DNA of 38,572 nt from Synergistaceae bacterium. Its GTDB lineage: Bacteria; Synergistota; Synergistia; Synergistales; Aminobacteriaceae. Under the pieces are notes generated by a model. That model did not search any database. It was not told the origin of the DNA and saw only the letters and a list, made by a program, of their open reading frames with translations. Made by a program: the position numbers and the translations under genes. This document shows positions 1-38,572 of the stretch, piece after piece (positions within the stretch are counted from its first letter, which is position 1; every line of letters starts with the position of its first letter). The stretch is from assembly GCA_009778055.1 (NCBI GenBank), contig WRKN01000001.1, positions 1-38,572 of the forward strand, given 5' to 3'.

Positions 1-30
1 TGCGTAATCAATCCCCGTGGGGCTATCTGC

Positions 31-3000
31 TCAACGCTTTTTCTGAAAAGCCTTATTAGCTTTATCGCGCCAATAAGCGGCCTTAACAAGGTCTTGATCC
101 ACTCCATCGCCGGTTTCGTACATAACGCTAACATTGTATTGCGCCTCGGCATTTCCCGCCTCGGCGGCCTTAAGGTACCAGGAAAAAGCCTTAGCGTGGT
201 CTTGTTCTACTCCTTCGCCTTTATCGTACATAGAACCGAGGCTGTTTTGTGCCTTGGAATGTCCTGCTTCGGCAGCCTTGCGATACCAGTAAAAAGCCTG
301 AGCGTAGTTATGTTCCACTCCTTCGCCGTCGTACATAGCGCCAAGATTGTATTGCGCCTCGGCGTCCTTCCTAATATCCCGCGGAGGGAAAGTCTTTTTC
401 TCTCGGTTGTTATCGTCCCAATACGGGAAGTCGTAGAATCTCGGCAGGCGGTAGTCCAAAAAACGCTCCAATTCCACGTAATTCGGATATTGGTGTTCCA
501 TCTTCCTGAATGTGGGGTCGTGCCTCCAGTAATTTCGATGAAGCAGCTCGTGGTAAATGACGTACTTGACCACCTCGCGCGGAACTTGGGAGGAATTGAG
601 CAACAGGTTGATCAGTATGTCGCTGGCAGTTTTCCCGTCCTCCAGTGCTACTTGAATATACTGCCCGTAACGGCTTTGATAAGGCCTGTCCGTCCAGCGT
701 ATGGAGCGGATACCGGGGTTGGTTCCGCCAAACTGTTCATCGATGACTTCTTGCATCAACTGTTCGACGTCGTAGGCCCCGTCGATCTCGAACGGAAGCC
801 GCGCCGTTTCCGGGAATGGAACGACAGCGCATCCCGGCCCTCGCCCATCGGGGTAATTCATGTAATGAAAAATACGTTCCCTGTACTTTGGCAAAAAACC
901 GAACAGACTTTCGATTATCGGATATTTAGCGAACAATTCATCCGGGTAAGTCATGATGTTCAAGTTTTCTTTACGTATTTTTTCCGCGACCACCTGTGGA
1001 TCGATCTCGTCCCGGTCGTTGAATTGGAACAACTCGGGCGGTTCTGTTCCCTGGCTCAGATTACTCAGAAAAACCTCCAGGTCTTTTTCGGACGGGCGCA
1101 CGCAGAATCCGCCGAAATATTTGTTCATCACCTCGTTCAAGCCGTTCGGCAAGCCGGAGGTGTTGAAATCCGCAATCAGCTCTTCGTAACCATGCACCTG
1201 ATCTTCAAACACCAACAAAACGTAGTCTTCGTCATCTTTAACCAAGTTATACCAGCCGTAGGGCATGGCAATGGAACTATTCAACTGCCCGGAGCCACTT
1301 TGAGCCTTGTCGTAAGCGGCTCGTATCACGGCCCAAGGGATGAATACAGTATCTCCCGCCACTCCTGCAACGCCCGGCAGCGGTTCCGGTTCGGCCTTGA
1401 CCAGCCACTCCGGGTTGAGCCAGTAGTTGTAGCGATCCCAACTGTCATGGAAGTCGACGATGGTCGCGGTCTCCGTTCCTCCGACGTTGCTGCCGCGCAT
1501 TGCTCGCCCGATCATCTGCATCAGCAGTACGTCGCTGCCCGTCGGGCGAGTGAGCATCACGGTCTGAATACCTGGAACGTCGCTGCCTTCCGTCATTATG
1601 TTGATATTGACCAGGACGTCCAGTTTATCGTTCCTGAATTGTTCGATGATCTTATTATTCTCCATTGGGTTTCCGCTGTAAACGCAGCCGCTCTTTACGC
1701 CTTTTTTTACAAGGTCTTCGTGCAACGTTTGGGCATGTACGGTATTCAGCGCGAAAATCAGCGTCTTTTTGTACCTGTCGCGGTTCTTCATGTAATGATC
1801 GATAATCAGGTTGTTGCGCTTTTTTGAGTCCGCGATTTTTTTAGCCAGCGACTCGGGAATATTATTCAACTGAGCCATCTGCCTGGCTTCGTCTTTGGAG
1901 ATCGACGACTCGAAGTTTTCCCCCGTTTCTATCCGCTCCACTTCCGGGTCTGCCAGAAATTTTCCCGTGATCAATTTACCCATCGAAATGTCGTAAATTG
2001 GAGGCCAGCCGAAAATCTTCTGCAAGTAGGCGGTTTGTCTGTTAGGGACGCTGTCTTCTTTTTTATCGATATATCCTCTGATCGGGGTGGCCGTCAGTCC
2101 AAGAAGTTTCGCGTTTTCATTCCGATCCTGAATGAAACGGATGGTGTCGAGGTAGGTCTTCGCTATAGCATGGTGCGCCTCGTCAACGACAATAATGAGC
2201 TTCTCCCTCAGAACCGACTCCAGAAAGTCCAGCCTGTTATAGACGGACTGAACGGACAGGAAAATCGCGTCATCGTCGCGCTCCACGCTTTTGATGCCCT
2301 CGTGTTCGCCGGATACGCATATCAATTGAAAACGTTCTTTTGTGGAGTTTGGGTGGAGTTTGATCAATGGGCTGTTGTCGTAAAAAGCTCCCGCGGCCTG
2401 ATTCAGCAGCATATGGCGATGGGCCAGCCACACCACCTGATAACCGATGGAGATCATGTAGCGCAGCAAAAAGTACGCGGTCGTCATGGTCTTTCCGCTG
2501 CCGGTAGGCATCACGAGCATTCCGGTTTTTTTGCCTTTTTGCAAAAACGCGTCTTGCAGATTGGCAATTGCGTCCTTTTGAAACGGAAATAGATTGAAGT
2601 CGTTCGCGCTGCTGTCGCGCAGGTTCACGACCGGAGGTCTTTGAGCGAACCGCGACGGGGCTTCTTCCCCTTCGCAGCCGACGCTCAATAGCACGGCGGC
2701 GACCTTTTTCGCCCTGTCCGCGGTCATGGGTTGCCTTTCAAAGTCATCGCGCAGAGAGGCGGCGTACATATTGATATCTATATCCTTCGGAGCGTCCATA
2801 ACCTCGCGGAGCTTATCCGGGTATTTCCCGAAAAAATACCGCCCAATTTCCTTTTGAAACCGCGTCACGAACGCCTCGTCCGGTTTTGGATAGTGCCGGT
2901 TCAATCCGGTCGCCAGAAAGGCGGGGTCGTCAGTGTCAACCGACGGCTTGCAGTCGGGCGGCGCTTTGCCGCTGTCCAGTATATCGAGAAGAAAATCCGA

Positions 3001-3045
3001 GTCAAAGTTCGCCCAGGTAAACGTAGAACCTTTCCCATTTGGCAT
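31..3045 (-). CDS. SF2 DEAH-type helicase fused to a DUF45/YgjP-like HExxH zincin motif and three C-terminal Sel1 (TPR-like) repeats, 1004 aa
   Basis: The ORF is uninterrupted. Helicase motifs are present: Walker A 'LVMPTGSGKT', motif II 'IIVVDEAHH', motif III 'LGLTATP', motif VI 'LLMQMIGRAMRG'. The zincin-like motif is 'VIYHELLHRNYWRHDPTFRKMEHQYPNY'. Three ~36-aa repeats of the type 'AEAQYNLGAMYDGEGVEHNYAQAFYWYRKAAEAGH' lie at the C-terminus and show as a ~108-nt DNA periodicity at ~100-420. An SD-like 'AAAGGGG' lies upstream of the ATG at 3045. Confidence 0.85.
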   Translation of the reverse strand: MPNGKGSTFTWANFDSDFLLDILDSGKAPPDCKPSVDTDDPAFLATGLNRHYPKPDEAFVTRFQKEIGRYFFGKYPDKLREVMDAPKDIDINMYAASLRDDFERQPMTADRAKKVAAVLLSVGCEGEEAPSRFAQRPPVVNLRDSSANDFNLFPFQKDAIANLQDAFLQKGKKTGMLVMPTGSGKTMTTAYFLLRYMISIGYQVVWLAHRHMLLNQAAGAFYDNSPLIKLHPNSTKERFQLICVSGEHEGIKSVERDDDAIFLSVQSVYNRLDFLESVLREKLIIVVDEAHHAIAKTYLDTIRFIQDRNENAKLLGLTATPIRGYIDKKEDSVPNRQTAYLQKIFGWPPIYDISMGKLITGKFLADPEVERIETGENFESSISKDEARQMAQLNNIPESLAKKIADSKKRNNLIIDHYMKNRDRYKKTLIFALNTVHAQTLHEDLVKKGVKSGCVYSGNPMENNKIIEQFRNDKLDVLVNINIMTEGSDVPGIQTVMLTRPTGSDVLLMQMIGRAMRGSNVGGTETATIVDFHDSWDRYNYWLNPEWLVKAEPEPLPGVAGVAGDTVFIPWAVIRAAYDKAQSGSGQLNSSIAMPYGWYNLVKDDEDYVLLVFEDQVHGYEELIADFNTSGLPNGLNEVMNKYFGGFCVRPSEKDLEVFLSNLSQGTEPPELFQFNDRDEIDPQVVAEKIRKENLNIMTYPDELFAKYPIIESLFGFLPKYRERIFHYMNYPDGRGPGCAVVPFPETARLPFEIDGAYDVEQLMQEVIDEQFGGTNPGIRSIRWTDRPYQSRYGQYIQVALEDGKTASDILINLLLNSSQVPREVVKYVIYHELLHRNYWRHDPTFRKMEHQYPNYVELERFLDYRLPRFYDFPYWDDNNREKKTFPPRDIRKDAEAQYNLGAMYDGEGVEHNYAQAFYWYRKAAEAGHSKAQNSLGSMYDKGEGVEQDHAKAFSWYLKAAEAGNAEAQYNVSVMYETGDGVDQDLVKAAYWRDKANKAFQKKR

Positions 3046-3080
3046 TTGGGTTTGACCCCTTTCTGTATGATAGGTAAAGT

Positions 3081-3125
3081 ATAATTTCTTTTATAAAGGG
3101 AAAAAGGGACAATTTGTACCCCAAT
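3081..3125 (+). repeat. Copy 1 of a ~45-nt imperfect direct repeat (core 22-mer AAGGGACAATTTGTACCCCAAT at 3104-3125), preceded by TATAAT at 3080-3085
   Basis: Hand alignment with 4470-4515. The core 22-mers differ at 2 positions, and an upstream 'ATAATTT' plus A/T-rich stretch is shared. It lies between the 179-aa gene stop (3147) and the helicase start (3045). Confidence 0.6.
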
Positions 3126-3146
3126 TTCGATATGACGCTCCGTCGC

Positions 3147-3686
3147 CTATGCGCGGCGGATTTTTACTGCCGTGTATTTTTCTACCTCTTCCATAAAAAC
3201 CATAATGTTATCTTTGTCCATCAGCGCGTGGATGGTGATGTAGTCGAAATCGTTAGTTTCGTTCAGCTCTCCTCCCTGAAGGCGAAACAATTTATTGGCA
3301 TCGTCCAGCGAAAGGCCGAGTCCAACCGCGAATTTAGCGAGGGCGGCACGTGTAACCCGCCGCTTCAGCCCCATATATGACCTGTAAGTGTTGTACTGTA
3401 TTTCACAGCCTTCGCCCTCCACATCTCCCCATACCGTACGCTCTATGGACTTCGCTTTTCCCGTCTCCTTCTTTTGAGATTGCAGGACGGCCTCCAGCAT
3501 CAGCCGCATGGAATGAACCAACTCGCGCTGATCTTGCTGCTTTTTATAGCCGCCGGCGACCCTGGCTATCGGTTCGATAATTCCCCTGGTTTCAAAATGC
3601 CTGTTCCTAAACTCAGTTTCATCAACCATATTGAAAGCCTCTTTCCGCTTGTGGCCGTTTAGTATAAACATTGTTTCCTTGTACAT
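3147..3686 (-). CDS. Hypothetical protein with a C-terminal XRE-like helix-turn-helix region (179 aa; start uncertain, alternative ATG at 3629 has the better SD 'GAAAGAGG')
   Basis: 'RRVTRAALAKFAVGLGLSLDDANKLFRLQGGELNETNDFDYITIHAL' resembles HTH_3-type regulators common in Clostridia-like mobile modules. It is co-oriented with the helicase gene. Confidence 0.55.
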   Translation of the reverse strand: MYKETMFILNGHKRKEAFNMVDETEFRNRHFETRGIIEPIARVAGGYKKQQDQRELVHSMRLMLEAVLQSQKKETGKAKSIERTVWGDVEGEGCEIQYNTYRSYMGLKRRVTRAALAKFAVGLGLSLDDANKLFRLQGGELNETNDFDYITIHALMDKDNIMVFMEEVEKYTAVKIRRA

Positions 3687-3738
3687 TCTACAAAATTTTT
3701 CTTACTTTTTCGCTTTCCATTCACATTACGCGGCAAAT

Positions 3739-3921
3739 TTACCGCTTATTAACACTGTGTAATCCAGTATCTTCCTTTTCACATCTCGACGCACAGTTCG
3801 CAGACTTTTTCACAGAGTTCGTGGCTTTGAGAGTATTACACGCAAATTCAAATAAAGTGCCTTGGTTTTCAGGTGACAATAAGTTAAAGGTGTCAATTAT
3901 TGCTTGTACCTTGTCACACAA
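3739..3921 (-). CDS. Small hypothetical protein (60 aa, TTG start)
   Basis: A strong SD (GGAGGGGG) lies ~7-10 nt upstream of the TTG. It carries a 'LLSPENQGTLFEFACNTL' helix resembling the C-terminal 'LTLENQESLLLVAQELL' of the adjacent XRE protein. It is first in the minus-strand gene string 3921->31. Confidence 0.4.
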   Translation of the reverse strand: MCDKVQAIIDTFNLLSPENQGTLFEFACNTLKATNSVKKSANCASRCEKEDTGLHSVNKR

Positions 3922-3945
3922 AATACTTCCCCCTCCGTTTAGGTA

Positions 3946-3971
3946 GTTTTAGATATAATTATATCTAAAAC
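3946..3971. promoter_or_regulatory. Perfect 26-bp palindrome GTTTTAGATATAA|TTATATCTAAAAC in a divergent intergenic region (candidate operator / bidirectional promoter core)
   Basis: Both 13-nt arms were checked by hand as exact reverse complements. The palindrome contains 'GATATAAT' on both strands. It lies between the divergent starts at 3921 (-) and 4075 (+). Confidence 0.6.
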
Positions 3972-4074
3972 AGTCACATCCGCAAGATTGCTACTCTACC
4001 ATTACGGCTAATCCATTGCGCCTCAATTTGAAATCGGGTATTCTTTCCTTAAAGTTGGAAGGTGATTTAACGCC

Positions 4075-4440
4075 ATGCACAATAGACTGAGGGCCGTTCG
4101 CAAGGCCCTGCGCTTAAACCAGAAGTGCTTTGCTGAACAAATAGGCTTGAGCCAAAATTCGCTGTCGACAATTGAAAAGAATCGTGCCCCAGTTACAGAA
4201 AAGAATGTAAAGCTGGTGTGCGTGACATTCAATGTCAATGAGCAATGGCTGCGCACAGGTAGCGGTGAGATGTTCTGCGCGTCACCCTACGAGAAAAAAT
4301 TACGAGACATCTGCATGAATCTGACGCTGGAAAATCAGGAATCTCTCTTGCTCGTCGCTCAGGAACTACTGAAGATTCAAAACAGAATCTTCAGCGCGCC
4401 TCATGAAAACCATATAGATGTGATCAAAGAGGACAGCTAG
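4075..4440 (+). CDS. XRE-family (Cro/cI-type) HTH transcriptional regulator, 121 aa
   Basis: 'LRAVRKALRLNQKCFAEQIGLSQNSLSTIEKNRAPVTEKNVKLVC' is a classic HTH_3 signature. An SD 'GGAAGGTGA' lies upstream of the ATG. Confidence 0.85.
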   Translation: MHNRLRAVRKALRLNQKCFAEQIGLSQNSLSTIEKNRAPVTEKNVKLVCVTFNVNEQWLRTGSGEMFCASPYEKKLRDICMNLTLENQESLLLVAQELLKIQNRIFSAPHENHIDVIKEDS

Positions 4441-4469
4441 AATTCTGTTTACTGTTTCACAGTGACATC

Positions 4470-4515
4470 ATAATTTTTTTCTTATCAAAAAATAAGGGAC
4501 AGGTTGTACCCCAAT
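4470..4515 (+). repeat. Copy 2 of the ~45-nt imperfect direct repeat (core AAGGGACAGGTTGTACCCCAAT at 4494-4515)
   Basis: Same orientation as copy 1. It lies between the XRE gene stop and the Bro-N-like fragment. Confidence 0.6.
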
Positions 4516-4619
4516 AATTGCGGCGCTATGATTTTTTCTCCGCTCAAGCGAAAGCTGATAGACTTGGTGCGATTGATATTTTTTGTGGACACTTAGCGGT
4601 TATTGGAGGCTTTAGTATT

Positions 4620-4793
4620 ATGAGTGAATATAAAAACAAAATCAAATTATTTGAAGAAAAGCAGATTCGTGCCATTTGGGATGAAGAAGCTGAAAAATAG
4701 TGGTTCTCCGTTTTGGACATCATTGGTATTTTGACCGATCAACCGGACTACATAAAAGTTAGAAATTATTGGAAATGGCTAAAAAATAAACTG
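4620..4793 (+). pseudogene. Decayed N-terminal fragment of a Bro-N/antirepressor-like gene, with an in-frame TAG at 4698-4700
   Basis: 'MSEYKNKIKLFEEKQIRAIWDEEAEK*WFSVLDIIGILTDQPDYIKVRNYWKWLKNKL' matches, from memory, the N-terminus of a widespread Bro-N-type family ('...WDEE.EKWYFSVVDVVGVLT...NYWK.LK.RL'). The TAG sits where that family has W (TGG). Similarity stops after ~57 residues, although such proteins are usually far longer. GGAGG lies at 4605-4609. Confidence 0.5.
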
Positions 4794-4838
4794 ATGTCAG
4801 GTTTTGGATATCGGATTTTTACCTGGAGGTACAGCAAG

Positions 4839-5321
4839 GTGAAGTATGTCTATTTTGCCGTAGTTTTGGCGGCCGCCTTATCCATCGACAGATTGACTAA
4901 ATTTTTAGCCCTGGCGTATCTCCCGGGAAAAGTCGATTACGCCGGCGGTTTCCATATATTTGCCGTTTACCGCAACTATGGAATGACGTTCGGTATTTTG
5001 AAAGACAATCCTCAAGCCTGTTTGATTCTGGCGTTGTTGGTGATAGGGCTTCTTGTTCTTGCCCTCGTCAGGTACAAAGAAGCGCTTTTGACTCCTGGAG
5101 TTGCTTTTTTATTGGCCGGAGCTCTGGGAAACCTCTCTGACAGGTTGATATACGGTTACGTAGTCGACTGGATTCACATAGTAGTCTACATAAATTTGGC
5201 GGATATATGGCTTTGTTTAGGCGCGCTCCACTTGTTTTACCGTATAGATTCAGTTCGTCGGAGGGGGAAGGGGGCGCAGGCGCACTTTGAACGATACCGG
5301 CATTTCACCAAGCGTAACTGA
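4839..5321 (+). CDS. lspA: Lipoprotein signal peptidase (signal peptidase II)
   Basis: Motifs 'DRLTK', 'NYGMTFG', 'GALGNLSDR', 'VVDWI' and 'INLAD' are present. The GTG at 4839 is preceded by GGAGG (4825-4829). An alternative ATG at 4794 has no SD. Confidence 0.85.
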   Translation: MKYVYFAVVLAAALSIDRLTKFLALAYLPGKVDYAGGFHIFAVYRNYGMTFGILKDNPQACLILALLVIGLLVLALVRYKEALLTPGVAFLLAGALGNLSDRLIYGYVVDWIHIVVYINLADIWLCLGALHLFYRIDSVRRRGKGAQAHFERYRHFTKRN

Positions 5322-5397
5322 TTTTAGGCTTAAATTTCGATATTGACGATATAATAAACTTACGTTTTGTCGATATGCCAACCTGGAGGCGATAGGC

Positions 5398-6432
5398 TTG
5401 AGCTTAAAAAAATACATAGTGATATTCTTTCTTGTATTCAATGCAGCGGCGTATGCCGCCGCGAACGCGAATTTTTTTGAGCTTTGCGCCGACAAAAGTC
5501 CCGCCGAGGTGGAAGAGGCCATCGCCGGGTGGGCCGACGTCAACGAAGCCGACACAAACGGCATGACTCCTTTGATGCTGGCCGTAAAATTAGACCGCCC
5601 CGAAATAGTGGAAGTCCTGATAAGGGCCTCAGCCGACCTCAACGCCCAGGACGAGGACGGGTGGACCGCGCTCATGTGGGCAACGATAAGGTCGGACATT
5701 TCCATAGCGCGGCAGCTTATAAACGCGTCGGCCGATCTGGACATCCAATCCGCCCACTATGTCACGGCGCTGTTGTCCTCGGTTATGGAGGGGAGAGAGG
5801 ACGTTGCCAAACTTCTGATTGAGTCCGGAGCCTATACCGACGCGCGCAACGAGGACGGCATTACGCCGCTGATGCTGGCCGCCAGCGGCGGGAGAATCGA
5901 CACAATAAACGCGCTCCTCGAGGCCGGAGTTTCGATAAACGCCGAAGACGGCTCCGGCTGGACCGCGCTTATGTGGGCAACTGCGCGGGGCGACGTTCAG
6001 GCTGCCGAAACCCTCATCACGGCGTCGGCCGATGTTGACGCGCCGGATCGAGCCGGGCTGACTCCCGTGATGACCGCCGCGTACACAGGACGCCTCCCCG
6101 TTTTATCCCTCCTGCTGCGTTCCGGCGCCGACGTAAACGCGACCAACGTTGATGGTATCGACGCCCTGATGCTGGCGTGTGAAAACGAGAACGTGGAAGC
6201 CATTAAAATCCTACTCGATGGAGGCGCAAACCTGCAGGCTCAGGACAGGGACGGGCTCACCCCCCTGATGGTTGCGGCGCGGAAAGGCAGCGTCCCGGTA
6301 ATAGACGCCCTGCTCGACGGCGGGGCGGACATAAACGCCACGGATTTTGACGGCTGGACGGCGCTGCGGTACGCCGCGGAATTTGAAAATGAAGACGCGG
6401 CAAACCGCTTGAGCCAGCTTGGGGCGGAATGA
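5398..6432 (+). CDS. Secreted ankyrin-repeat protein (about 9 ANK repeats, N-terminal signal peptide), TTG start
   Basis: The signal-like N-terminus is 'MSLKKYIVIFFLVFNAAAYAAANA'. Repeated 'G.TPLM.A...G..E.V..LL..GAD.NA.D..GWTALMWA' units follow. GGAGG lies 8 nt upstream of the start. The stop overlaps the msbA start (ATGA at 6429-6432). Confidence 0.85.
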   Translation: MSLKKYIVIFFLVFNAAAYAAANANFFELCADKSPAEVEEAIAGWADVNEADTNGMTPLMLAVKLDRPEIVEVLIRASADLNAQDEDGWTALMWATIRSDISIARQLINASADLDIQSAHYVTALLSSVMEGREDVAKLLIESGAYTDARNEDGITPLMLAASGGRIDTINALLEAGVSINAEDGSGWTALMWATARGDVQAAETLITASADVDAPDRAGLTPVMTAAYTGRLPVLSLLLRSGADVNATNVDGIDALMLACENENVEAIKILLDGGANLQAQDRDGLTPLMVAARKGSVPVIDALLDGGADINATDFDGWTALRYAAEFENEDAANRLSQLGAE

Positions 6433-8210
6433 CGCACGACGGAGCAAGCACGCCCCGGCCTCAAAAAGTGATATCCCGCCTCACCGCTTACGCCGCGCCG
6501 TATTTGAAGACTTTCCTCGCGGCGTTTTTTTTCATGCTGGCGGCTTCGGCCCTTAATACTTTGCCTCCCCTGCTTTTTAAGAGCGTTGTGGACGACGTCC
6601 TGATCTCCAAGAACATGGCGATGCTCAATATGCTGTGCGTGGGCGTCGTGGTGATTTTCACATTGAAGGGAGCCGCCTCGTTCGGGCAGCAGTATTTCAT
6701 GAACTGGGTCGGCCAGCGCGTGGTGATGGACATCCGCATGGTTCTTTACGACCACATGCAGAGAATGTCCCTGCGCGTCGTCCACGCCTCGCGCGTGGGA
6801 GAGCTTATGAGCAGGATCACCGGCGACGTGGCTACGCTTCAGAACCTTGTGACCTCCACTCTGGCCAATTTGATAGTCAACGGGGTCACGTTCTTCGGGA
6901 TGCTGGGGTTCATCTTCTATATAAACTGGCGGCTGGCCCTGATCACCATAACCACGCTGCCGGCAGTTTTGTGGCTGCTGACCTTTGCCGCCGGTAGCCT
7001 TCGCAAAGCGGGCCACAGGGTGCAGGAAAGGCTGGCCAACCTAACGGCTATCGTTCAGGAGGCCTTCTCCGCGATAAGAATCGTCAGGGCGTTCGCCACG
7101 GAGGAATTTGAATCGGCGCGTTTCCGCGAGGGCAACGTCGAAAATTTCGACGCCCTGCTCCGGGCGGTGCGTATTCAGGCGTTCCTGTCGGGCGTGGTGG
7201 AGGTGTTTTTGATACTCGCCCTGGCGGTGGTGTTCTGGTTCGGCGGGCGCGACGTCCTGAAAGGCAGGCTCACCCCCGGCGAACTGGTGGCCTTCATAGG
7301 GTATATCGCTTTCATGGTGCAGCCCATCCGAGTTTTCATGAACGGGATGAATTCTTTGCAGACGGGCCTTGCGGCGTCCGAGCGCATATTTTCCGTCCTG
7401 GACTCCCCAACCGAGGCGGACGGCAAGAGCGCGGGCAGCAAAGAAAATCGCGCCCCAGGACGCATCAAAGGGCGGGTCACGTTCGAGCGCGTGCGTTTTT
7501 CCTACGCGCCGGACCGGGAGGTTCTGCGCGGCATCGACTTGGATACTCCAAGCGGCGAAAAAACAGCCATAGTGGGGCCGACGGGTTCCGGGAAATCCAC
7601 CCTCGTAGACCTCATTCCACGGTTCTACGACCCAACTTCCGGACGGATTCTGATTGACGGGCAAGATATATCAGGCCTCTCGCTCCCGGCGCTTCGCAGG
7701 CAGATAGGCATAGTTCCGCAGGAATCGGTTCTCATGAAAGGAACCGTCGCGTTTAACATAGCTTACGGGCTGCCGGAACTGCTCGATCGTTCGGCCTCGT
7801 CCATGAAAACCCTCCGCGCCGCCGCTCAAACTGCCGGTATAGACGAGTTCATAATGAGCCTGCCCGGCGCTTACGAGGCGGAGATCGGAGAGCGCGGAGT
7901 GAACCTGTCCGGCGGCCAGCGGCAGAGGATAGCCATAGCGCGCGCCGTGGTGCGCGACCCGCGCATCCTGATTCTGGACGAGGCCACGTCCTCGCTGGAC
8001 TTGGAGGTCGAGCGCCAGGTTCAGGAGGCTATGAACCGCGCAATGGCCGGGCGGACGTCTTTTGTGATAGCGCACAGGCTCTCCACGGTAATGAACGCCG
8101 ACCTTATTCTTGTGCTCTCGGAAGGCGAAATAGTCCAGCGCGGAACCCACGAAACCCTGCTGCGTGAAGACGGCCTGTATGCCCGCCTGTACGGCCTGCA
8201 ATTCAAATGA
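6429..8210 (+). CDS. msbA: ABC transporter, fused permease/ATPase, MsbA-like lipid A/lipid flippase
   Basis: A six-TM N-terminal half is followed by an NBD with Walker A 'GPTGSGKST', signature 'LSGGQRQR' and Walker B 'ILILDEATS'. The gene sits directly upstream of lpxK. Confidence 0.9.
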   Translation: MTHDGASTPRPQKVISRLTAYAAPYLKTFLAAFFFMLAASALNTLPPLLFKSVVDDVLISKNMAMLNMLCVGVVVIFTLKGAASFGQQYFMNWVGQRVVMDIRMVLYDHMQRMSLRVVHASRVGELMSRITGDVATLQNLVTSTLANLIVNGVTFFGMLGFIFYINWRLALITITTLPAVLWLLTFAAGSLRKAGHRVQERLANLTAIVQEAFSAIRIVRAFATEEFESARFREGNVENFDALLRAVRIQAFLSGVVEVFLILALAVVFWFGGRDVLKGRLTPGELVAFIGYIAFMVQPIRVFMNGMNSLQTGLAASERIFSVLDSPTEADGKSAGSKENRAPGRIKGRVTFERVRFSYAPDREVLRGIDLDTPSGEKTAIVGPTGSGKSTLVDLIPRFYDPTSGRILIDGQDISGLSLPALRRQIGIVPQESVLMKGTVAFNIAYGLPELLDRSASSMKTLRAAAQTAGIDEFIMSLPGAYEAEIGERGVNLSGGQRQRIAIARAVVRDPRILILDEATSSLDLEVERQVQEAMNRAMAGRTSFVIAHRLSTVMNADLILVLSEGEIVQRGTHETLLREDGLYARLYGLQFK

Positions 8211-10537
8211 ACAAATTTTTCCAACGTTTTCAGCGCGTCGTACACAGTTACATGAACTTCGTCAGGGGTACGAAATTTTCCCTCGTCTGGGCGTTCATAA
8301 TTCCGTCTTCGTGGATAATGCGCCTTTGGGTTGAAATATGGGATTTTTTCTACCGTCACGGGCTCCTGAAAATTCTGGAGCCGTCCATACCGGTCATAAG
8401 CGTTGGAAATCTCACCTTCGGAGGAACCAACAAGACCCCGTTCGTGGAAATGCTTTGCAGGCTCATAGAGGCAGGCGGCATACCGCCGGGCGTGGTCAGC
8501 CGCGGTTACGGAGGCGTTAACCCCGACGTCCGCGTTGTGGAGGGGGGGAAAATATCCGGGCTTGCGGCCGACCGGCGCTACGTAGGGGACGAGCCTATGC
8601 TGCTCTCGGCGCGTTTGCCGGGAGTCCCCGTGGCGGTGTCGCCCAACCGCGTGAAGGGGCTGGAAGAGCTGGAGCGCAGGGGCGTCAAGCTGGCGGTGGC
8701 GGACGACGCCTTTCAGCACCGGCGGTTCGCGCGCGACGCGGACATCGTCCTTATCGACGCGGCGTGTTCTTTCGGCAACGGCCTGCTAATTCCGGCCGGA
8801 ACCCTTCGGGAGCCTCCGTCCGCCCTGAGGCGCGCCCACATCGCCGTCATAACGAAAGTAGACCAGGCGGACGCGTCCGAGCTTTCTTCGCTTCGGAAAA
8901 AAATCTCGGAATTCGTCCCGGAAAACCGTATTTTTTACGCGCGCCTCAACGTAGCGGACTGGGCGGTTTGGGAAAACGGCAGCTTCCGCCTCAACGCCGA
9001 AAAGCCGGCGGGGCTCAGAGTGATGGCGTTTTCCGCCATAGGTAACCCCGACAGCTTCGTATGCTCCCTGGAAGCGGAGGGAACGATAATTGCCGGGACG
9101 CGGCATTTTCGCGACCATCACTCCTATTCGGAGTCCGACATGGAGTCGCTCCAGGCCGAAATGAAAGCGCGCGGCGCCGATTATCTGACCTGTACCGAAA
9201 AGGACATATATAACCTGCCGGCGGCGTGGAGGTCGGCGTCCGGCGCGTCGGGAAATTTTCCTCCCCTGCTGGTGCCGAGGGTCGTCACCGTCATGGACGA
9301 GCCGGAGCGTTTCAACGAAGCGCTTCTGGAATGTCTCCGCCCGCGCCTTGTGGTAGCGTCCAACGGTTACGGGGAAGACGCCATCGGCGTATTGATGGCC
9401 CAAAAACTGCGCCGCGCCTTCCCATCCGCCGAGGTGTCGGCTTTTCCCCTGGTAGGGCGCGGCGAGCCTTACAGGAGCCAGGGCTTCAAAGTGATTGCCA
9501 CGCCTTCCGTGACGCCCTCCGGCGGAGTGATTAAGTACAGGCTGCGCGACCTTTGGGGGGACATCCGCGCCGGGCTGTTCGGGCACATCCGCGACCAGCA
9601 GGGCGACTGGCGGGACATCGCCGGCAGGGTGCGCACTCCGGTTTGCGTGGGTGACGTGTATCTGCTGTTACACACGCTGTGGGGGCAGGGTATCTCTCCG
9701 CTGTTTGTGGCCACGGCCAAGACCGTGTACCTCAGCGGCCACTGGAGGCTCGAACGCTTCATAATCAGGCGCTGCTGCCGTAGAACATGGACGCGGGACA
9801 GCGATTCCGCCAACCAGCTCGCGGCGTCCGGCGCCGACGCGGTATACGCTGGAAACCCTATAATGGATCTTTTGGGCGACGTTCCGATCTCGGCGGCGCA
9901 AGGGCATGGGCCATTTTCGCGCCCTCTGGTCATGCTGCTGCCGGGTAGCAGGCTCCGGGCTTATGCCGACGTAAAAATGCTGCTTGACGCGGCCTTGATT
10001 ATGCAGACCCAAAAAGCCTGTGATTACGTAATGGCCCTTGCTCCTACAATTTCTCTCCAGCGCCTGATAGAAGCGTGCGAAGGATGGAACAGCGGTGAAA
10101 ATACCGGCGAAAACATAACTCTGAAAAAAGGTGAAGTGGAAATACGGCTGCATCAGGGCGACGTGCCGTCGGCGGCAAATGGCGTTCACATCCTGATCGG
10201 GCTTGGGGGGACGGCAAACCAGCTTTGCGCGGGCATGGGAATACCCGTGATATCTATAGACGAAAAGGGCAAACGCGTGCAGAAAAAACTGCTCGAAGAC
10301 TCCGAGCTGCTGGTGGAACCGACGCCTGAGGCGCTGGCCGCCTGCGCCCTGAAGGTGCTCACGACCCCTGAGCTTCACGCCATGATGAGCAGGGCGGGCA
10401 GAACCCGCATGGGCAGCCCCGGAGCGCTCGACAGCGTGGTCGGGTACGTAGGCAGGGAACTGGGGTGGAGCGTCCGGTGCGAGGTCTATGAGAAGCTGAA
10501 ACGCCCAAACGCTTTGCCGTCCAGCGGAAATTCATAA
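8207..10537 (+). CDS. lpxK: Tetraacyldisaccharide 4'-kinase (LpxK) fused to a ~400-aa C-terminal domain resembling 'lipid-A-disaccharide synthase-related' (LpxB-like) proteins
   Basis: The N-terminal ~375 aa are LpxK-like ('VISVGNLTFGGTNKTPFVEML...VVSRGYGG', 'DDAFQH'). From ~9341 the sequence 'RLVVASNGYGEDAIGVLMAQKL...' recalls the SNG(H/Y)GED N-terminus of LpxB-related proteins (from memory). The start overlaps the msbA stop (ATGA). Confidence 0.85.
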   Translation: MNKFFQRFQRVVHSYMNFVRGTKFSLVWAFIIPSSWIMRLWVEIWDFFYRHGLLKILEPSIPVISVGNLTFGGTNKTPFVEMLCRLIEAGGIPPGVVSRGYGGVNPDVRVVEGGKISGLAADRRYVGDEPMLLSARLPGVPVAVSPNRVKGLEELERRGVKLAVADDAFQHRRFARDADIVLIDAACSFGNGLLIPAGTLREPPSALRRAHIAVITKVDQADASELSSLRKKISEFVPENRIFYARLNVADWAVWENGSFRLNAEKPAGLRVMAFSAIGNPDSFVCSLEAEGTIIAGTRHFRDHHSYSESDMESLQAEMKARGADYLTCTEKDIYNLPAAWRSASGASGNFPPLLVPRVVTVMDEPERFNEALLECLRPRLVVASNGYGEDAIGVLMAQKLRRAFPSAEVSAFPLVGRGEPYRSQGFKVIATPSVTPSGGVIKYRLRDLWGDIRAGLFGHIRDQQGDWRDIAGRVRTPVCVGDVYLLLHTLWGQGISPLFVATAKTVYLSGHWRLERFIIRRCCRRTWTRDSDSANQLAASGADAVYAGNPIMDLLGDVPISAAQGHGPFSRPLVMLLPGSRLRAYADVKMLLDAALIMQTQKACDYVMALAPTISLQRLIEACEGWNSGENTGENITLKKGEVEIRLHQGDVPSAANGVHILIGLGGTANQLCAGMGIPVISIDEKGKRVQKKLLEDSELLVEPTPEALAACALKVLTTPELHAMMSRAGRTRMGSPGALDSVVGYVGRELGWSVRCEVYEKLKRPNALPSSGNS

Positions 10538-10582
10538 AGGCGGCAAGCGCCTGTGTCAGGTTCTTGCCGCCTCTGTTTTGTT
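10538..10582. terminator. Hairpin between convergent genes (10-bp stem AGGCGGCAAG/CTTGCCGCCT, 15-nt loop) followed by CTGTTTTGTT
   Basis: The stem arms were checked by hand. The hairpin begins immediately after the lpxK-fusion stop at 10537. Confidence 0.6.
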
Positions 10583-10617
10583 ATGGACTGTAAACTATTT
10601 TCGAGCCGCCGGAAAAA

Positions 10618-11061
10618 CTAATCAATGCCCTCCAGGGAGTCTATCATCTTTCCGATATCGTCGTGCTCGCCTATGATGCTGAGAAACAAGATCCATTCGT
10701 CCCCTGCAACGATGCCTTGACAAGCAACTCCGTGTTCGTTCTCGAACTCAAACTTGTAAGCGTCTCCGGCTTTTGTCAGGTTTTTGCCGTTCAGTTCTCC
10801 CCGCAGCGCCTCCGCGATTTCCTGCAGGGACATCTTGTCCTCGTTCTCGAAGCTGGAAACGGTAAGCGCCGCCGAGTCGTCCGGCGCGGTGAAACCTACG
10901 GTGTAATTTTCCTTGTCCTCTTCCACCTTCCAGCCGTCGGCCACGTCAATGGAAAAACGAAGATCATTGAACGTCATAGTCCTGGCTTCGGAAGAAGCCC
11001 CAAACACCGTAAAAACCGCCAACAACGCAACTGCTACCGCCACATACGTTTTCTTCACCAC
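10618..11061 (-). CDS. Small secreted/periplasmic hypothetical protein (147 aa)
   Basis: The signal peptide is 'MVKKTYVAVAVALLAVFTVFGASSEA'. An SD 'AGGAGG' lies upstream. It sits directly downstream of the LRR gene. Confidence 0.7.
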   Translation of the reverse strand: MVKKTYVAVAVALLAVFTVFGASSEARTMTFNDLRFSIDVADGWKVEEDKENYTVGFTAPDDSAALTVSSFENEDKMSLQEIAEALRGELNGKNLTKAGDAYKFEFENEHGVACQGIVAGDEWILFLSIIGEHDDIGKMIDSLEGID

Positions 11062-11108
11062 AAAAACCTCCTGTAATTTGTTTTCCGCAACTAGTATATC
11101 ATTTCAGT

Positions 11109-12077
11109 CTAATTGTCGTCGCCGCTCCCGCTGTCGCTTTTGGCCGGGAGGTACGGAATGATGACGTTAGCCACTTTCTGGGCTGGCATTGACTGCAGCC
11201 AGATGTTTCCCGGCCCGGTTAGCGTCGTAAGGAAAAGCGCGACGCAAAGAAGGAGCCACAGGCCCGCGTTTGCCGTCATAGCGTCGCAGCCGCTGCCACC
11301 GGATGTATCAGTACTGGTCAGCAGTCTGGAACCGGCCGGATAATTTGAGGATCGCAAACGATTTTTGTTGGAGTAAATGCTCAGAGGTCCCACACCCTCG
11401 AAAGCGTCTTCGCTCACCGACGGGTCGGCATTTCCAAGACGAAGAACCTTAAGCTCCGTGCAGTTTGCAAAAGCCTGATTTCCGATATTCTCCACCGAGA
11501 GCAGAGTCAACTCCGTGACGGACGACGAATTCATGAACGCCAGCCTTCCCACTGTCGTCGCCGCAGGGAGGGAAATTACCTTCAAGGAGGTATTATTTTC
11601 GAAAGCTTGCCACCCTATTATTTTAACTTGCGGCAGATAAAAGCTCTCCAAAGCAAAGCAGGAGAAGAACGCATTGTTCTGGACGGTTTCCAGCATGGGC
11701 ATGGAAACACTTTTCAATCCGCTCCGGCTGAAAGCCCATTCGCCCACACTGGTCACCTGCGACCCCGTTATGGAGGTCAGCATCGTGTTGCCCCTCATCG
11801 CTTCGTTCGGTATTGACGTCTGACCGTTTTCTAAAACCAGCGAGAAGGAGAGTCCTTTCACGTCAGTTTCGTCTTTCAACGTCCTCCACCCCGTCGCGTT
11901 CAACTGTCCATTACCAACTACGATTAACTTATCCCCCGATCTAAAATCACCAAAATCCAGTATCCCATTGTTCAGTTCCGTGACCAATACCCTGACATCC
12001 GCCGCCAGGGCCTGGGATGGGAAGCCCGCTATCGCGCAAACCAACAGAACCGCCATTACTCCGCACAATTTTCTCAT
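11109..12077 (-). CDS. BspA-type leucine-rich-repeat surface protein with a C-terminal Gly-Cys + TM sorting-like segment
   Basis: The signal peptide is 'MRKLCGVMAVLLVCAIAGFPSQALA'. Repeated ~23-aa units of the type '...AF..C..L..V.LP..V..IG..AF...' follow. The C-terminus reads 'SGGSGCDAMTANAGLWLLLCVALF...'. Confidence 0.8.
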   Translation of the reverse strand: MRKLCGVMAVLLVCAIAGFPSQALAADVRVLVTELNNGILDFGDFRSGDKLIVVGNGQLNATGWRTLKDETDVKGLSFSLVLENGQTSIPNEAMRGNTMLTSITGSQVTSVGEWAFSRSGLKSVSMPMLETVQNNAFFSCFALESFYLPQVKIIGWQAFENNTSLKVISLPAATTVGRLAFMNSSSVTELTLLSVENIGNQAFANCTELKVLRLGNADPSVSEDAFEGVGPLSIYSNKNRLRSSNYPAGSRLLTSTDTSGGSGCDAMTANAGLWLLLCVALFLTTLTGPGNIWLQSMPAQKVANVIIPYLPAKSDSGSGDDN

Positions 12078-12345
12078 TTTCTCACACTCTCCTTACTTGA
12101 TTTTGTCAGGCGGCATACCTGTGCCGCCGAAGTCATGCTACATTCTGCCATCTTTTCAGCTCGATTGAAATAACATTTCACGAAGCGCAAAATGTAGTTG
12201 ACGAATAGCCAATAACATGCCTGTTCTTTATACATAGGGGATTGCACGGTCATAAGACAGGAGTGACGGTTATGAATTACCATACGTTTTACGAAACGCA
12301 AATGAGGGCGATACCGGCATGAGAACACCTTCAGCGAATTTTTGA

Positions 12346-13506
12346 TTATTTCCGAAGCGTGGCGACGGCGCGGCAGGTCATGGATTTTGCCATTCCCGGG
12401 TCGCCGGTGCGCTCCGGCGACTTGGCCTTTATGTTGACGCAAAGACTGCCAAGGCCGGGGTTCAGAACGGCGGAAAGTTTTTCAGCCATCGCCGGCAGAT
12501 ATGAGTTCAAGCGCGGAACCTGGGCCTCCAGAACCGCGTCCGCCCATACTATCTCCCACCGCCGGCCCTTTACGAGTTCCACGACACGGCGAAGCAGTTC
12601 CAAACTGTCCGCTCCTTTATATTTTTCGTCGTTCGCGGGGAACAGGTTTCCTATGTCGGGCAGGCCCGCCGCTCCCAAAAGCGCGTCCGCCACGGCGTGA
12701 GACAGGACGTCCGCGTCCGAGTGCCCCAACAGCCCCAAAGGTGACGGCACAACCACGCCCCCCAGGACAAGCGGCCTTTCAGGCGTCATGCGGTGCACGT
12801 CGTAACCGATTCCAACCCTCATTCCACAGCCTCCCGTTATCTTCTCCTTCTCCCGCTTCTCGACAAGCGCCTCGGCCAGCTCCAAGTCATCCGGCCACGT
12901 CACCTTGAAGTTCAGCCTCTCTCCCTCGACGCAACGCAACTCCAGCCCGGCGTCAAGCCAGGCCTCCGCCTCGTCCTTGAACGCCGCCCCCCGCTCGCTC
13001 AAAATCTTCAATAACATTTCCCGAAAGAAAACCTGCGGAGTCTGAGTGGCGTACAGTCCATCCCGGTCAACGGCGCGGACGCCATCCTCGCATATTGACT
13101 TAAGCGCCTCCGACACGGGCATGACCGGGACAGCCCCTACCGTGGGGGATACGCTTTCCATCAGCCTGCGAAGAAGGTCAACGCTCGCGAAAGGGCGCGC
13201 CGCGTCGTGCACCATCACGTAATCCCGCGAGGACGCGGCGAGGCCGTTTCGCACGGACTCCGTGCGCGTAGCCCCCCCAAACGCCACCTTGACCGGAGAG
13301 GGGATTGAAATTTCATCCGTCCCATACCCGGCGGGCAAAACGAGAACTATTTCCCCCGCTCCCGCGCTGAGAGCCAGGTCAACGCTCCAACTCCACAGAG
13401 GCTTTTTCCCCTCCCCCAAAGAGCGGAACTGTTTCCCCAGCCCGCCTATGCGGCTGCCGCTGCCTCCGGCGACTATTAAGAAGGAAAAATCTTCGCTTTT
13501 TACCAT
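12346..13506 (-). CDS. ispDF: Bifunctional 2-C-methyl-D-erythritol 4-phosphate cytidylyltransferase / MEcPP synthase (IspD-IspF fusion)
   Basis: The IspD N-terminus is 'LIVAGGSGSRIG'. The IspF half reads 'RVGIGYDVHR...GHSDADVLSHA'. Confidence 0.92.
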   Translation of the reverse strand: MVKSEDFSFLIVAGGSGSRIGGLGKQFRSLGEGKKPLWSWSVDLALSAGAGEIVLVLPAGYGTDEISIPSPVKVAFGGATRTESVRNGLAASSRDYVMVHDAARPFASVDLLRRLMESVSPTVGAVPVMPVSEALKSICEDGVRAVDRDGLYATQTPQVFFREMLLKILSERGAAFKDEAEAWLDAGLELRCVEGERLNFKVTWPDDLELAEALVEKREKEKITGGCGMRVGIGYDVHRMTPERPLVLGGVVVPSPLGLLGHSDADVLSHAVADALLGAAGLPDIGNLFPANDEKYKGADSLELLRRVVELVKGRRWEIVWADAVLEAQVPRLNSYLPAMAEKLSAVLNPGLGSLCVNIKAKSPERTGDPGMAKSMTCRAVATLRK

Positions 13507-13516
13507 CTATATTTAC

Positions 13517-14146
13517 CTATTTCCCCACAACCCGAGCCTCCAGGGCCGTGTGCAGCGTCACCCTGTCCGCGAACTCTATCGAGCCTCCCACCGGCAGGCC
13601 GAAGGCCAGGCGCGAGATTTTCGGCATTTTCAGCTTTTCTTGTTCCCCGTCCGTGAATTTTTCCCTCAATATTTCTTTAATGGTGAAGTACGTGAGGTCG
13701 CCTTCCATTTTGGGGTTCGTCGCTATGATTATTTCCTCGGCTTCCAAGTCGGTTATGTGCTTCAGCAGGAAGCCGATACATTCTTCGCTCAGCTCCTGCC
13801 CGTCCATAGGCGAGACCTTGCCGTCCAGCACGTGGTACAACCCGTTGTAAACGCCGGCCTGCTCGAACGACGCCAGGTCGTCTATGCTTTCGACCACGCA
13901 CAGAGTGTGCCTGTCCCTGAGGGCGTCGGCGCATATCGCGCAGGGGTCGGAGTCCGACACGTTGCCGCACTCGCCGCAGCGGGTCAGGTTGTCCTTCAGT
14001 TCCGCAATCGCGCCCCCCATGCTGCGGAGGAAGGCTTCGTCCTGCCTGAGCAGGAAAAAGGCCATTCTTCTCGCGCTCTTGTTCCCTATGCCGGGGAACT
14101 TGTTGAAGAAAGAGACAAGTTTACTTATAGGGTCCTGCATTATCAA
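13517..14146 (-). CDS. recR: Recombination protein RecR
   Basis: The HhH motif is 'FPGIGNKSARRMAFFLL'. A Cys4 motif 'CGECGNVSDSDPCAIC' and a Toprim region are present. The gene follows ybaB directly. Confidence 0.92.
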   Translation of the reverse strand: MIMQDPISKLVSFFNKFPGIGNKSARRMAFFLLRQDEAFLRSMGGAIAELKDNLTRCGECGNVSDSDPCAICADALRDRHTLCVVESIDDLASFEQAGVYNGLYHVLDGKVSPMDGQELSEECIGFLLKHITDLEAEEIIIATNPKMEGDLTYFTIKEILREKFTDGEQEKLKMPKISRLAFGLPVGGSIEFADRVTLHTALEARVVGK

Positions 14147-14155
14147 AAAGCCTGA

Positions 14156-14476
14156 CTAAAACCTCATACCCAGCGAGTTGGCGATGGAACCCATGTCGAA
14201 GGAGGGCATACTGGAGGAGGCCAGTTCCCTGCTTTTCTGAATACCGTTGTTGACGGCAACCAGAATGAGGTCTTCCAGCAGTCCGGCGTCCTCGGGTTTT
14301 ATTATCTCCGGGTCAATCTTGAGCTCCACCAGGTCTCCGTGCCCGGTGAAGGTGACTTTAACCATTCCTCCTCCGGATTCCCCCTCAACCATTTCATCGC
14401 CGAGCTTCTCCTGAATCTGCATCGCCTGATCCTGCATTTTTTTTACCATTTTAAGCATGTCGTTGTTAATTTTCAT
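14156..14476 (-). CDS. ybaB: YbaB/EbfC-family nucleoid-associated protein (106 aa from the internal ATG)
   Basis: 'MKKMQDQAMQIQEKLGDEMVEGESGGGMVKVTFTGHGDLVELKIDPEII' fits the family. The ATG at 14476 is preceded by GGAGG, and the longer ORF to 14551 has no SD. Confidence 0.9.
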   Translation of the reverse strand: MKINNDMLKMVKKMQDQAMQIQEKLGDEMVEGESGGGMVKVTFTGHGDLVELKIDPEIIKPEDAGLLEDLILVAVNNGIQKSRELASSSMPSFDMGSIANSLGMRF

Positions 14477-14589
14477 ATTGAGACCTCCGATATTTAAGAT
14501 ATGGGAGTATAGTGGGCTTATCTCCGCCCCTTTACCGAATTGATTATACACCTATACTTTAAGTGATTGTCACGACGGAGGGATCTTAC

Positions 14590-17500
14590 ATGTCAAACAT
14601 GTCTATTTCGGGCATAGTATCCGGCATTGACTGGGACGCTATGGTAGAAAAGATGATTGAAAACGCCAAAAGGCCGGCTTATGTCCAGTTGGTCAAGAAG
14701 GATAACCTGGAGCTGAAAAAAAGCTTATACGAGGAGTTCCTGATCTCCCTTCGCTCCCTCCAGAGCACCCTCTCGCCCCTCAGGCTGGTTTCCACCTTCA
14801 AGGCGAAAGAGGTCATCATCGACAGAATGGACAGCAACGGTTCCTACAGGGCCGTACTGAACGCAACGGCCAACGCCGACGCCCAGGTCGGCTCGCACGA
14901 CATCGAGGTTCTTCAGCTCGCCAGGGCACAGATAAACCGCTCGATATCGCTGGGTGGCTCGTTGAACTCGCTTGGAAGCCCACCCGTCAATCTCGGCGCG
15001 GACTCCTACTTCTACGTGTACGCCGCCGGGCAGAAGGTACGCATCGACGTTTCCCGCGACGACACGGCGGAAAGCCTGGCGGGGAAAATCAATGCCGGGA
15101 ATCAGAGCGTATTTCCCCCGATAAAAATGTCGGCGATGGTCGTGGACGACCGCCTGGTTCTGAAAAGCGACGATACCGGCACGGGGCGCGAGACTGTAAC
15201 GGCAACCGTTAACCGGAGCGTAAGCGGCATGGATACCGTGGCGTTTCTAGTAAACCCCGACGAACCCGGGAGCGGCACGTACACGCTCAACCTGACGGAC
15301 GACATCGGCGGCATCAACGGAGGGGAACTCAGAATCTCCAACGGTAGCACCGTATTAGAGCAAGGCGTACACTTCGACATCATAAACGGCAACGAAATAT
15401 ACTGGTATGACTTCAAACACAACTTCCCGCCCCCCGGGGGGAGTTATAAGGTTACGTATACCGCCACGGCGGATGACAGGTTTGACATAAATGTCGACTT
15501 CAGCAAAATAGTCAGGGAAACCGTCAAGGACGAGGACATCAGAGACAAGAATGTCCTGCCGTTCGACATTATTTCCCATCATGCGGGTAGCGCCTCAATC
15601 AACGACGGCACGACCGATTACTACGAAGGTATACACTTCAAGATTGAGGGCAGGGACATTGTGTGGCTTGAGGAGGGAGGAAAAACTCCCCCGACCAACA
15701 ACTATATAATCGCGTACCACTGCGCCGCCGGAGATAGATTCTCATTCGACGCCAAGAGAAACAACATGGATTCGGTAGACCCGATTCTCCTTCCCGGCGG
15801 CGGTACGAGGCCCATAATCATCGAACCCGTAATGGACGGTACTACGGTAGTTACCCAACCAGATACGGTCGTCATTCGGCATGGCGGTGTCACCTTCAGG
15901 CAGGGCGTGGATTTCGAGGTCAAAGCCGTGGGAAGCGAACAATTTATCGAATGGAAGGAATTGGGCTACGCCCCGATGCCCGGCGCGTCTTATTCCATCG
16001 AAGTGTACGACGAGAGAGGCATACGTCACACCTACAGCTCCAGCAGAGATACCGGGGACGCTGTGTCAACCCCTGCTGGATTTAATAGGGTCGGCGGTAG
16101 CGCTGGAACATTTACCGACGTAGACTACTTGGGGGCGATTAAAGGCCCCCTTAGTGACCCCGACGACCTTGAATACGACTATGAAATTAATGCGAGTACT
16201 GGGGCCGTGACTTGGCATACGCGTTCCCCTATGAAAGAGAATGAGAACATTCCGCGCTTCGGTGCCGATGTCGGGTACAGAGTCGAGTACACTTACAACA
16301 AAAGCACGTTCCGCCTGGACGACACGGACAGCAACGGAGTAAGCAACGGAATACTGGGGCGTTTGGGCTTTGACCGCTTTGATGACCCCGACCACTTCAC
16401 CGAGGCGCAGGATGCACAGTTGAGAATCGGCGGGGAGGACGGGCGGATTGTCACCAGCTTCTCCAACAATATAGGCGAGGGGTACGGCAACCCAATTGAA
16501 GGGCTGGAAGGGATAACCCTCGAACTGAGAGGGACGGGGCGGGTGATCGTTGACATCGAGCACGACGTGAACCCCGCGGTTGACGCGATAAACGCCTTCC
16601 TCAACTCCTACAACGACGTCATGAGGTGGATAAACACGCGCCTCACGGAAAAAGAAGTGGACGACTCAACGAAGTCCAGACTGGGACAGGACGACGTCCG
16701 CTGGAAATGGGGGCTTCTGAACGGCGACTCTCTGCTCCGCAGCGCGAAGGACAACTTCCGCCGCATTACATCGCAGCCGTACGTCCCAACTTTCTCGAAG
16801 CGCACCGGCACTAAATCCATTTACGGAACAATGTCGCAGAACGGTATAACGAGAGAAGACAGCTTCACCGTCACGGTGGGCATAAGGACTCTCAGAGTGC
16901 CGGTAAGGCCCACCGATACCATCCAGGACATAGCGACCTGGATAAACGCGCCGTTTTTGTCGCCGGGGGAACCGGATCCGCCGAGCGACTCCGTGTACGA
17001 CTACATAAAGGCCGGGTTAATGCCGCCGGGGTACGAGAACAACGGTTTTGTATACGCCTATGTGGAAGCGGGAGCCATAAACGGGGTAACCCCCGCGAAT
17101 ACGGCGGGATACAAATACCTGAACCCGCTGTACTTCGACCCGGAGGGGCGGCAATATCCCCAGCCCTTCGCCACCGCCCATATAGTGGACAACATGCTGG
17201 AAATAAGAGAAGCGGACAGCGAGGTAAAGCGTCCGGTGCGCCTGGGAGGCTCCAATGCCGCCCTGACCGCCCTGGGGCTTAACTACGAGTATACAACCCT
17301 CTCCCAGGTGGGAGTCAAGCTGCCGTCCGCCGGTCAGGGAGTCACGGAAGACGCCAAGATTGGTATATTGGAGTTCAACACGACCACGTTCATGGAAGCG
17401 ATGAAAAAGGACCCCGACGACGTGGCGCTGCTGTTCAACGCCTTCTCCACGGAGATGGACAATTACCTGAACGAATTGGTGAAATCTTCCCAGAAGGAAG

Positions 17501-17745
17501 TGTCGGGGGTCACGATGGTCGAGGGAGCGGTTCCCCGCGCGATGAGCGCCATCGACGACCAGATCAGGTCAATAGACAGATATCTGGACGAGTTTGAAAA
17601 ACGCCTCCAGAGAAGGCAAAAGACCCTTTTCGACCAGTTCGCCCAGGCGGAGGTCGCCATGTCGAAACTGATGGAGCAGGCCGCCTGGCTGGCCAGCGTG
17701 ACGGCCCAGCTTCAGGCGCAGCAGGCATCGCAGATGGGCAGATAG
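14590..17745 (+). CDS. fliD: Flagellar filament cap protein FliD (hook-associated protein 2), unusually long (1051 aa)
   Basis: The N-terminus 'ISGIVSGIDWDAMVEKMIENAKRPAYVQLVKKDNLELKKSLYEEF' and the C-terminus 'IDRYLDEFEKRLQRRQKTLFDQFAQAEVAMSKLMEQAAWL' are canonical FliD coiled-coil ends. The ATG at 14590 has GGAGGG 7 nt upstream. Confidence 0.85.
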   Translation: MSNMSISGIVSGIDWDAMVEKMIENAKRPAYVQLVKKDNLELKKSLYEEFLISLRSLQSTLSPLRLVSTFKAKEVIIDRMDSNGSYRAVLNATANADAQVGSHDIEVLQLARAQINRSISLGGSLNSLGSPPVNLGADSYFYVYAAGQKVRIDVSRDDTAESLAGKINAGNQSVFPPIKMSAMVVDDRLVLKSDDTGTGRETVTATVNRSVSGMDTVAFLVNPDEPGSGTYTLNLTDDIGGINGGELRISNGSTVLEQGVHFDIINGNEIYWYDFKHNFPPPGGSYKVTYTATADDRFDINVDFSKIVRETVKDEDIRDKNVLPFDIISHHAGSASINDGTTDYYEGIHFKIEGRDIVWLEEGGKTPPTNNYIIAYHCAAGDRFSFDAKRNNMDSVDPILLPGGGTRPIIIEPVMDGTTVVTQPDTVVIRHGGVTFRQGVDFEVKAVGSEQFIEWKELGYAPMPGASYSIEVYDERGIRHTYSSSRDTGDAVSTPAGFNRVGGSAGTFTDVDYLGAIKGPLSDPDDLEYDYEINASTGAVTWHTRSPMKENENIPRFGADVGYRVEYTYNKSTFRLDDTDSNGVSNGILGRLGFDRFDDPDHFTEAQDAQLRIGGEDGRIVTSFSNNIGEGYGNPIEGLEGITLELRGTGRVIVDIEHDVNPAVDAINAFLNSYNDVMRWINTRLTEKEVDDSTKSRLGQDDVRWKWGLLNGDSLLRSAKDNFRRITSQPYVPTFSKRTGTKSIYGTMSQNGITREDSFTVTVGIRTLRVPVRPTDTIQDIATWINAPFLSPGEPDPPSDSVYDYIKAGLMPPGYENNGFVYAYVEAGAINGVTPANTAGYKYLNPLYFDPEGRQYPQPFATAHIVDNMLEIREADSEVKRPVRLGGSNAALTALGLNYEYTTLSQVGVKLPSAGQGVTEDAKIGILEFNTTTFMEAMKKDPDDVALLFNAFSTEMDNYLNELVKSSQKEVSGVTMVEGAVPRAMSAIDDQIRSIDRYLDEFEKRLQRRQKTLFDQFAQAEVAMSKLMEQAAWLASVTAQLQAQQASQMGR

Positions 17746-17763
17746 AACAAGCAGAGATTACAA

Positions 17764-17796
17764 AAGCCGCCTCGCTTAAGCGAGGCGGCTTTTTTC
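17764..17796 (+). terminator. Rho-independent terminator after fliD
   Basis: A 12-bp stem AAGCCGCCTCGC/GCGAGGCGGCTT with loop TTAA is followed by a T-run. Confidence 0.8.
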
Positions 17797-17840
17797 AAAC
17801 GACGGAAAGGAGATAAAAAATTATGGAGGGAGCCGGCGTC

Positions 17841-17990
17841 ATGACAGACAATCAATACTATGGAATCTTGAAAATGGTTTTAATGCTTTCCATCGACTCC
17901 GCAACAAAGGAAGACATAGAGAAAAAACTTGAAGCTCTTTTGCGGGACAGCGATATGGAAGACATTAAGAAGTACAGGGAAAAAAGATAA
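17841..17990 (+). CDS. Possible small protein (49 aa, 'MTDNQYYGILKMVLMLSIDSATKEDIEKKLEALLRDSDMEDIKKYREKR')
   Basis: This ORF falls below the track cut-off. GGAGGG lies at 17826-17831 and an alternative in-frame ATG at 17823. No homology was recognised. Confidence 0.3.
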   Translation: MTDNQYYGILKMVLMLSIDSATKEDIEKKLEALLRDSDMEDIKKYREKR

Positions 17991-17993
17991 CAC

Positions 17994-19598
17994 CTACCTC
18001 AACGAATATATCTCCACCGGGGCGAAGGCGTCGGTGAAGGCCCCCACTTCCGGGGTAAAGGGGGCTGTCCAGTGGTACGACAGAAGACGCTCCATTTCCT
18101 CGTCGCGCGTGGTTAGATGTTCGCCGGGGGGTTTTTTCATGGCCACTATAATGAGGTTCTGGCGGGTTTGGGCGAAAGCGGGGCCGGGGCGCTGGGCCTG
18201 GAAGATCAGTATATGGGGGAAAACCTCCGACAGGGCCGCGTAAATGCCGTGAAAAACGCCCGACCGCCTTCCGGTGAGCGAGGATATAACATTTGAGACC
18301 AGCACTCCGTCCGGCGCAAGAATGTCGGCCATGCGCTGCGCGGCCTCCACCGTCGCCACGTGAAAGGGAATGGAGTACCACGAGCCGAAGACGTCGGTGA
18401 AAATGGCGTCGTACGACCCGCGCGTTTCGGGGTTGGCGGCGGCGCGATTGAGGAAAACCCTGGCGTCCTCATGGTGAATGTTGAGGGCGGGGCTGTCCTG
18501 GAGCGAAAAATACTTTCGCGCGGCGGCCGTTATCCCGGGGTCTATCTCCACCACGTCCATGGAGAAGGCGGGAAGCCCGGCCTCGTCCAGGCGCGTGACC
18601 AAAAGGTGACGGGGGACGCAGTACCCTCCTCCCCCGAGCATAAGGATATTTTTCGCGTCCGGATTATAGTGGAACGCCAGGTCATAAAATTTGGTGTATT
18701 CGCTTACAAGCTCGGAGGGGTTGTCCGTGTATATGATGGACTGCGCCCCCTCGCTGAAGGCGTCCGTCATGAGGAAACGCGCCCTGCGGCCGTTGGCGCG
18801 CGTATGCTCCGCTATCCAGATGTGGTTGTAAGGCGTGTCGATATGCTCCCCCGGCGGCATCATGGGCATACCCCACACAATCACGCCGCAGGAAAACGTC
18901 AAAAACGCCGCGCAGAACACCCCCGCTTTCTTCCAGACGGACCGGTAGAGCAAAAAGGCAATGAACGCCAAAACGGCGGCTACAAGGAACAGAATCGCCC
19001 CGGACGACAAAAACGATATCAGGACAAAACCCCCGAGAAAAGTCCCAAGGATACTGCCCGCGGACGACAGCGCCGAAAAGCGGCCTACCGTCGCGCCGGC
19101 CGAGCCGACGTCACGTATAGCCAAACGCACTATGAACGGGGACACCATTCCGAGAAGGACGCTGGGCGGCGCGAAAAGCAGGAACGAGCCTATGACTGAG
19201 GACAGATAAACGCTGTTTATGTTCCTTGAAAGCACCCTTAGAACCGGGTTGGACAAAAAAGCCATCAGGCCGGTGCAAAAGGAGGCGAGCAGGACAATCC
19301 TGGCCAGCACCTTCTGGTCCGGGCGCAGGTCGGCGGCCTTCCCGCCAAGCCAGTAACCCAAGCTGAGACTTGCCAGGACGACGCCTATAAGTGAAGTCCA
19401 CACAATTATAGATGTGCCTATGTATGGGGCTACCACGCGCGAACCAGCCATTTCCAGCACCATCACGGACGCGCCGCAGGTAAAGGAAGCTATTTCCAGA
19501 GTCCACGAGCGCCCCGTTTTTTTGCCGTTCGTATAATCAGGCTTCACATAGTCAGGCTTGCGGACTTTTTTCTTATCGGATTCCATTACAGAAACCAC
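17994..19598 (-). CDS. Fused polytopic membrane domain / spermidine-synthase-like (aminopropyl- or methyltransferase fold) protein
   Basis: The N-terminal ~230 aa carry about 7 TM helices. The C-terminal half has a 'ILMLGGGGYCVPRH ... VVEIDPGI ... DAIFTDVF' SAM/dcSAM-binding pattern typical of the SpeE-like fold. Confidence 0.85.
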   Translation of the reverse strand: MVSVMESDKKKVRKPDYVKPDYTNGKKTGRSWTLEIASFTCGASVMVLEMAGSRVVAPYIGTSIIVWTSLIGVVLASLSLGYWLGGKAADLRPDQKVLARIVLLASFCTGLMAFLSNPVLRVLSRNINSVYLSSVIGSFLLFAPPSVLLGMVSPFIVRLAIRDVGSAGATVGRFSALSSAGSILGTFLGGFVLISFLSSGAILFLVAAVLAFIAFLLYRSVWKKAGVFCAAFLTFSCGVIVWGMPMMPPGEHIDTPYNHIWIAEHTRANGRRARFLMTDAFSEGAQSIIYTDNPSELVSEYTKFYDLAFHYNPDAKNILMLGGGGYCVPRHLLVTRLDEAGLPAFSMDVVEIDPGITAAARKYFSLQDSPALNIHHEDARVFLNRAAANPETRGSYDAIFTDVFGSWYSIPFHVATVEAAQRMADILAPDGVLVSNVISSLTGRRSGVFHGIYAALSEVFPHILIFQAQRPGPAFAQTRQNLIIVAMKKPPGEHLTTRDEEMERLLSYHWTAPFTPEVGAFTDAFAPVEIYSLR

Positions 19599-19643
19599 CC
19601 CATACTATTTTCAAAATGGAACGAGGTTTATTATACATCAACT

Positions 19644-20366
19644 TTATACGTCTAGCGTTACCCAATCCGCTTTAAGCGATTTTTCTTCCTCAAGAGACCC
19701 TATACTTTGTGCATAACGATCAAGAGATTCTTGGATTCTGAGTACAACTTCTGTACCCTCAAATTTTTCCAACAATTCATCTTGCTCCTTATTGAAAGAG
19801 TCACACAAGCAATCTATTCCTCTATTTTGTACGTGTTCTTTTATACTATTCCATGTTTCTACCCTAATCTCAGACGGATAATTTGCAACAAGAAAAGCAA
19901 CATCATAGGTATCCCGTGCCTTATCACGACCAATAAACGCCGCTGTTTTTAATTCTGCCATTCGTGCGATGGAATATACTCTCAGACCTTGAATAATCTC
20001 TGCGTCCTTTTCTTCAATTTCATGACGCATGGAACACTCAATTTTGAGAACATCGGGTTGTTTTGTGAAAGCCGATTGATAATGTACCATATATCTTTTG
20101 GTTGTTTCAGTATTTTTTTTGACGTTTATGCAGTCTATATCCAGCTTCACAGATTCAGCAGCTTTTAAGATGTGCTTCTGGAAATCAGTAACCGTACCGG
20201 GAGTGAGGTCAAAATCCATGTCTTCTGAAAAGCGGTCTAATCCACGTGTCAGCAACAGGGATGTCCCTCCTTTGAGGATTGCTGATTTTTCGTTTTTTGA
20301 TACTTCAAAAGCAATCGCTTTCATGAAATCAATACGTTCATTTTCCTGTTCATTAAATTCTTTCAT
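19644..20366 (-). CDS. AbiEii/AbiGii (DUF1814, MenT-like) nucleotidyltransferase toxin-family protein, 240 aa
   Basis: The NTase motif is 'LKGGTSLLLTRGLDRFSEDMDFDL'. The C-terminal motif is 'IGRDKARDTYDVAFL'. An SD AAGGAGGG lies upstream. The gene is AT-rich relative to its flanks. Confidence 0.85.
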   Translation of the reverse strand: MKEFNEQENERIDFMKAIAFEVSKNEKSAILKGGTSLLLTRGLDRFSEDMDFDLTPGTVTDFQKHILKAAESVKLDIDCINVKKNTETTKRYMVHYQSAFTKQPDVLKIECSMRHEIEEKDAEIIQGLRVYSIARMAELKTAAFIGRDKARDTYDVAFLVANYPSEIRVETWNSIKEHVQNRGIDCLCDSFNKEQDELLEKFEGTEVVLRIQESLDRYAQSIGSLEEEKSLKADWVTLDV

Positions 20367-20381
20367 GGCTTCAAACCCTCC

Positions 20382-20951
20382 TTAACTTTTGTAACCAGGA
20401 ACACGTTCTTTTTCTATCCATCGTATTAACATTTCTTGCTCCTCAATACTAAGATAAGGGAGCATTGTCGCAGCTTTTTCCAGCAGAAAACATTTTTCTT
20501 CCTCTGTGTCCAAGTAATCTTCAGAAGAACCATATAAGTAACTAGGATATTTCCCTTCTTTTATGCGCTCGTATAAGAGGTCAAGGATTGCCCGAAAATG
20601 GTTCGCCGCATGGGGTTCTCCCTTTTCTACATTAAATCCTTTTTTACGTAAAATCTCTCCGCATTTGTAAATACCGTAATTCTTGAAAATGTGATTAGTG
20701 TTAAGATACTCTCTTTCCCCAGCTACTTTTATAAATTTGACATGTTTTGCATCCCTGCAATAATAAATGCTTAAAAAATGCCAATCTCCACTTGTGCCTT
20801 CCGGCGCGGGAAGGTTTAATGCCGCCATCCCGGAGATGTATCTGTTCTCTGACAGGTCGTCAGGTATTTTTGCTTGGTATATTTTACGAGTATATTCTTT
20901 TGTTTCTTCACTCGCCTGATTTTCTTCGATGGCCGCTACAGTCATTTTCAT
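20382..20951 (-). CDS. Hypothetical 189-aa protein, upstream partner of the AbiEii-like gene (candidate non-canonical antitoxin)
   Basis: The ORF is clean and separated from the NTase gene by 15 nt. No wHTH or AbiEi-like pattern was recognised by eye. The composition matches that of the NTase gene. Confidence 0.75.
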   Translation of the reverse strand: MKMTVAAIEENQASEETKEYTRKIYQAKIPDDLSENRYISGMAALNLPAPEGTSGDWHFLSIYYCRDAKHVKFIKVAGEREYLNTNHIFKNYGIYKCGEILRKKGFNVEKGEPHAANHFRAILDLLYERIKEGKYPSYLYGSSEDYLDTEEEKCFLLEKAATMLPYLSIEEQEMLIRWIEKERVPGYKS

Positions 20952-20986
20952 CGCTACCTTTCGTTGTCTTTAACCCATGAACTACC

Positions 20987-22468
20987 TTAACGTCTCCAAG
21001 TCGAGGGGAAAAACAGGAGAACCACGGCGTAAAGCTCCAGCCGCCCGGCCAGCATACAGAAAGAAAACGTCCATTTGACCCCGGGCGGAACCCAGCCGTA
21101 AGCTCCCAGCGCGCCTGGAGTTCCAAGTCCGGGGCCCAGGTTGGTGAGGCTCGCCGTCACGCCGGAAACGGCGGCGGCCACGTCGAGTTTGTTGTTTCCC
21201 ATAGCCAGCGCCGCCGCCGTCGCGCCGATGAAAAGCACGACGTAAAGTGTGAAAAACGCCATAACCCCGTTCATGACCCTCGGCGGGATCACTTTTCCAT
21301 TCACTTTCGCGTGCAGGACGGCGTTCGGATGCAGCTTATTCAACAGCTCCACCCTCATGCAGCGCGCCAGCATAAGCACTCGCGCAACTTTCAGGCCGCC
21401 GCCGGTGGAACCGGCGCACCCGCCGATAAACGCCAAAAGTAAAATTATAAACCGCGTGAAATATGGCCACGCAATATAATTTTCGGATGTAAAGCCTGTT
21501 GTCGTCATAAAACCGGCTGTTTGAAACGCGGCCGCCCGGAGCGAATGTTCCGCCCCGCGGCAGAAGCCTCCGGCAAACAGCACGGCGGCTATCAAAAGCG
21601 TCGCCGCGAGGAAAAGCCGCGCGTAGAGTAAAAATTCCTCGTTACGCCGCGCCTTGTCCCAAAAGCCGGCCAATATCAAAAGATAAAGCGAAAAACTGAC
21701 CCCCGACGCGAGCATGAAAAACGTGACGACCCATTCAATGTAAGGAGAGCCGTAATGGGCTATCGAGGCGTTCTTGGTCGAAAATCCGCCTGTTGCCACT
21801 GTTCCGAAGGAATGAACGAGCGCGTCAAAAAAATCCATGCCGCCCAGCATCAAAAAAAACGTCTCCGCGCACGTCAGGAACAGGTAGACTTCCCAGAGGA
21901 GCAGCGCCATTTGCTGTACGCGCGGGGTCAGTTTTTCCGGCGTGGGGCCTGGAAACTCGGCTTTGTAGAGTTCCATGCCGCCGACCCCCAGAAAAGGGAG
22001 AACCGCGAGGCTGAGAACTATTATCCCCATACCCCCCAGCCAATGCGTCAGTCCGCGCCAGAACAGTATGCCGCGCGGCAGAACCTCGACGTCCGCTATG
22101 ACGCTGGCGCCGGTTGCCGTAAAGCCGGAAATCGACTCAAAAAACGCGTCGGTATAGGAACTGAGCGCCCCGGAGAACAGATACGGCAGCGCCCCCACGG
22201 CCGAGGCGATCACCCAGGACAGCCCCACCACGGCAAACGCCTCGCGGATTCCGAGTTCTTCATAGTCCCCGCGCTTCACGGAACCTATCCTGCCCCCTCC
22301 CGCCATGAAAAGGGCGTAGCTGATGGTAATCCCGCACGCCAGGGAGGCGGCGAAGGCGCGGATGTCGTCGGTACGGTCGGCAGCCGACCACATCATGGGA
22401 AAAACCATGCAGAGGGAAACCACCAAAGACACGAGCGAGAGAACCCGCGCCACCAGCCTAAGCCTCAA
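20987..22468 (-). CDS. trkH: Trk/Ktr-type potassium uptake membrane subunit TrkH
   Basis: The protein is polytopic with repeated selectivity-filter-like 'TGF/TGG' segments ('SGFTATGAS', 'TVATGGFS', 'TTTGFTS', 'STGGGLK'). It is adjacent to trkA. Confidence 0.9.
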   Translation of the reverse strand: MRLRLVARVLSLVSLVVSLCMVFPMMWSAADRTDDIRAFAASLACGITISYALFMAGGGRIGSVKRGDYEELGIREAFAVVGLSWVIASAVGALPYLFSGALSSYTDAFFESISGFTATGASVIADVEVLPRGILFWRGLTHWLGGMGIIVLSLAVLPFLGVGGMELYKAEFPGPTPEKLTPRVQQMALLLWEVYLFLTCAETFFLMLGGMDFFDALVHSFGTVATGGFSTKNASIAHYGSPYIEWVVTFFMLASGVSFSLYLLILAGFWDKARRNEEFLLYARLFLAATLLIAAVLFAGGFCRGAEHSLRAAAFQTAGFMTTTGFTSENYIAWPYFTRFIILLLAFIGGCAGSTGGGLKVARVLMLARCMRVELLNKLHPNAVLHAKVNGKVIPPRVMNGVMAFFTLYVVLFIGATAAALAMGNNKLDVAAAVSGVTASLTNLGPGLGTPGALGAYGWVPPGVKWTFSFCMLAGRLELYAVVLLFFPSTWRR

Positions 22469-22485
22469 GGCAATACCTCCCGCTC

Positions 22486-23850
22486 TTAATCGAAAAATTC
22501 CGCCGCCGCGCGCATTTTGTACGCGGAAGCAAACAGTATCAAGTGATCGCCCCCACGCAGGCGCGTTGTCCCGTCCGGCACGAAAACGCGCTCGCCGCGC
22601 CCCACCAGGGCTACCAGCACGTTTTTAGGCACGTTGCACTCCGACAGGGGGACATTTTCAACGGCGTGCCCTTCGGGCAAAACCGTTTCAAGCATCTCGG
22701 CGTCTATTTTTTCGATAATGGACAGGGCTTTGGAGCCGCCGGGATAACGCACGCAGCGCAGCATAAACAAAGCCAGAGCCTCGTTGGGGCTTACCACGGC
22801 GTCTATCATGGGTATGAGTTCGGGCATGTTGAGGTAGCGCTTGTGCCGCACCACGGCAATACATTTATGGGCCCCCATCGACTTCGCCATGACGCCGTAC
22901 ATCAGGTTGACCTCGTCCGACTCCGTAGTGGCCACGTACCCGTCCGCGCAGTCAATCCCTTCCTCCGTCAGAAGCAGCTCGTCCGCTCCGTCGCTGTTCA
23001 AAACTATTGTGCGGCTCAGTTCGGTGGACAGTTTTTCGCACCGTTCACGGTTGTGGTCTATGAGCCTGACGTCCACATTACGATAGTTGGTCTCCAGCCC
23101 GTCGGCGACCTGAAAACCCAATTTACCCCCCCCGGCTATGAACACGCGTTTCAAAGGACGCGAATAACGAAGCTGAAACAGCTTTTCCAGATTCCATACC
23201 TGTTCTTTACCGGAGACCACGTAGCACAAATCCCCTTCTCCCAGAACGGTATCGCCGTCCGGCACGATACTTTCCCCGCTCGTCTTTTTTATGTAAACGA
23301 TCAGCAGGGCGATGCCGGGATTCGCCGCGCGCGCCTGCTTTAGGGAAAGCCCGGCCAGCGGGGAGCATCCGGCGACGTGGAAGGCGTATATCGCGGCCCG
23401 CCCCCCGAGAAGTTCGGCGGTGTGAACGGCGGAACTCACGGAGAGCAATTCCAGAATCTCGCGGGCGACGGAACGTTCCGGCGATATCATCACATCTATG
23501 CCGAGGTCCTTTCCCCAGGTCGGGGAATCGGTAAATTCAAGCCCGCGGGCCCGCGCTACCACTCTTTTAACCCCCGCGTGTTTGGCTACCCAGCAGGCGA
23601 GTATGTTGGCCTCGTCCCGCCCCGTGCAGGCTATCAGAAAATCGATGTCGCACCCGTCGCGGACTCCGGCTTCGTAAAGCACCCGAGGGCGAACCCCGTT
23701 CCCGCATATAACACGGACGTCCAGCTCATTGTCGGCCTTCGCGGCGCGATCCGGGTTTTCTTCCACCGCGTTTACGTCGTGCCCTTCGGCGGACAGGGCG
23801 GCCGCCACGCTGAAGCCTATCTCGCCCAATCCCACGACAACTATCTTCAT
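22486..23850 (-). CDS. trkA: Trk system NAD-binding subunit TrkA (tandem RCK domains)
   Basis: Two Rossmann motifs are present: 'KIVVVGLGEIGFSVA' and 'RVFIAGGGKLGFQVA'. Confidence 0.9.
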   Translation of the reverse strand: MKIVVVGLGEIGFSVAAALSAEGHDVNAVEENPDRAAKADNELDVRVICGNGVRPRVLYEAGVRDGCDIDFLIACTGRDEANILACWVAKHAGVKRVVARARGLEFTDSPTWGKDLGIDVMISPERSVAREILELLSVSSAVHTAELLGGRAAIYAFHVAGCSPLAGLSLKQARAANPGIALLIVYIKKTSGESIVPDGDTVLGEGDLCYVVSGKEQVWNLEKLFQLRYSRPLKRVFIAGGGKLGFQVADGLETNYRNVDVRLIDHNRERCEKLSTELSRTIVLNSDGADELLLTEEGIDCADGYVATTESDEVNLMYGVMAKSMGAHKCIAVVRHKRYLNMPELIPMIDAVVSPNEALALFMLRCVRYPGGSKALSIIEKIDAEMLETVLPEGHAVENVPLSECNVPKNVLVALVGRGERVFVPDGTTRLRGGDHLILFASAYKMRAAAEFFD

Positions 23851-23854
23851 GATT

Positions 23855-24643
23855 TCAGCTTACCGCCCACACGGCGTAAAAACGCGCGACGGAGTGCCCG
23901 TCCCCGTCGGCGCGCGTCATGTCGTAAACGAAAGCGCGGGTCTTTTCATCCGGGCTGTCCGCATGATCGGCGGCCTTTACCCTCACCCGCGCCGTCTCTC
24001 CATATTTCAGGCTTATTCGGAACTCCGCGTCCGCCTCGCGCACCTGCCAGTCCATAAGATCCAGGGGCGTCGCCTCATACATCCATTCAAAGTACACGGC
24101 GTTGTTGACGTGCCCGTTGGCGTCCAGATCGTGAAAACGCACCGGGAAATCCGTTTCACGCAGAACGGGCGCGTCTTTGAGGGCTGGTCCGTTCAGTTTC
24201 GGGATAGAGGCGAACTCCGGGTCTATGGGAGGGTCGTCCGCCACGTCGCGAAAAACCTCCGGCAAGCGCTGTAATGCCCGCACAGGCCGTCCGGCGGCCA
24301 AGTCGATTAAAACCCAGGAAGTTCTCGCGAGAATCAGCGTCTCCGCTTCGTTGGCACGCGCAAAAACGCGAAAAGCGCGCAAAGTATGGAAACCGTCGTT
24401 CACAGTGTGACGGGTTTCGATCACTATCGCCTCATCCATAGCCGGCAGGCGCCTTTCCACTTTCAGTTGATAACGTAAAAGCACCCAACCGTACCCTCGC
24501 CGTATCAGATCGCCCGGCGAACCGTCGTTATCCATTACCGCAAGACTTGCCGTATCTTGAAGGCGGTTGAGAAGGGCCCGTATTTTGATCTCGTTGGTAC
24601 AAGCCGTCTCGGACGGCATTACCGTTAGTTTCTCCCTGTACAT
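23855..24643 (-). CDS. Acyl-ACP thioesterase family protein
   Basis: The length (~260 aa) fits a double hot-dog protein, with 'RFHDLDANGHVNNAVYFEWM' in the second half. The gene lies 4 nt upstream of trkA. Confidence 0.8.
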   Translation of the reverse strand: MYREKLTVMPSETACTNEIKIRALLNRLQDTASLAVMDNDGSPGDLIRRGYGWVLLRYQLKVERRLPAMDEAIVIETRHTVNDGFHTLRAFRVFARANEAETLILARTSWVLIDLAAGRPVRALQRLPEVFRDVADDPPIDPEFASIPKLNGPALKDAPVLRETDFPVRFHDLDANGHVNNAVYFEWMYEATPLDLMDWQVREADAEFRISLKYGETARVRVKAADHADSPDEKTRAFVYDMTRADGDGHSVARFYAVWAVS

Positions 24644-24747
24644 TTAATCATCTTCCCAAATTGAACAAATAAATCTTGAAGCCTTTCATTTATGATATCA
24701 TTCAGTTCGTGTCCTCGGGGGTAAAACGAAGAAGAAAATCCCGGTGG

Positions 24748-24806
24748 TTATTCACAGTCTAAACCTCTTTTCATTGTGGATAAGTGTATAACTGGATAGA
24801 AATGCC
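24748..24806 (+). repeat. oriC module copy 1 (DnaA box TTATTCACA + inverted perfect box TGTGGATAA + conserved flank)
   Basis: Hand alignment to 24871-24930 gives about 52 of 60 positions identical, including a 30-nt exact core AACCTCTTTTCATTGTGGATAAGTGTATAA. Confidence 0.8.
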
Positions 24807-24870
24807 CTAAAAGGCTCTCGTTTTTGTGGATAATTCTCCACATCGTTTTGAGCAAAGCAAAAAAGCCCCA

Positions 24871-24930
24871 TTATCCACATTCTGAACCTCTTTTCATTGT
24901 GGATAAGTGTATAATCAGATAGAAATAGCC
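24871..24930 (+). repeat. oriC module copy 2 (TTATCCACA + inverted TGTGGATAA + conserved flank)
   Basis: See copy 1. The copies are offset by 123 bp. Confidence 0.8.
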
Positions 24931-24979
24931 GACATGGCTTCTGTGTTTGTGGATAACCGGGCTATAGGAGTGAGCGGGA

Positions 24980-26311
24980 TTGCAGAATGATTTGCGGGCG
25001 CTGTGGCAGGACATTGTAGACAAAGCTGTGCCAAACCTCCCCGAGGGAAGCGCGGATCTGTGGTTCACGACATGTTCGCCGACGTCAATTGAAGACGGCA
25101 AATTGGTTGTGGACGTCGCGAACGTCTTTGCCAGAGAGCAAATGGCAAGCCGTTTTCTGGACGAGCTGAATAAAGCCGCTCAAAGCACGGGCGAGGTGTC
25201 CGGGGTGTGCCTGACGGTAATTGAAGGCGACGAGGACAGAAAGACGGAATGGGCGGAGCGCGCCGAAAAAACCGTACCGAAACCATCCAAAAGCAACCTT
25301 AACCTGAATCCAAACTACGAATTTTCATCGTTTGTGGTGGGTAAGTCGAATCGCCTTGCCCACGCCGCCAGTCTGGCTGTCGCCGAAACTCCCGGCGACG
25401 CCTACAATCCTCTTTTTATATGGGGAGGGGTCGGCCTTGGAAAAACCCACCTGATGCACGCCATATGCCACTATACGCTGAGCAAAAGAAGCGACCTCAA
25501 CGTAGTTTACGTAAGCTCGGAGAAGTTCGTCAACGAGTTCATTCAATCAATCCGCACCGGACAGGGCCAGGAGTTCAAGAGCAAGTACCGTAACGTGGAC
25601 ATCCTTCTCATAGACGACATTCAGTTTATGGGGGACAAAAGTTCGAGTCAGGAGGAATTTTTCCATACCTTCGACAGTCTTCGCGTGGCAAACAAACAGA
25701 TTGTCATATGTTCCGACCGTCCCCCCTCCGAGCTGCGCAACGTGGAAGACCGTCTGGTCAGTAGATTCGCGTGGGGACTGGTCACGGACATTCAGCCGCC
25801 GGATATCGAAACGCGAATAGCGATACTGCAAAAAAAAGCGCGCATGAGAGCGTACGAAATCCCGGAAGAAGTGGTGAATTTTCTGGCCCAGCGCATACCA
25901 AGCAACATAAGAGAGCTGGAAGGCGCTCTTAACCGTGTTATAGCATGTTCGGAGCTGTCAGGAGAATCAATAAGCATAGACAACTCCTCCATATGGCTTA
26001 AAGACGTTTTGAGGGAAGACATAAAAGCCCCGACAACTATAGGAAGCATACAGAGCCTGGTGGCGGAAAGTTTCGAGATGAGCGTGGACGACCTGGTAAG
26101 CTCGAAGCGCACGGCGGAGATAGCCATGGCCCGGCAGGTGGCCATGTATCTGTGCCGTGAACTCACCGAATCGAGCCTCCAGCACATTGGGCAGGCTTTT
26201 AGAAAGAAGGATCACACGACGGTGATACATGCTCACAAAAAAGTAAGTCATATGGTCAAGAGCGAAAACGGCATAAAAAACATTGTGGACAACATAAAGA
26301 ACAAGTTGTGA
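24980..26311 (+). CDS. dnaA: Chromosomal replication initiator DnaA (TTG start)
   Basis: 'FSSFVVGKSNRLAHAAS', the AAA+ Walker A 'GGVGLGKTHLMHAI', 'LLIDDIQF', and the domain IV 'TAEIAMARQVAMYLCRELTESSLQHIGQAFRKKDHTTVIHAHKKV' are present. AGGAG lies 9 nt upstream of the start. Confidence 0.97.
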   Translation: MQNDLRALWQDIVDKAVPNLPEGSADLWFTTCSPTSIEDGKLVVDVANVFAREQMASRFLDELNKAAQSTGEVSGVCLTVIEGDEDRKTEWAERAEKTVPKPSKSNLNLNPNYEFSSFVVGKSNRLAHAASLAVAETPGDAYNPLFIWGGVGLGKTHLMHAICHYTLSKRSDLNVVYVSSEKFVNEFIQSIRTGQGQEFKSKYRNVDILLIDDIQFMGDKSSSQEEFFHTFDSLRVANKQIVICSDRPPSELRNVEDRLVSRFAWGLVTDIQPPDIETRIAILQKKARMRAYEIPEEVVNFLAQRIPSNIRELEGALNRVIACSELSGESISIDNSSIWLKDVLREDIKAPTTIGSIQSLVAESFEMSVDDLVSSKRTAEIAMARQVAMYLCRELTESSLQHIGQAFRKKDHTTVIHAHKKVSHMVKSENGIKNIVDNIKNKL

Positions 26312-26323
26312 AACAGAGGCGCG

Positions 26324-26416
26324 TTTTCCACAAAAATTGATCAAAAACGCGCCCGGCTCAGAAATTCGTCCACACTGTCCACACGGTTTCCACAGCGGTT
26401 TCACACGGCTTCCACA
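26324..26416 (+). promoter_or_regulatory. oriC part 2: one near-consensus box (TTTTCCACA, 26324-26332) plus a same-orientation array of five degenerate nnnTCCACA boxes
   Basis: TCCACA occurs at 26369, 26378, 26389 and 26411, and TTCACA at 26400. The spacings are 9, 11, 11 and 11 nt. Confidence 0.7.
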
Positions 26417-26487
26417 GGTCGCCGGAAGTCTGGACACGAGGGATAAGGGTATTTATTCGCAGACTTGTTCAAAGCTATAACTACTGC

Positions 26488-26522
26488 TTCTTCTTTATTT
26501 TATAAATAAAAGTATAAATAAC
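26488..26522. promoter_or_regulatory. AT-rich tract, candidate DNA-unwinding element between dnaA and dnaN
   Basis: 'TTCTTCTTTATTTTATAAATAAAAGTATAAATAA' is almost devoid of G/C. It lies ~70 nt downstream of the box array and ends just before the dnaN SD. Confidence 0.55.
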
Positions 26523-26536
26523 AGGGGGAATTTCCT

Positions 26537-27799
26537 TTGAAAATAGAGATTTCGAGATCTGAGTTTCTCAAAGTATGGCAGATGGCCGAGAGGTCAAGCA
26601 GCTCAAAGAGCACAGTCGGGTCTTTGGGCGGAGTTCTTGTTACCGCCGCCGATAATAAAGTGTTGTTGTCGGCAACGGATCTCAAAACGTCAATCAAATG
26701 CGCGGCCGACGGAGTGAACGTGCTGAAAGAGGGTTCGGCCATATTCCCCGTGAGGATACTGGGCGAGCTTTTTAAGAAAGCGCCGACCGACGTATTCAGC
26801 GTTGATATTAAAGGCGAAAAGGGGATTCTGGTATCCGGGCGTAACAAGACGAGGTTTTCGACGTGGCCTTTGGACGACTTTCCGAAGCTGGCGCAGAGCG
26901 ACGGCGCGGACGTCCTTTGCGACGTTCCGGCATCCGACTTTCTCAGGGCGTTGTCCGAGGGATCCATAGCTAGCTCCCCTACGGACGATTTTCCGAAGTA
27001 CCTTGGGGCCTGCCTGGTTCAGCTCAAGTCCGGGCTGCTGCACGTGGCCTCCAGCGACGGTCACCGTTTGTCCCTGTCAAAATGCCTATGTGAACCTCAG
27101 AGCCAGAATGACACGGACCTTCTGCTTCCGATACTGCCTCTCAGGGAGCTGCAGCGTCTTTTGCAGGGCATAGGGCAGGATAAATCCGGCGGCGGGTCTG
27201 TGCGTATATTGTACGACGGTTCGATGGTGTGGTTTCAAATGGGCGGCGTCGAGTTTTCGATACGACGGGTTGAGTCCTCCTTTCCGAATTACGAGAGAAT
27301 ACTTAACCCCAACACAACAACGACGATGTTCGTGAGTCGTCCGGATCTTCTTTCCGCTCTTGACCGAATAGACGTAATAGTGCGTTCTCACACAAGGATG
27401 GTTGTTATGCACATTTCGCCCGGAGGAGAACTAAAGCTGACCGGCAGAGCGCCGGAGTTTGGCACGGCGGCCGAAGTGCTCGACGCCGCGGTTGAGGGCG
27501 ACGCTCTGAAGGTCGGATTTAACGTGGGGTTTTTGCAGGATGGCCTTAAGTCAATCAGTTTCGACCAGGTCAAGATAAGCCTGAATGGAGAAGCCGGTCA
27601 AATGACGCTGCGGCGCGACGGCTCCGATGATTTTCTTTACATGCTCATGCCGGTGCGAATAACCGAACAGGACATGATTGAGTCTGAAGAAGAGGAATAC
27701 GCCGGCGTAAAGGAAGAAAGCGAGAAAGGCGAAAAAAGCGAAAATGTGTGGGAAAATACGGAGGGGACTTTCAAAGGGGAGAAACTTCTGGAGATTTAA
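26537..27799 (+). CDS. dnaN: DNA polymerase III beta sliding clamp with a ~45-aa acidic C-terminal extension (TTG start)
   Basis: The position after dnaA and the overall three-domain length fit a beta clamp. The canonical C-terminal '...FLYMLMPVRI' is followed by 'TEQDMIESEEEEYAGVKEESEKGEKSENVWENTEGTFKGEKLLEI'. Confidence 0.95.
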   Translation: MKIEISRSEFLKVWQMAERSSSSKSTVGSLGGVLVTAADNKVLLSATDLKTSIKCAADGVNVLKEGSAIFPVRILGELFKKAPTDVFSVDIKGEKGILVSGRNKTRFSTWPLDDFPKLAQSDGADVLCDVPASDFLRALSEGSIASSPTDDFPKYLGACLVQLKSGLLHVASSDGHRLSLSKCLCEPQSQNDTDLLLPILPLRELQRLLQGIGQDKSGGGSVRILYDGSMVWFQMGGVEFSIRRVESSFPNYERILNPNTTTTMFVSRPDLLSALDRIDVIVRSHTRMVVMHISPGGELKLTGRAPEFGTAAEVLDAAVEGDALKVGFNVGFLQDGLKSISFDQVKISLNGEAGQMTLRRDGSDDFLYMLMPVRITEQDMIESEEEEYAGVKEESEKGEKSENVWENTEGTFKGEKLLEI

Positions 27800-27832
27800 C
27801 TTTTTAATTTTTTAACCTTTAATAATTTAGCT

Positions 27833-28936
27833 GTGGAACTATCAGAGACCGCTTGGAGAAATTTCAGGAACCTTGAGCCCCGCTGCCGGCAATGGCGTCC
27901 GGGGCTTAATGTCTTTCTGGGACCGAACGGTTCCGGCAAAACAAATATATTGGAGTCGTTTAACGTGCTCTCGGGATGGGGTGTTTTTCCAGTGCCGGGC
28001 AGCCGCGTTTCCTCCATGATAACCTGGGGATTCGCGGAAGGGCGGGCCCTTTTATCGGGGCGGGCGTTCGGCGAGCGTGATCTGGAAATTACCGCTCAGA
28101 TAGGCGAGAGATTAAGCCTTCGTGTGTCGAACGAGCGTATAAATTACTCGGAGCTGAGGGCGTTTTTACCGTCCCTTTCTTTTTTGCCGGGTGATGTGAA
28201 CATTATTGACGGTTCGCCGTCCGTCCGCCGTTTTTTTATTGATAAGCTATGCGCTCTTTGTTCCCCTTTGTACGCGCGCAGGCTGGCGGAGTACAGGCAG
28301 TTGGTGCGTCAGAGGGCCGCGCTCCTGCGCCGGAACGCGCAGAACACGCCGCTCAGGGCTTCGAGTATCCCGACAGCTCAATTAGGTGGCTGGATAAGGT
28401 TAGTCAGGCAAAGAGCGGTTGATCTTTTAAGTAAGAACCTGTCTGTTGAAAAATCCTCTTTGGAAAATAATCTGCTGCCTTTCGACATAAGCGTGTCTGT
28501 GGAACTCAGAGGCGGTGTTGGTGAAAAGACCGGTTTTGGACTTGAGGACTATATCGAGGATCTGAGATCCGCTCTTGACGCAGGTATGGAGCGTGAGCGC
28601 CATGCCGGTTTAGTGCTGGCCGGGCCTCATCGGGACGACCTTGTGTTCTCGTGCCTGGGGCGTCCCGCCGCGCTTGTCCTTTCGCGCGGACAAAAGAAGC
28701 GCGTCGTGATGGCGGCTATTCTGGCGGCGGGACGCCTTATTGAGGTGAAACTGCGCGTAAAACCCATACTGATCCTTGACGATGTCGCGGCCGAGCTGGA
28801 CGCGGACGGCAGGTCGCTCATGGGGCAGGCCCTCGTGGAAACCGGCTGGCAGGTTTTTGCCGCTGGGGCGGAAAATCCATTTGATACGGTCAATAGTACG
28901 GTATGGCGCGTAAATGACGGGAAAATCACGGAGTAG
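27833..28936 (+). CDS. recF: DNA replication and repair protein RecF (GTG start)
   Basis: Walker A 'GPNGSGKTNILE', 'LSRGQKKRV' and Walker B 'ILILDDVAAELD' are present. The synteny is dnaA-dnaN-recF. Confidence 0.9.
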   Translation: MELSETAWRNFRNLEPRCRQWRPGLNVFLGPNGSGKTNILESFNVLSGWGVFPVPGSRVSSMITWGFAEGRALLSGRAFGERDLEITAQIGERLSLRVSNERINYSELRAFLPSLSFLPGDVNIIDGSPSVRRFFIDKLCALCSPLYARRLAEYRQLVRQRAALLRRNAQNTPLRASSIPTAQLGGWIRLVRQRAVDLLSKNLSVEKSSLENNLLPFDISVSVELRGGVGEKTGFGLEDYIEDLRSALDAGMERERHAGLVLAGPHRDDLVFSCLGRPAALVLSRGQKKRVVMAAILAAGRLIEVKLRVKPILILDDVAAELDADGRSLMGQALVETGWQVFAAGAENPFDTVNSTVWRVNDGKITE

Positions 28937-28973
28937 AATTTTTTTACGCTTAAAGGTCATTGATAGTCAATAA

Positions 28974-29639
28974 TCAGCGACTCTTTTTTGGCAAAAATTT
29001 TCCTAGAAGAAAGCGGCTCAGCAGGACGGCAAAGAGAAAGAGAACGACGGGGTTTATCAGAGCCGCGACCCGTGGTTCGGCTCCCCAAAGCGCGGCCGCG
29101 TCAAATGGGACGAAAACGATAACGAGATAGGCGGAAAACGAAAACGCCGTCACCGACGAAAAACGGGAGCCGCGAGAGCCGGTCGACCTCCAGGCGGCGG
29201 CGAAAGAAAGGACAAGTCCGGTAAAAAAAAGGGCCGCTGTTATGAGTAGCTTGCTGTCTGCAAGGCTTGCGAGGCGCAGAACCATAGAGAGGCTTTCGAG
29301 GTCGTATAACACCCCGGGAACACCGGCTGTGAGCGCAAATTGGTTTAAGGCCCATGCCGTTGTGAATGTAAACGCCAGACATATACCTTTGAGCAGGGCG
29401 GCTTTGCCGGCGCTTGGACCCGAGAAAATGAAAGCGGCGCTTATCGCCGCAAACCACCATCGCGAACCGAGTCCGGCAAAGGAGAGAAACGACGCGCCGC
29501 TCCAAGGCAGAAATAAGGTGGATAAAAAAGGAAAGAAAAGATTGAAACCCGCCTTCTGATTTTCCTTCCCGTTTTTCTTCGGCGGCGTCACCAGCGCGAC
29601 AAGCGTGACGTAAACAGCGCACAAAAAGATGTCGAACAT
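28974..29639 (-). CDS. Polytopic membrane protein of unknown function (~6 TM), last gene of the TAXI-TRAP operon
   Basis: The protein is hydrophobic throughout. The ATG at 29639 lies 4 nt after the DUF1850 stop, with a TTG at 29642 as an alternative. Confidence 0.65.
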   Translation of the reverse strand: MFDIFLCAVYVTLVALVTPPKKNGKENQKAGFNLFFPFLSTLFLPWSGASFLSFAGLGSRWWFAAISAAFIFSGPSAGKAALLKGICLAFTFTTAWALNQFALTAGVPGVLYDLESLSMVLRLASLADSKLLITAALFFTGLVLSFAAAWRSTGSRGSRFSSVTAFSFSAYLVIVFVPFDAAALWGAEPRVAALINPVVLFLFAVLLSRFLLGKFLPKKSR

Positions 29640-29643
29640 CAAT

Positions 29644-30156
29644 CTAATAAAATCCTTTTACGGGAACGTCTTTGAACTTTTTGATTGACGCCTCGATGAA
29701 AACTCTTTTCGAGGGGAAATGTTTATAGATTTCCACAGGGTTGAGCGGCGGAAGCTGCCATGTGTTTCGTCCAAACGCGTCGTCGCCGATTCTGTATGCT
29801 ATCCTCTTTTCCATTCTTCTTCCTCCCTGTACGACCATCCACGGAGGGCTCATGACGAACTTTCCGTGCTCCGGCGCGCTGAACGGGAGACCCGCGCCCT
29901 GTGACCGCACCCGTTCCTCCCATCCCCATATTCCGCCCTGAAGGATTCGGTACTCGTTGACAACCGGCGTTAACTGGACGGAGTGGATATAGGTTGTGAC
30001 GAAGGCTGCTCCGTGCGGCAGAGGCGAAGAAAAAAGCAGCGCGCCGCCCTGTGCGGACACCATGAGGCAGTTGACCGGCATGTTGTAGAGCAGGACAGCA
30101 CAGCAAAATGCCCCGAGCGCTAATTTAAGCAGCATAACTACAGGCAGGGGCGACAT
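29644..30156 (-). CDS. DUF1850-like protein (TRAP-TAXI associated)
   Basis: One N-terminal TM is followed by 'FVTTYIHSVQLTPVVNEYRI....GAGLPF'. The position after a TAXI receptor gene is typical for DUF1850 (from memory). The start was chosen at the ATG 30156; the ORF extends to 30237. Confidence 0.65.
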   Translation of the reverse strand: MSPLPVVMLLKLALGAFCCAVLLYNMPVNCLMVSAQGGALLFSSPLPHGAAFVTTYIHSVQLTPVVNEYRILQGGIWGWEERVRSQGAGLPFSAPEHGKFVMSPPWMVVQGGRRMEKRIAYRIGDDAFGRNTWQLPPLNPVEIYKHFPSKRVFIEASIKKFKDVPVKGFY

Positions 30157-30217
30157 TCTGCCGCCCCTGCGCCGCGTCGGTAAAAGAAAACTGACAAAGC
30201 CGAGGCCGGGATGACCG

Positions 30218-31186
30218 CTAGTTGACCGCCATGCCATTTTCCTGATAGAACTTCGCCGCCCCTGGGTGCAGAGGTATGGTCAGACCTTCAAGCGCTGTTT
30301 CGAGGTTGATTTCCCTGCCCTTGGCGTGAGAGGCGTGAATGTCCGCAATGTTGTCGAACATGGTCTTCAGGAAATTGTAAATGAGTTCTTCGGAGATATC
30401 ACTGTGGGTGACGAGAATGGCCATTACCGCCGGGGTGGCGGTATCCGTGTCAATTCCGCGGTACGTCCCCGCCGGAATGACGCTGGGGACGAAATAAGGA
30501 TGAGTCTTGCCGAGTTCAGCCATAAATTCGGCGGAGAAGTCCATAAGGGAGATATCCCTGGTGGTCGCAAGATCCATGACGGCCGCGGTAGGATACCCGG
30601 AGACGACAAAGCCCGCGTCAATCTGGTTATCCTTGAAACGGTTCGCCGTGGCTCCAAAGTCGAGGTAATCGGCTCTCATGTCGTCGAGCTTGATGCCGGC
30701 CACCTCGAAAATCGCCGTCACGTCAGCCAGAACGCCCGAACCTGGGGCCCCCACTCCTACCCTCTTGTTCTTGAGGTCGCTAATCGTCTGTATTCCGGAG
30801 TCTTTCGCGGTGATGAGCTGAAGGTGCTCAGGATAAAGCGCTACTATGGCGCGAAGGTTGGTCAGAGGGGAGCTGAACATGTGCTCTCCTGAGTAGGCCC
30901 AGTAAGCGATGTCGTTTTGCACAAAAGCGATCTCAATTTCTTTCGTGCCGATGAGGTTCGCGTTGGCTACCGACGCGTTCCCCGTTTCGGCCGTGGCCTG
31001 AATGGCGGGATGCTTGCTGACGGCCTGGGCTATGGCTCCGCCGATGGGATAATAGGTTCCCGCCGTGCCGCCTGTGGCTATCGACACAAACGCCCGCGCC
31101 GCAAACGCCGGCGCTGCCGCTGTCAGGGAAACCATTACTGCCGCAATAACACAAATTGAAAGAAACCGCATCTTCATTACCTTCAT
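30218..31186 (-). CDS. TAXI-family TRAP transporter solute-binding protein
   Basis: The signal peptide is 'MKVMKMRFLSICVIAAVMVSLTAAAPAFA', followed by 'SIATGGTAGTYYPIGGAIAQ'. AAGGAGG lies 9 nt upstream of the ATG at 31186. Confidence 0.9.
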   Translation of the reverse strand: MKVMKMRFLSICVIAAVMVSLTAAAPAFAARAFVSIATGGTAGTYYPIGGAIAQAVSKHPAIQATAETGNASVANANLIGTKEIEIAFVQNDIAYWAYSGEHMFSSPLTNLRAIVALYPEHLQLITAKDSGIQTISDLKNKRVGVGAPGSGVLADVTAIFEVAGIKLDDMRADYLDFGATANRFKDNQIDAGFVVSGYPTAAVMDLATTRDISLMDFSAEFMAELGKTHPYFVPSVIPAGTYRGIDTDTATPAVMAILVTHSDISEELIYNFLKTMFDNIADIHASHAKGREINLETALEGLTIPLHPGAAKFYQENGMAVN

Positions 31187-31244
31187 TAATATGTTCCTCC
31201 TTAAAAAATAAATTTCACAAAAAATTTTACCCGACGGACGCGCG

Positions 31245-33236
31245 TTAAGCGTCCGCAATGTTGCCTTTTTTAGCTTTGGCCGTCTGATACATATAGATGA
31301 CCGCAAGCAGGGTCAGCCCGGCAATATCCGACATTGTTCCCGGAATGAGGAGTCCCAGCGCGCCGACGAGCGCCAGTATACGAAAAAACCAGTTGATATT
31401 CGCTTTATAGTAGCCTATCGTACACATAGCGAGCAAGTAAACTCCGAGCAGCGCCGATATTACGGCTTGTATCATGTGTAAAGGCTCAGCGTCGACAAAG
31501 AGAAGGATGGGGTCATATACATAAATGTATGGAACCAGAAAACCCGCCAGGGCCAGCTTAAACGCGACGACTCCCGACTTCATAGGATCCGAGCCGGCGA
31601 TTCCCGCTCCCGCGTACGCCGCCAGCGCGACGGGTGGAGTCAAGTCCGCCGAGATGCCGAAGTAAAAGACGAACATGTAGGCCGCGATAGCGGGAACTTG
31701 CGCGGGGCCTTCAATTCGCATGATGGCCGGGGCGGCCATGGTGCTGGTGACAATGAAGTTGGCCGTCGTGGGCAAACCGGTTCCCAGAAGGATACTGGCG
31801 CACATGGTGAAAAAGAGCGTAAGCAGAAGGCTGCCCCCCGCGAGATCGACGATAGCGCCGGCGATGCGCAGCGCCAGACCTGTGAGGGTTCCCGTCCCTA
31901 CGACCATGCCAACGCAGGCGCAGGCGCAGGCCACCGCGAGAGCCCCCCGCGCGCCGGACTCGAAGGCCTCTGTCAGGCGTTTGGGCGTCAGGGCGGTTTC
32001 TTTGTTAAACCACGACAGGATGATGCTCGTCCATATGCCGGCGAATGCCGCCATAAGGGGCGTGTAACCGGCAAGCAGCAGATAGATGATGGCCGCCAGG
32101 GGAATCAGAAGGAAGCCTTTTTGTTTGAGAAGCGGCCAGATTTTCGGAAGCTGTTCACGCGGCAGTCCTTTGAGCGAGAGGCGGTTTGCCTCGAAATGAA
32201 CCTGAACCATAACGGCAAAGTAGTACAAAAGCGCCGGGATGATGGCGGCTATAGCCACTTCGATATAAGGCACTCCAAGAAACTGCGCCATGATGAACGC
32301 CCCCGCCCCCATCACCGGCGGCATGATTTGCCCTCCGGTCGAGGCCACCGCTTCGACGGCCGCGGCAAAATGAGGTTTATAACCGACACTCTTCATGAGA
32401 GGAATCGTGAACATTCCCGTTGTGCAGACATTGGCGACGGACGAACCGGATACTGTTCCCATCAGGCCGCTGGAGATCACCGCGACCTTTGCCGGGCCGC
32501 CCGTGGACCAGCCCGCCAGAGCCATCGAAAGGTCTATGACAAAGCGTCCCATACCGGTTTTTTCGAGCACGCTGCCGAACAGGATGAACATAAAGACAAA
32601 CGTCGAGGAGACCTCGAGCGGAGTGCCGAAAATGCCCTCTGTTCCGAGGTACATGTGGTTTACGATGCGAGGGACGCTGAAACCCCTGTGAATTAGCGCG
32701 GCGGGCATGAGCCTGCCGAAGTAGCAATAGAGCAGCGCTATCACGGCGAGACATGGCAGGATGGGATTCGATACCCGCCTCGTCGCCTCCAGCAGAGCGG
32801 CTATGAGTATAAAGCCCATGACGATATCCACCCTTGTCGGCAGTCCGGAACGCGTCATGGCGATGGTGTCCAGTTCCAGATACAAATACAGCAGCGGAAC
32901 GGCTGCGATTACCGCTAAAATGAAGTCGTAAACCGGGATTTTTGCTTTTTTGGGCATTCCGGGCTTTATTGGATACAGCAGAAAAACGATAACCAGGACA
33001 AGCCCCAGGTGAACCGCTCCCTGTTTCTGCGCGGGTAAAAGCCCCATCCCGGCAGTGTAGAAGTGGAAACACGAAAGCGCCACGCACAAAACCGTGATCA
33101 AGGTTAACTGCCATCCCGGCGGCGTTCGGAAGCGGGCCTCGGAGTCATACTTCCGCATCAGCCCGTCAAAATCAATGCCTTTGTTCTGTGCTGCCGAGGT
33201 GTCTGTGTCGGGCGCCGTACTTGGATTTTCATTCAT
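31245..33236 (-). CDS. TRAP transporter fused permease (4TM/12TM DctQ-DctM-like fusion), 663 aa
   Basis: This is a large polytopic protein directly upstream of the TAXI receptor gene. The length and arrangement are typical of TAXI-TRAP permeases. Confidence 0.88.
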   Translation of the reverse strand: MNENPSTAPDTDTSAAQNKGIDFDGLMRKYDSEARFRTPPGWQLTLITVLCVALSCFHFYTAGMGLLPAQKQGAVHLGLVLVIVFLLYPIKPGMPKKAKIPVYDFILAVIAAVPLLYLYLELDTIAMTRSGLPTRVDIVMGFILIAALLEATRRVSNPILPCLAVIALLYCYFGRLMPAALIHRGFSVPRIVNHMYLGTEGIFGTPLEVSSTFVFMFILFGSVLEKTGMGRFVIDLSMALAGWSTGGPAKVAVISSGLMGTVSGSSVANVCTTGMFTIPLMKSVGYKPHFAAAVEAVASTGGQIMPPVMGAGAFIMAQFLGVPYIEVAIAAIIPALLYYFAVMVQVHFEANRLSLKGLPREQLPKIWPLLKQKGFLLIPLAAIIYLLLAGYTPLMAAFAGIWTSIILSWFNKETALTPKRLTEAFESGARGALAVACACACVGMVVGTGTLTGLALRIAGAIVDLAGGSLLLTLFFTMCASILLGTGLPTTANFIVTSTMAAPAIMRIEGPAQVPAIAAYMFVFYFGISADLTPPVALAAYAGAGIAGSDPMKSGVVAFKLALAGFLVPYIYVYDPILLFVDAEPLHMIQAVISALLGVYLLAMCTIGYYKANINWFFRILALVGALGLLIPGTMSDIAGLTLLAVIYMYQTAKAKKGNIADA

Positions 33237-33330
33237 TGTATGTATCTCCCCCTCTTTTCTTCAATATAACATACCACACAGGCCGGTTCTTGAAAACGAT
33301 TTTCTTTGGAAGGACATCGGCGGAGTCAGT

Positions 33331-33358
33331 TTGACATAGCTTTTTTTTATGGTATTCT
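33331..33358 (+). promoter_or_regulatory. Candidate sigma70-type promoter for the tRNA gene (TTGACA - 16 nt - TATTCT)
   Basis: The -35 is a perfect TTGACA at 33331-33336 and the -10-like TATTCT lies at 33353-33358. The tRNA starts 25 nt downstream. Confidence 0.4.
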
Positions 33359-33382
33359 CTTGAAAGATTAATGGTATATTAA

Positions 33383-33458
33383 GGGCTTGTAGCTCAGCGG
33401 ATAGAGCGACGGCCTCCTAAGCCGTAGGTCGGCGGTTCGAGTCCGCCCAAGCTCGCCA
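33383..33458 (+). tRNA. tRNA-Arg (anticodon CCU)
   Basis: The cloverleaf was folded by hand. The acceptor stem GGGCTTG/CAAGCTC has one G-U pair. The D stem is GCTC/GAGC and the anticodon stem ACGGC/GCCGT with loop CT-CCT-AA. The T stem is GGCGG/CCGCC with loop TTCGAGT. CCA is encoded. Confidence 0.92.
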
Positions 33459-33495
33459 AACTTTAAAACTCCCTCTCACCTCCTAACACCAAAAA

Positions 33496-33517
33496 CCCGC
33501 TCTACAGCGGGATTTTT
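33496..33517 (+). terminator. Rho-independent terminator after the tRNA
   Basis: CCCGC-TCTACA-GCGGG is followed by ATTTTT. Confidence 0.65.
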
Positions 33518-33624
33518 GCTTTCCGGGAGCACCTGCTGACACCCTCTGAACCCCTCTATACTCTTGCGTTACTTCATATTCACCTGTTCAACCGCAAATA
33601 ACGCGGCTGACGCAGAAAAGGAAT

Positions 33625-34119
33625 CTACAATACCTTTTCAAATACCATGTAGGGATAATCTTGGCTTCCCAGAGTGGTTTTTGCTTCAACGAACATATCT
33701 ACAAAACCGTGCATTTTATAAAACTTTATTGCTCTTTCGTTATCTTTCAAAACATCAATTGTACATTTAGTGAACCCTTTATTCTGAATTTCCTTCTCAA
33801 TCTCACTGTAAAAGATGTGTCCTAATCCTTTACCGATTTTTTCCGGCAATAGATAAAGAGAAATCATATGGGTTTCGTTTTCTTGTTCTGATTTGCCTAA
33901 AATAGATGCTCCGACTATTTCTTGTTTTTCTTGTAACACCATAGCGAAAACAGAGTCACCGTTTAACGCCGTAGCTAAAAAATCAACCCAGTGGTCATTA
34001 CTGAGCGAATCAAGGTAATCGTCATCGACAATTCCTCGATACGCCGTTTTCCAACTTGCGGCCAATACATAGCTTATTTTCTCGATGTCCTCTGTGTGAG
34101 CTAATCGTACACTTATCAT
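33625..34119 (-). CDS. GNAT-family N-acetyltransferase (164 aa from the internal ATG)
   Basis: 'MISVRLAHTEDIEKI...' is followed by the acetyl-CoA motif region 'LYLLPEKIGKGLGHIFYSEIEKE' and 'NERAIKFYKMHGF'. Confidence 0.85.
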   Translation of the reverse strand: MISVRLAHTEDIEKISYVLAASWKTAYRGIVDDDYLDSLSNDHWVDFLATALNGDSVFAMVLQEKQEIVGASILGKSEQENETHMISLYLLPEKIGKGLGHIFYSEIEKEIQNKGFTKCTIDVLKDNERAIKFYKMHGFVDMFVEAKTTLGSQDYPYMVFEKVL

Positions 34120-34323
34120 CAGTTTCTTCCGGCTTATCACGATTTTCAGGGTGAACAAGTTTGAAACACCTGATACGCGTTGTAAACGCAACAAACGGCG
34201 ATACGGATACGTAGCGCATGACCAGTATACCAAATCCTGCCCGATGATTTACCCCCTTGACAATGTTACTCTGGGTATCTATGGTGTGCATGATGTTTAC
34301 TATCATAATATTGGTACTAAAAA

Positions 34324-35226
34324 ATGAAACTTGACCGATTGCTCGGCATCCTTACCCTCCTAATTCAAAAAGACCGCGTTACCGCTCCCGAATTAGCTGA
34401 AAAATTCGAGGTCAGCCGCCGCACAATCGGGCGCGACATCGACGCGCTTTGTATGGCTGGAATCCCCGTTGTAACCCATCAGGGAAGCGGCGGCGGTATT
34501 TCGATTGCCGAGGGTTTCAAGTTGGATAAAAGCGTTCTGACTACAGATGAGCTGGCCGGCATTATCGCCGCGTTGAAAGGAATCGGCAGCGTGTCGGAGC
34601 AGTCGAATGTCGAGCGCACCTTGGACAAACTTCACGCCAAATCCGACGCGGTTATTTCCATGCGCGAGCCTGTTATTATCGACCTTGCTTCGCATTACAA
34701 AGGACAGCTTACCGAAAAAATAGAACAGATAAAGCGCGCCGTTCTCGAAGGACGGCTTATTGAATTTGATTATTTCTACGAAAAAGGTCAGTCCCGCCGC
34801 CGCGTTGAACCGTATTTCGTTATTTTCCAATGGGCGGCGTGGTATGTGTTCGGGTTTTGCTTGGAGCGGCAGGATTGGAGAATGTTCAAACTGACGCGCC
34901 TGTGGAATTTGCGCTCATGTGACGAGTGTTATATACCTCGCGAAATCCCGCCGGACAAGCGGGATTTTAACGCGTGTTTCACCGGCGATATAAAGCTGAC
35001 GGCGTTATTTGACCCATCTGTAAAATATCAGCTTATTGAAACATATGGACTTGATTGTTATACCGAAACAGACGACGGGCTTTGTCTGGAAATCGGGTTT
35101 ACCAATCGCGATTATTTGATAAATTGGCTGCTTGGTTTCGGCGGCAAAGTTAAGGTGCTGGAGCCGCAGGACATTGCGGAAGACATTAAAAAAGCCGCCG
35201 AGAAAATTTTATCGCGTTACCAATAA
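34324..35226 (+). CDS. YafY-family transcriptional regulator (N-terminal HTH + WYL domain)
   Basis: 'RLLGILTLLIQKDRVTAPELAEKFEVSRRTIGRDIDAL' is followed by the WYL-region pattern 'RRVEPYFVIFQWAAWYVFGFCLERQDWRMFKLTRL'. An upstream TTGACA-17-TATGGT lies at ~34256. Confidence 0.88.
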   Translation: MKLDRLLGILTLLIQKDRVTAPELAEKFEVSRRTIGRDIDALCMAGIPVVTHQGSGGGISIAEGFKLDKSVLTTDELAGIIAALKGIGSVSEQSNVERTLDKLHAKSDAVISMREPVIIDLASHYKGQLTEKIEQIKRAVLEGRLIEFDYFYEKGQSRRRVEPYFVIFQWAAWYVFGFCLERQDWRMFKLTRLWNLRSCDECYIPREIPPDKRDFNACFTGDIKLTALFDPSVKYQLIETYGLDCYTETDDGLCLEIGFTNRDYLINWLLGFGGKVKVLEPQDIAEDIKKAAEKILSRYQ

Positions 35227-35302
35227 CTCAACTACCACCGGCTAAAGCCTTGGAGATATTTCGTTTGAAGATTTTCAGGGATTTTGTTATGACCGGTACG
35301 GT

Positions 35303-35494
35303 ATGCCTATTTCAAAAAACCAATATGATCTTCTTTTCAAAGCAAGTGGGTCCAGAGAACATTTTGACAAACTGCTTCGGGAAATGTTGGGAAACTGGGA
35401 AAACGGTAAAAATATTACAGATCAGCAAAAAGATTTTATACATCGGTATGCCGGCGATACGTCTTATTCCACGTATGCGCGTTTCGGTAAATAA
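35303..35494 (+). CDS. Hypothetical small protein (63 aa)
   Basis: Support is the ORF only. The SD is weak and no motif was recognised. Confidence 0.3.
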   Translation: MPISKNQYDLLFKASGSREHFDKLLREMLGNWENGKNITDQQKDFIHRYAGDTSYSTYARFGK

Positions 35495-35517
35495 ATTTGA
35501 CGGGGCCGCGAGCCCGG

Positions 35518-37338
35518 CTACTCCACCGTGACGCTCTTTGCCAGGTTGCGGGGTTTGTCGATATCCAATCCTTTATTGGCGGCCACGAAATACGCGAATA
35601 GCTGCAGCGCGACAACCGACAGCGAAGGCGAAAACAGCTCGTTTGTTTCCGGCAGTTCTATAACCGAAAGCTTTTTGTCAGTTTCATTCGCCCCGGCGGC
35701 CGGGCAGTTTCCTATCAGAAGCACCTTCGCGCCGCGGCTTATGACCTGCTCCACGTTGCTCATTATCTTGTCGTATAAGCGCTTGCAGTTGGAAATTGCC
35801 ACGACCAGCGTATTCTCTTCGATAAGGGAGATTGTTCCGTGCTTCAGCTCGCCGCCCGCGTATGCCTCGGAGTGGATGTAGGATATCTCTTTGAGCTTCA
35901 GGGAACCCTCGAGCGCGATGGCGTAATCAATGTTCCTGCCGATGAAAAAGATACTTTTACAGCCGACGCACGTGGACGCGTATTGCTGAATGAGGTCAAC
36001 CTGTTTCAGTATATCGTTTGCCTTTTCGGGCAGAGCCTTGATTTGCGCCAGCAGTTCGCGCTCCGCTTCCGGCGATAGTTTTTTTAGTTGAACGGCAAAG
36101 CGTATGGCCAGGATATACAGCAACACAAGCTGCGCGGAAAACGCCTTTGTCGTGGCGACGGCTATCTCGGGTCCGGCGGCTGTATATACGCAGAAATCCG
36201 ATTCCTTCGCGATAGTGCTGCCTATCACGTTTACTACGGACAGGGTGGCCGCCCCTTTGGATTTTGCTTCCCGCATGGCGGCGATGGTGTCCGCCGTTTC
36301 GCCGCTCTGGCTGACCAGAATGACCAGCGTTTTATCGTCTACGACGGCGTCTTTGTACCGGAACTCACTGGCAAGCTCCACCTCAACCGTAATCCCGCAT
36401 AACCTTTCAAAGACGTTTTTCGCGACGACTCCGGCGTTGTACGCGGAACCGCAGGCGGTGATTACCAATTTGTTGAACCTTGTGAAATCAAGGCTGTCGA
36501 TAATGGGTTTATTGTCTCCGGTATTTGCCGCGGACTGGAACGTGTCCTGCAGGACTTTGGGCTGTTCCATGATTTCCTTCAGCATGAAATGCGGGTAACC
36601 GCCTTTTTCCGCGCTGTCAAAACTCCATGTGATCGTCTCCGGCGTTTTTTGAATCGGCTCGTTGTCAAGGTTGAAAAACTGCACGGACCCTTTCCGCAGC
36701 ACGGCGATTTCCTTGTCGTTCGGATAATGGACCTGGTTCGTGTGCTTCAGCACGGCCGGGACGTCGGATGCTATGAACTGCCCGTGATCGGACACGCCGA
36801 TAATCAAGGGGTTGTCTTTTTTGATCGCGATAAGGGCGTCCGGTTCGTCAATGCACATGATTCCGAGGGCATACGAGCCTTCCAGCCTGTTTACTACCTT
36901 TATAACTGTCTCCATGATGTCCCCTTTGTAGTAGTATTCCGTAAGCTGGGCTATGACCTCGCTGTCTGTTTCCGATGTGAATTTGATCCCCCCGGCCTCC
37001 AGTTTTTCGCGCAGTTGCTTATAATTTTCAATGATCCCGTTATGGACGACCGCTATCTTGTTTTGATGGCCCAGGTGGGGATGTGAATTTTCGTTTGACG
37101 GTTCCCCGTGGGTGGCCCATCTTGTATGCCCGATGCCTGCAAAGCCTTTTATGGGGTTTTGCTCTATTTCACTTTCCAGCGCCTGCAATCTGCCTTTTCT
37201 TTTTACCACTTCAAAGCCGCCGCCCGAATAGACGGCAAGCCCCGCAGAGTCATAGCCTCTGTATTCCAGTTTTTTCAGGCCGTCAACAATGATGGGGACA
37301 GCATTTTCGCTGCCTATATAGCCAATAATGCCGCACAT
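35518..37338 (-). CDS. glmS: Glutamine--fructose-6-phosphate aminotransferase (isomerizing)
   Basis: The N-terminal nucleophile is 'MCGIIGYIG'. Two SIS domains follow, and the C-terminus is 'KPRNLAKSVTVE'. Confidence 0.97.
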   Translation of the reverse strand: MCGIIGYIGSENAVPIIVDGLKKLEYRGYDSAGLAVYSGGGFEVVKRKGRLQALESEIEQNPIKGFAGIGHTRWATHGEPSNENSHPHLGHQNKIAVVHNGIIENYKQLREKLEAGGIKFTSETDSEVIAQLTEYYYKGDIMETVIKVVNRLEGSYALGIMCIDEPDALIAIKKDNPLIIGVSDHGQFIASDVPAVLKHTNQVHYPNDKEIAVLRKGSVQFFNLDNEPIQKTPETITWSFDSAEKGGYPHFMLKEIMEQPKVLQDTFQSAANTGDNKPIIDSLDFTRFNKLVITACGSAYNAGVVAKNVFERLCGITVEVELASEFRYKDAVVDDKTLVILVSQSGETADTIAAMREAKSKGAATLSVVNVIGSTIAKESDFCVYTAAGPEIAVATTKAFSAQLVLLYILAIRFAVQLKKLSPEAERELLAQIKALPEKANDILKQVDLIQQYASTCVGCKSIFFIGRNIDYAIALEGSLKLKEISYIHSEAYAGGELKHGTISLIEENTLVVAISNCKRLYDKIMSNVEQVISRGAKVLLIGNCPAAGANETDKKLSVIELPETNELFSPSLSVVALQLFAYFVAANKGLDIDKPRNLAKSVTVE

Positions 37339-37379
37339 AATTTCATTCCTTTCTTCAAACGTTACAGTTCACATAAACC

Positions 37380-37414
37380 GTGGTTGCAATTTACACGATG
37401 TGAATTGTAACCAC
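37380..37414. promoter_or_regulatory. Inverted repeat (12-nt arms GTGGTTGCAATT / AATTGTAACCAC, 11-nt spacer, one mismatch) between glmS and the LysR gene
   Basis: The arms were checked by hand. The repeat lies 42 nt upstream of the glmS ATG on the glmS side of the divergent region. Confidence 0.45.
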
Positions 37415-37437
37415 CGTATGGCGAAAAATTTCATTGC

Positions 37438-37465
37438 TTGACTTTTTTTATATTCACAGTATAAT
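37438..37465 (+). promoter_or_regulatory. Near-consensus sigma70 promoter for the LysR-family gene (TTGACT - 16 nt - TATAAT)
   Basis: TTGACT lies at 37438-37443 and TATAAT at 37460-37465, ~55 nt upstream of the start codon. Confidence 0.6.
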
Positions 37466-37521
37466 AAGGTTGGCGCGATAAGTAAAATTAATGATACTTA
37501 TCATAACAATAAGGTGTGATG

Positions 37522-38421
37522 ATGTCAACGTATATTAACTTGGAATTGTATAGATTTTTTTGTGAAACGGCTAAAACCGGCAATGTAACGAAGGCCGCAG
37601 AAAGGCTTTATGTCTCGCAGTCCGCCGTTTCGCAGTCGATCATGCAGCTTGAGGACAAGCTCGGGTGCAAGCTTTTTAACCGCAACAAACGCGGCGTTCA
37701 ACTAACATCCGAAGGAGAGGTACTTTTTTCTTATGTGAGCAATGCGGTTTCATTAATTGAAAACGCGCAGGAAAAAATATCAAGGATGAAAAGCCTGCGC
37801 GACGGCGAAATAAAGATTGGCGCATCAGACACGGCGTGCAGCCTTTTTTTGTTGCCTTTTTTAAATAAATTCAATATGGAAAACCCCGATATCCATATTT
37901 CTGTCATAAACCGCACAAGCCGCGAGCTGATTAATCTTTTGAAAAACGGGACGGTTGATCTGTCTTTTATAACCCTGCCTCTTGATGAGGACGACGCTTT
38001 TGACATTACGCCTGTTATGCGGTTTCATGACTGCTTCGTCGCCGGGGCCAAATACGCGCATCTCGCGGATTCTCCGATCAGCCTCAGCGATCTGCAAAAA
38101 TATCCTTTGCTCATGTTGGACAAAAGCAGTAATTCCAGAAAACAAATAGATATCTTATTTCAAAACCGCGATCTGGAAATAAACCCCGCAATAGAATTGG
38201 AGAGCCTCGCGTTGCTTTCCGAATTCGCGAAAATGGGCCTTGGCATAGCGGTAACGATAAAAGAAGATGTGCAAAAAATGCTGGATAGCGGGGAGCTTTT
38301 TGAGTTGAGTTTTTTGGAGGCGCTGCCTATACGGGATCTCGGCATGGCGCAAATGACGAACCTTTCGCTGTCTTTCGCCGCGGAGGCTTTTAAAAAAGCC
38401 GTTTTGACGCAAATGAGGTGA
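37522..38421 (+). CDS. LysR-family transcriptional regulator
   Basis: The HTH is 'FCETAKTGNVTKAAERLYVSQSAVSQSIMQLEDKLGCKLFNR', followed by a periplasmic-binding-like effector domain. The start was chosen at the ATG 37522 (SD AAGGTG at 37511-37516); the ORF opens at the GTG 37516. Confidence 0.9.
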   Translation: MSTYINLELYRFFCETAKTGNVTKAAERLYVSQSAVSQSIMQLEDKLGCKLFNRNKRGVQLTSEGEVLFSYVSNAVSLIENAQEKISRMKSLRDGEIKIGASDTACSLFLLPFLNKFNMENPDIHISVINRTSRELINLLKNGTVDLSFITLPLDEDDAFDITPVMRFHDCFVAGAKYAHLADSPISLSDLQKYPLLMLDKSSNSRKQIDILFQNRDLEINPAIELESLALLSEFAKMGLGIAVTIKEDVQKMLDSGELFELSFLEALPIRDLGMAQMTNLSLSFAAEAFKKAVLTQMR

Positions 38422-38572
38422 GTCGCGTCGCTCAGAACTCACGGCTTCGGCTGGCCATAGCAATGCCTGGGTAATGGAAAAACAAGGAATATAAAGCTGT
38501 ATATCCAAAGCTGCAAAAATGTAGTATACTATTTGTAGTTAATTCAGAATTTAGTATAACCTATTGAAGCTT

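Follow-up and report, generated by a model that had tools for sequence, protein, structure and literature searches.

At the left end of a 38,572-nucleotide stretch of a Synergistaceae contig (the window), the minus strand encodes a protein that joins an SF2 helicase, an HExxH motif and Sel1 repeats, and it raises the question of what such a combination does for its host and whether it acts alone. The gene, here called B, had been predicted to encode a single 1004-residue polypeptide, and this proved sound: the frame opens with ATG behind an AAAGGGG ribosome-binding site, and Pfam recognizes both helicase and Sel1 domains in its product. In the databases, the protein is found from this contig only. 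The features of the locus are collected in Table 1.

Table 1. Coordinates of gene B, its domains and motifs, and the neighboring features in the window
Feature	Position	Strand	Basis or remark
Gene B, 1004-aa helicase-zincin-Sel1 protein	31..3045	-	whole ORF; core of the module
N-terminal domain of B, residues 1 to ~145	2611..3045	-	alignments; invariant F9, W11, F14, F18, P55
SF2 helicase/translocase core of B, residues 150 to ~541	1423..2598	-	Pfam ResIII, Helicase_C
Walker A GSGKT of B, aa 182	2488-2502	-	motif
DEAH box of B, aa 288	2173-2184	-	motif
Middle alpha/beta domain of B, residues ~570-757 (~190 aa)	775..1338	-	AlphaFold2, alignments
Predicted minimal zincin of B, residues ~758-872 (~115 aa)	430..774	-	PDB profile, Foldseek, Pfam
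HELLH of B, aa 832-836	538-552	-	motif
Three Sel1 repeats of B, residues 897 to ~1000	46..357	-	Pfam Sel1
Terminator-like hairpin between A and B	3104..3122	-	GGGGTACAAATTGTCCC then T-tract
Gene A, ~160 aa	3147..3629	-	ORF extends to 3686 (179 aa); likely start M20 at 3629
60-aa ORF	3739..3921	-	TTG start; good GGAGGGGG ribosome-binding site
Perfect 26-bp palindrome GTTTTAGATATAA/TTATATCTAAAAC	3946..3971	.	divergent intergenic region
XRE-family HTH gene, 121 aa	4075..4440	+	Pfam HTH_19 1e-10, HTH_3 1e-8; divergent

The predicted DEAH helicase core is complete. Pfam assigned ResIII to residues 150-323 (1e-25) and Helicase_C to residues 414-517 (1e-14), and the intact motifs I, II and VI (the last reading QMIGRAMRG, near residue 510) lie in two RecA-like domains, as in an SF2 helicase. 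The nearest named relatives, which correspond to B in the helicase core only (~145-540) and share its ResIII and Helicase_C domains with a DEAH box, are RadD, type I HsdR, SauUSI-type type IV enzymes and PbeA. However, B scored far below the family cut-offs of all of them. Against RadD, its best named relative (NCBIfam 8.6e-34; PDB 6jde 5e-16), it scored 116.8 bits, all of them in the helicase core, compared with a cut-off of 720 for the equivalog NF053632, and it lacks the RadD C-terminal region, in place of which the zincin forms the C-terminal half. Against HsdR (TIGR00348), it reached 31 bits compared with a cut-off of 284; the Pfam search found no nuclease domain in B, and its conserved neighbors are the genes called A and C below, not HsdM and HsdS. 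Similarly, PADLOC-DB v2.0.0 matched B through the helicase core alone (PbeA, mREase_IV and REase_I).

Family alignments and AlphaFold2 predictions made with database proteins delimited two further domains of B. The N-terminal domain matched nothing in Pfam or the PDB and is missing from a second subfamily of helicase-zincin proteins. The stretch following the helicase, which the original prediction had left unassigned, is real and contains a middle domain with a confidently predicted fold (pLDDT mostly >90), invariant P595, W598, Q616, F644 and R678, and no solved structural relative detectable by Foldseek; throughout the family, the zincin is always accompanied by this domain. A nuclease hidden in B was considered and rejected because hydrophobic or structural residues make up the invariant positions of both domains.

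The HExxH region had been ascribed to a DUF45/YgjP-type zincin; the zincin part of this assignment stood, whereas the DUF45/YgjP part was matched only marginally. The motif reads HELLH-x5-H, with H842 as the putative third ligand followed by F846 and E850, and HELLH, H842, F846 and E850 are invariant in alignments of 29 and of 69 homologues. In the PDB profile search, the best matches were projannalysin and selecase (E 0.03-0.05), and Foldseek matched the predicted structure to 4jix/4qhi with a probability of 1.0 and TM scores of 0.58-0.64. As modeled, the HExxH region adopts the fold of a true minimal zincin, and with its third ligand it has the make-up of a zincin metallohydrolase, as judged from sequence and predicted fold. 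By comparison, the YgjP-like family (DUF45; PF01863; COG1451) shares the HExxH-x5-H...F...E...P.Y region with B and scored just over its gathering threshold (28.6 bits compared with 26), but only the last ~55 of the 207 profile positions (152-205) align to B, and about half of the B homologues fall below the threshold. This marginal and partial Pfam match counts against the explanation proposed below, and so does the fact that DUF45/YgjP members are not known to be proteases; Escherichia coli YgjP itself carries the annotation of a weak UTP pyrophosphatase.

Both by sequence profile and by Foldseek, the minigluzincins (projannalysin/jannalysin, 4JIX; selecase MJ1213, 4QHF-4QHJ) were thus the best matches. 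These are ~110-residue zincins built from a helix, a three-strand sheet, the HExxH helix and further helices, and, as in B, a further histidine follows closely after HExxH. They are free-standing archaeal mini-proteases, whereas the zincin of B is the C-terminal module of a ~850-1000-residue helicase, always stands behind a ~190-residue family-specific domain and is only 15-22% identical to them in sequence. The WLM and SprT families have the minigluzincin organization in common, and Wss1 is activated by DNA (PMC4559962). The predicted zincin of B falls into the same structural class as Wss1 (WLM) and SPRTN (SprT), the activity of which is tied to DNA, but the structural match is weaker (Foldseek probability 0.38-0.63 for Wss1) and the Pfam search of the window protein found neither WLM (PF08325) nor SprT-like (PF10263); among homologues, WLM was faintly matched in the fragment P0271 (E=0.012) and PF10263 was precomputed for 4 of 120. 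Eukaryotic Wss1 and SPRTN work together with a helicase or an ATPase that unfolds proteins (FANCJ, Cdc48), whereas in B the motor is covalently fused.

The original prediction did not recognize the three-part architecture as a described family, but helicase and zincin together form a sizeable family of >1,300 database clusters, labeled 'DEAD/DEAH box helicase family protein' without functional annotation, and only the tail is rare. Literature searches for DUF45/YgjP/COG1451, SprT or a metallopeptidase together with helicase and defense or TPR returned no description of the architecture. Among 185,579 species-representative genomes, a set that leaves out the window's own genome, we found 87 family sites, mostly in gut and rumen Firmicutes and with a patchy taxonomy. 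Walker A is retained in 179 of 183 members, DExH in 180 and HExxH-x(4-7)-H in 176; both catalytic centers are thus kept in ≥96% of members and, as this sequence pattern indicates, are under selection. In plasmid and phage sequences, there were only generic matches to the helicase core and no full-length member, and a plasmid- or phage-borne origin was therefore rejected.

We then compared the surroundings of B across ~80 loci, in which two neighbor families recurred, A and C. Partner A (~160 aa) is present in 63 loci, in 62 of which it lies upstream of B and is read in the same direction; among the 48 loci with intact flanks, the helicase follows A in 42. Partner C (~215 aa) was found at 55 loci in the orientation of B, which it abuts or overlaps, and it directly adjoins the helicase in 37 of the 48 intact loci. 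The gene orders in the latter were A-C-B (19), A-B-C (14), A-B (8), B-C (4), B alone (2) and B-A (1). Because A is conserved upstream and C is the usual second partner, B does not constitute the single-gene system that had been envisaged.

The gene upstream of B in the window, previously described as a 179-residue HTH protein, is a conserved partner that shares 71% identity with its counterpart in front of a Synergistaceae homologue, but it probably starts at M20, ahead of which lies a GGAAAGAGG ribosome-binding site, and its HTH character is weakly supported (PDB 3op9, E=0.077; HTH_31, E=0.086). A classification of A as an XRE HTH was rejected after a profile comparison with the XRE protein of the window (hhalign probability 0.7%), and by sequence A is possibly a divergent HTH protein. 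This partner bears on a reading in which the helicase would sense a DNA signal and the zincin would cleave the repressor-like A and so alter how the cassette or a mobile element is transcribed. Pairs of a metalloprotease and an HTH repressor follow an established logic (ImmA/ImmR, IrrE/DdrO), and the conserved adjacency of A and B with A first, the faint XRE-like signal in A and the terminator-like hairpin between the two genes would all fit such a switch. However, the zincin has no Peptidase_M78 (ImmA-type) Pfam match, so that B and A do not make up an ImmA/IrrE-type pair of M78 protease (COG2856) and XRE HTH substrate; the comparison of A with the XRE protein did not confirm its HTH; integrase, conjugation and phage structural genes do not recur near the cassette; and a motor protein of ~850 residues would be a costly sensor for a simple switch. 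We consider this reading improbable.

Neither A nor C was matched in the PADLOC search. Partner C, seen only in this cassette context, also had no Pfam match, and an HMM search of all six frames of the window did not find it there. Searches with a PDB sequence profile and with Foldseek against PDB and viral structures returned nothing significant, and its model suggests a novel fold. Its conserved residues include D22, E39, N42, Y111, R150 and W176. Among its structural matches, there is a weak lean toward PUA-like modified-base readers (YTH, McrB-N, SRA, EVE), all with probabilities <0.1.

These properties of C bear on a reading in which the zincin-like domain would not be a protease but a metal-dependent hydrolase of nucleotides or nucleic acid, or a purely structural or autoinhibitory element, and B would be a restriction-type translocase with its effector elsewhere, e.g. 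in C. In its favor, the activity of the DUF45/YgjP group is poorly defined. The resemblance of the helicase core to PbeA and to restriction enzymes of types I and IV, together with the conserved acidic, polar and aromatic residues of C and its lean toward modified-base readers, could be read in the same way. In contrast, the complete HExxH, with its glutamate and third histidine, is kept in ≥96% of members, the closest structures to the zincin are all peptidases, and the structural matches of C are all non-significant. Further, C cannot be a universal effector because it is missing from the window and from the 8 of 48 intact loci with A-B alone. Overall, we regard this reading as highly improbable.

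The original prediction placed the module behind a palindromic divergent promoter, and the intergenic region indeed holds a perfect palindrome, which by its sequence is a candidate operator. The XRE regulator and the 60-residue ORF are local features and not conserved partners: the XRE gene was not recovered among the recurrent neighbors of the family, and membership of the 60-residue ORF is doubtful because it is not conserved next to homologues, where it clustered with none of their neighbors; it also had no Pfam, PADLOC or NCBIfam match. The hairpin between A and B has a second copy at 4494-4512, and the number of such pairs expected by chance is zero. Gene B is AT-richer than the core genes, as had been noted, but modestly so (GC3 0.64 compared with 0.71-0.75). 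Of the mobile-element debris, what stood was one short pseudogene remnant (~4625-4800), which matches no Pfam or NCBIfam family. Exact-pattern scans of metagenome contigs for a leftward extension of the contig returned no match.

The three C-terminal Sel1 repeats were readily confirmed: Pfam Sel1 (PF08238) scored 99.5 bits compared with a cut-off of 30.7, with repeats starting at residues 897, 932 and 968, and Sel1 proteins in the PDB matched the tail with E down to 5e-66. The tail is missing from the best 119 homologues of B. With zincin and Sel1 together as the query, generic Sel1 proteins dominated the matches and P0271 alone was informative, the sole other Sel1-tailed database protein found. 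By this sequence comparison, the Sel1 tail is a lineage-specific C-terminal addition. Related scaffolds recur in other forms, the C-terminal modules of family B proteins varying between TPR, Sel1 and zinc ribbons. TPR is fused to B independently in P0274 and P0287, long forms of C with a TPR tail occur often, and the closest relative of the window B adjoins a separate gene (TPR359) whose homologue (E=3e-54), likewise a TPR gene, adjoins a distant family member. The Sel1 tail is best read as a TPR-type accessory joined to B, the counterparts of which in other loci sit on C, form a separate TPR gene or are independent TPR fusions.

Repeat scaffolds joined to a protease or NTPase, with repeat modules swapped among lineages, are likewise found in conflict proteins such as TPR-CHAT/Csx29 of type III-E CRISPR and the TPR sensor arms of Avs/NLR-like proteins. 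In those, however, the protease is caspase-like and the NTPase is of the STAND type or part of a CRISPR effector, whereas B has a zincin and an SF2 helicase, and we detected no homology between B and these proteins.

Defense genes often adjoin the family loci. In pooled raw counts, the 134 immediate neighbors in 35 loci include mad2/mad3, REase_I, mREase_IV, PDC-S01/S14/S18, HmaB/HmaC, JetD, BrxA/BrxP, McrBC (3) and DUF4238 (2), so that genes of McrBC, type I R-M, MADS, Hma, BREX, Wadjet and PDC systems are all represented. Wadjet adjoins B in locus L003, P0274 is flanked by a TIR-TPR protein and a CI-like repressor, and even a 69%-identical relative has flanks unlike those in the window. The patchy distribution, these differing flanks and the lower GC3 of B fit an accessory element. 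Several loci are embedded among housekeeping genes, with L001 lying between aspS and rplS-trmD-ffh and L005 beside rnc-smc-ftsY. Counting against a defense reading, the cassette holds no nuclease or other classical effector, the PADLOC v2 models reach only the helicase core of B, and some loci have these housekeeping surroundings.

The same context bears on the alternative that B is a helicase-coupled protease that clears DNA-protein crosslinks or roadblocks from the cell's own DNA, in the manner of FANCJ with SPRTN or of Wss1. It would be consistent with RadD, a repair helicase, as the best named helicase relative, with a zincin in the minigluzincin/WLM/SprT neighborhood (Wss1 probability up to 0.63; PF10263 on a few homologues), with the activation of Wss1 by DNA (PMC4559962) and with the loci amid housekeeping genes. 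However, the RadD score (117 bits) is far under its cut-off, the family is extremely sparse and non-syntenic, unlike the universal Wss1/SPRTN, its neighbors frequently include defense genes, and its dedicated but variable partners and fast-shuffled C-terminal modules are typical of conflict systems and not of core repair. Crosslink repair is disfavored by distribution and context, and we rate it as distinctly unlikely. For the same reasons (sparse, non-syntenic and frequently beside defense genes), the family does not have the profile of a housekeeping helicase with core-genome synteny.

Because this cassette of two or three genes is conserved and often lies beside known defense genes, it makes a good candidate for a novel bacterial immune system, and neither the PADLOC models nor the literature searched describe it. 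We propose that B is the core of an undescribed accessory cassette that most likely acts against phages or mobile DNA, a proposal that rests on guilt by association and that we hold to be about evenly balanced; the best reading of the module is of the defense type, with a DNA motor coupled to a DNA-proximal protease. The cassette would comprise the small protein A, the helicase-zincin B and usually the ~215-residue C, with a TPR-class scaffold on C, on a separate protein or on B; the window would represent the A-B form, in which three Sel1 repeats on B serve as the scaffold. The SF2 motor, the motifs of which are intact, would bind DNA and translocate with ATP, DNA being a likelier substrate than RNA since the nearest relatives are RadD, HsdR and SauUSI-type helicases. 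The zincin would hydrolyze its substrate with the help of a metal, most likely as a protease of the minigluzincin/WLM/SprT structural class, and either the motor would bring it to proteins located on DNA or DNA engagement would activate it, by analogy with Wss1 and SPRTN. The Sel1/TPR scaffold, and C in those loci that have it, may recognize a protein or nucleic-acid ligand, and A would probably be a small operon regulator. A more specific version is that of proteolytic restriction, in which the translocase would carry a Wss1/SPRTN-like zincin along invading DNA and destroy the proteins bound to it (e.g. terminal, replication, packaging or DNA-protecting proteins) while the nucleic acid is left uncut, TPR/Sel1 and C choosing the target; this version we consider rather unlikely.

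If the cassette is a defense system, its mechanism would be new among characterized systems, with a helicase covalently coupled to a zincin and no nuclease, NADase or membrane effector, and bacteria would have an equivalent of the way in which eukaryotes pair a DNA-dependent protease with a helicase or unfoldase. Three domains without a solved structural relative also come to light, two of them in B (at the N terminus and in the middle) and the third being partner C. Because carriers are available in culture (Ruminococcus sp. YRD2003, Selenomonas sp. ND2010, Anaerovibrio lipolyticus LB2005 and Anaerobium acetethylicum GluBS11), the hypothesis is directly testable, and the shifting place of the TPR/Sel1 scaffold within the family (B, C or a gene of its own) amounts to a natural experiment in how modules recognize their targets.

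The product of gene B, a helicase-zincin-Sel1 protein, carries its three sets of motifs where the original prediction had placed them, as confirmed by Pfam and by the motif positions (see the table). The nearest named relatives of its SF2 motor, namely RadD, HsdR, UvrB, Hef/XPB, SauUSI-type enzymes and PbeA, all act on DNA, and the motor itself is intact in sequence. B scores far below the family cut-offs of RadD and HsdR and, unlike HsdR-type systems, has neither a nuclease nor HsdM/S partners, and is therefore not a member of either family. No match in Pfam or the PDB was found for its N-terminal 145 residues. B also shows no nuclease or other effector domain, and in family alignments the invariant positions of the two unassigned domains are held by hydrophobic or structural residues.

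Because the Pfam match of the HExxH region is by itself marginal, covering only positions 152-205 of the 207 in the profile, the region was checked in two independent ways. A profile of residues 546-880, built from 28 family members and searched against all PDB sequences, matched two minimal zincins, projannalysin (4jix, E=0.03) and selecase MJ1213 (4qhf, E=0.046), over the HExxH helix and the preceding strands. An AlphaFold2 model of residues 546-880 (69 sequences; mean pLDDT 85, pTM 0.80), compared with the PDB by Foldseek, matched jannalysin and selecase at probability 1.00 (target-normalised TM 0.58-0.64, ~115 aligned columns), the DNA-protein-crosslink protease Wss1 at 0.38-0.63 and the M48 peptidase ZMPSTE24 at ~0.14. 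Consistent with the zincin fold originally proposed, both approaches identify residues ~758-872 as a minimal zincin, which is minigluzincin-like by fold but only borderline YgjP-like by Pfam. Published work (PMC4559962) groups the minimal zincin scaffold with two types of DNA-dependent protease, WLM and SprT, and the zincin of B is intact and of a structural class that includes DNA-activated proteases. Residues ~570-757 also adopt a confident fold in the AlphaFold2 model, for which Foldseek found no match among solved structures in the PDB.

Features of gene B, its surroundings and the homologue loci
Feature	Position	Strand	Details
Gene B	31..3045	minus	1004-aa ORF; ATG start; AAAGGGG Shine-Dalgarno upstream
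ResIII	B aa 150-323		Pfam 1e-25
Helicase_C	B aa 414-517		Pfam 1e-14
YgjP-like/DUF45	B aa 812-864		Pfam 28.6 bits vs gathering score 26
Three Sel1 repeats	start B aa 897, 932, 968		Pfam 99.5 bits vs 30.7
B motifs	GSGKT 182; DEAH 288; HELLH 832-836		plus H842, F846, E850
19-nt hairpin motif, two direct copies	3104-3122, 4494-4512	minus	GGGGTACAA(AT/CC)TGTCCCTT
60-aa ORF	3739-3921	minus	TTG start; strong GGAGGGGG ribosome-binding site
Perfect 26-bp palindrome	3946-3971		between 60-aa ORF and XRE gene
Pseudogene remnant	~4625-4800	plus	'MSEYKNKIKLFEEKQIRAIWDEEAEK*WFSVLDIIGILTDQPDYIKVRNYWKWLKNKL'; in-frame stop; local GC 36%
776-aa ORF	8207-10537	plus	LpxK at residues 29-375 only
FliD	14563-17745	plus	1060 aa; FliD_N 20-123, FliD_C 909-1036
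Fused MFS/spermidine-synthase family protein	17994-19598	minus	NCBIfam NF037959, 1.6e-79
AbiEii nucleotidyltransferase toxin	19644-20366	minus	Pfam 2.8e-20
189-aa partner upstream of AbiEii	20382-20951	minus	no family match
~349-aa family, after B at loci without C	L008:2796-3845, L024:3873-4928, L040:10620-11660, L019:3078-3542, L085:3041-3124

A search with full-length B returned 1,362 database clusters at E<1e-5. The best 119 homologues (809-893 aa) align over only 81-87% of the query: they run from the N-terminal domain through the helicase and middle domain to the zincin, and lack the Sel1 tail; B homologues carry no source label other than 'DEAD/DEAH box helicase family protein' or 'DUF45'. 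The closest come from Synergistaceae (64-71% identity) and the remainder from Clostridia and relatives (38-46%). In an exhaustive HMMER search, the middle-plus-zincin module (260 representatives at 50% clustering) was nearly always C-terminal on B-type helicases. Among 183 near-full-length members, Walker A is present in 179, DExH in 180 and HExxH-x(4-7)-H in 176, with HELLH retained in six of the seven exceptions. This retention shows that the helicase and zincin activities are both under purifying selection. We regard the rival reading of a non-proteolytic zincin as very unlikely.

We surveyed 78 loci from one-genome-per-species collections by clustering every ORF lying up to 5 kb from the helicase gene, and only two neighbour families recurred around B: a small, mostly upstream gene (partner A) and partner C. 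B thus belongs to a cassette, unlike the single-gene anti-phage proteins to which it was originally likened. Partner A (median 162 aa) occurs at 63 loci; it shares the strand of B at every one and lies upstream of B at 62. Partner C (~215 aa), at 55 loci, is also on the B strand, where it separates A from B or comes immediately after B. The C-B junctions are mostly tight or overlapping (-27 to ~+40 nt), a few are ~100 nt and larger gaps are rare. At the 48 loci whose flanks are intact, the order was A-C-B in 19, A-B-C in 14 (one with a second C), A-B in 8, B-C in 4, B alone in 2 and B-A in 1. Cultured carriers, among them Ruminococcus sp. YRD2003 (L028) and Selenomonas sp. ND2010 (L014), have an A-C-B operon. 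Neither A nor C has a PADLOC match or a significant Pfam match (marginal only, E>=0.05).

The window ORF first described as a 179-aa HTH protein belongs to the partner A family (71% identity to the Synergistaceae copy). It is thus a conserved partner, but its HTH character is weak (PDB 3op9, E=0.077; HTH_31, E=0.086) and translation almost certainly begins at M20 (position 3629), as suggested by a GGAAAGAGG ribosome-binding site and the fit to the MV.E.E N-terminus of homologues. Compared with the genuine XRE protein of the window, A scored an hhalign probability of 0.7%. An ImmA/ImmR-like switch, in which A would be cleaved, could draw on the recurrence of A beside the zincin gene; with so faint an HTH signal, we consider it quite unlikely.

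The 150 homologues of C found are all ~200-250 aa and without annotation. The predicted fold of C is confident (pLDDT 92, pTM 0.90), and PDB profile and Foldseek searches gave no significant structural neighbour. PUA-like modified-base readers (YTH, T. gammatolerans McrB N-domain, SRA and MJECL36) account for ~20 of its top 50 weak PDB matches; because all probabilities are <0.1, this likeness is a lead only. C was found neither in the six frames of the window nor in the Synergistaceae relative. At some loci without C, B is followed by the ~349-aa family, which indicates that the third component is modular. This family, for which no assignment to a described family was obtained, has a conserved Cys-rich motif ('AFK.NYCDGG...GF.G.CS') and an N-terminal ~70-aa domain with faint PcrA/UvrD-tudor likeness, also N-terminal in some long forms of C.

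Besides B, P0271 is the sole database protein in which this zincin occurs together with Sel1 repeats. It is a fragment on a 1-kb contig with 88% identity across the zincin region, and it indicates that the zincin-Sel1 fusion is real and restricted to a small clade. The triple fusion, which had been singled out as an unfamiliar architecture, is indeed rare, but helicase plus zincin is itself a family, of which the Sel1-bearing form is a rare lineage-specific decoration. Long forms of C (16 of 56 proteins, ~355-440 aa) carry a C-terminal TPR array, and the distant B members P0274 and P0287 have C-terminal TPR arrays of their own, other members having zinc ribbons. The closest relative of gene B (69% identity) has a 359-aa TPR protein encoded immediately upstream of A, homologous to the product of the TPR gene after P0274 at an unrelated locus (47% identity, E=3e-54), and the latter gene repeats part of the C-terminal sequence of P0274 itself. 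A TPR-class scaffold is thus seen in four forms: on C, on distant B, as a separate gene and, in the window and P0271, as Sel1 fused to B. Most economically, the Sel1 tail can be read as a fused counterpart of a repeat scaffold that is interchangeable within the system. Separately, several Sel1-repeat proteins that closely resemble the window tail carry TIR domains (PF13676, PF01582; P0395, P0405, P0408, P0481, P0487, P0498), and so comparable Sel1 arrays are paired in other proteins with effector domains of immune type.

In the neighbour clustering, the XRE gene and the 60-aa ORF did not recur beside homologues, so both are best seen as local features outside the conserved module. The 60-aa ORF may be expressed, given its ribosome-binding site, and its motif 'LSPENQ..L.EFA' resembles the C-terminal part of the neighbouring XRE protein ('LTLENQESLLLVA'); the palindrome is a plausible candidate operator. 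The hairpin copies share a preceding ATT within a ~22-nt conserved stretch (zero expected by chance) and flank partner A, the 60-aa ORF, the palindrome and the XRE gene (1.39 kb); they could be a reused terminator or a cassette-insertion scar, and the motif was not found in the 84 homologue loci searched. The pseudogene remnant abuts or runs into lspA (Peptidase_A8 starts at aa 52 of ORF 4713-5321); of the mobile-element debris originally noted, this one remnant is present, but it has no Pfam or NCBIfam match.

Family sites were confirmed 87 times among 185,579 species genomes, mostly in rumen or gut Clostridia and Negativicutes, with single Synergistaceae, Desulfovibrionaceae and Bacteroidales bins; some carrier sites are on short contigs, where binning is perhaps unreliable. 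The right flank in the window (lspA, an ankyrin-repeat gene, an msbA-like gene, lpxK) has no synteny with the 69%-identical relative, which is flanked by aspS and rplS-trmD-rimM-rpsP-ffh. As originally stated, gene B is AT-richer than core genes, albeit modestly (GC3 0.64 vs 0.71-0.75), and the adjoining 3.6-4.9 kb region has 36-46% GC. No full-length member was found on a sequenced plasmid or phage. From the sparse, patchy spread, the lack of synteny, the composition and this absence from sequenced mobile replicons, we conclude that the family is accessory; the test for a widespread housekeeping helicase with core synteny found it sparse and non-syntenic. The likeness to Wss1 is among the points that speak for B as a genome-maintenance crosslink protease, a reading we consider unlikely alongside this distribution.

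We also searched the flanks of 35 intact loci, taking the two closest genes outside the module on either side (134 proteins; PADLOC threshold E<1e-10). Defence-type PADLOC matches were mad3 (3), mad2 (2), type I REase (2, best 6e-290), type IV REase (2), PDC-S01 (2), HmaB, HmaC, JetD, BrxA, BrxP, PDC-S14, PDC-S18 and a type II methyltransferase, and defence-type Pfam matches were McrBC (3), DUF4238 (2), Dynamin_N (2) and SUFU (3). One locus (L003) has Wadjet JetABCD directly upstream, and another (L002) has a DNA methylase, a HATPase protein and a recombinase. Beside the TPR-fused P0274 (L086:1504-3381 and neighbours) are a 625-aa TIR_2-TPR protein, a Band_7 plus double-zinc-ribbon protein, and a CI/LexA-like (HTH_3 + Peptidase_S24) and Cro-like pair; these surroundings are a defence or prophage-type island. 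Housekeeping genes also occur among the neighbours. Overall, we estimate that about one-sixth of immediate neighbours are recognisable defence proteins, well above our expectation for random genes, which is suggestive, the figures being aggregate counts without a matched background.

Elsewhere in the window, the AbiEii toxin gene and its 189-aa neighbour are probably an AbiE-type toxin-antitoxin/abortive-infection pair and a second accessory island, given the AbiEii match and a shared 39% GC patch. FliD is unusually long, with ~780 unassigned residues between its terminal domains. In the 776-aa LpxK ORF, Pfam assigns nothing to the C-terminal ~400 residues at E<1e-5, pointing to a fusion or to two genes merged by the ORF finder; the MFS/spermidine-synthase protein likewise has no Pfam match at E<1e-5.

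We give an even chance to the cassette being a defence-type module. In such a module, the motor of B would engage DNA that is either foreign or in an abnormal state, and the zincin would cleave proteins on or near that DNA or be switched on by DNA engagement; target recognition would be supplied by C and by the Sel1/TPR repeats, which form a protein-protein interaction scaffold, and partner A, separated from B by the terminator-like hairpin, would regulate the operon. PADLOC v2 systems gave no match to B beyond the helicase core, and newer DefenseFinder models could include it; no description of B or the cassette was found in the literature, where a recent large screen may use another label. 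We rate the finding as a helicase-containing, candidate defence-island cassette that has three domains without a solved structural relative and an unusual fused zincin effector.

Follow-up and report, generated by a model that had tools for sequence, protein, structure and literature searches.

Between the potassium-transporter gene trkH and a spermidine-synthase-like gene in a Synergistaceae genome (GCA_009778055.1, contig WRKN01000001.1) lie two genes of low GC content, one of which resembles AbiEii toxins. What kind of system this pair represents, and what the protein encoded upstream of the toxin contributes to it, is the question raised by the locus. Our analysis of the window, i.e. the whole stretch of 38,572 nt, and of homologous loci identifies it as a known kind of toxin–antitoxin (TA) pair of the phage-defence type, the antitoxin of which is a stand-alone putative neutraliser domain that lacks the customary DNA-binding portion. 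The features discussed below are listed in Table 1.

Table 1. Coordinates of the two-gene islet, its flanking genes, and the conserved elements of its products
Feature	Position	Strand	Remarks
Low-GC islet with two-gene module	19599..20986	−	between trkH stop (20987) and start of 530/534-aa gene (19586/19598)
trkA	22486-23850	−	precedes trkH; Pfam TrkA_N/TrkA_C
trkH	20987..22468	−	host gene upstream of islet; Pfam TrkH, E 3e-66
Partner (putative antitoxin) gene, 189 aa	20382..20951	−	intact ORF
Conserved putative neutralisation module, residues 24-189 (~165 aa)	20385..20882	−	alignment A1; common to all family members and fusion proteins
Loop N46-L-P-A-P-E51-G-T53-S-G55-D56-W57-H58	20778..20816	−	A1 columns nearly invariant
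Second signature motif A116-N-H118-F-R120-A-I-L-D124	20580..20606	−	start of first long helix
Intergenic spacer, 15 nt	20367..20381	−	starts with Shine-Dalgarno GGAGG (20377-20381) for toxin gene
Putative toxin gene, AbiEii/DUF1814 nucleotidyltransferase, 240 aa	19644..20366	−	bare core, without C-terminal extension
Predicted catalytic and phospho-acceptor motif R45-F-S47-E-D49-M-D51-F-D53	20208..20234	−	invariant in toxin alignment A4
Motif III K140-x-x-A-x-x-x-x-R147-D-K-A-R151-D152-T-Y-D155	19902..19949	−	read from translation; aligns with JHP933

Genomic context and base composition

The islet is foreign, probably horizontally acquired DNA inside the potassium-transporter (trk) operon. Its GC content is 0.386, compared with a window mean of 0.53, and no 1.35-kb sliding window elsewhere in the 38,572 nt has a lower value (z = -2.8). 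The GC3 values of the 189- and 240-aa genes are 0.35 and 0.32, respectively, against 0.66-0.73 in the flanking genes. All four genes in question (trkH, the 189-aa gene, the 240-aa gene, and a gene of 530 or 534 aa) are encoded on the minus strand; a gap of 35 nt separates the end of trkH from the start of the 189-aa partner gene, and the 530/534-aa gene, which gave a weak match to a spermidine-synthase domain (22.8 bits; cut-off, 22.9), begins 45-57 nt downstream of the 240-aa gene. The first-pass annotation, made from the sequence of the window, had correctly described the islet as AT-rich and located between these two neighbours, but the end that it gave (20995) reaches 9 nt into trkH. Both genes exist as it described them, and all of the peptides quoted from their products (YISGMAALNLPAPEGTSGDWHF, LSIEEQEMLIRWIEKE, GG...SEDMDFD, and KARDTYD) were found. 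It was also right that no integrase or transposase lies beside the islet; neither these genes nor a tRNA gene abut it, no direct repeats flank it, and no conjugation genes were found near the pair. The same arrangement is present, without any difference, in an independent assembly (L106).

The partner gene comes first and is separated from the toxin gene by 15 nt, with a Shine-Dalgarno sequence in front of the latter, as annotated previously. The majority of homologous loci have the two genes overlapping by 4-8 nt or lying a few nucleotides apart, and their translation is therefore probably coupled. A sigma70 consensus scan, which may not suit this host, detected neither a sigma70-like promoter nor a terminator-like site on the minus strand from trkH to the partner gene, and no operator-like inverted repeat was found in the 35 nt upstream of the partner start. 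Transcripts of the pair probably originate upstream, in the trkA-trkH unit, and read through into the islet.

The predicted toxin

Judged by its sequence, the 240-aa protein is a nucleotidyltransferase (NTase) of the AbiEii/MenT type (DUF1814, COG2253-type), in agreement with the first-pass annotation. It matches Pfam PF08843 (AbiEii; E 2.8e-20, cut-off passed) and the PADLOC AbiEii model PDLC02307 (E 1.4e-51), and contains NTase motifs I-III, i.e. GGTSLLL, RFSEDMDFD, and K140...R147..R151-D152..D155. Among the homologs (A4), R45, S47, and both aspartates (D49 and D51) are invariant, as are the K, R, R-D, and D of motif III. The solved structures nearest to it, 4o8s/4ok0 (E ~1e-20), are those of Helicobacter pylori JHP933 (PMC7205606, PMC4125220), with which it has GL[DN]RFSED[ML]DFD in common.

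The R-x-S-x-D-x-D spacing is identical to that in MenT3 (TglT) of the Mycobacterium tuberculosis MenAT systems (MenT1/MenA1 and MenT3/MenA3, the latter also known as TglT/TakA): R45, S47, D49, and D51 correspond to R76, S78, D80, and D82 of the MenT3 sequence R76-T-S78-K-D80-F-D82, in which phosphorylation takes place on S78 and R76 does not vary (PMC7205606). In AbiEii, the corresponding residues are R63-S64-T65. A predicted serine phospho-acceptor beside the catalytic aspartates, which is a feature of type VII TA toxins, is thus present.

The partner protein

The partner has 58 close homologs, and its family comprises 561 cluster representatives at 50% identity (E<=1e-3). Because of these 561 clusters and the Pfam AbiEii match of the toxin, both genes are considered real rather than chance ORFs. 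An alternative ATG at 20945 would yield a 187-aa product, which is the form recorded in public data (P0001). In the AF2 model of the partner (pLDDT 90.2, pTM 0.84), residues 1-23 form a disordered acidic tail that is not conserved in alignment A1; homologs align to ~87% of the query, starting at residue ~22.

Two motifs stand out in the conserved part. Loop 46-58 is modelled as coil, and the block of residues 51-60 has the lowest pLDDT (81) in the folded part. Because of its conservation, the model, and the analogy to the D85-E86-I87 loop of AbiEi, which reaches into the active site of AbiEii (preprint 10.64898/2026.01.19.700257), it is a candidate for a toxin-contacting loop that would insert into the active site. 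In the second motif, A1 shows no variation at A116, H118, R120, A121, and D124, and R-A-[IV]-x-D is kept even in the most distant family members (Campylobacter and Marinobacter). The DWH and NH residues have been lost from the Marinobacter proteins and from the minimal members found in Campylobacter, yet these pair with AbiEii.

The partner gave no match in Pfam at E<=1, and hence contains no AbiEi_1-4, DUF6088, or any HTH domain; no match was obtained in NCBIfam or PHROGs, or in a profile search of PDB, AbiEi included. The earlier statement that it lacks a winged HTH (wHTH) or a recognisable DNA-binding motif was therefore confirmed in these four collections. No enzyme family was among the results from Pfam, NCBIfam, and PDB, and structure comparison returned no significant fold relatives.

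Linkage, co-divergence, and modularity

Co-occurrence of the two families elsewhere, on which the first-pass annotation had staked its proposal, was observed, but the module gene does not always precede a DUF1814 gene. An AbiEii ORF lies directly downstream of the module gene, usually with a 4-8 nt overlap, in 11 of the 18 testable lineages (70% identity); one lineage has toxin fragments only, and six have no adjacent AbiEii. The paired lineages include Proteobacteria, Actinomyces, Saccharibacteria, Thermomicrobiales, Campylobacter, cyanobacteria, and Synergistaceae. In many pairs, from Actinomyces and Saccharibacteria, the toxin likewise consists of the core only, about 245 aa long. A module-family gene is located upstream of all eight plasmid toxins that belong to the subclade of the window toxin, and distances between partners and between toxins are strongly correlated over 17 pairs (Mantel r 0.89, p<=5e-4), i.e. 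the two proteins have co-diverged. In several cases (L011, L041, and L067/68), the toxin has decayed and the partner has been kept. One close homolog (L108) precedes an NTP_transf_2 nucleotidyltransferase instead of AbiEii; in view of this case and the six lineages without AbiEii, pairing is not a fixed rule, and further partners or functions are conceivable for the module. Orphan module genes adjoin relaxase genes.

Those relatives of the partner that can be expected to bind DNA have an extra domain for this, placed N-terminally of the module and distinct from it: an AbiEi_4/DUF6088 wHTH in P0017, P0018, and P0190, a MarR-type wHTH in P0120, P0125, P0151, and P0161, a RelB ribbon-helix-helix in P0100, and an Xre HTH in Marinobacter proteins. 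Fusions to four kinds of DNA-binding domain are what would be expected of a toxin-neutralising module. The module is also fused to Fic (P0171).

In the nearest relatives, the AbiEii toxin is extended by a C-terminal KfrB domain. In L107, the partner of which is 72% identical to that in the window, the order is a giant SNF2/ResIII helicase, the partner, AbiEii fused to KfrB (28.9 bits; cut-off, 25), and a VirD4/TraG-type coupling protein. L109/L110 share this layout and additionally encode HipA_C+KfrB and HepT+KfrB, and the toxin in L024-26 is likewise AbiEii+KfrB.

Relation to catalogued AbiEi proteins

The upstream protein had been put forward as a new antitoxin family, which proved incorrect insofar as three 'AbiEi' HMMs of PADLOC-DB v2 (PDLC02280, 02284, and 02285) cover the family. 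The best of them, PDLC02280, matches partner residues 33-183 over 145 of 153 model positions (E 4.9e-35), and for the minimal Campylobacter members the match to PDLC02285 extends along its whole length (E 4e-69). With adjacent matches to an AbiEi HMM (PDLC02280) and an AbiEii HMM (PDLC02307), the pair fits the PADLOC definition of 'AbiE', and PADLOC would therefore label the locus as such. Formally, a profile search thus places the partner in an existing AbiEi family, the outcome that the first-pass annotation had itself named as refuting its claim, but this label seems to derive from gene neighbourhood and not from homology. P0190, one of the fusion proteins, contains both a complete canonical AbiEi (6-193) and, further on, the module (222-377); the two match non-overlapping sets of 'AbiEi' models, and none of the roughly 15 canonical models that match the DUF6088 part is PDLC02280, 02284, or 02285.

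Alignment of the module (A1) with DUF6088-type AbiEi (A7) by hhalign gave a probability of 0.08%, i.e. no detectable profile similarity, with a weak control in which a bona fide DUF6088 gave nothing by sequence. The top Foldseek match of the partner was AbiEi at a non-significant E of 0.76, and again the control was weak (a bona fide DUF6088 model reached only E 0.018 and TM 0.28 on 6y8q); because this control barely scores, profile and structure methods are weak for the AbiEi family. In fold, the module may be very remotely related to AbiEi, the reference here being the AbiEi/Rv2827c C-terminal domain. Since one defence-gene catalogue already carries the module, the locus counts as a variant of an established system, not a new system; the partner family is catalogued in PADLOC, without an entry in Pfam or NCBIfam, under what is a catalogue name and not a characterisation.

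Comparison with known systems

AbiE of Streptococcus agalactiae and Lactococcus lactis is a type IV (now proposed type VII) TA and abortive-infection system. The window pair resembles it in having a DUF1814 toxin with motifs I-III and a predicted Ser/Thr phospho-acceptor at position -2 relative to the first catalytic Asp, and in being bicistronic, the antitoxin gene preceding that of the toxin. AbiEi binds to AbiEii and, through an acidic loop, triggers its auto-phosphorylation at T65 (preprint 10.64898/2026.01.19.700257), and the C-terminal domain (CTD) of AbiEi alone is enough for antitoxicity (PMC3985639); by analogy, the window partner would not need a DNA-binding domain for neutralisation, which is likely to proceed by binding and induced auto-phosphorylation. 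Unlike AbiEi, the partner has neither a wHTH nor a Pfam match to AbiEi, COG5340, or DUF6088. Autoregulation through inverted repeats in the promoter, as in AbiE, is not possible for such a protein, and its signs are absent (35-nt gap, no sigma70-like promoter by consensus scan, no repeat, and no DNA-binding domain); the pair would not be autoregulated, because the antitoxin lacks DNA-binding ability. The toxins also differ, that of the window belonging to a JHP933-like subclade of about 240 aa and AbiEii having ~290 aa.

Use of unlike antitoxins by DUF1814 toxins has a precedent in MenAT. MenA1 is short, has no HTH, and is not known to be related to COG5340. The PDB profile search revealed no link in sequence between the module and either MenA1 or MenA3. 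JHP933 and ICEHptfs3 V20/V21 are cargo genes in ICEs, whereas the window pair resides in a chromosomal operon; related Campylobacter plasmid toxins have partners of the module family.

The PanA domain (DUF4065, 'Panacea'; see also the NetFlax paper, PMC10440598) was reportedly described by Kurata and co-workers in 2022 as a hyperpromiscuous antitoxin domain. The module is similar in concept, a small domain for toxin neutralisation that is found either by itself or attached to DNA-binding domains of various kinds, and may likewise serve more than one type of toxin, as hinted by the Fic fusion and the NTP_transf_2 neighbour. Unlike that of PanA, however, its promiscuity is only hinted at, most partners being AbiEii, and it gave no match to DUF4065 (Pfam, E<=1). 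A regulator of the COG4861 type, known from COG4861-COG4849 pairs as another family of DUF1814 partners, found no support, as judged from Pfam and NCBIfam matches only.

Proposed mechanism and alternative explanations

We put the probability at roughly two in three that the islet represents a TA module of the AbiE/MenAT class, made up of two genes and gained by horizontal transfer, with a DNA-binding-less antitoxin that binds and neutralises the toxin and with transcription by read-through from trk. By analogy with MenT and AbiEii, the 240-aa toxin would attach nucleotides to the 3' ends of tRNA and thereby stop translation. The 189-aa protein would be its cognate antitoxin, consisting solely of the neutralising module and the acidic tail. 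The module may dock on the active-site face of the toxin, probably via loop 46-58 and the ANHFRAILD helix, and either block the site or, in the manner demonstrated for AbiEi/AbiEii and MenA/MenT, push Ser47 into a position for auto-phosphorylation, turning the toxin off. Read-through from trkA-trkH would supply the transcript, from which the toxin would be translated by its own strong Shine-Dalgarno sequence. A phage-defence phenotype is conceivable.

Alternatively, the pair may derive from an effector/immunity pair of a conjugative element, the toxin being delivered with conjugation and the module conferring immunity; the islet would then be a stripped-down chromosomal derivative now serving mainly immunity to incoming effectors, or simple addiction, rather than phage defence. 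The KfrB extensions of the nearest relatives' toxins beside a T4SS coupling protein (L107 and L109/L110; KfrB also in L024-26) and the relaxase genes next to orphan copies are consistent with this, as is a C-terminal region shared by AbiEii-like, Fic, and CtkA cargo of an H. pylori ICE, which might be a secretion signal (PMC12443045). We nevertheless regard this origin as unlikely, given that the window toxin has no KfrB extension, that conjugation genes are absent nearby, that a literature search found no secretion function of KfrB, and that core-only toxins are frequent in Actinomyces and Saccharibacteria. An enzymatic antitoxin, which reverses the toxin product (e.g. by trimming tRNA 3'-end additions) or modifies the toxin covalently (e.g. 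as a kinase), is improbable: AbiEi, for which a kinase model has since been revised, binds no nucleotides and its toxin phosphorylates itself, the partner matches no enzyme family in the collections searched (Pfam, NCBIfam, and PDB), and the minimal Campylobacter and Marinobacter members pair with AbiEii despite having lost the DWH and NH residues. What speaks for it is the presence of (near-)invariant polar residues in both motifs (E51, D56, and H58; H118, R120, and D124), of which H58, H118, R120, and D124 could equally mark an active site, together with the original report of MenA3/TakA as a kinase (PMC7205606), the proposal of Dy et al. that the AbiEi CTD might strip GMP from targets, and the antibiotic adenylyltransferases and 5UVD among the structural neighbours of AbiEi (Beck et al.).

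The alternative 'new sensor component' of the first-pass annotation gained no support. A subunit for phage sensing or regulation, or else a co-factor needed for toxin activity, would suit a fold without known relatives that is paired with other genes in some lineages, but is very improbable, as the upstream position, translational coupling, RelB/Xre/MarR/AbiEi_4 fusions, and orphan copies are typical of antitoxins and not of sensors, and retention of the partner after toxin decay is the pattern expected of a protective component. Equally remote is an inert remnant, i.e. a decaying passenger without current function: both ORFs are full length with all conserved motifs intact, assembly L106 agrees, and the decayed cases elsewhere look different (frameshifted toxins), although the insert is isolated, with two genes, and no promoter of its own was detected by the sigma70 consensus scan.

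Beyond the preferred reading of an AbiE/MenAT-class TA module, a broader view of the module is speculative and rather doubtful. It would be an undescribed fold acting as a portable, semi-promiscuous neutraliser of AbiEii (and possibly of MNT-like and Fic toxins), at home on conjugative elements as immunity to T4SS-delivered KfrB toxins; the orphans by relaxases would be anti-toxin or anti-defence 'vaccines' against resident AbiE, and the window islet a captured KfrB-less derivative. If this were true, orphan copies would shield incoming plasmids from resident AbiE-type systems.

Gene organization and base composition of the islet

The partner gene, encoding a putative antitoxin, and the toxin gene are in the same reading frame and are separated by a 15-nt gap that starts with GGAGG. 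The partner gene begins 35 nt after the stop codon of the TrkH gene (Pfam, E = 3e-66), which follows the TrkA gene, and a gene lying 45-57 nt beyond the pair encodes a 530/534-aa membrane protein whose spermidine-synthase domain is borderline. The GC content of segment 19599-20986 is 38.6%, the lowest of the 38.6-kb window (mean, 53%; z = -2.8), and the GC3 values of the two genes are 0.35 and 0.32, compared with 0.66-0.73 for neighbouring genes. The low-GC two-gene islet proposed in the first-pass annotation is confirmed in its ORFs, gap, strong SD sequence, and low GC content, and so is the stated lack of an integrase or transposase: no tRNA, integrase, transposase, or flanking repeat was found at the islet borders. 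Insertion scars, sought as flanking repeats, gave only short matches at chance level, and the RNA-element search at the islet returned a single spurious sub-threshold miRNA match.

Because dnaA is located ~4 kb away, the islet DNA is chromosomal. L106, from an independent metagenome assembly, shows the same gene order, and exact-protein look-ups with the partner and the downstream 530-aa protein, made in search of an empty site, identified the same locus in L106 and no other site. Ahead of the dnaA gene (24980-26311, plus strand), GC is low (0.41-0.48) in the intergenic stretch 24400-25000. The window probably includes the region of the chromosomal origin, and the TA islet would therefore be origin-proximal.

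Features of the islet and of related loci and proteins (L numbers, fetched loci of partner homologues; P numbers, family proteins; module, the conserved part of the partner)
Feature	Locus or protein	Coordinates	Strand	Remark
Partner ORF	window	20382-20951	minus	189 aa, intact
Toxin ORF	window	19644-20366	minus	240 aa, intact
KfrB-bearing locus by T4SS coupling protein	L107	5520-6950
KfrB-bearing locus by T4SS coupling protein	L024	589-1953
KfrB-bearing locus by T4SS coupling protein	L109/L110	4528-10507
KfrB-bearing locus by T4SS coupling protein	L108	1711-2946
Orphan module	L017	2540-3022
Orphan module	L018	2399-3016
Orphan module	L029	749-1255
Orphan module, split partner gene	L037	2148-2402		N-terminal fragment
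Orphan module, split partner gene	L037	3040-3324		C-terminal fragment
AbiEii-slot replacement	L013	4655-5446		Actinomyces
AbiEii-slot replacement	L072	3621-4418		Actinomyces
AbiEii-slot replacement	L077	3617-5694		Actinomyces
AbiEii-slot replacement	L079	3623-5203		Actinomyces
Module with non-AbiEii neighbour	L108	375-1724
AbiEi_4/DUF6088 winged HTH + module	P0017, P0018, P0190
MarR-type winged HTH + module	P0120, P0125, P0151, P0161
RelB ribbon-helix-helix + module	P0100
Xre HTH + module	Marinobacter plasmids

The toxin

Both Pfam (E = 2.8e-20) and PADLOC (AbiEii, E = 1.4e-51) identify the toxin as an AbiEii/DUF1814 nucleotidyltransferase, in line with the earlier assignment of the downstream gene. 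The nearest solved structures (E ~1e-20) are 4O8S and 4OK0, which represent the H. pylori protein JHP933 (PMC4125220, PMC7205606). The motifs GGTSLLL, RFSEDMDFD, and K...R...RD..D are kept, and the motif residues R45, S47, D49, and D51 are invariant across toxin homologs. The spacing of R45-F-S47-E-D49-M-D51 equals that of R76-T-S78-K-D80-F-D82 in MenT3/TglT, in which phosphorylation falls on S78 and R76 does not vary (PMC7205606); R45-F-S47 also corresponds to R63-S64-T65 of AbiEii (preprint 10.64898/2026.01.19.700257). A 371-aa homologue (P0208), considered as a natural partner-toxin fusion, was rejected as such, being a toxin with a C-terminal extension.

The partner family

At permissive thresholds, the partner matched no entry of Pfam, NCBIfam, or PHROGs, and a profile search of PDB sequences found no relative. 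A winged HTH was tested for and is absent, as the first-pass annotation had stated, but the family that it could not recognise is already contained in PADLOC-DB under the name 'AbiEi': model PDLC02280 (153 positions) matches residues 33-183 (E = 4.9e-35), and the shorter sister models PDLC02284 and PDLC02285 match as well. Plasmid copies are labelled 'hypothetical protein' in RefSeq. A word-indexed search returned 58 homologs, mainly unnamed and 163-181 aa in length, while an exhaustive profile search yielded 561 cluster representatives at E<=1e-3 (264 at E<=1e-10). Two signatures are evident in the family alignment, namely Y-I-S-G-x-x-A-L-N-L-P-x-P-E-G-T-S-G-D-W-H and A-A-N-H-F-R-A-I-L-D. The AlphaFold2 model is confident (pLDDT, 90.2; pTM, 0.84), and the predicted fold has a disordered acidic tail of 23 residues and four short strands, and its C-terminal part is a helical bundle. 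A phage origin was considered and rejected, as no relatives were found on viral contigs, among BFVD structures, or in PHROGs. The window copy is an ordinary family member, of modest interest by itself.

The conserved part of the partner (residues 24-189, ~165 aa; hereafter, the module) is also found C-terminal to four unrelated DNA-binding domains. An optional DNA-binding domain followed by a neutralising domain is the classical antitoxin architecture and, judged from its sequence, the window partner corresponds to the putative neutralising domain alone. In one protein (P0171), the module (residues 7-153) is combined with a Fic domain (271-325), and in L108, whose partner is 60% identical, the next gene encodes an NTP_transf_2/Polbeta nucleotidyltransferase and is followed by a HEPN+KfrB gene. 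These two cases hint at a possible wider role of the module, with other nucleotidyl-transferring toxins as well.

Relationship to canonical AbiEi

In the 378-aa family protein P0190, residues 6-193 are matched end to end by about fifteen PADLOC 'AbiEi' models and by Pfam DUF6088, the AbiEi_4-type canonical AbiEi, and residues 222-377 by PDLC02280/84/85 only. Since the two halves match separate model sets, the PADLOC name 'AbiEi' spans two non-overlapping domains. P0190 itself contains a complete canonical AbiEi/DUF6088 followed by the module in tandem, and may have arisen by fusion of antitoxins of two different types.

A relationship of the module to AbiEi was considered using sequence and fold comparisons. 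Alignment of the module with 32 DUF6088/AbiEi proteins by hhalign gave a probability of 0.08%, a value from a method that is nearly blind in this family, and Foldseek found no significant match to the module model in PDB or BFVD, the first, non-significant PDB match being the AbiEi structure 6Y8Q. A folded DUF6088 protein used as a control (pLDDT, 78.8) likewise had 6Y8Q first, but with E = 0.018 and TM = 0.28, and its profile did not find AbiEi among PDB sequences. Because this positive control barely finds AbiEi, both types of search are nearly blind in the AbiEi family, and the view that the module is definitely non-homologous to AbiEi was rejected. The module may be a form of the AbiEi C-terminal domain that has diverged extremely, or it may be an analogue.

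Linkage and co-divergence with the toxin

After dereplication (70% identity) of the 101 loci that were fetched, 18 lineages had sufficient downstream DNA. A full AbiEii ORF lies immediately 3' of the partner in 11 of these, typically with a 4-8-nt overlap; one retains toxin fragments only, and six have no AbiEii. The expected association of the two families is therefore frequent but not invariable. All eight plasmid-borne toxins of the window toxin's subclade have a module-family gene upstream. Pairwise distances of partners and toxins are strongly correlated (Mantel r = 0.89, p<=5e-4, 17 pairs), which shows that the two are inherited as a unit and is compatible with, but does not prove, physical interaction. 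Where gene decay is present, it affects the toxin (L011, L041, and L067/68) and the partner is intact. Linkage, co-divergence, the modular architecture, and this decay pattern are all taken as evidence for the partner as the component that neutralises the toxin.

In one Actinomyces lineage, the slot after an intact partner is taken not by AbiEii but by a multi-pass membrane protein of ~260 aa and a protein of ~424 aa (L013, L072, L077, and L079); AbiEii is present in sister loci within that lineage. At L037, an IS200/IS605-type Y1 transposase (2462-2902) is inserted in the partner gene.

Association with conjugative elements

The nearest relatives (partners 60-72% identical) reside in conjugative elements, where genes for a VirD4/TraG-type coupling protein and a giant SNF2/ResIII helicase adjoin the pair. 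The AbiEii toxins of these relatives are longer, with a C-terminal KfrB domain, whereas the window toxin is a bare core. KfrB (PF18790, above cut-off) also ends the neighbouring HipA_C, HepT, and HEPN toxins and the >2100-aa SNF2/ResIII helicase, suggesting that several toxins of a single conjugative element have this C-terminal module in common, which might act in delivery or anchoring. Neither KfrB nor AbiEii is mentioned in the polyvalent-protein paper. Because its nearest relatives are in conjugative elements and its toxin has no such extension, the most plausible origin of the low-GC islet is mobile-element cargo of this kind, of which it would be a pared-down form taken up into a chromosomal operon.

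Module genes also occur as orphans, away from any AbiEii gene, and these adjoin conjugation or mobilisation genes: immediately 3' of the MobQ relaxase gene in Comamonas pZM22-2 and after TraI/MobA and two small ORFs in Aeromonas pKAM376_4. The L029 orphan is close to a VirD4-like gene, and the one in L037 lies upstream of a gene for a MobA/MobL relaxase. An anti-defence role has been proposed for orphan antitoxins located in the leading regions of plasmids (PMC11541004). That conjugative elements use the module for promiscuous immunity or for anti-defence is an idea drawn solely from such side observations, and we regard it as improbable.

Proposed mechanism and regulation

AbiEi binds AbiEii, an acidic loop (D85-E86-I87) enters the active site, and T65 is auto-phosphorylated; MenA1/MenT1 and MenA3/MenT3 behave in the same manner (preprint 10.64898/2026.01.19.700257). 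Residues 46-58 of the partner form a near-invariant, acidic, flexible loop with the lowest pLDDT within the folded part, an obvious candidate for the same role. Since the toxin keeps the acceptor Ser and the catalytic Asp residues and the partner has this candidate loop, the partner most likely would bind the toxin directly and act by steric block and/or induced auto-phosphorylation of Ser47. The interval between trkH and the pair contains no sigma70-like promoter, terminator, or operator-like repeat and the partner has no DNA-binding domain, for which reasons expression of the pair probably depends on trkA-trkH read-through and is not autoregulated.

The stretch that separates the toxin stop (19644) from the downstream 530-aa gene, which starts at 19586/19598, contains TGTATAAT (19630-19637, minus strand), an extended -10 element with a perfect match to the consensus. 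It was noted by eye and was not among the sites given by the two-hexamer scan; the islet may supply a promoter for this host gene. Antisense within the partner gene, a strong sigma70-like match (20737-20764, plus strand; TTGACA, 16 nt, AATAAT; 11/12 match with a TG extension) faces trkH and the 5' end of the partner gene. Chance may account for this match, given the AT-rich DNA: 5 sites were found and 2.8 +/- 1.3 were expected.

Significance and other features of the window

Toxins of the DUF1814/AbiEii type belong to the most widespread enzymes of toxin and phage-defence systems, and their neutralisation via antitoxin-induced auto-phosphorylation is only recently being clarified. To our knowledge, mechanistic work to date has dealt only with COG5340-type AbiEi/MenA3 or the tiny MenA1. 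The present locus stands for a third, large family of DUF1814 partners (~560 clusters in many phyla). The system type, an AbiE/MenAT-class TA, is already known, and PADLOC already contains the partner family; the HTH-less module is absent from Pfam, NCBIfam, and PDB, and its predicted fold lacks a significant structural match. If the Ser phosphorylation switch is shared, unrelated or extremely diverged proteins would converge on one toxin control point, and the pair would lend itself to structural study as a minimal system free of regulation. Annotation of the family is split between 'hypothetical' (Pfam/NCBIfam) and AbiEi (PADLOC), and users should be cautious, as the latter label need not mean a canonical wHTH antitoxin. 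A study of an H. pylori ICE had already noted, next to genes of the AbiEii-like and Fic types, a putative 'AbiEi-like' gene (PMC12443045).

Region 31-5000 contains a second low-GC stretch (GC about 0.40-0.44 at 3000-5000), with small ORFs including an Xre-type HTH protein (4075-4440, plus strand) and a 179-aa ORF (3147-3686, minus strand). The adjoining 1004-aa protein (31-3045, minus strand) has helicase-like motifs and Sel1-like repeats, as judged by eye from the translation, and this stretch may be another acquired or defence-related islet.
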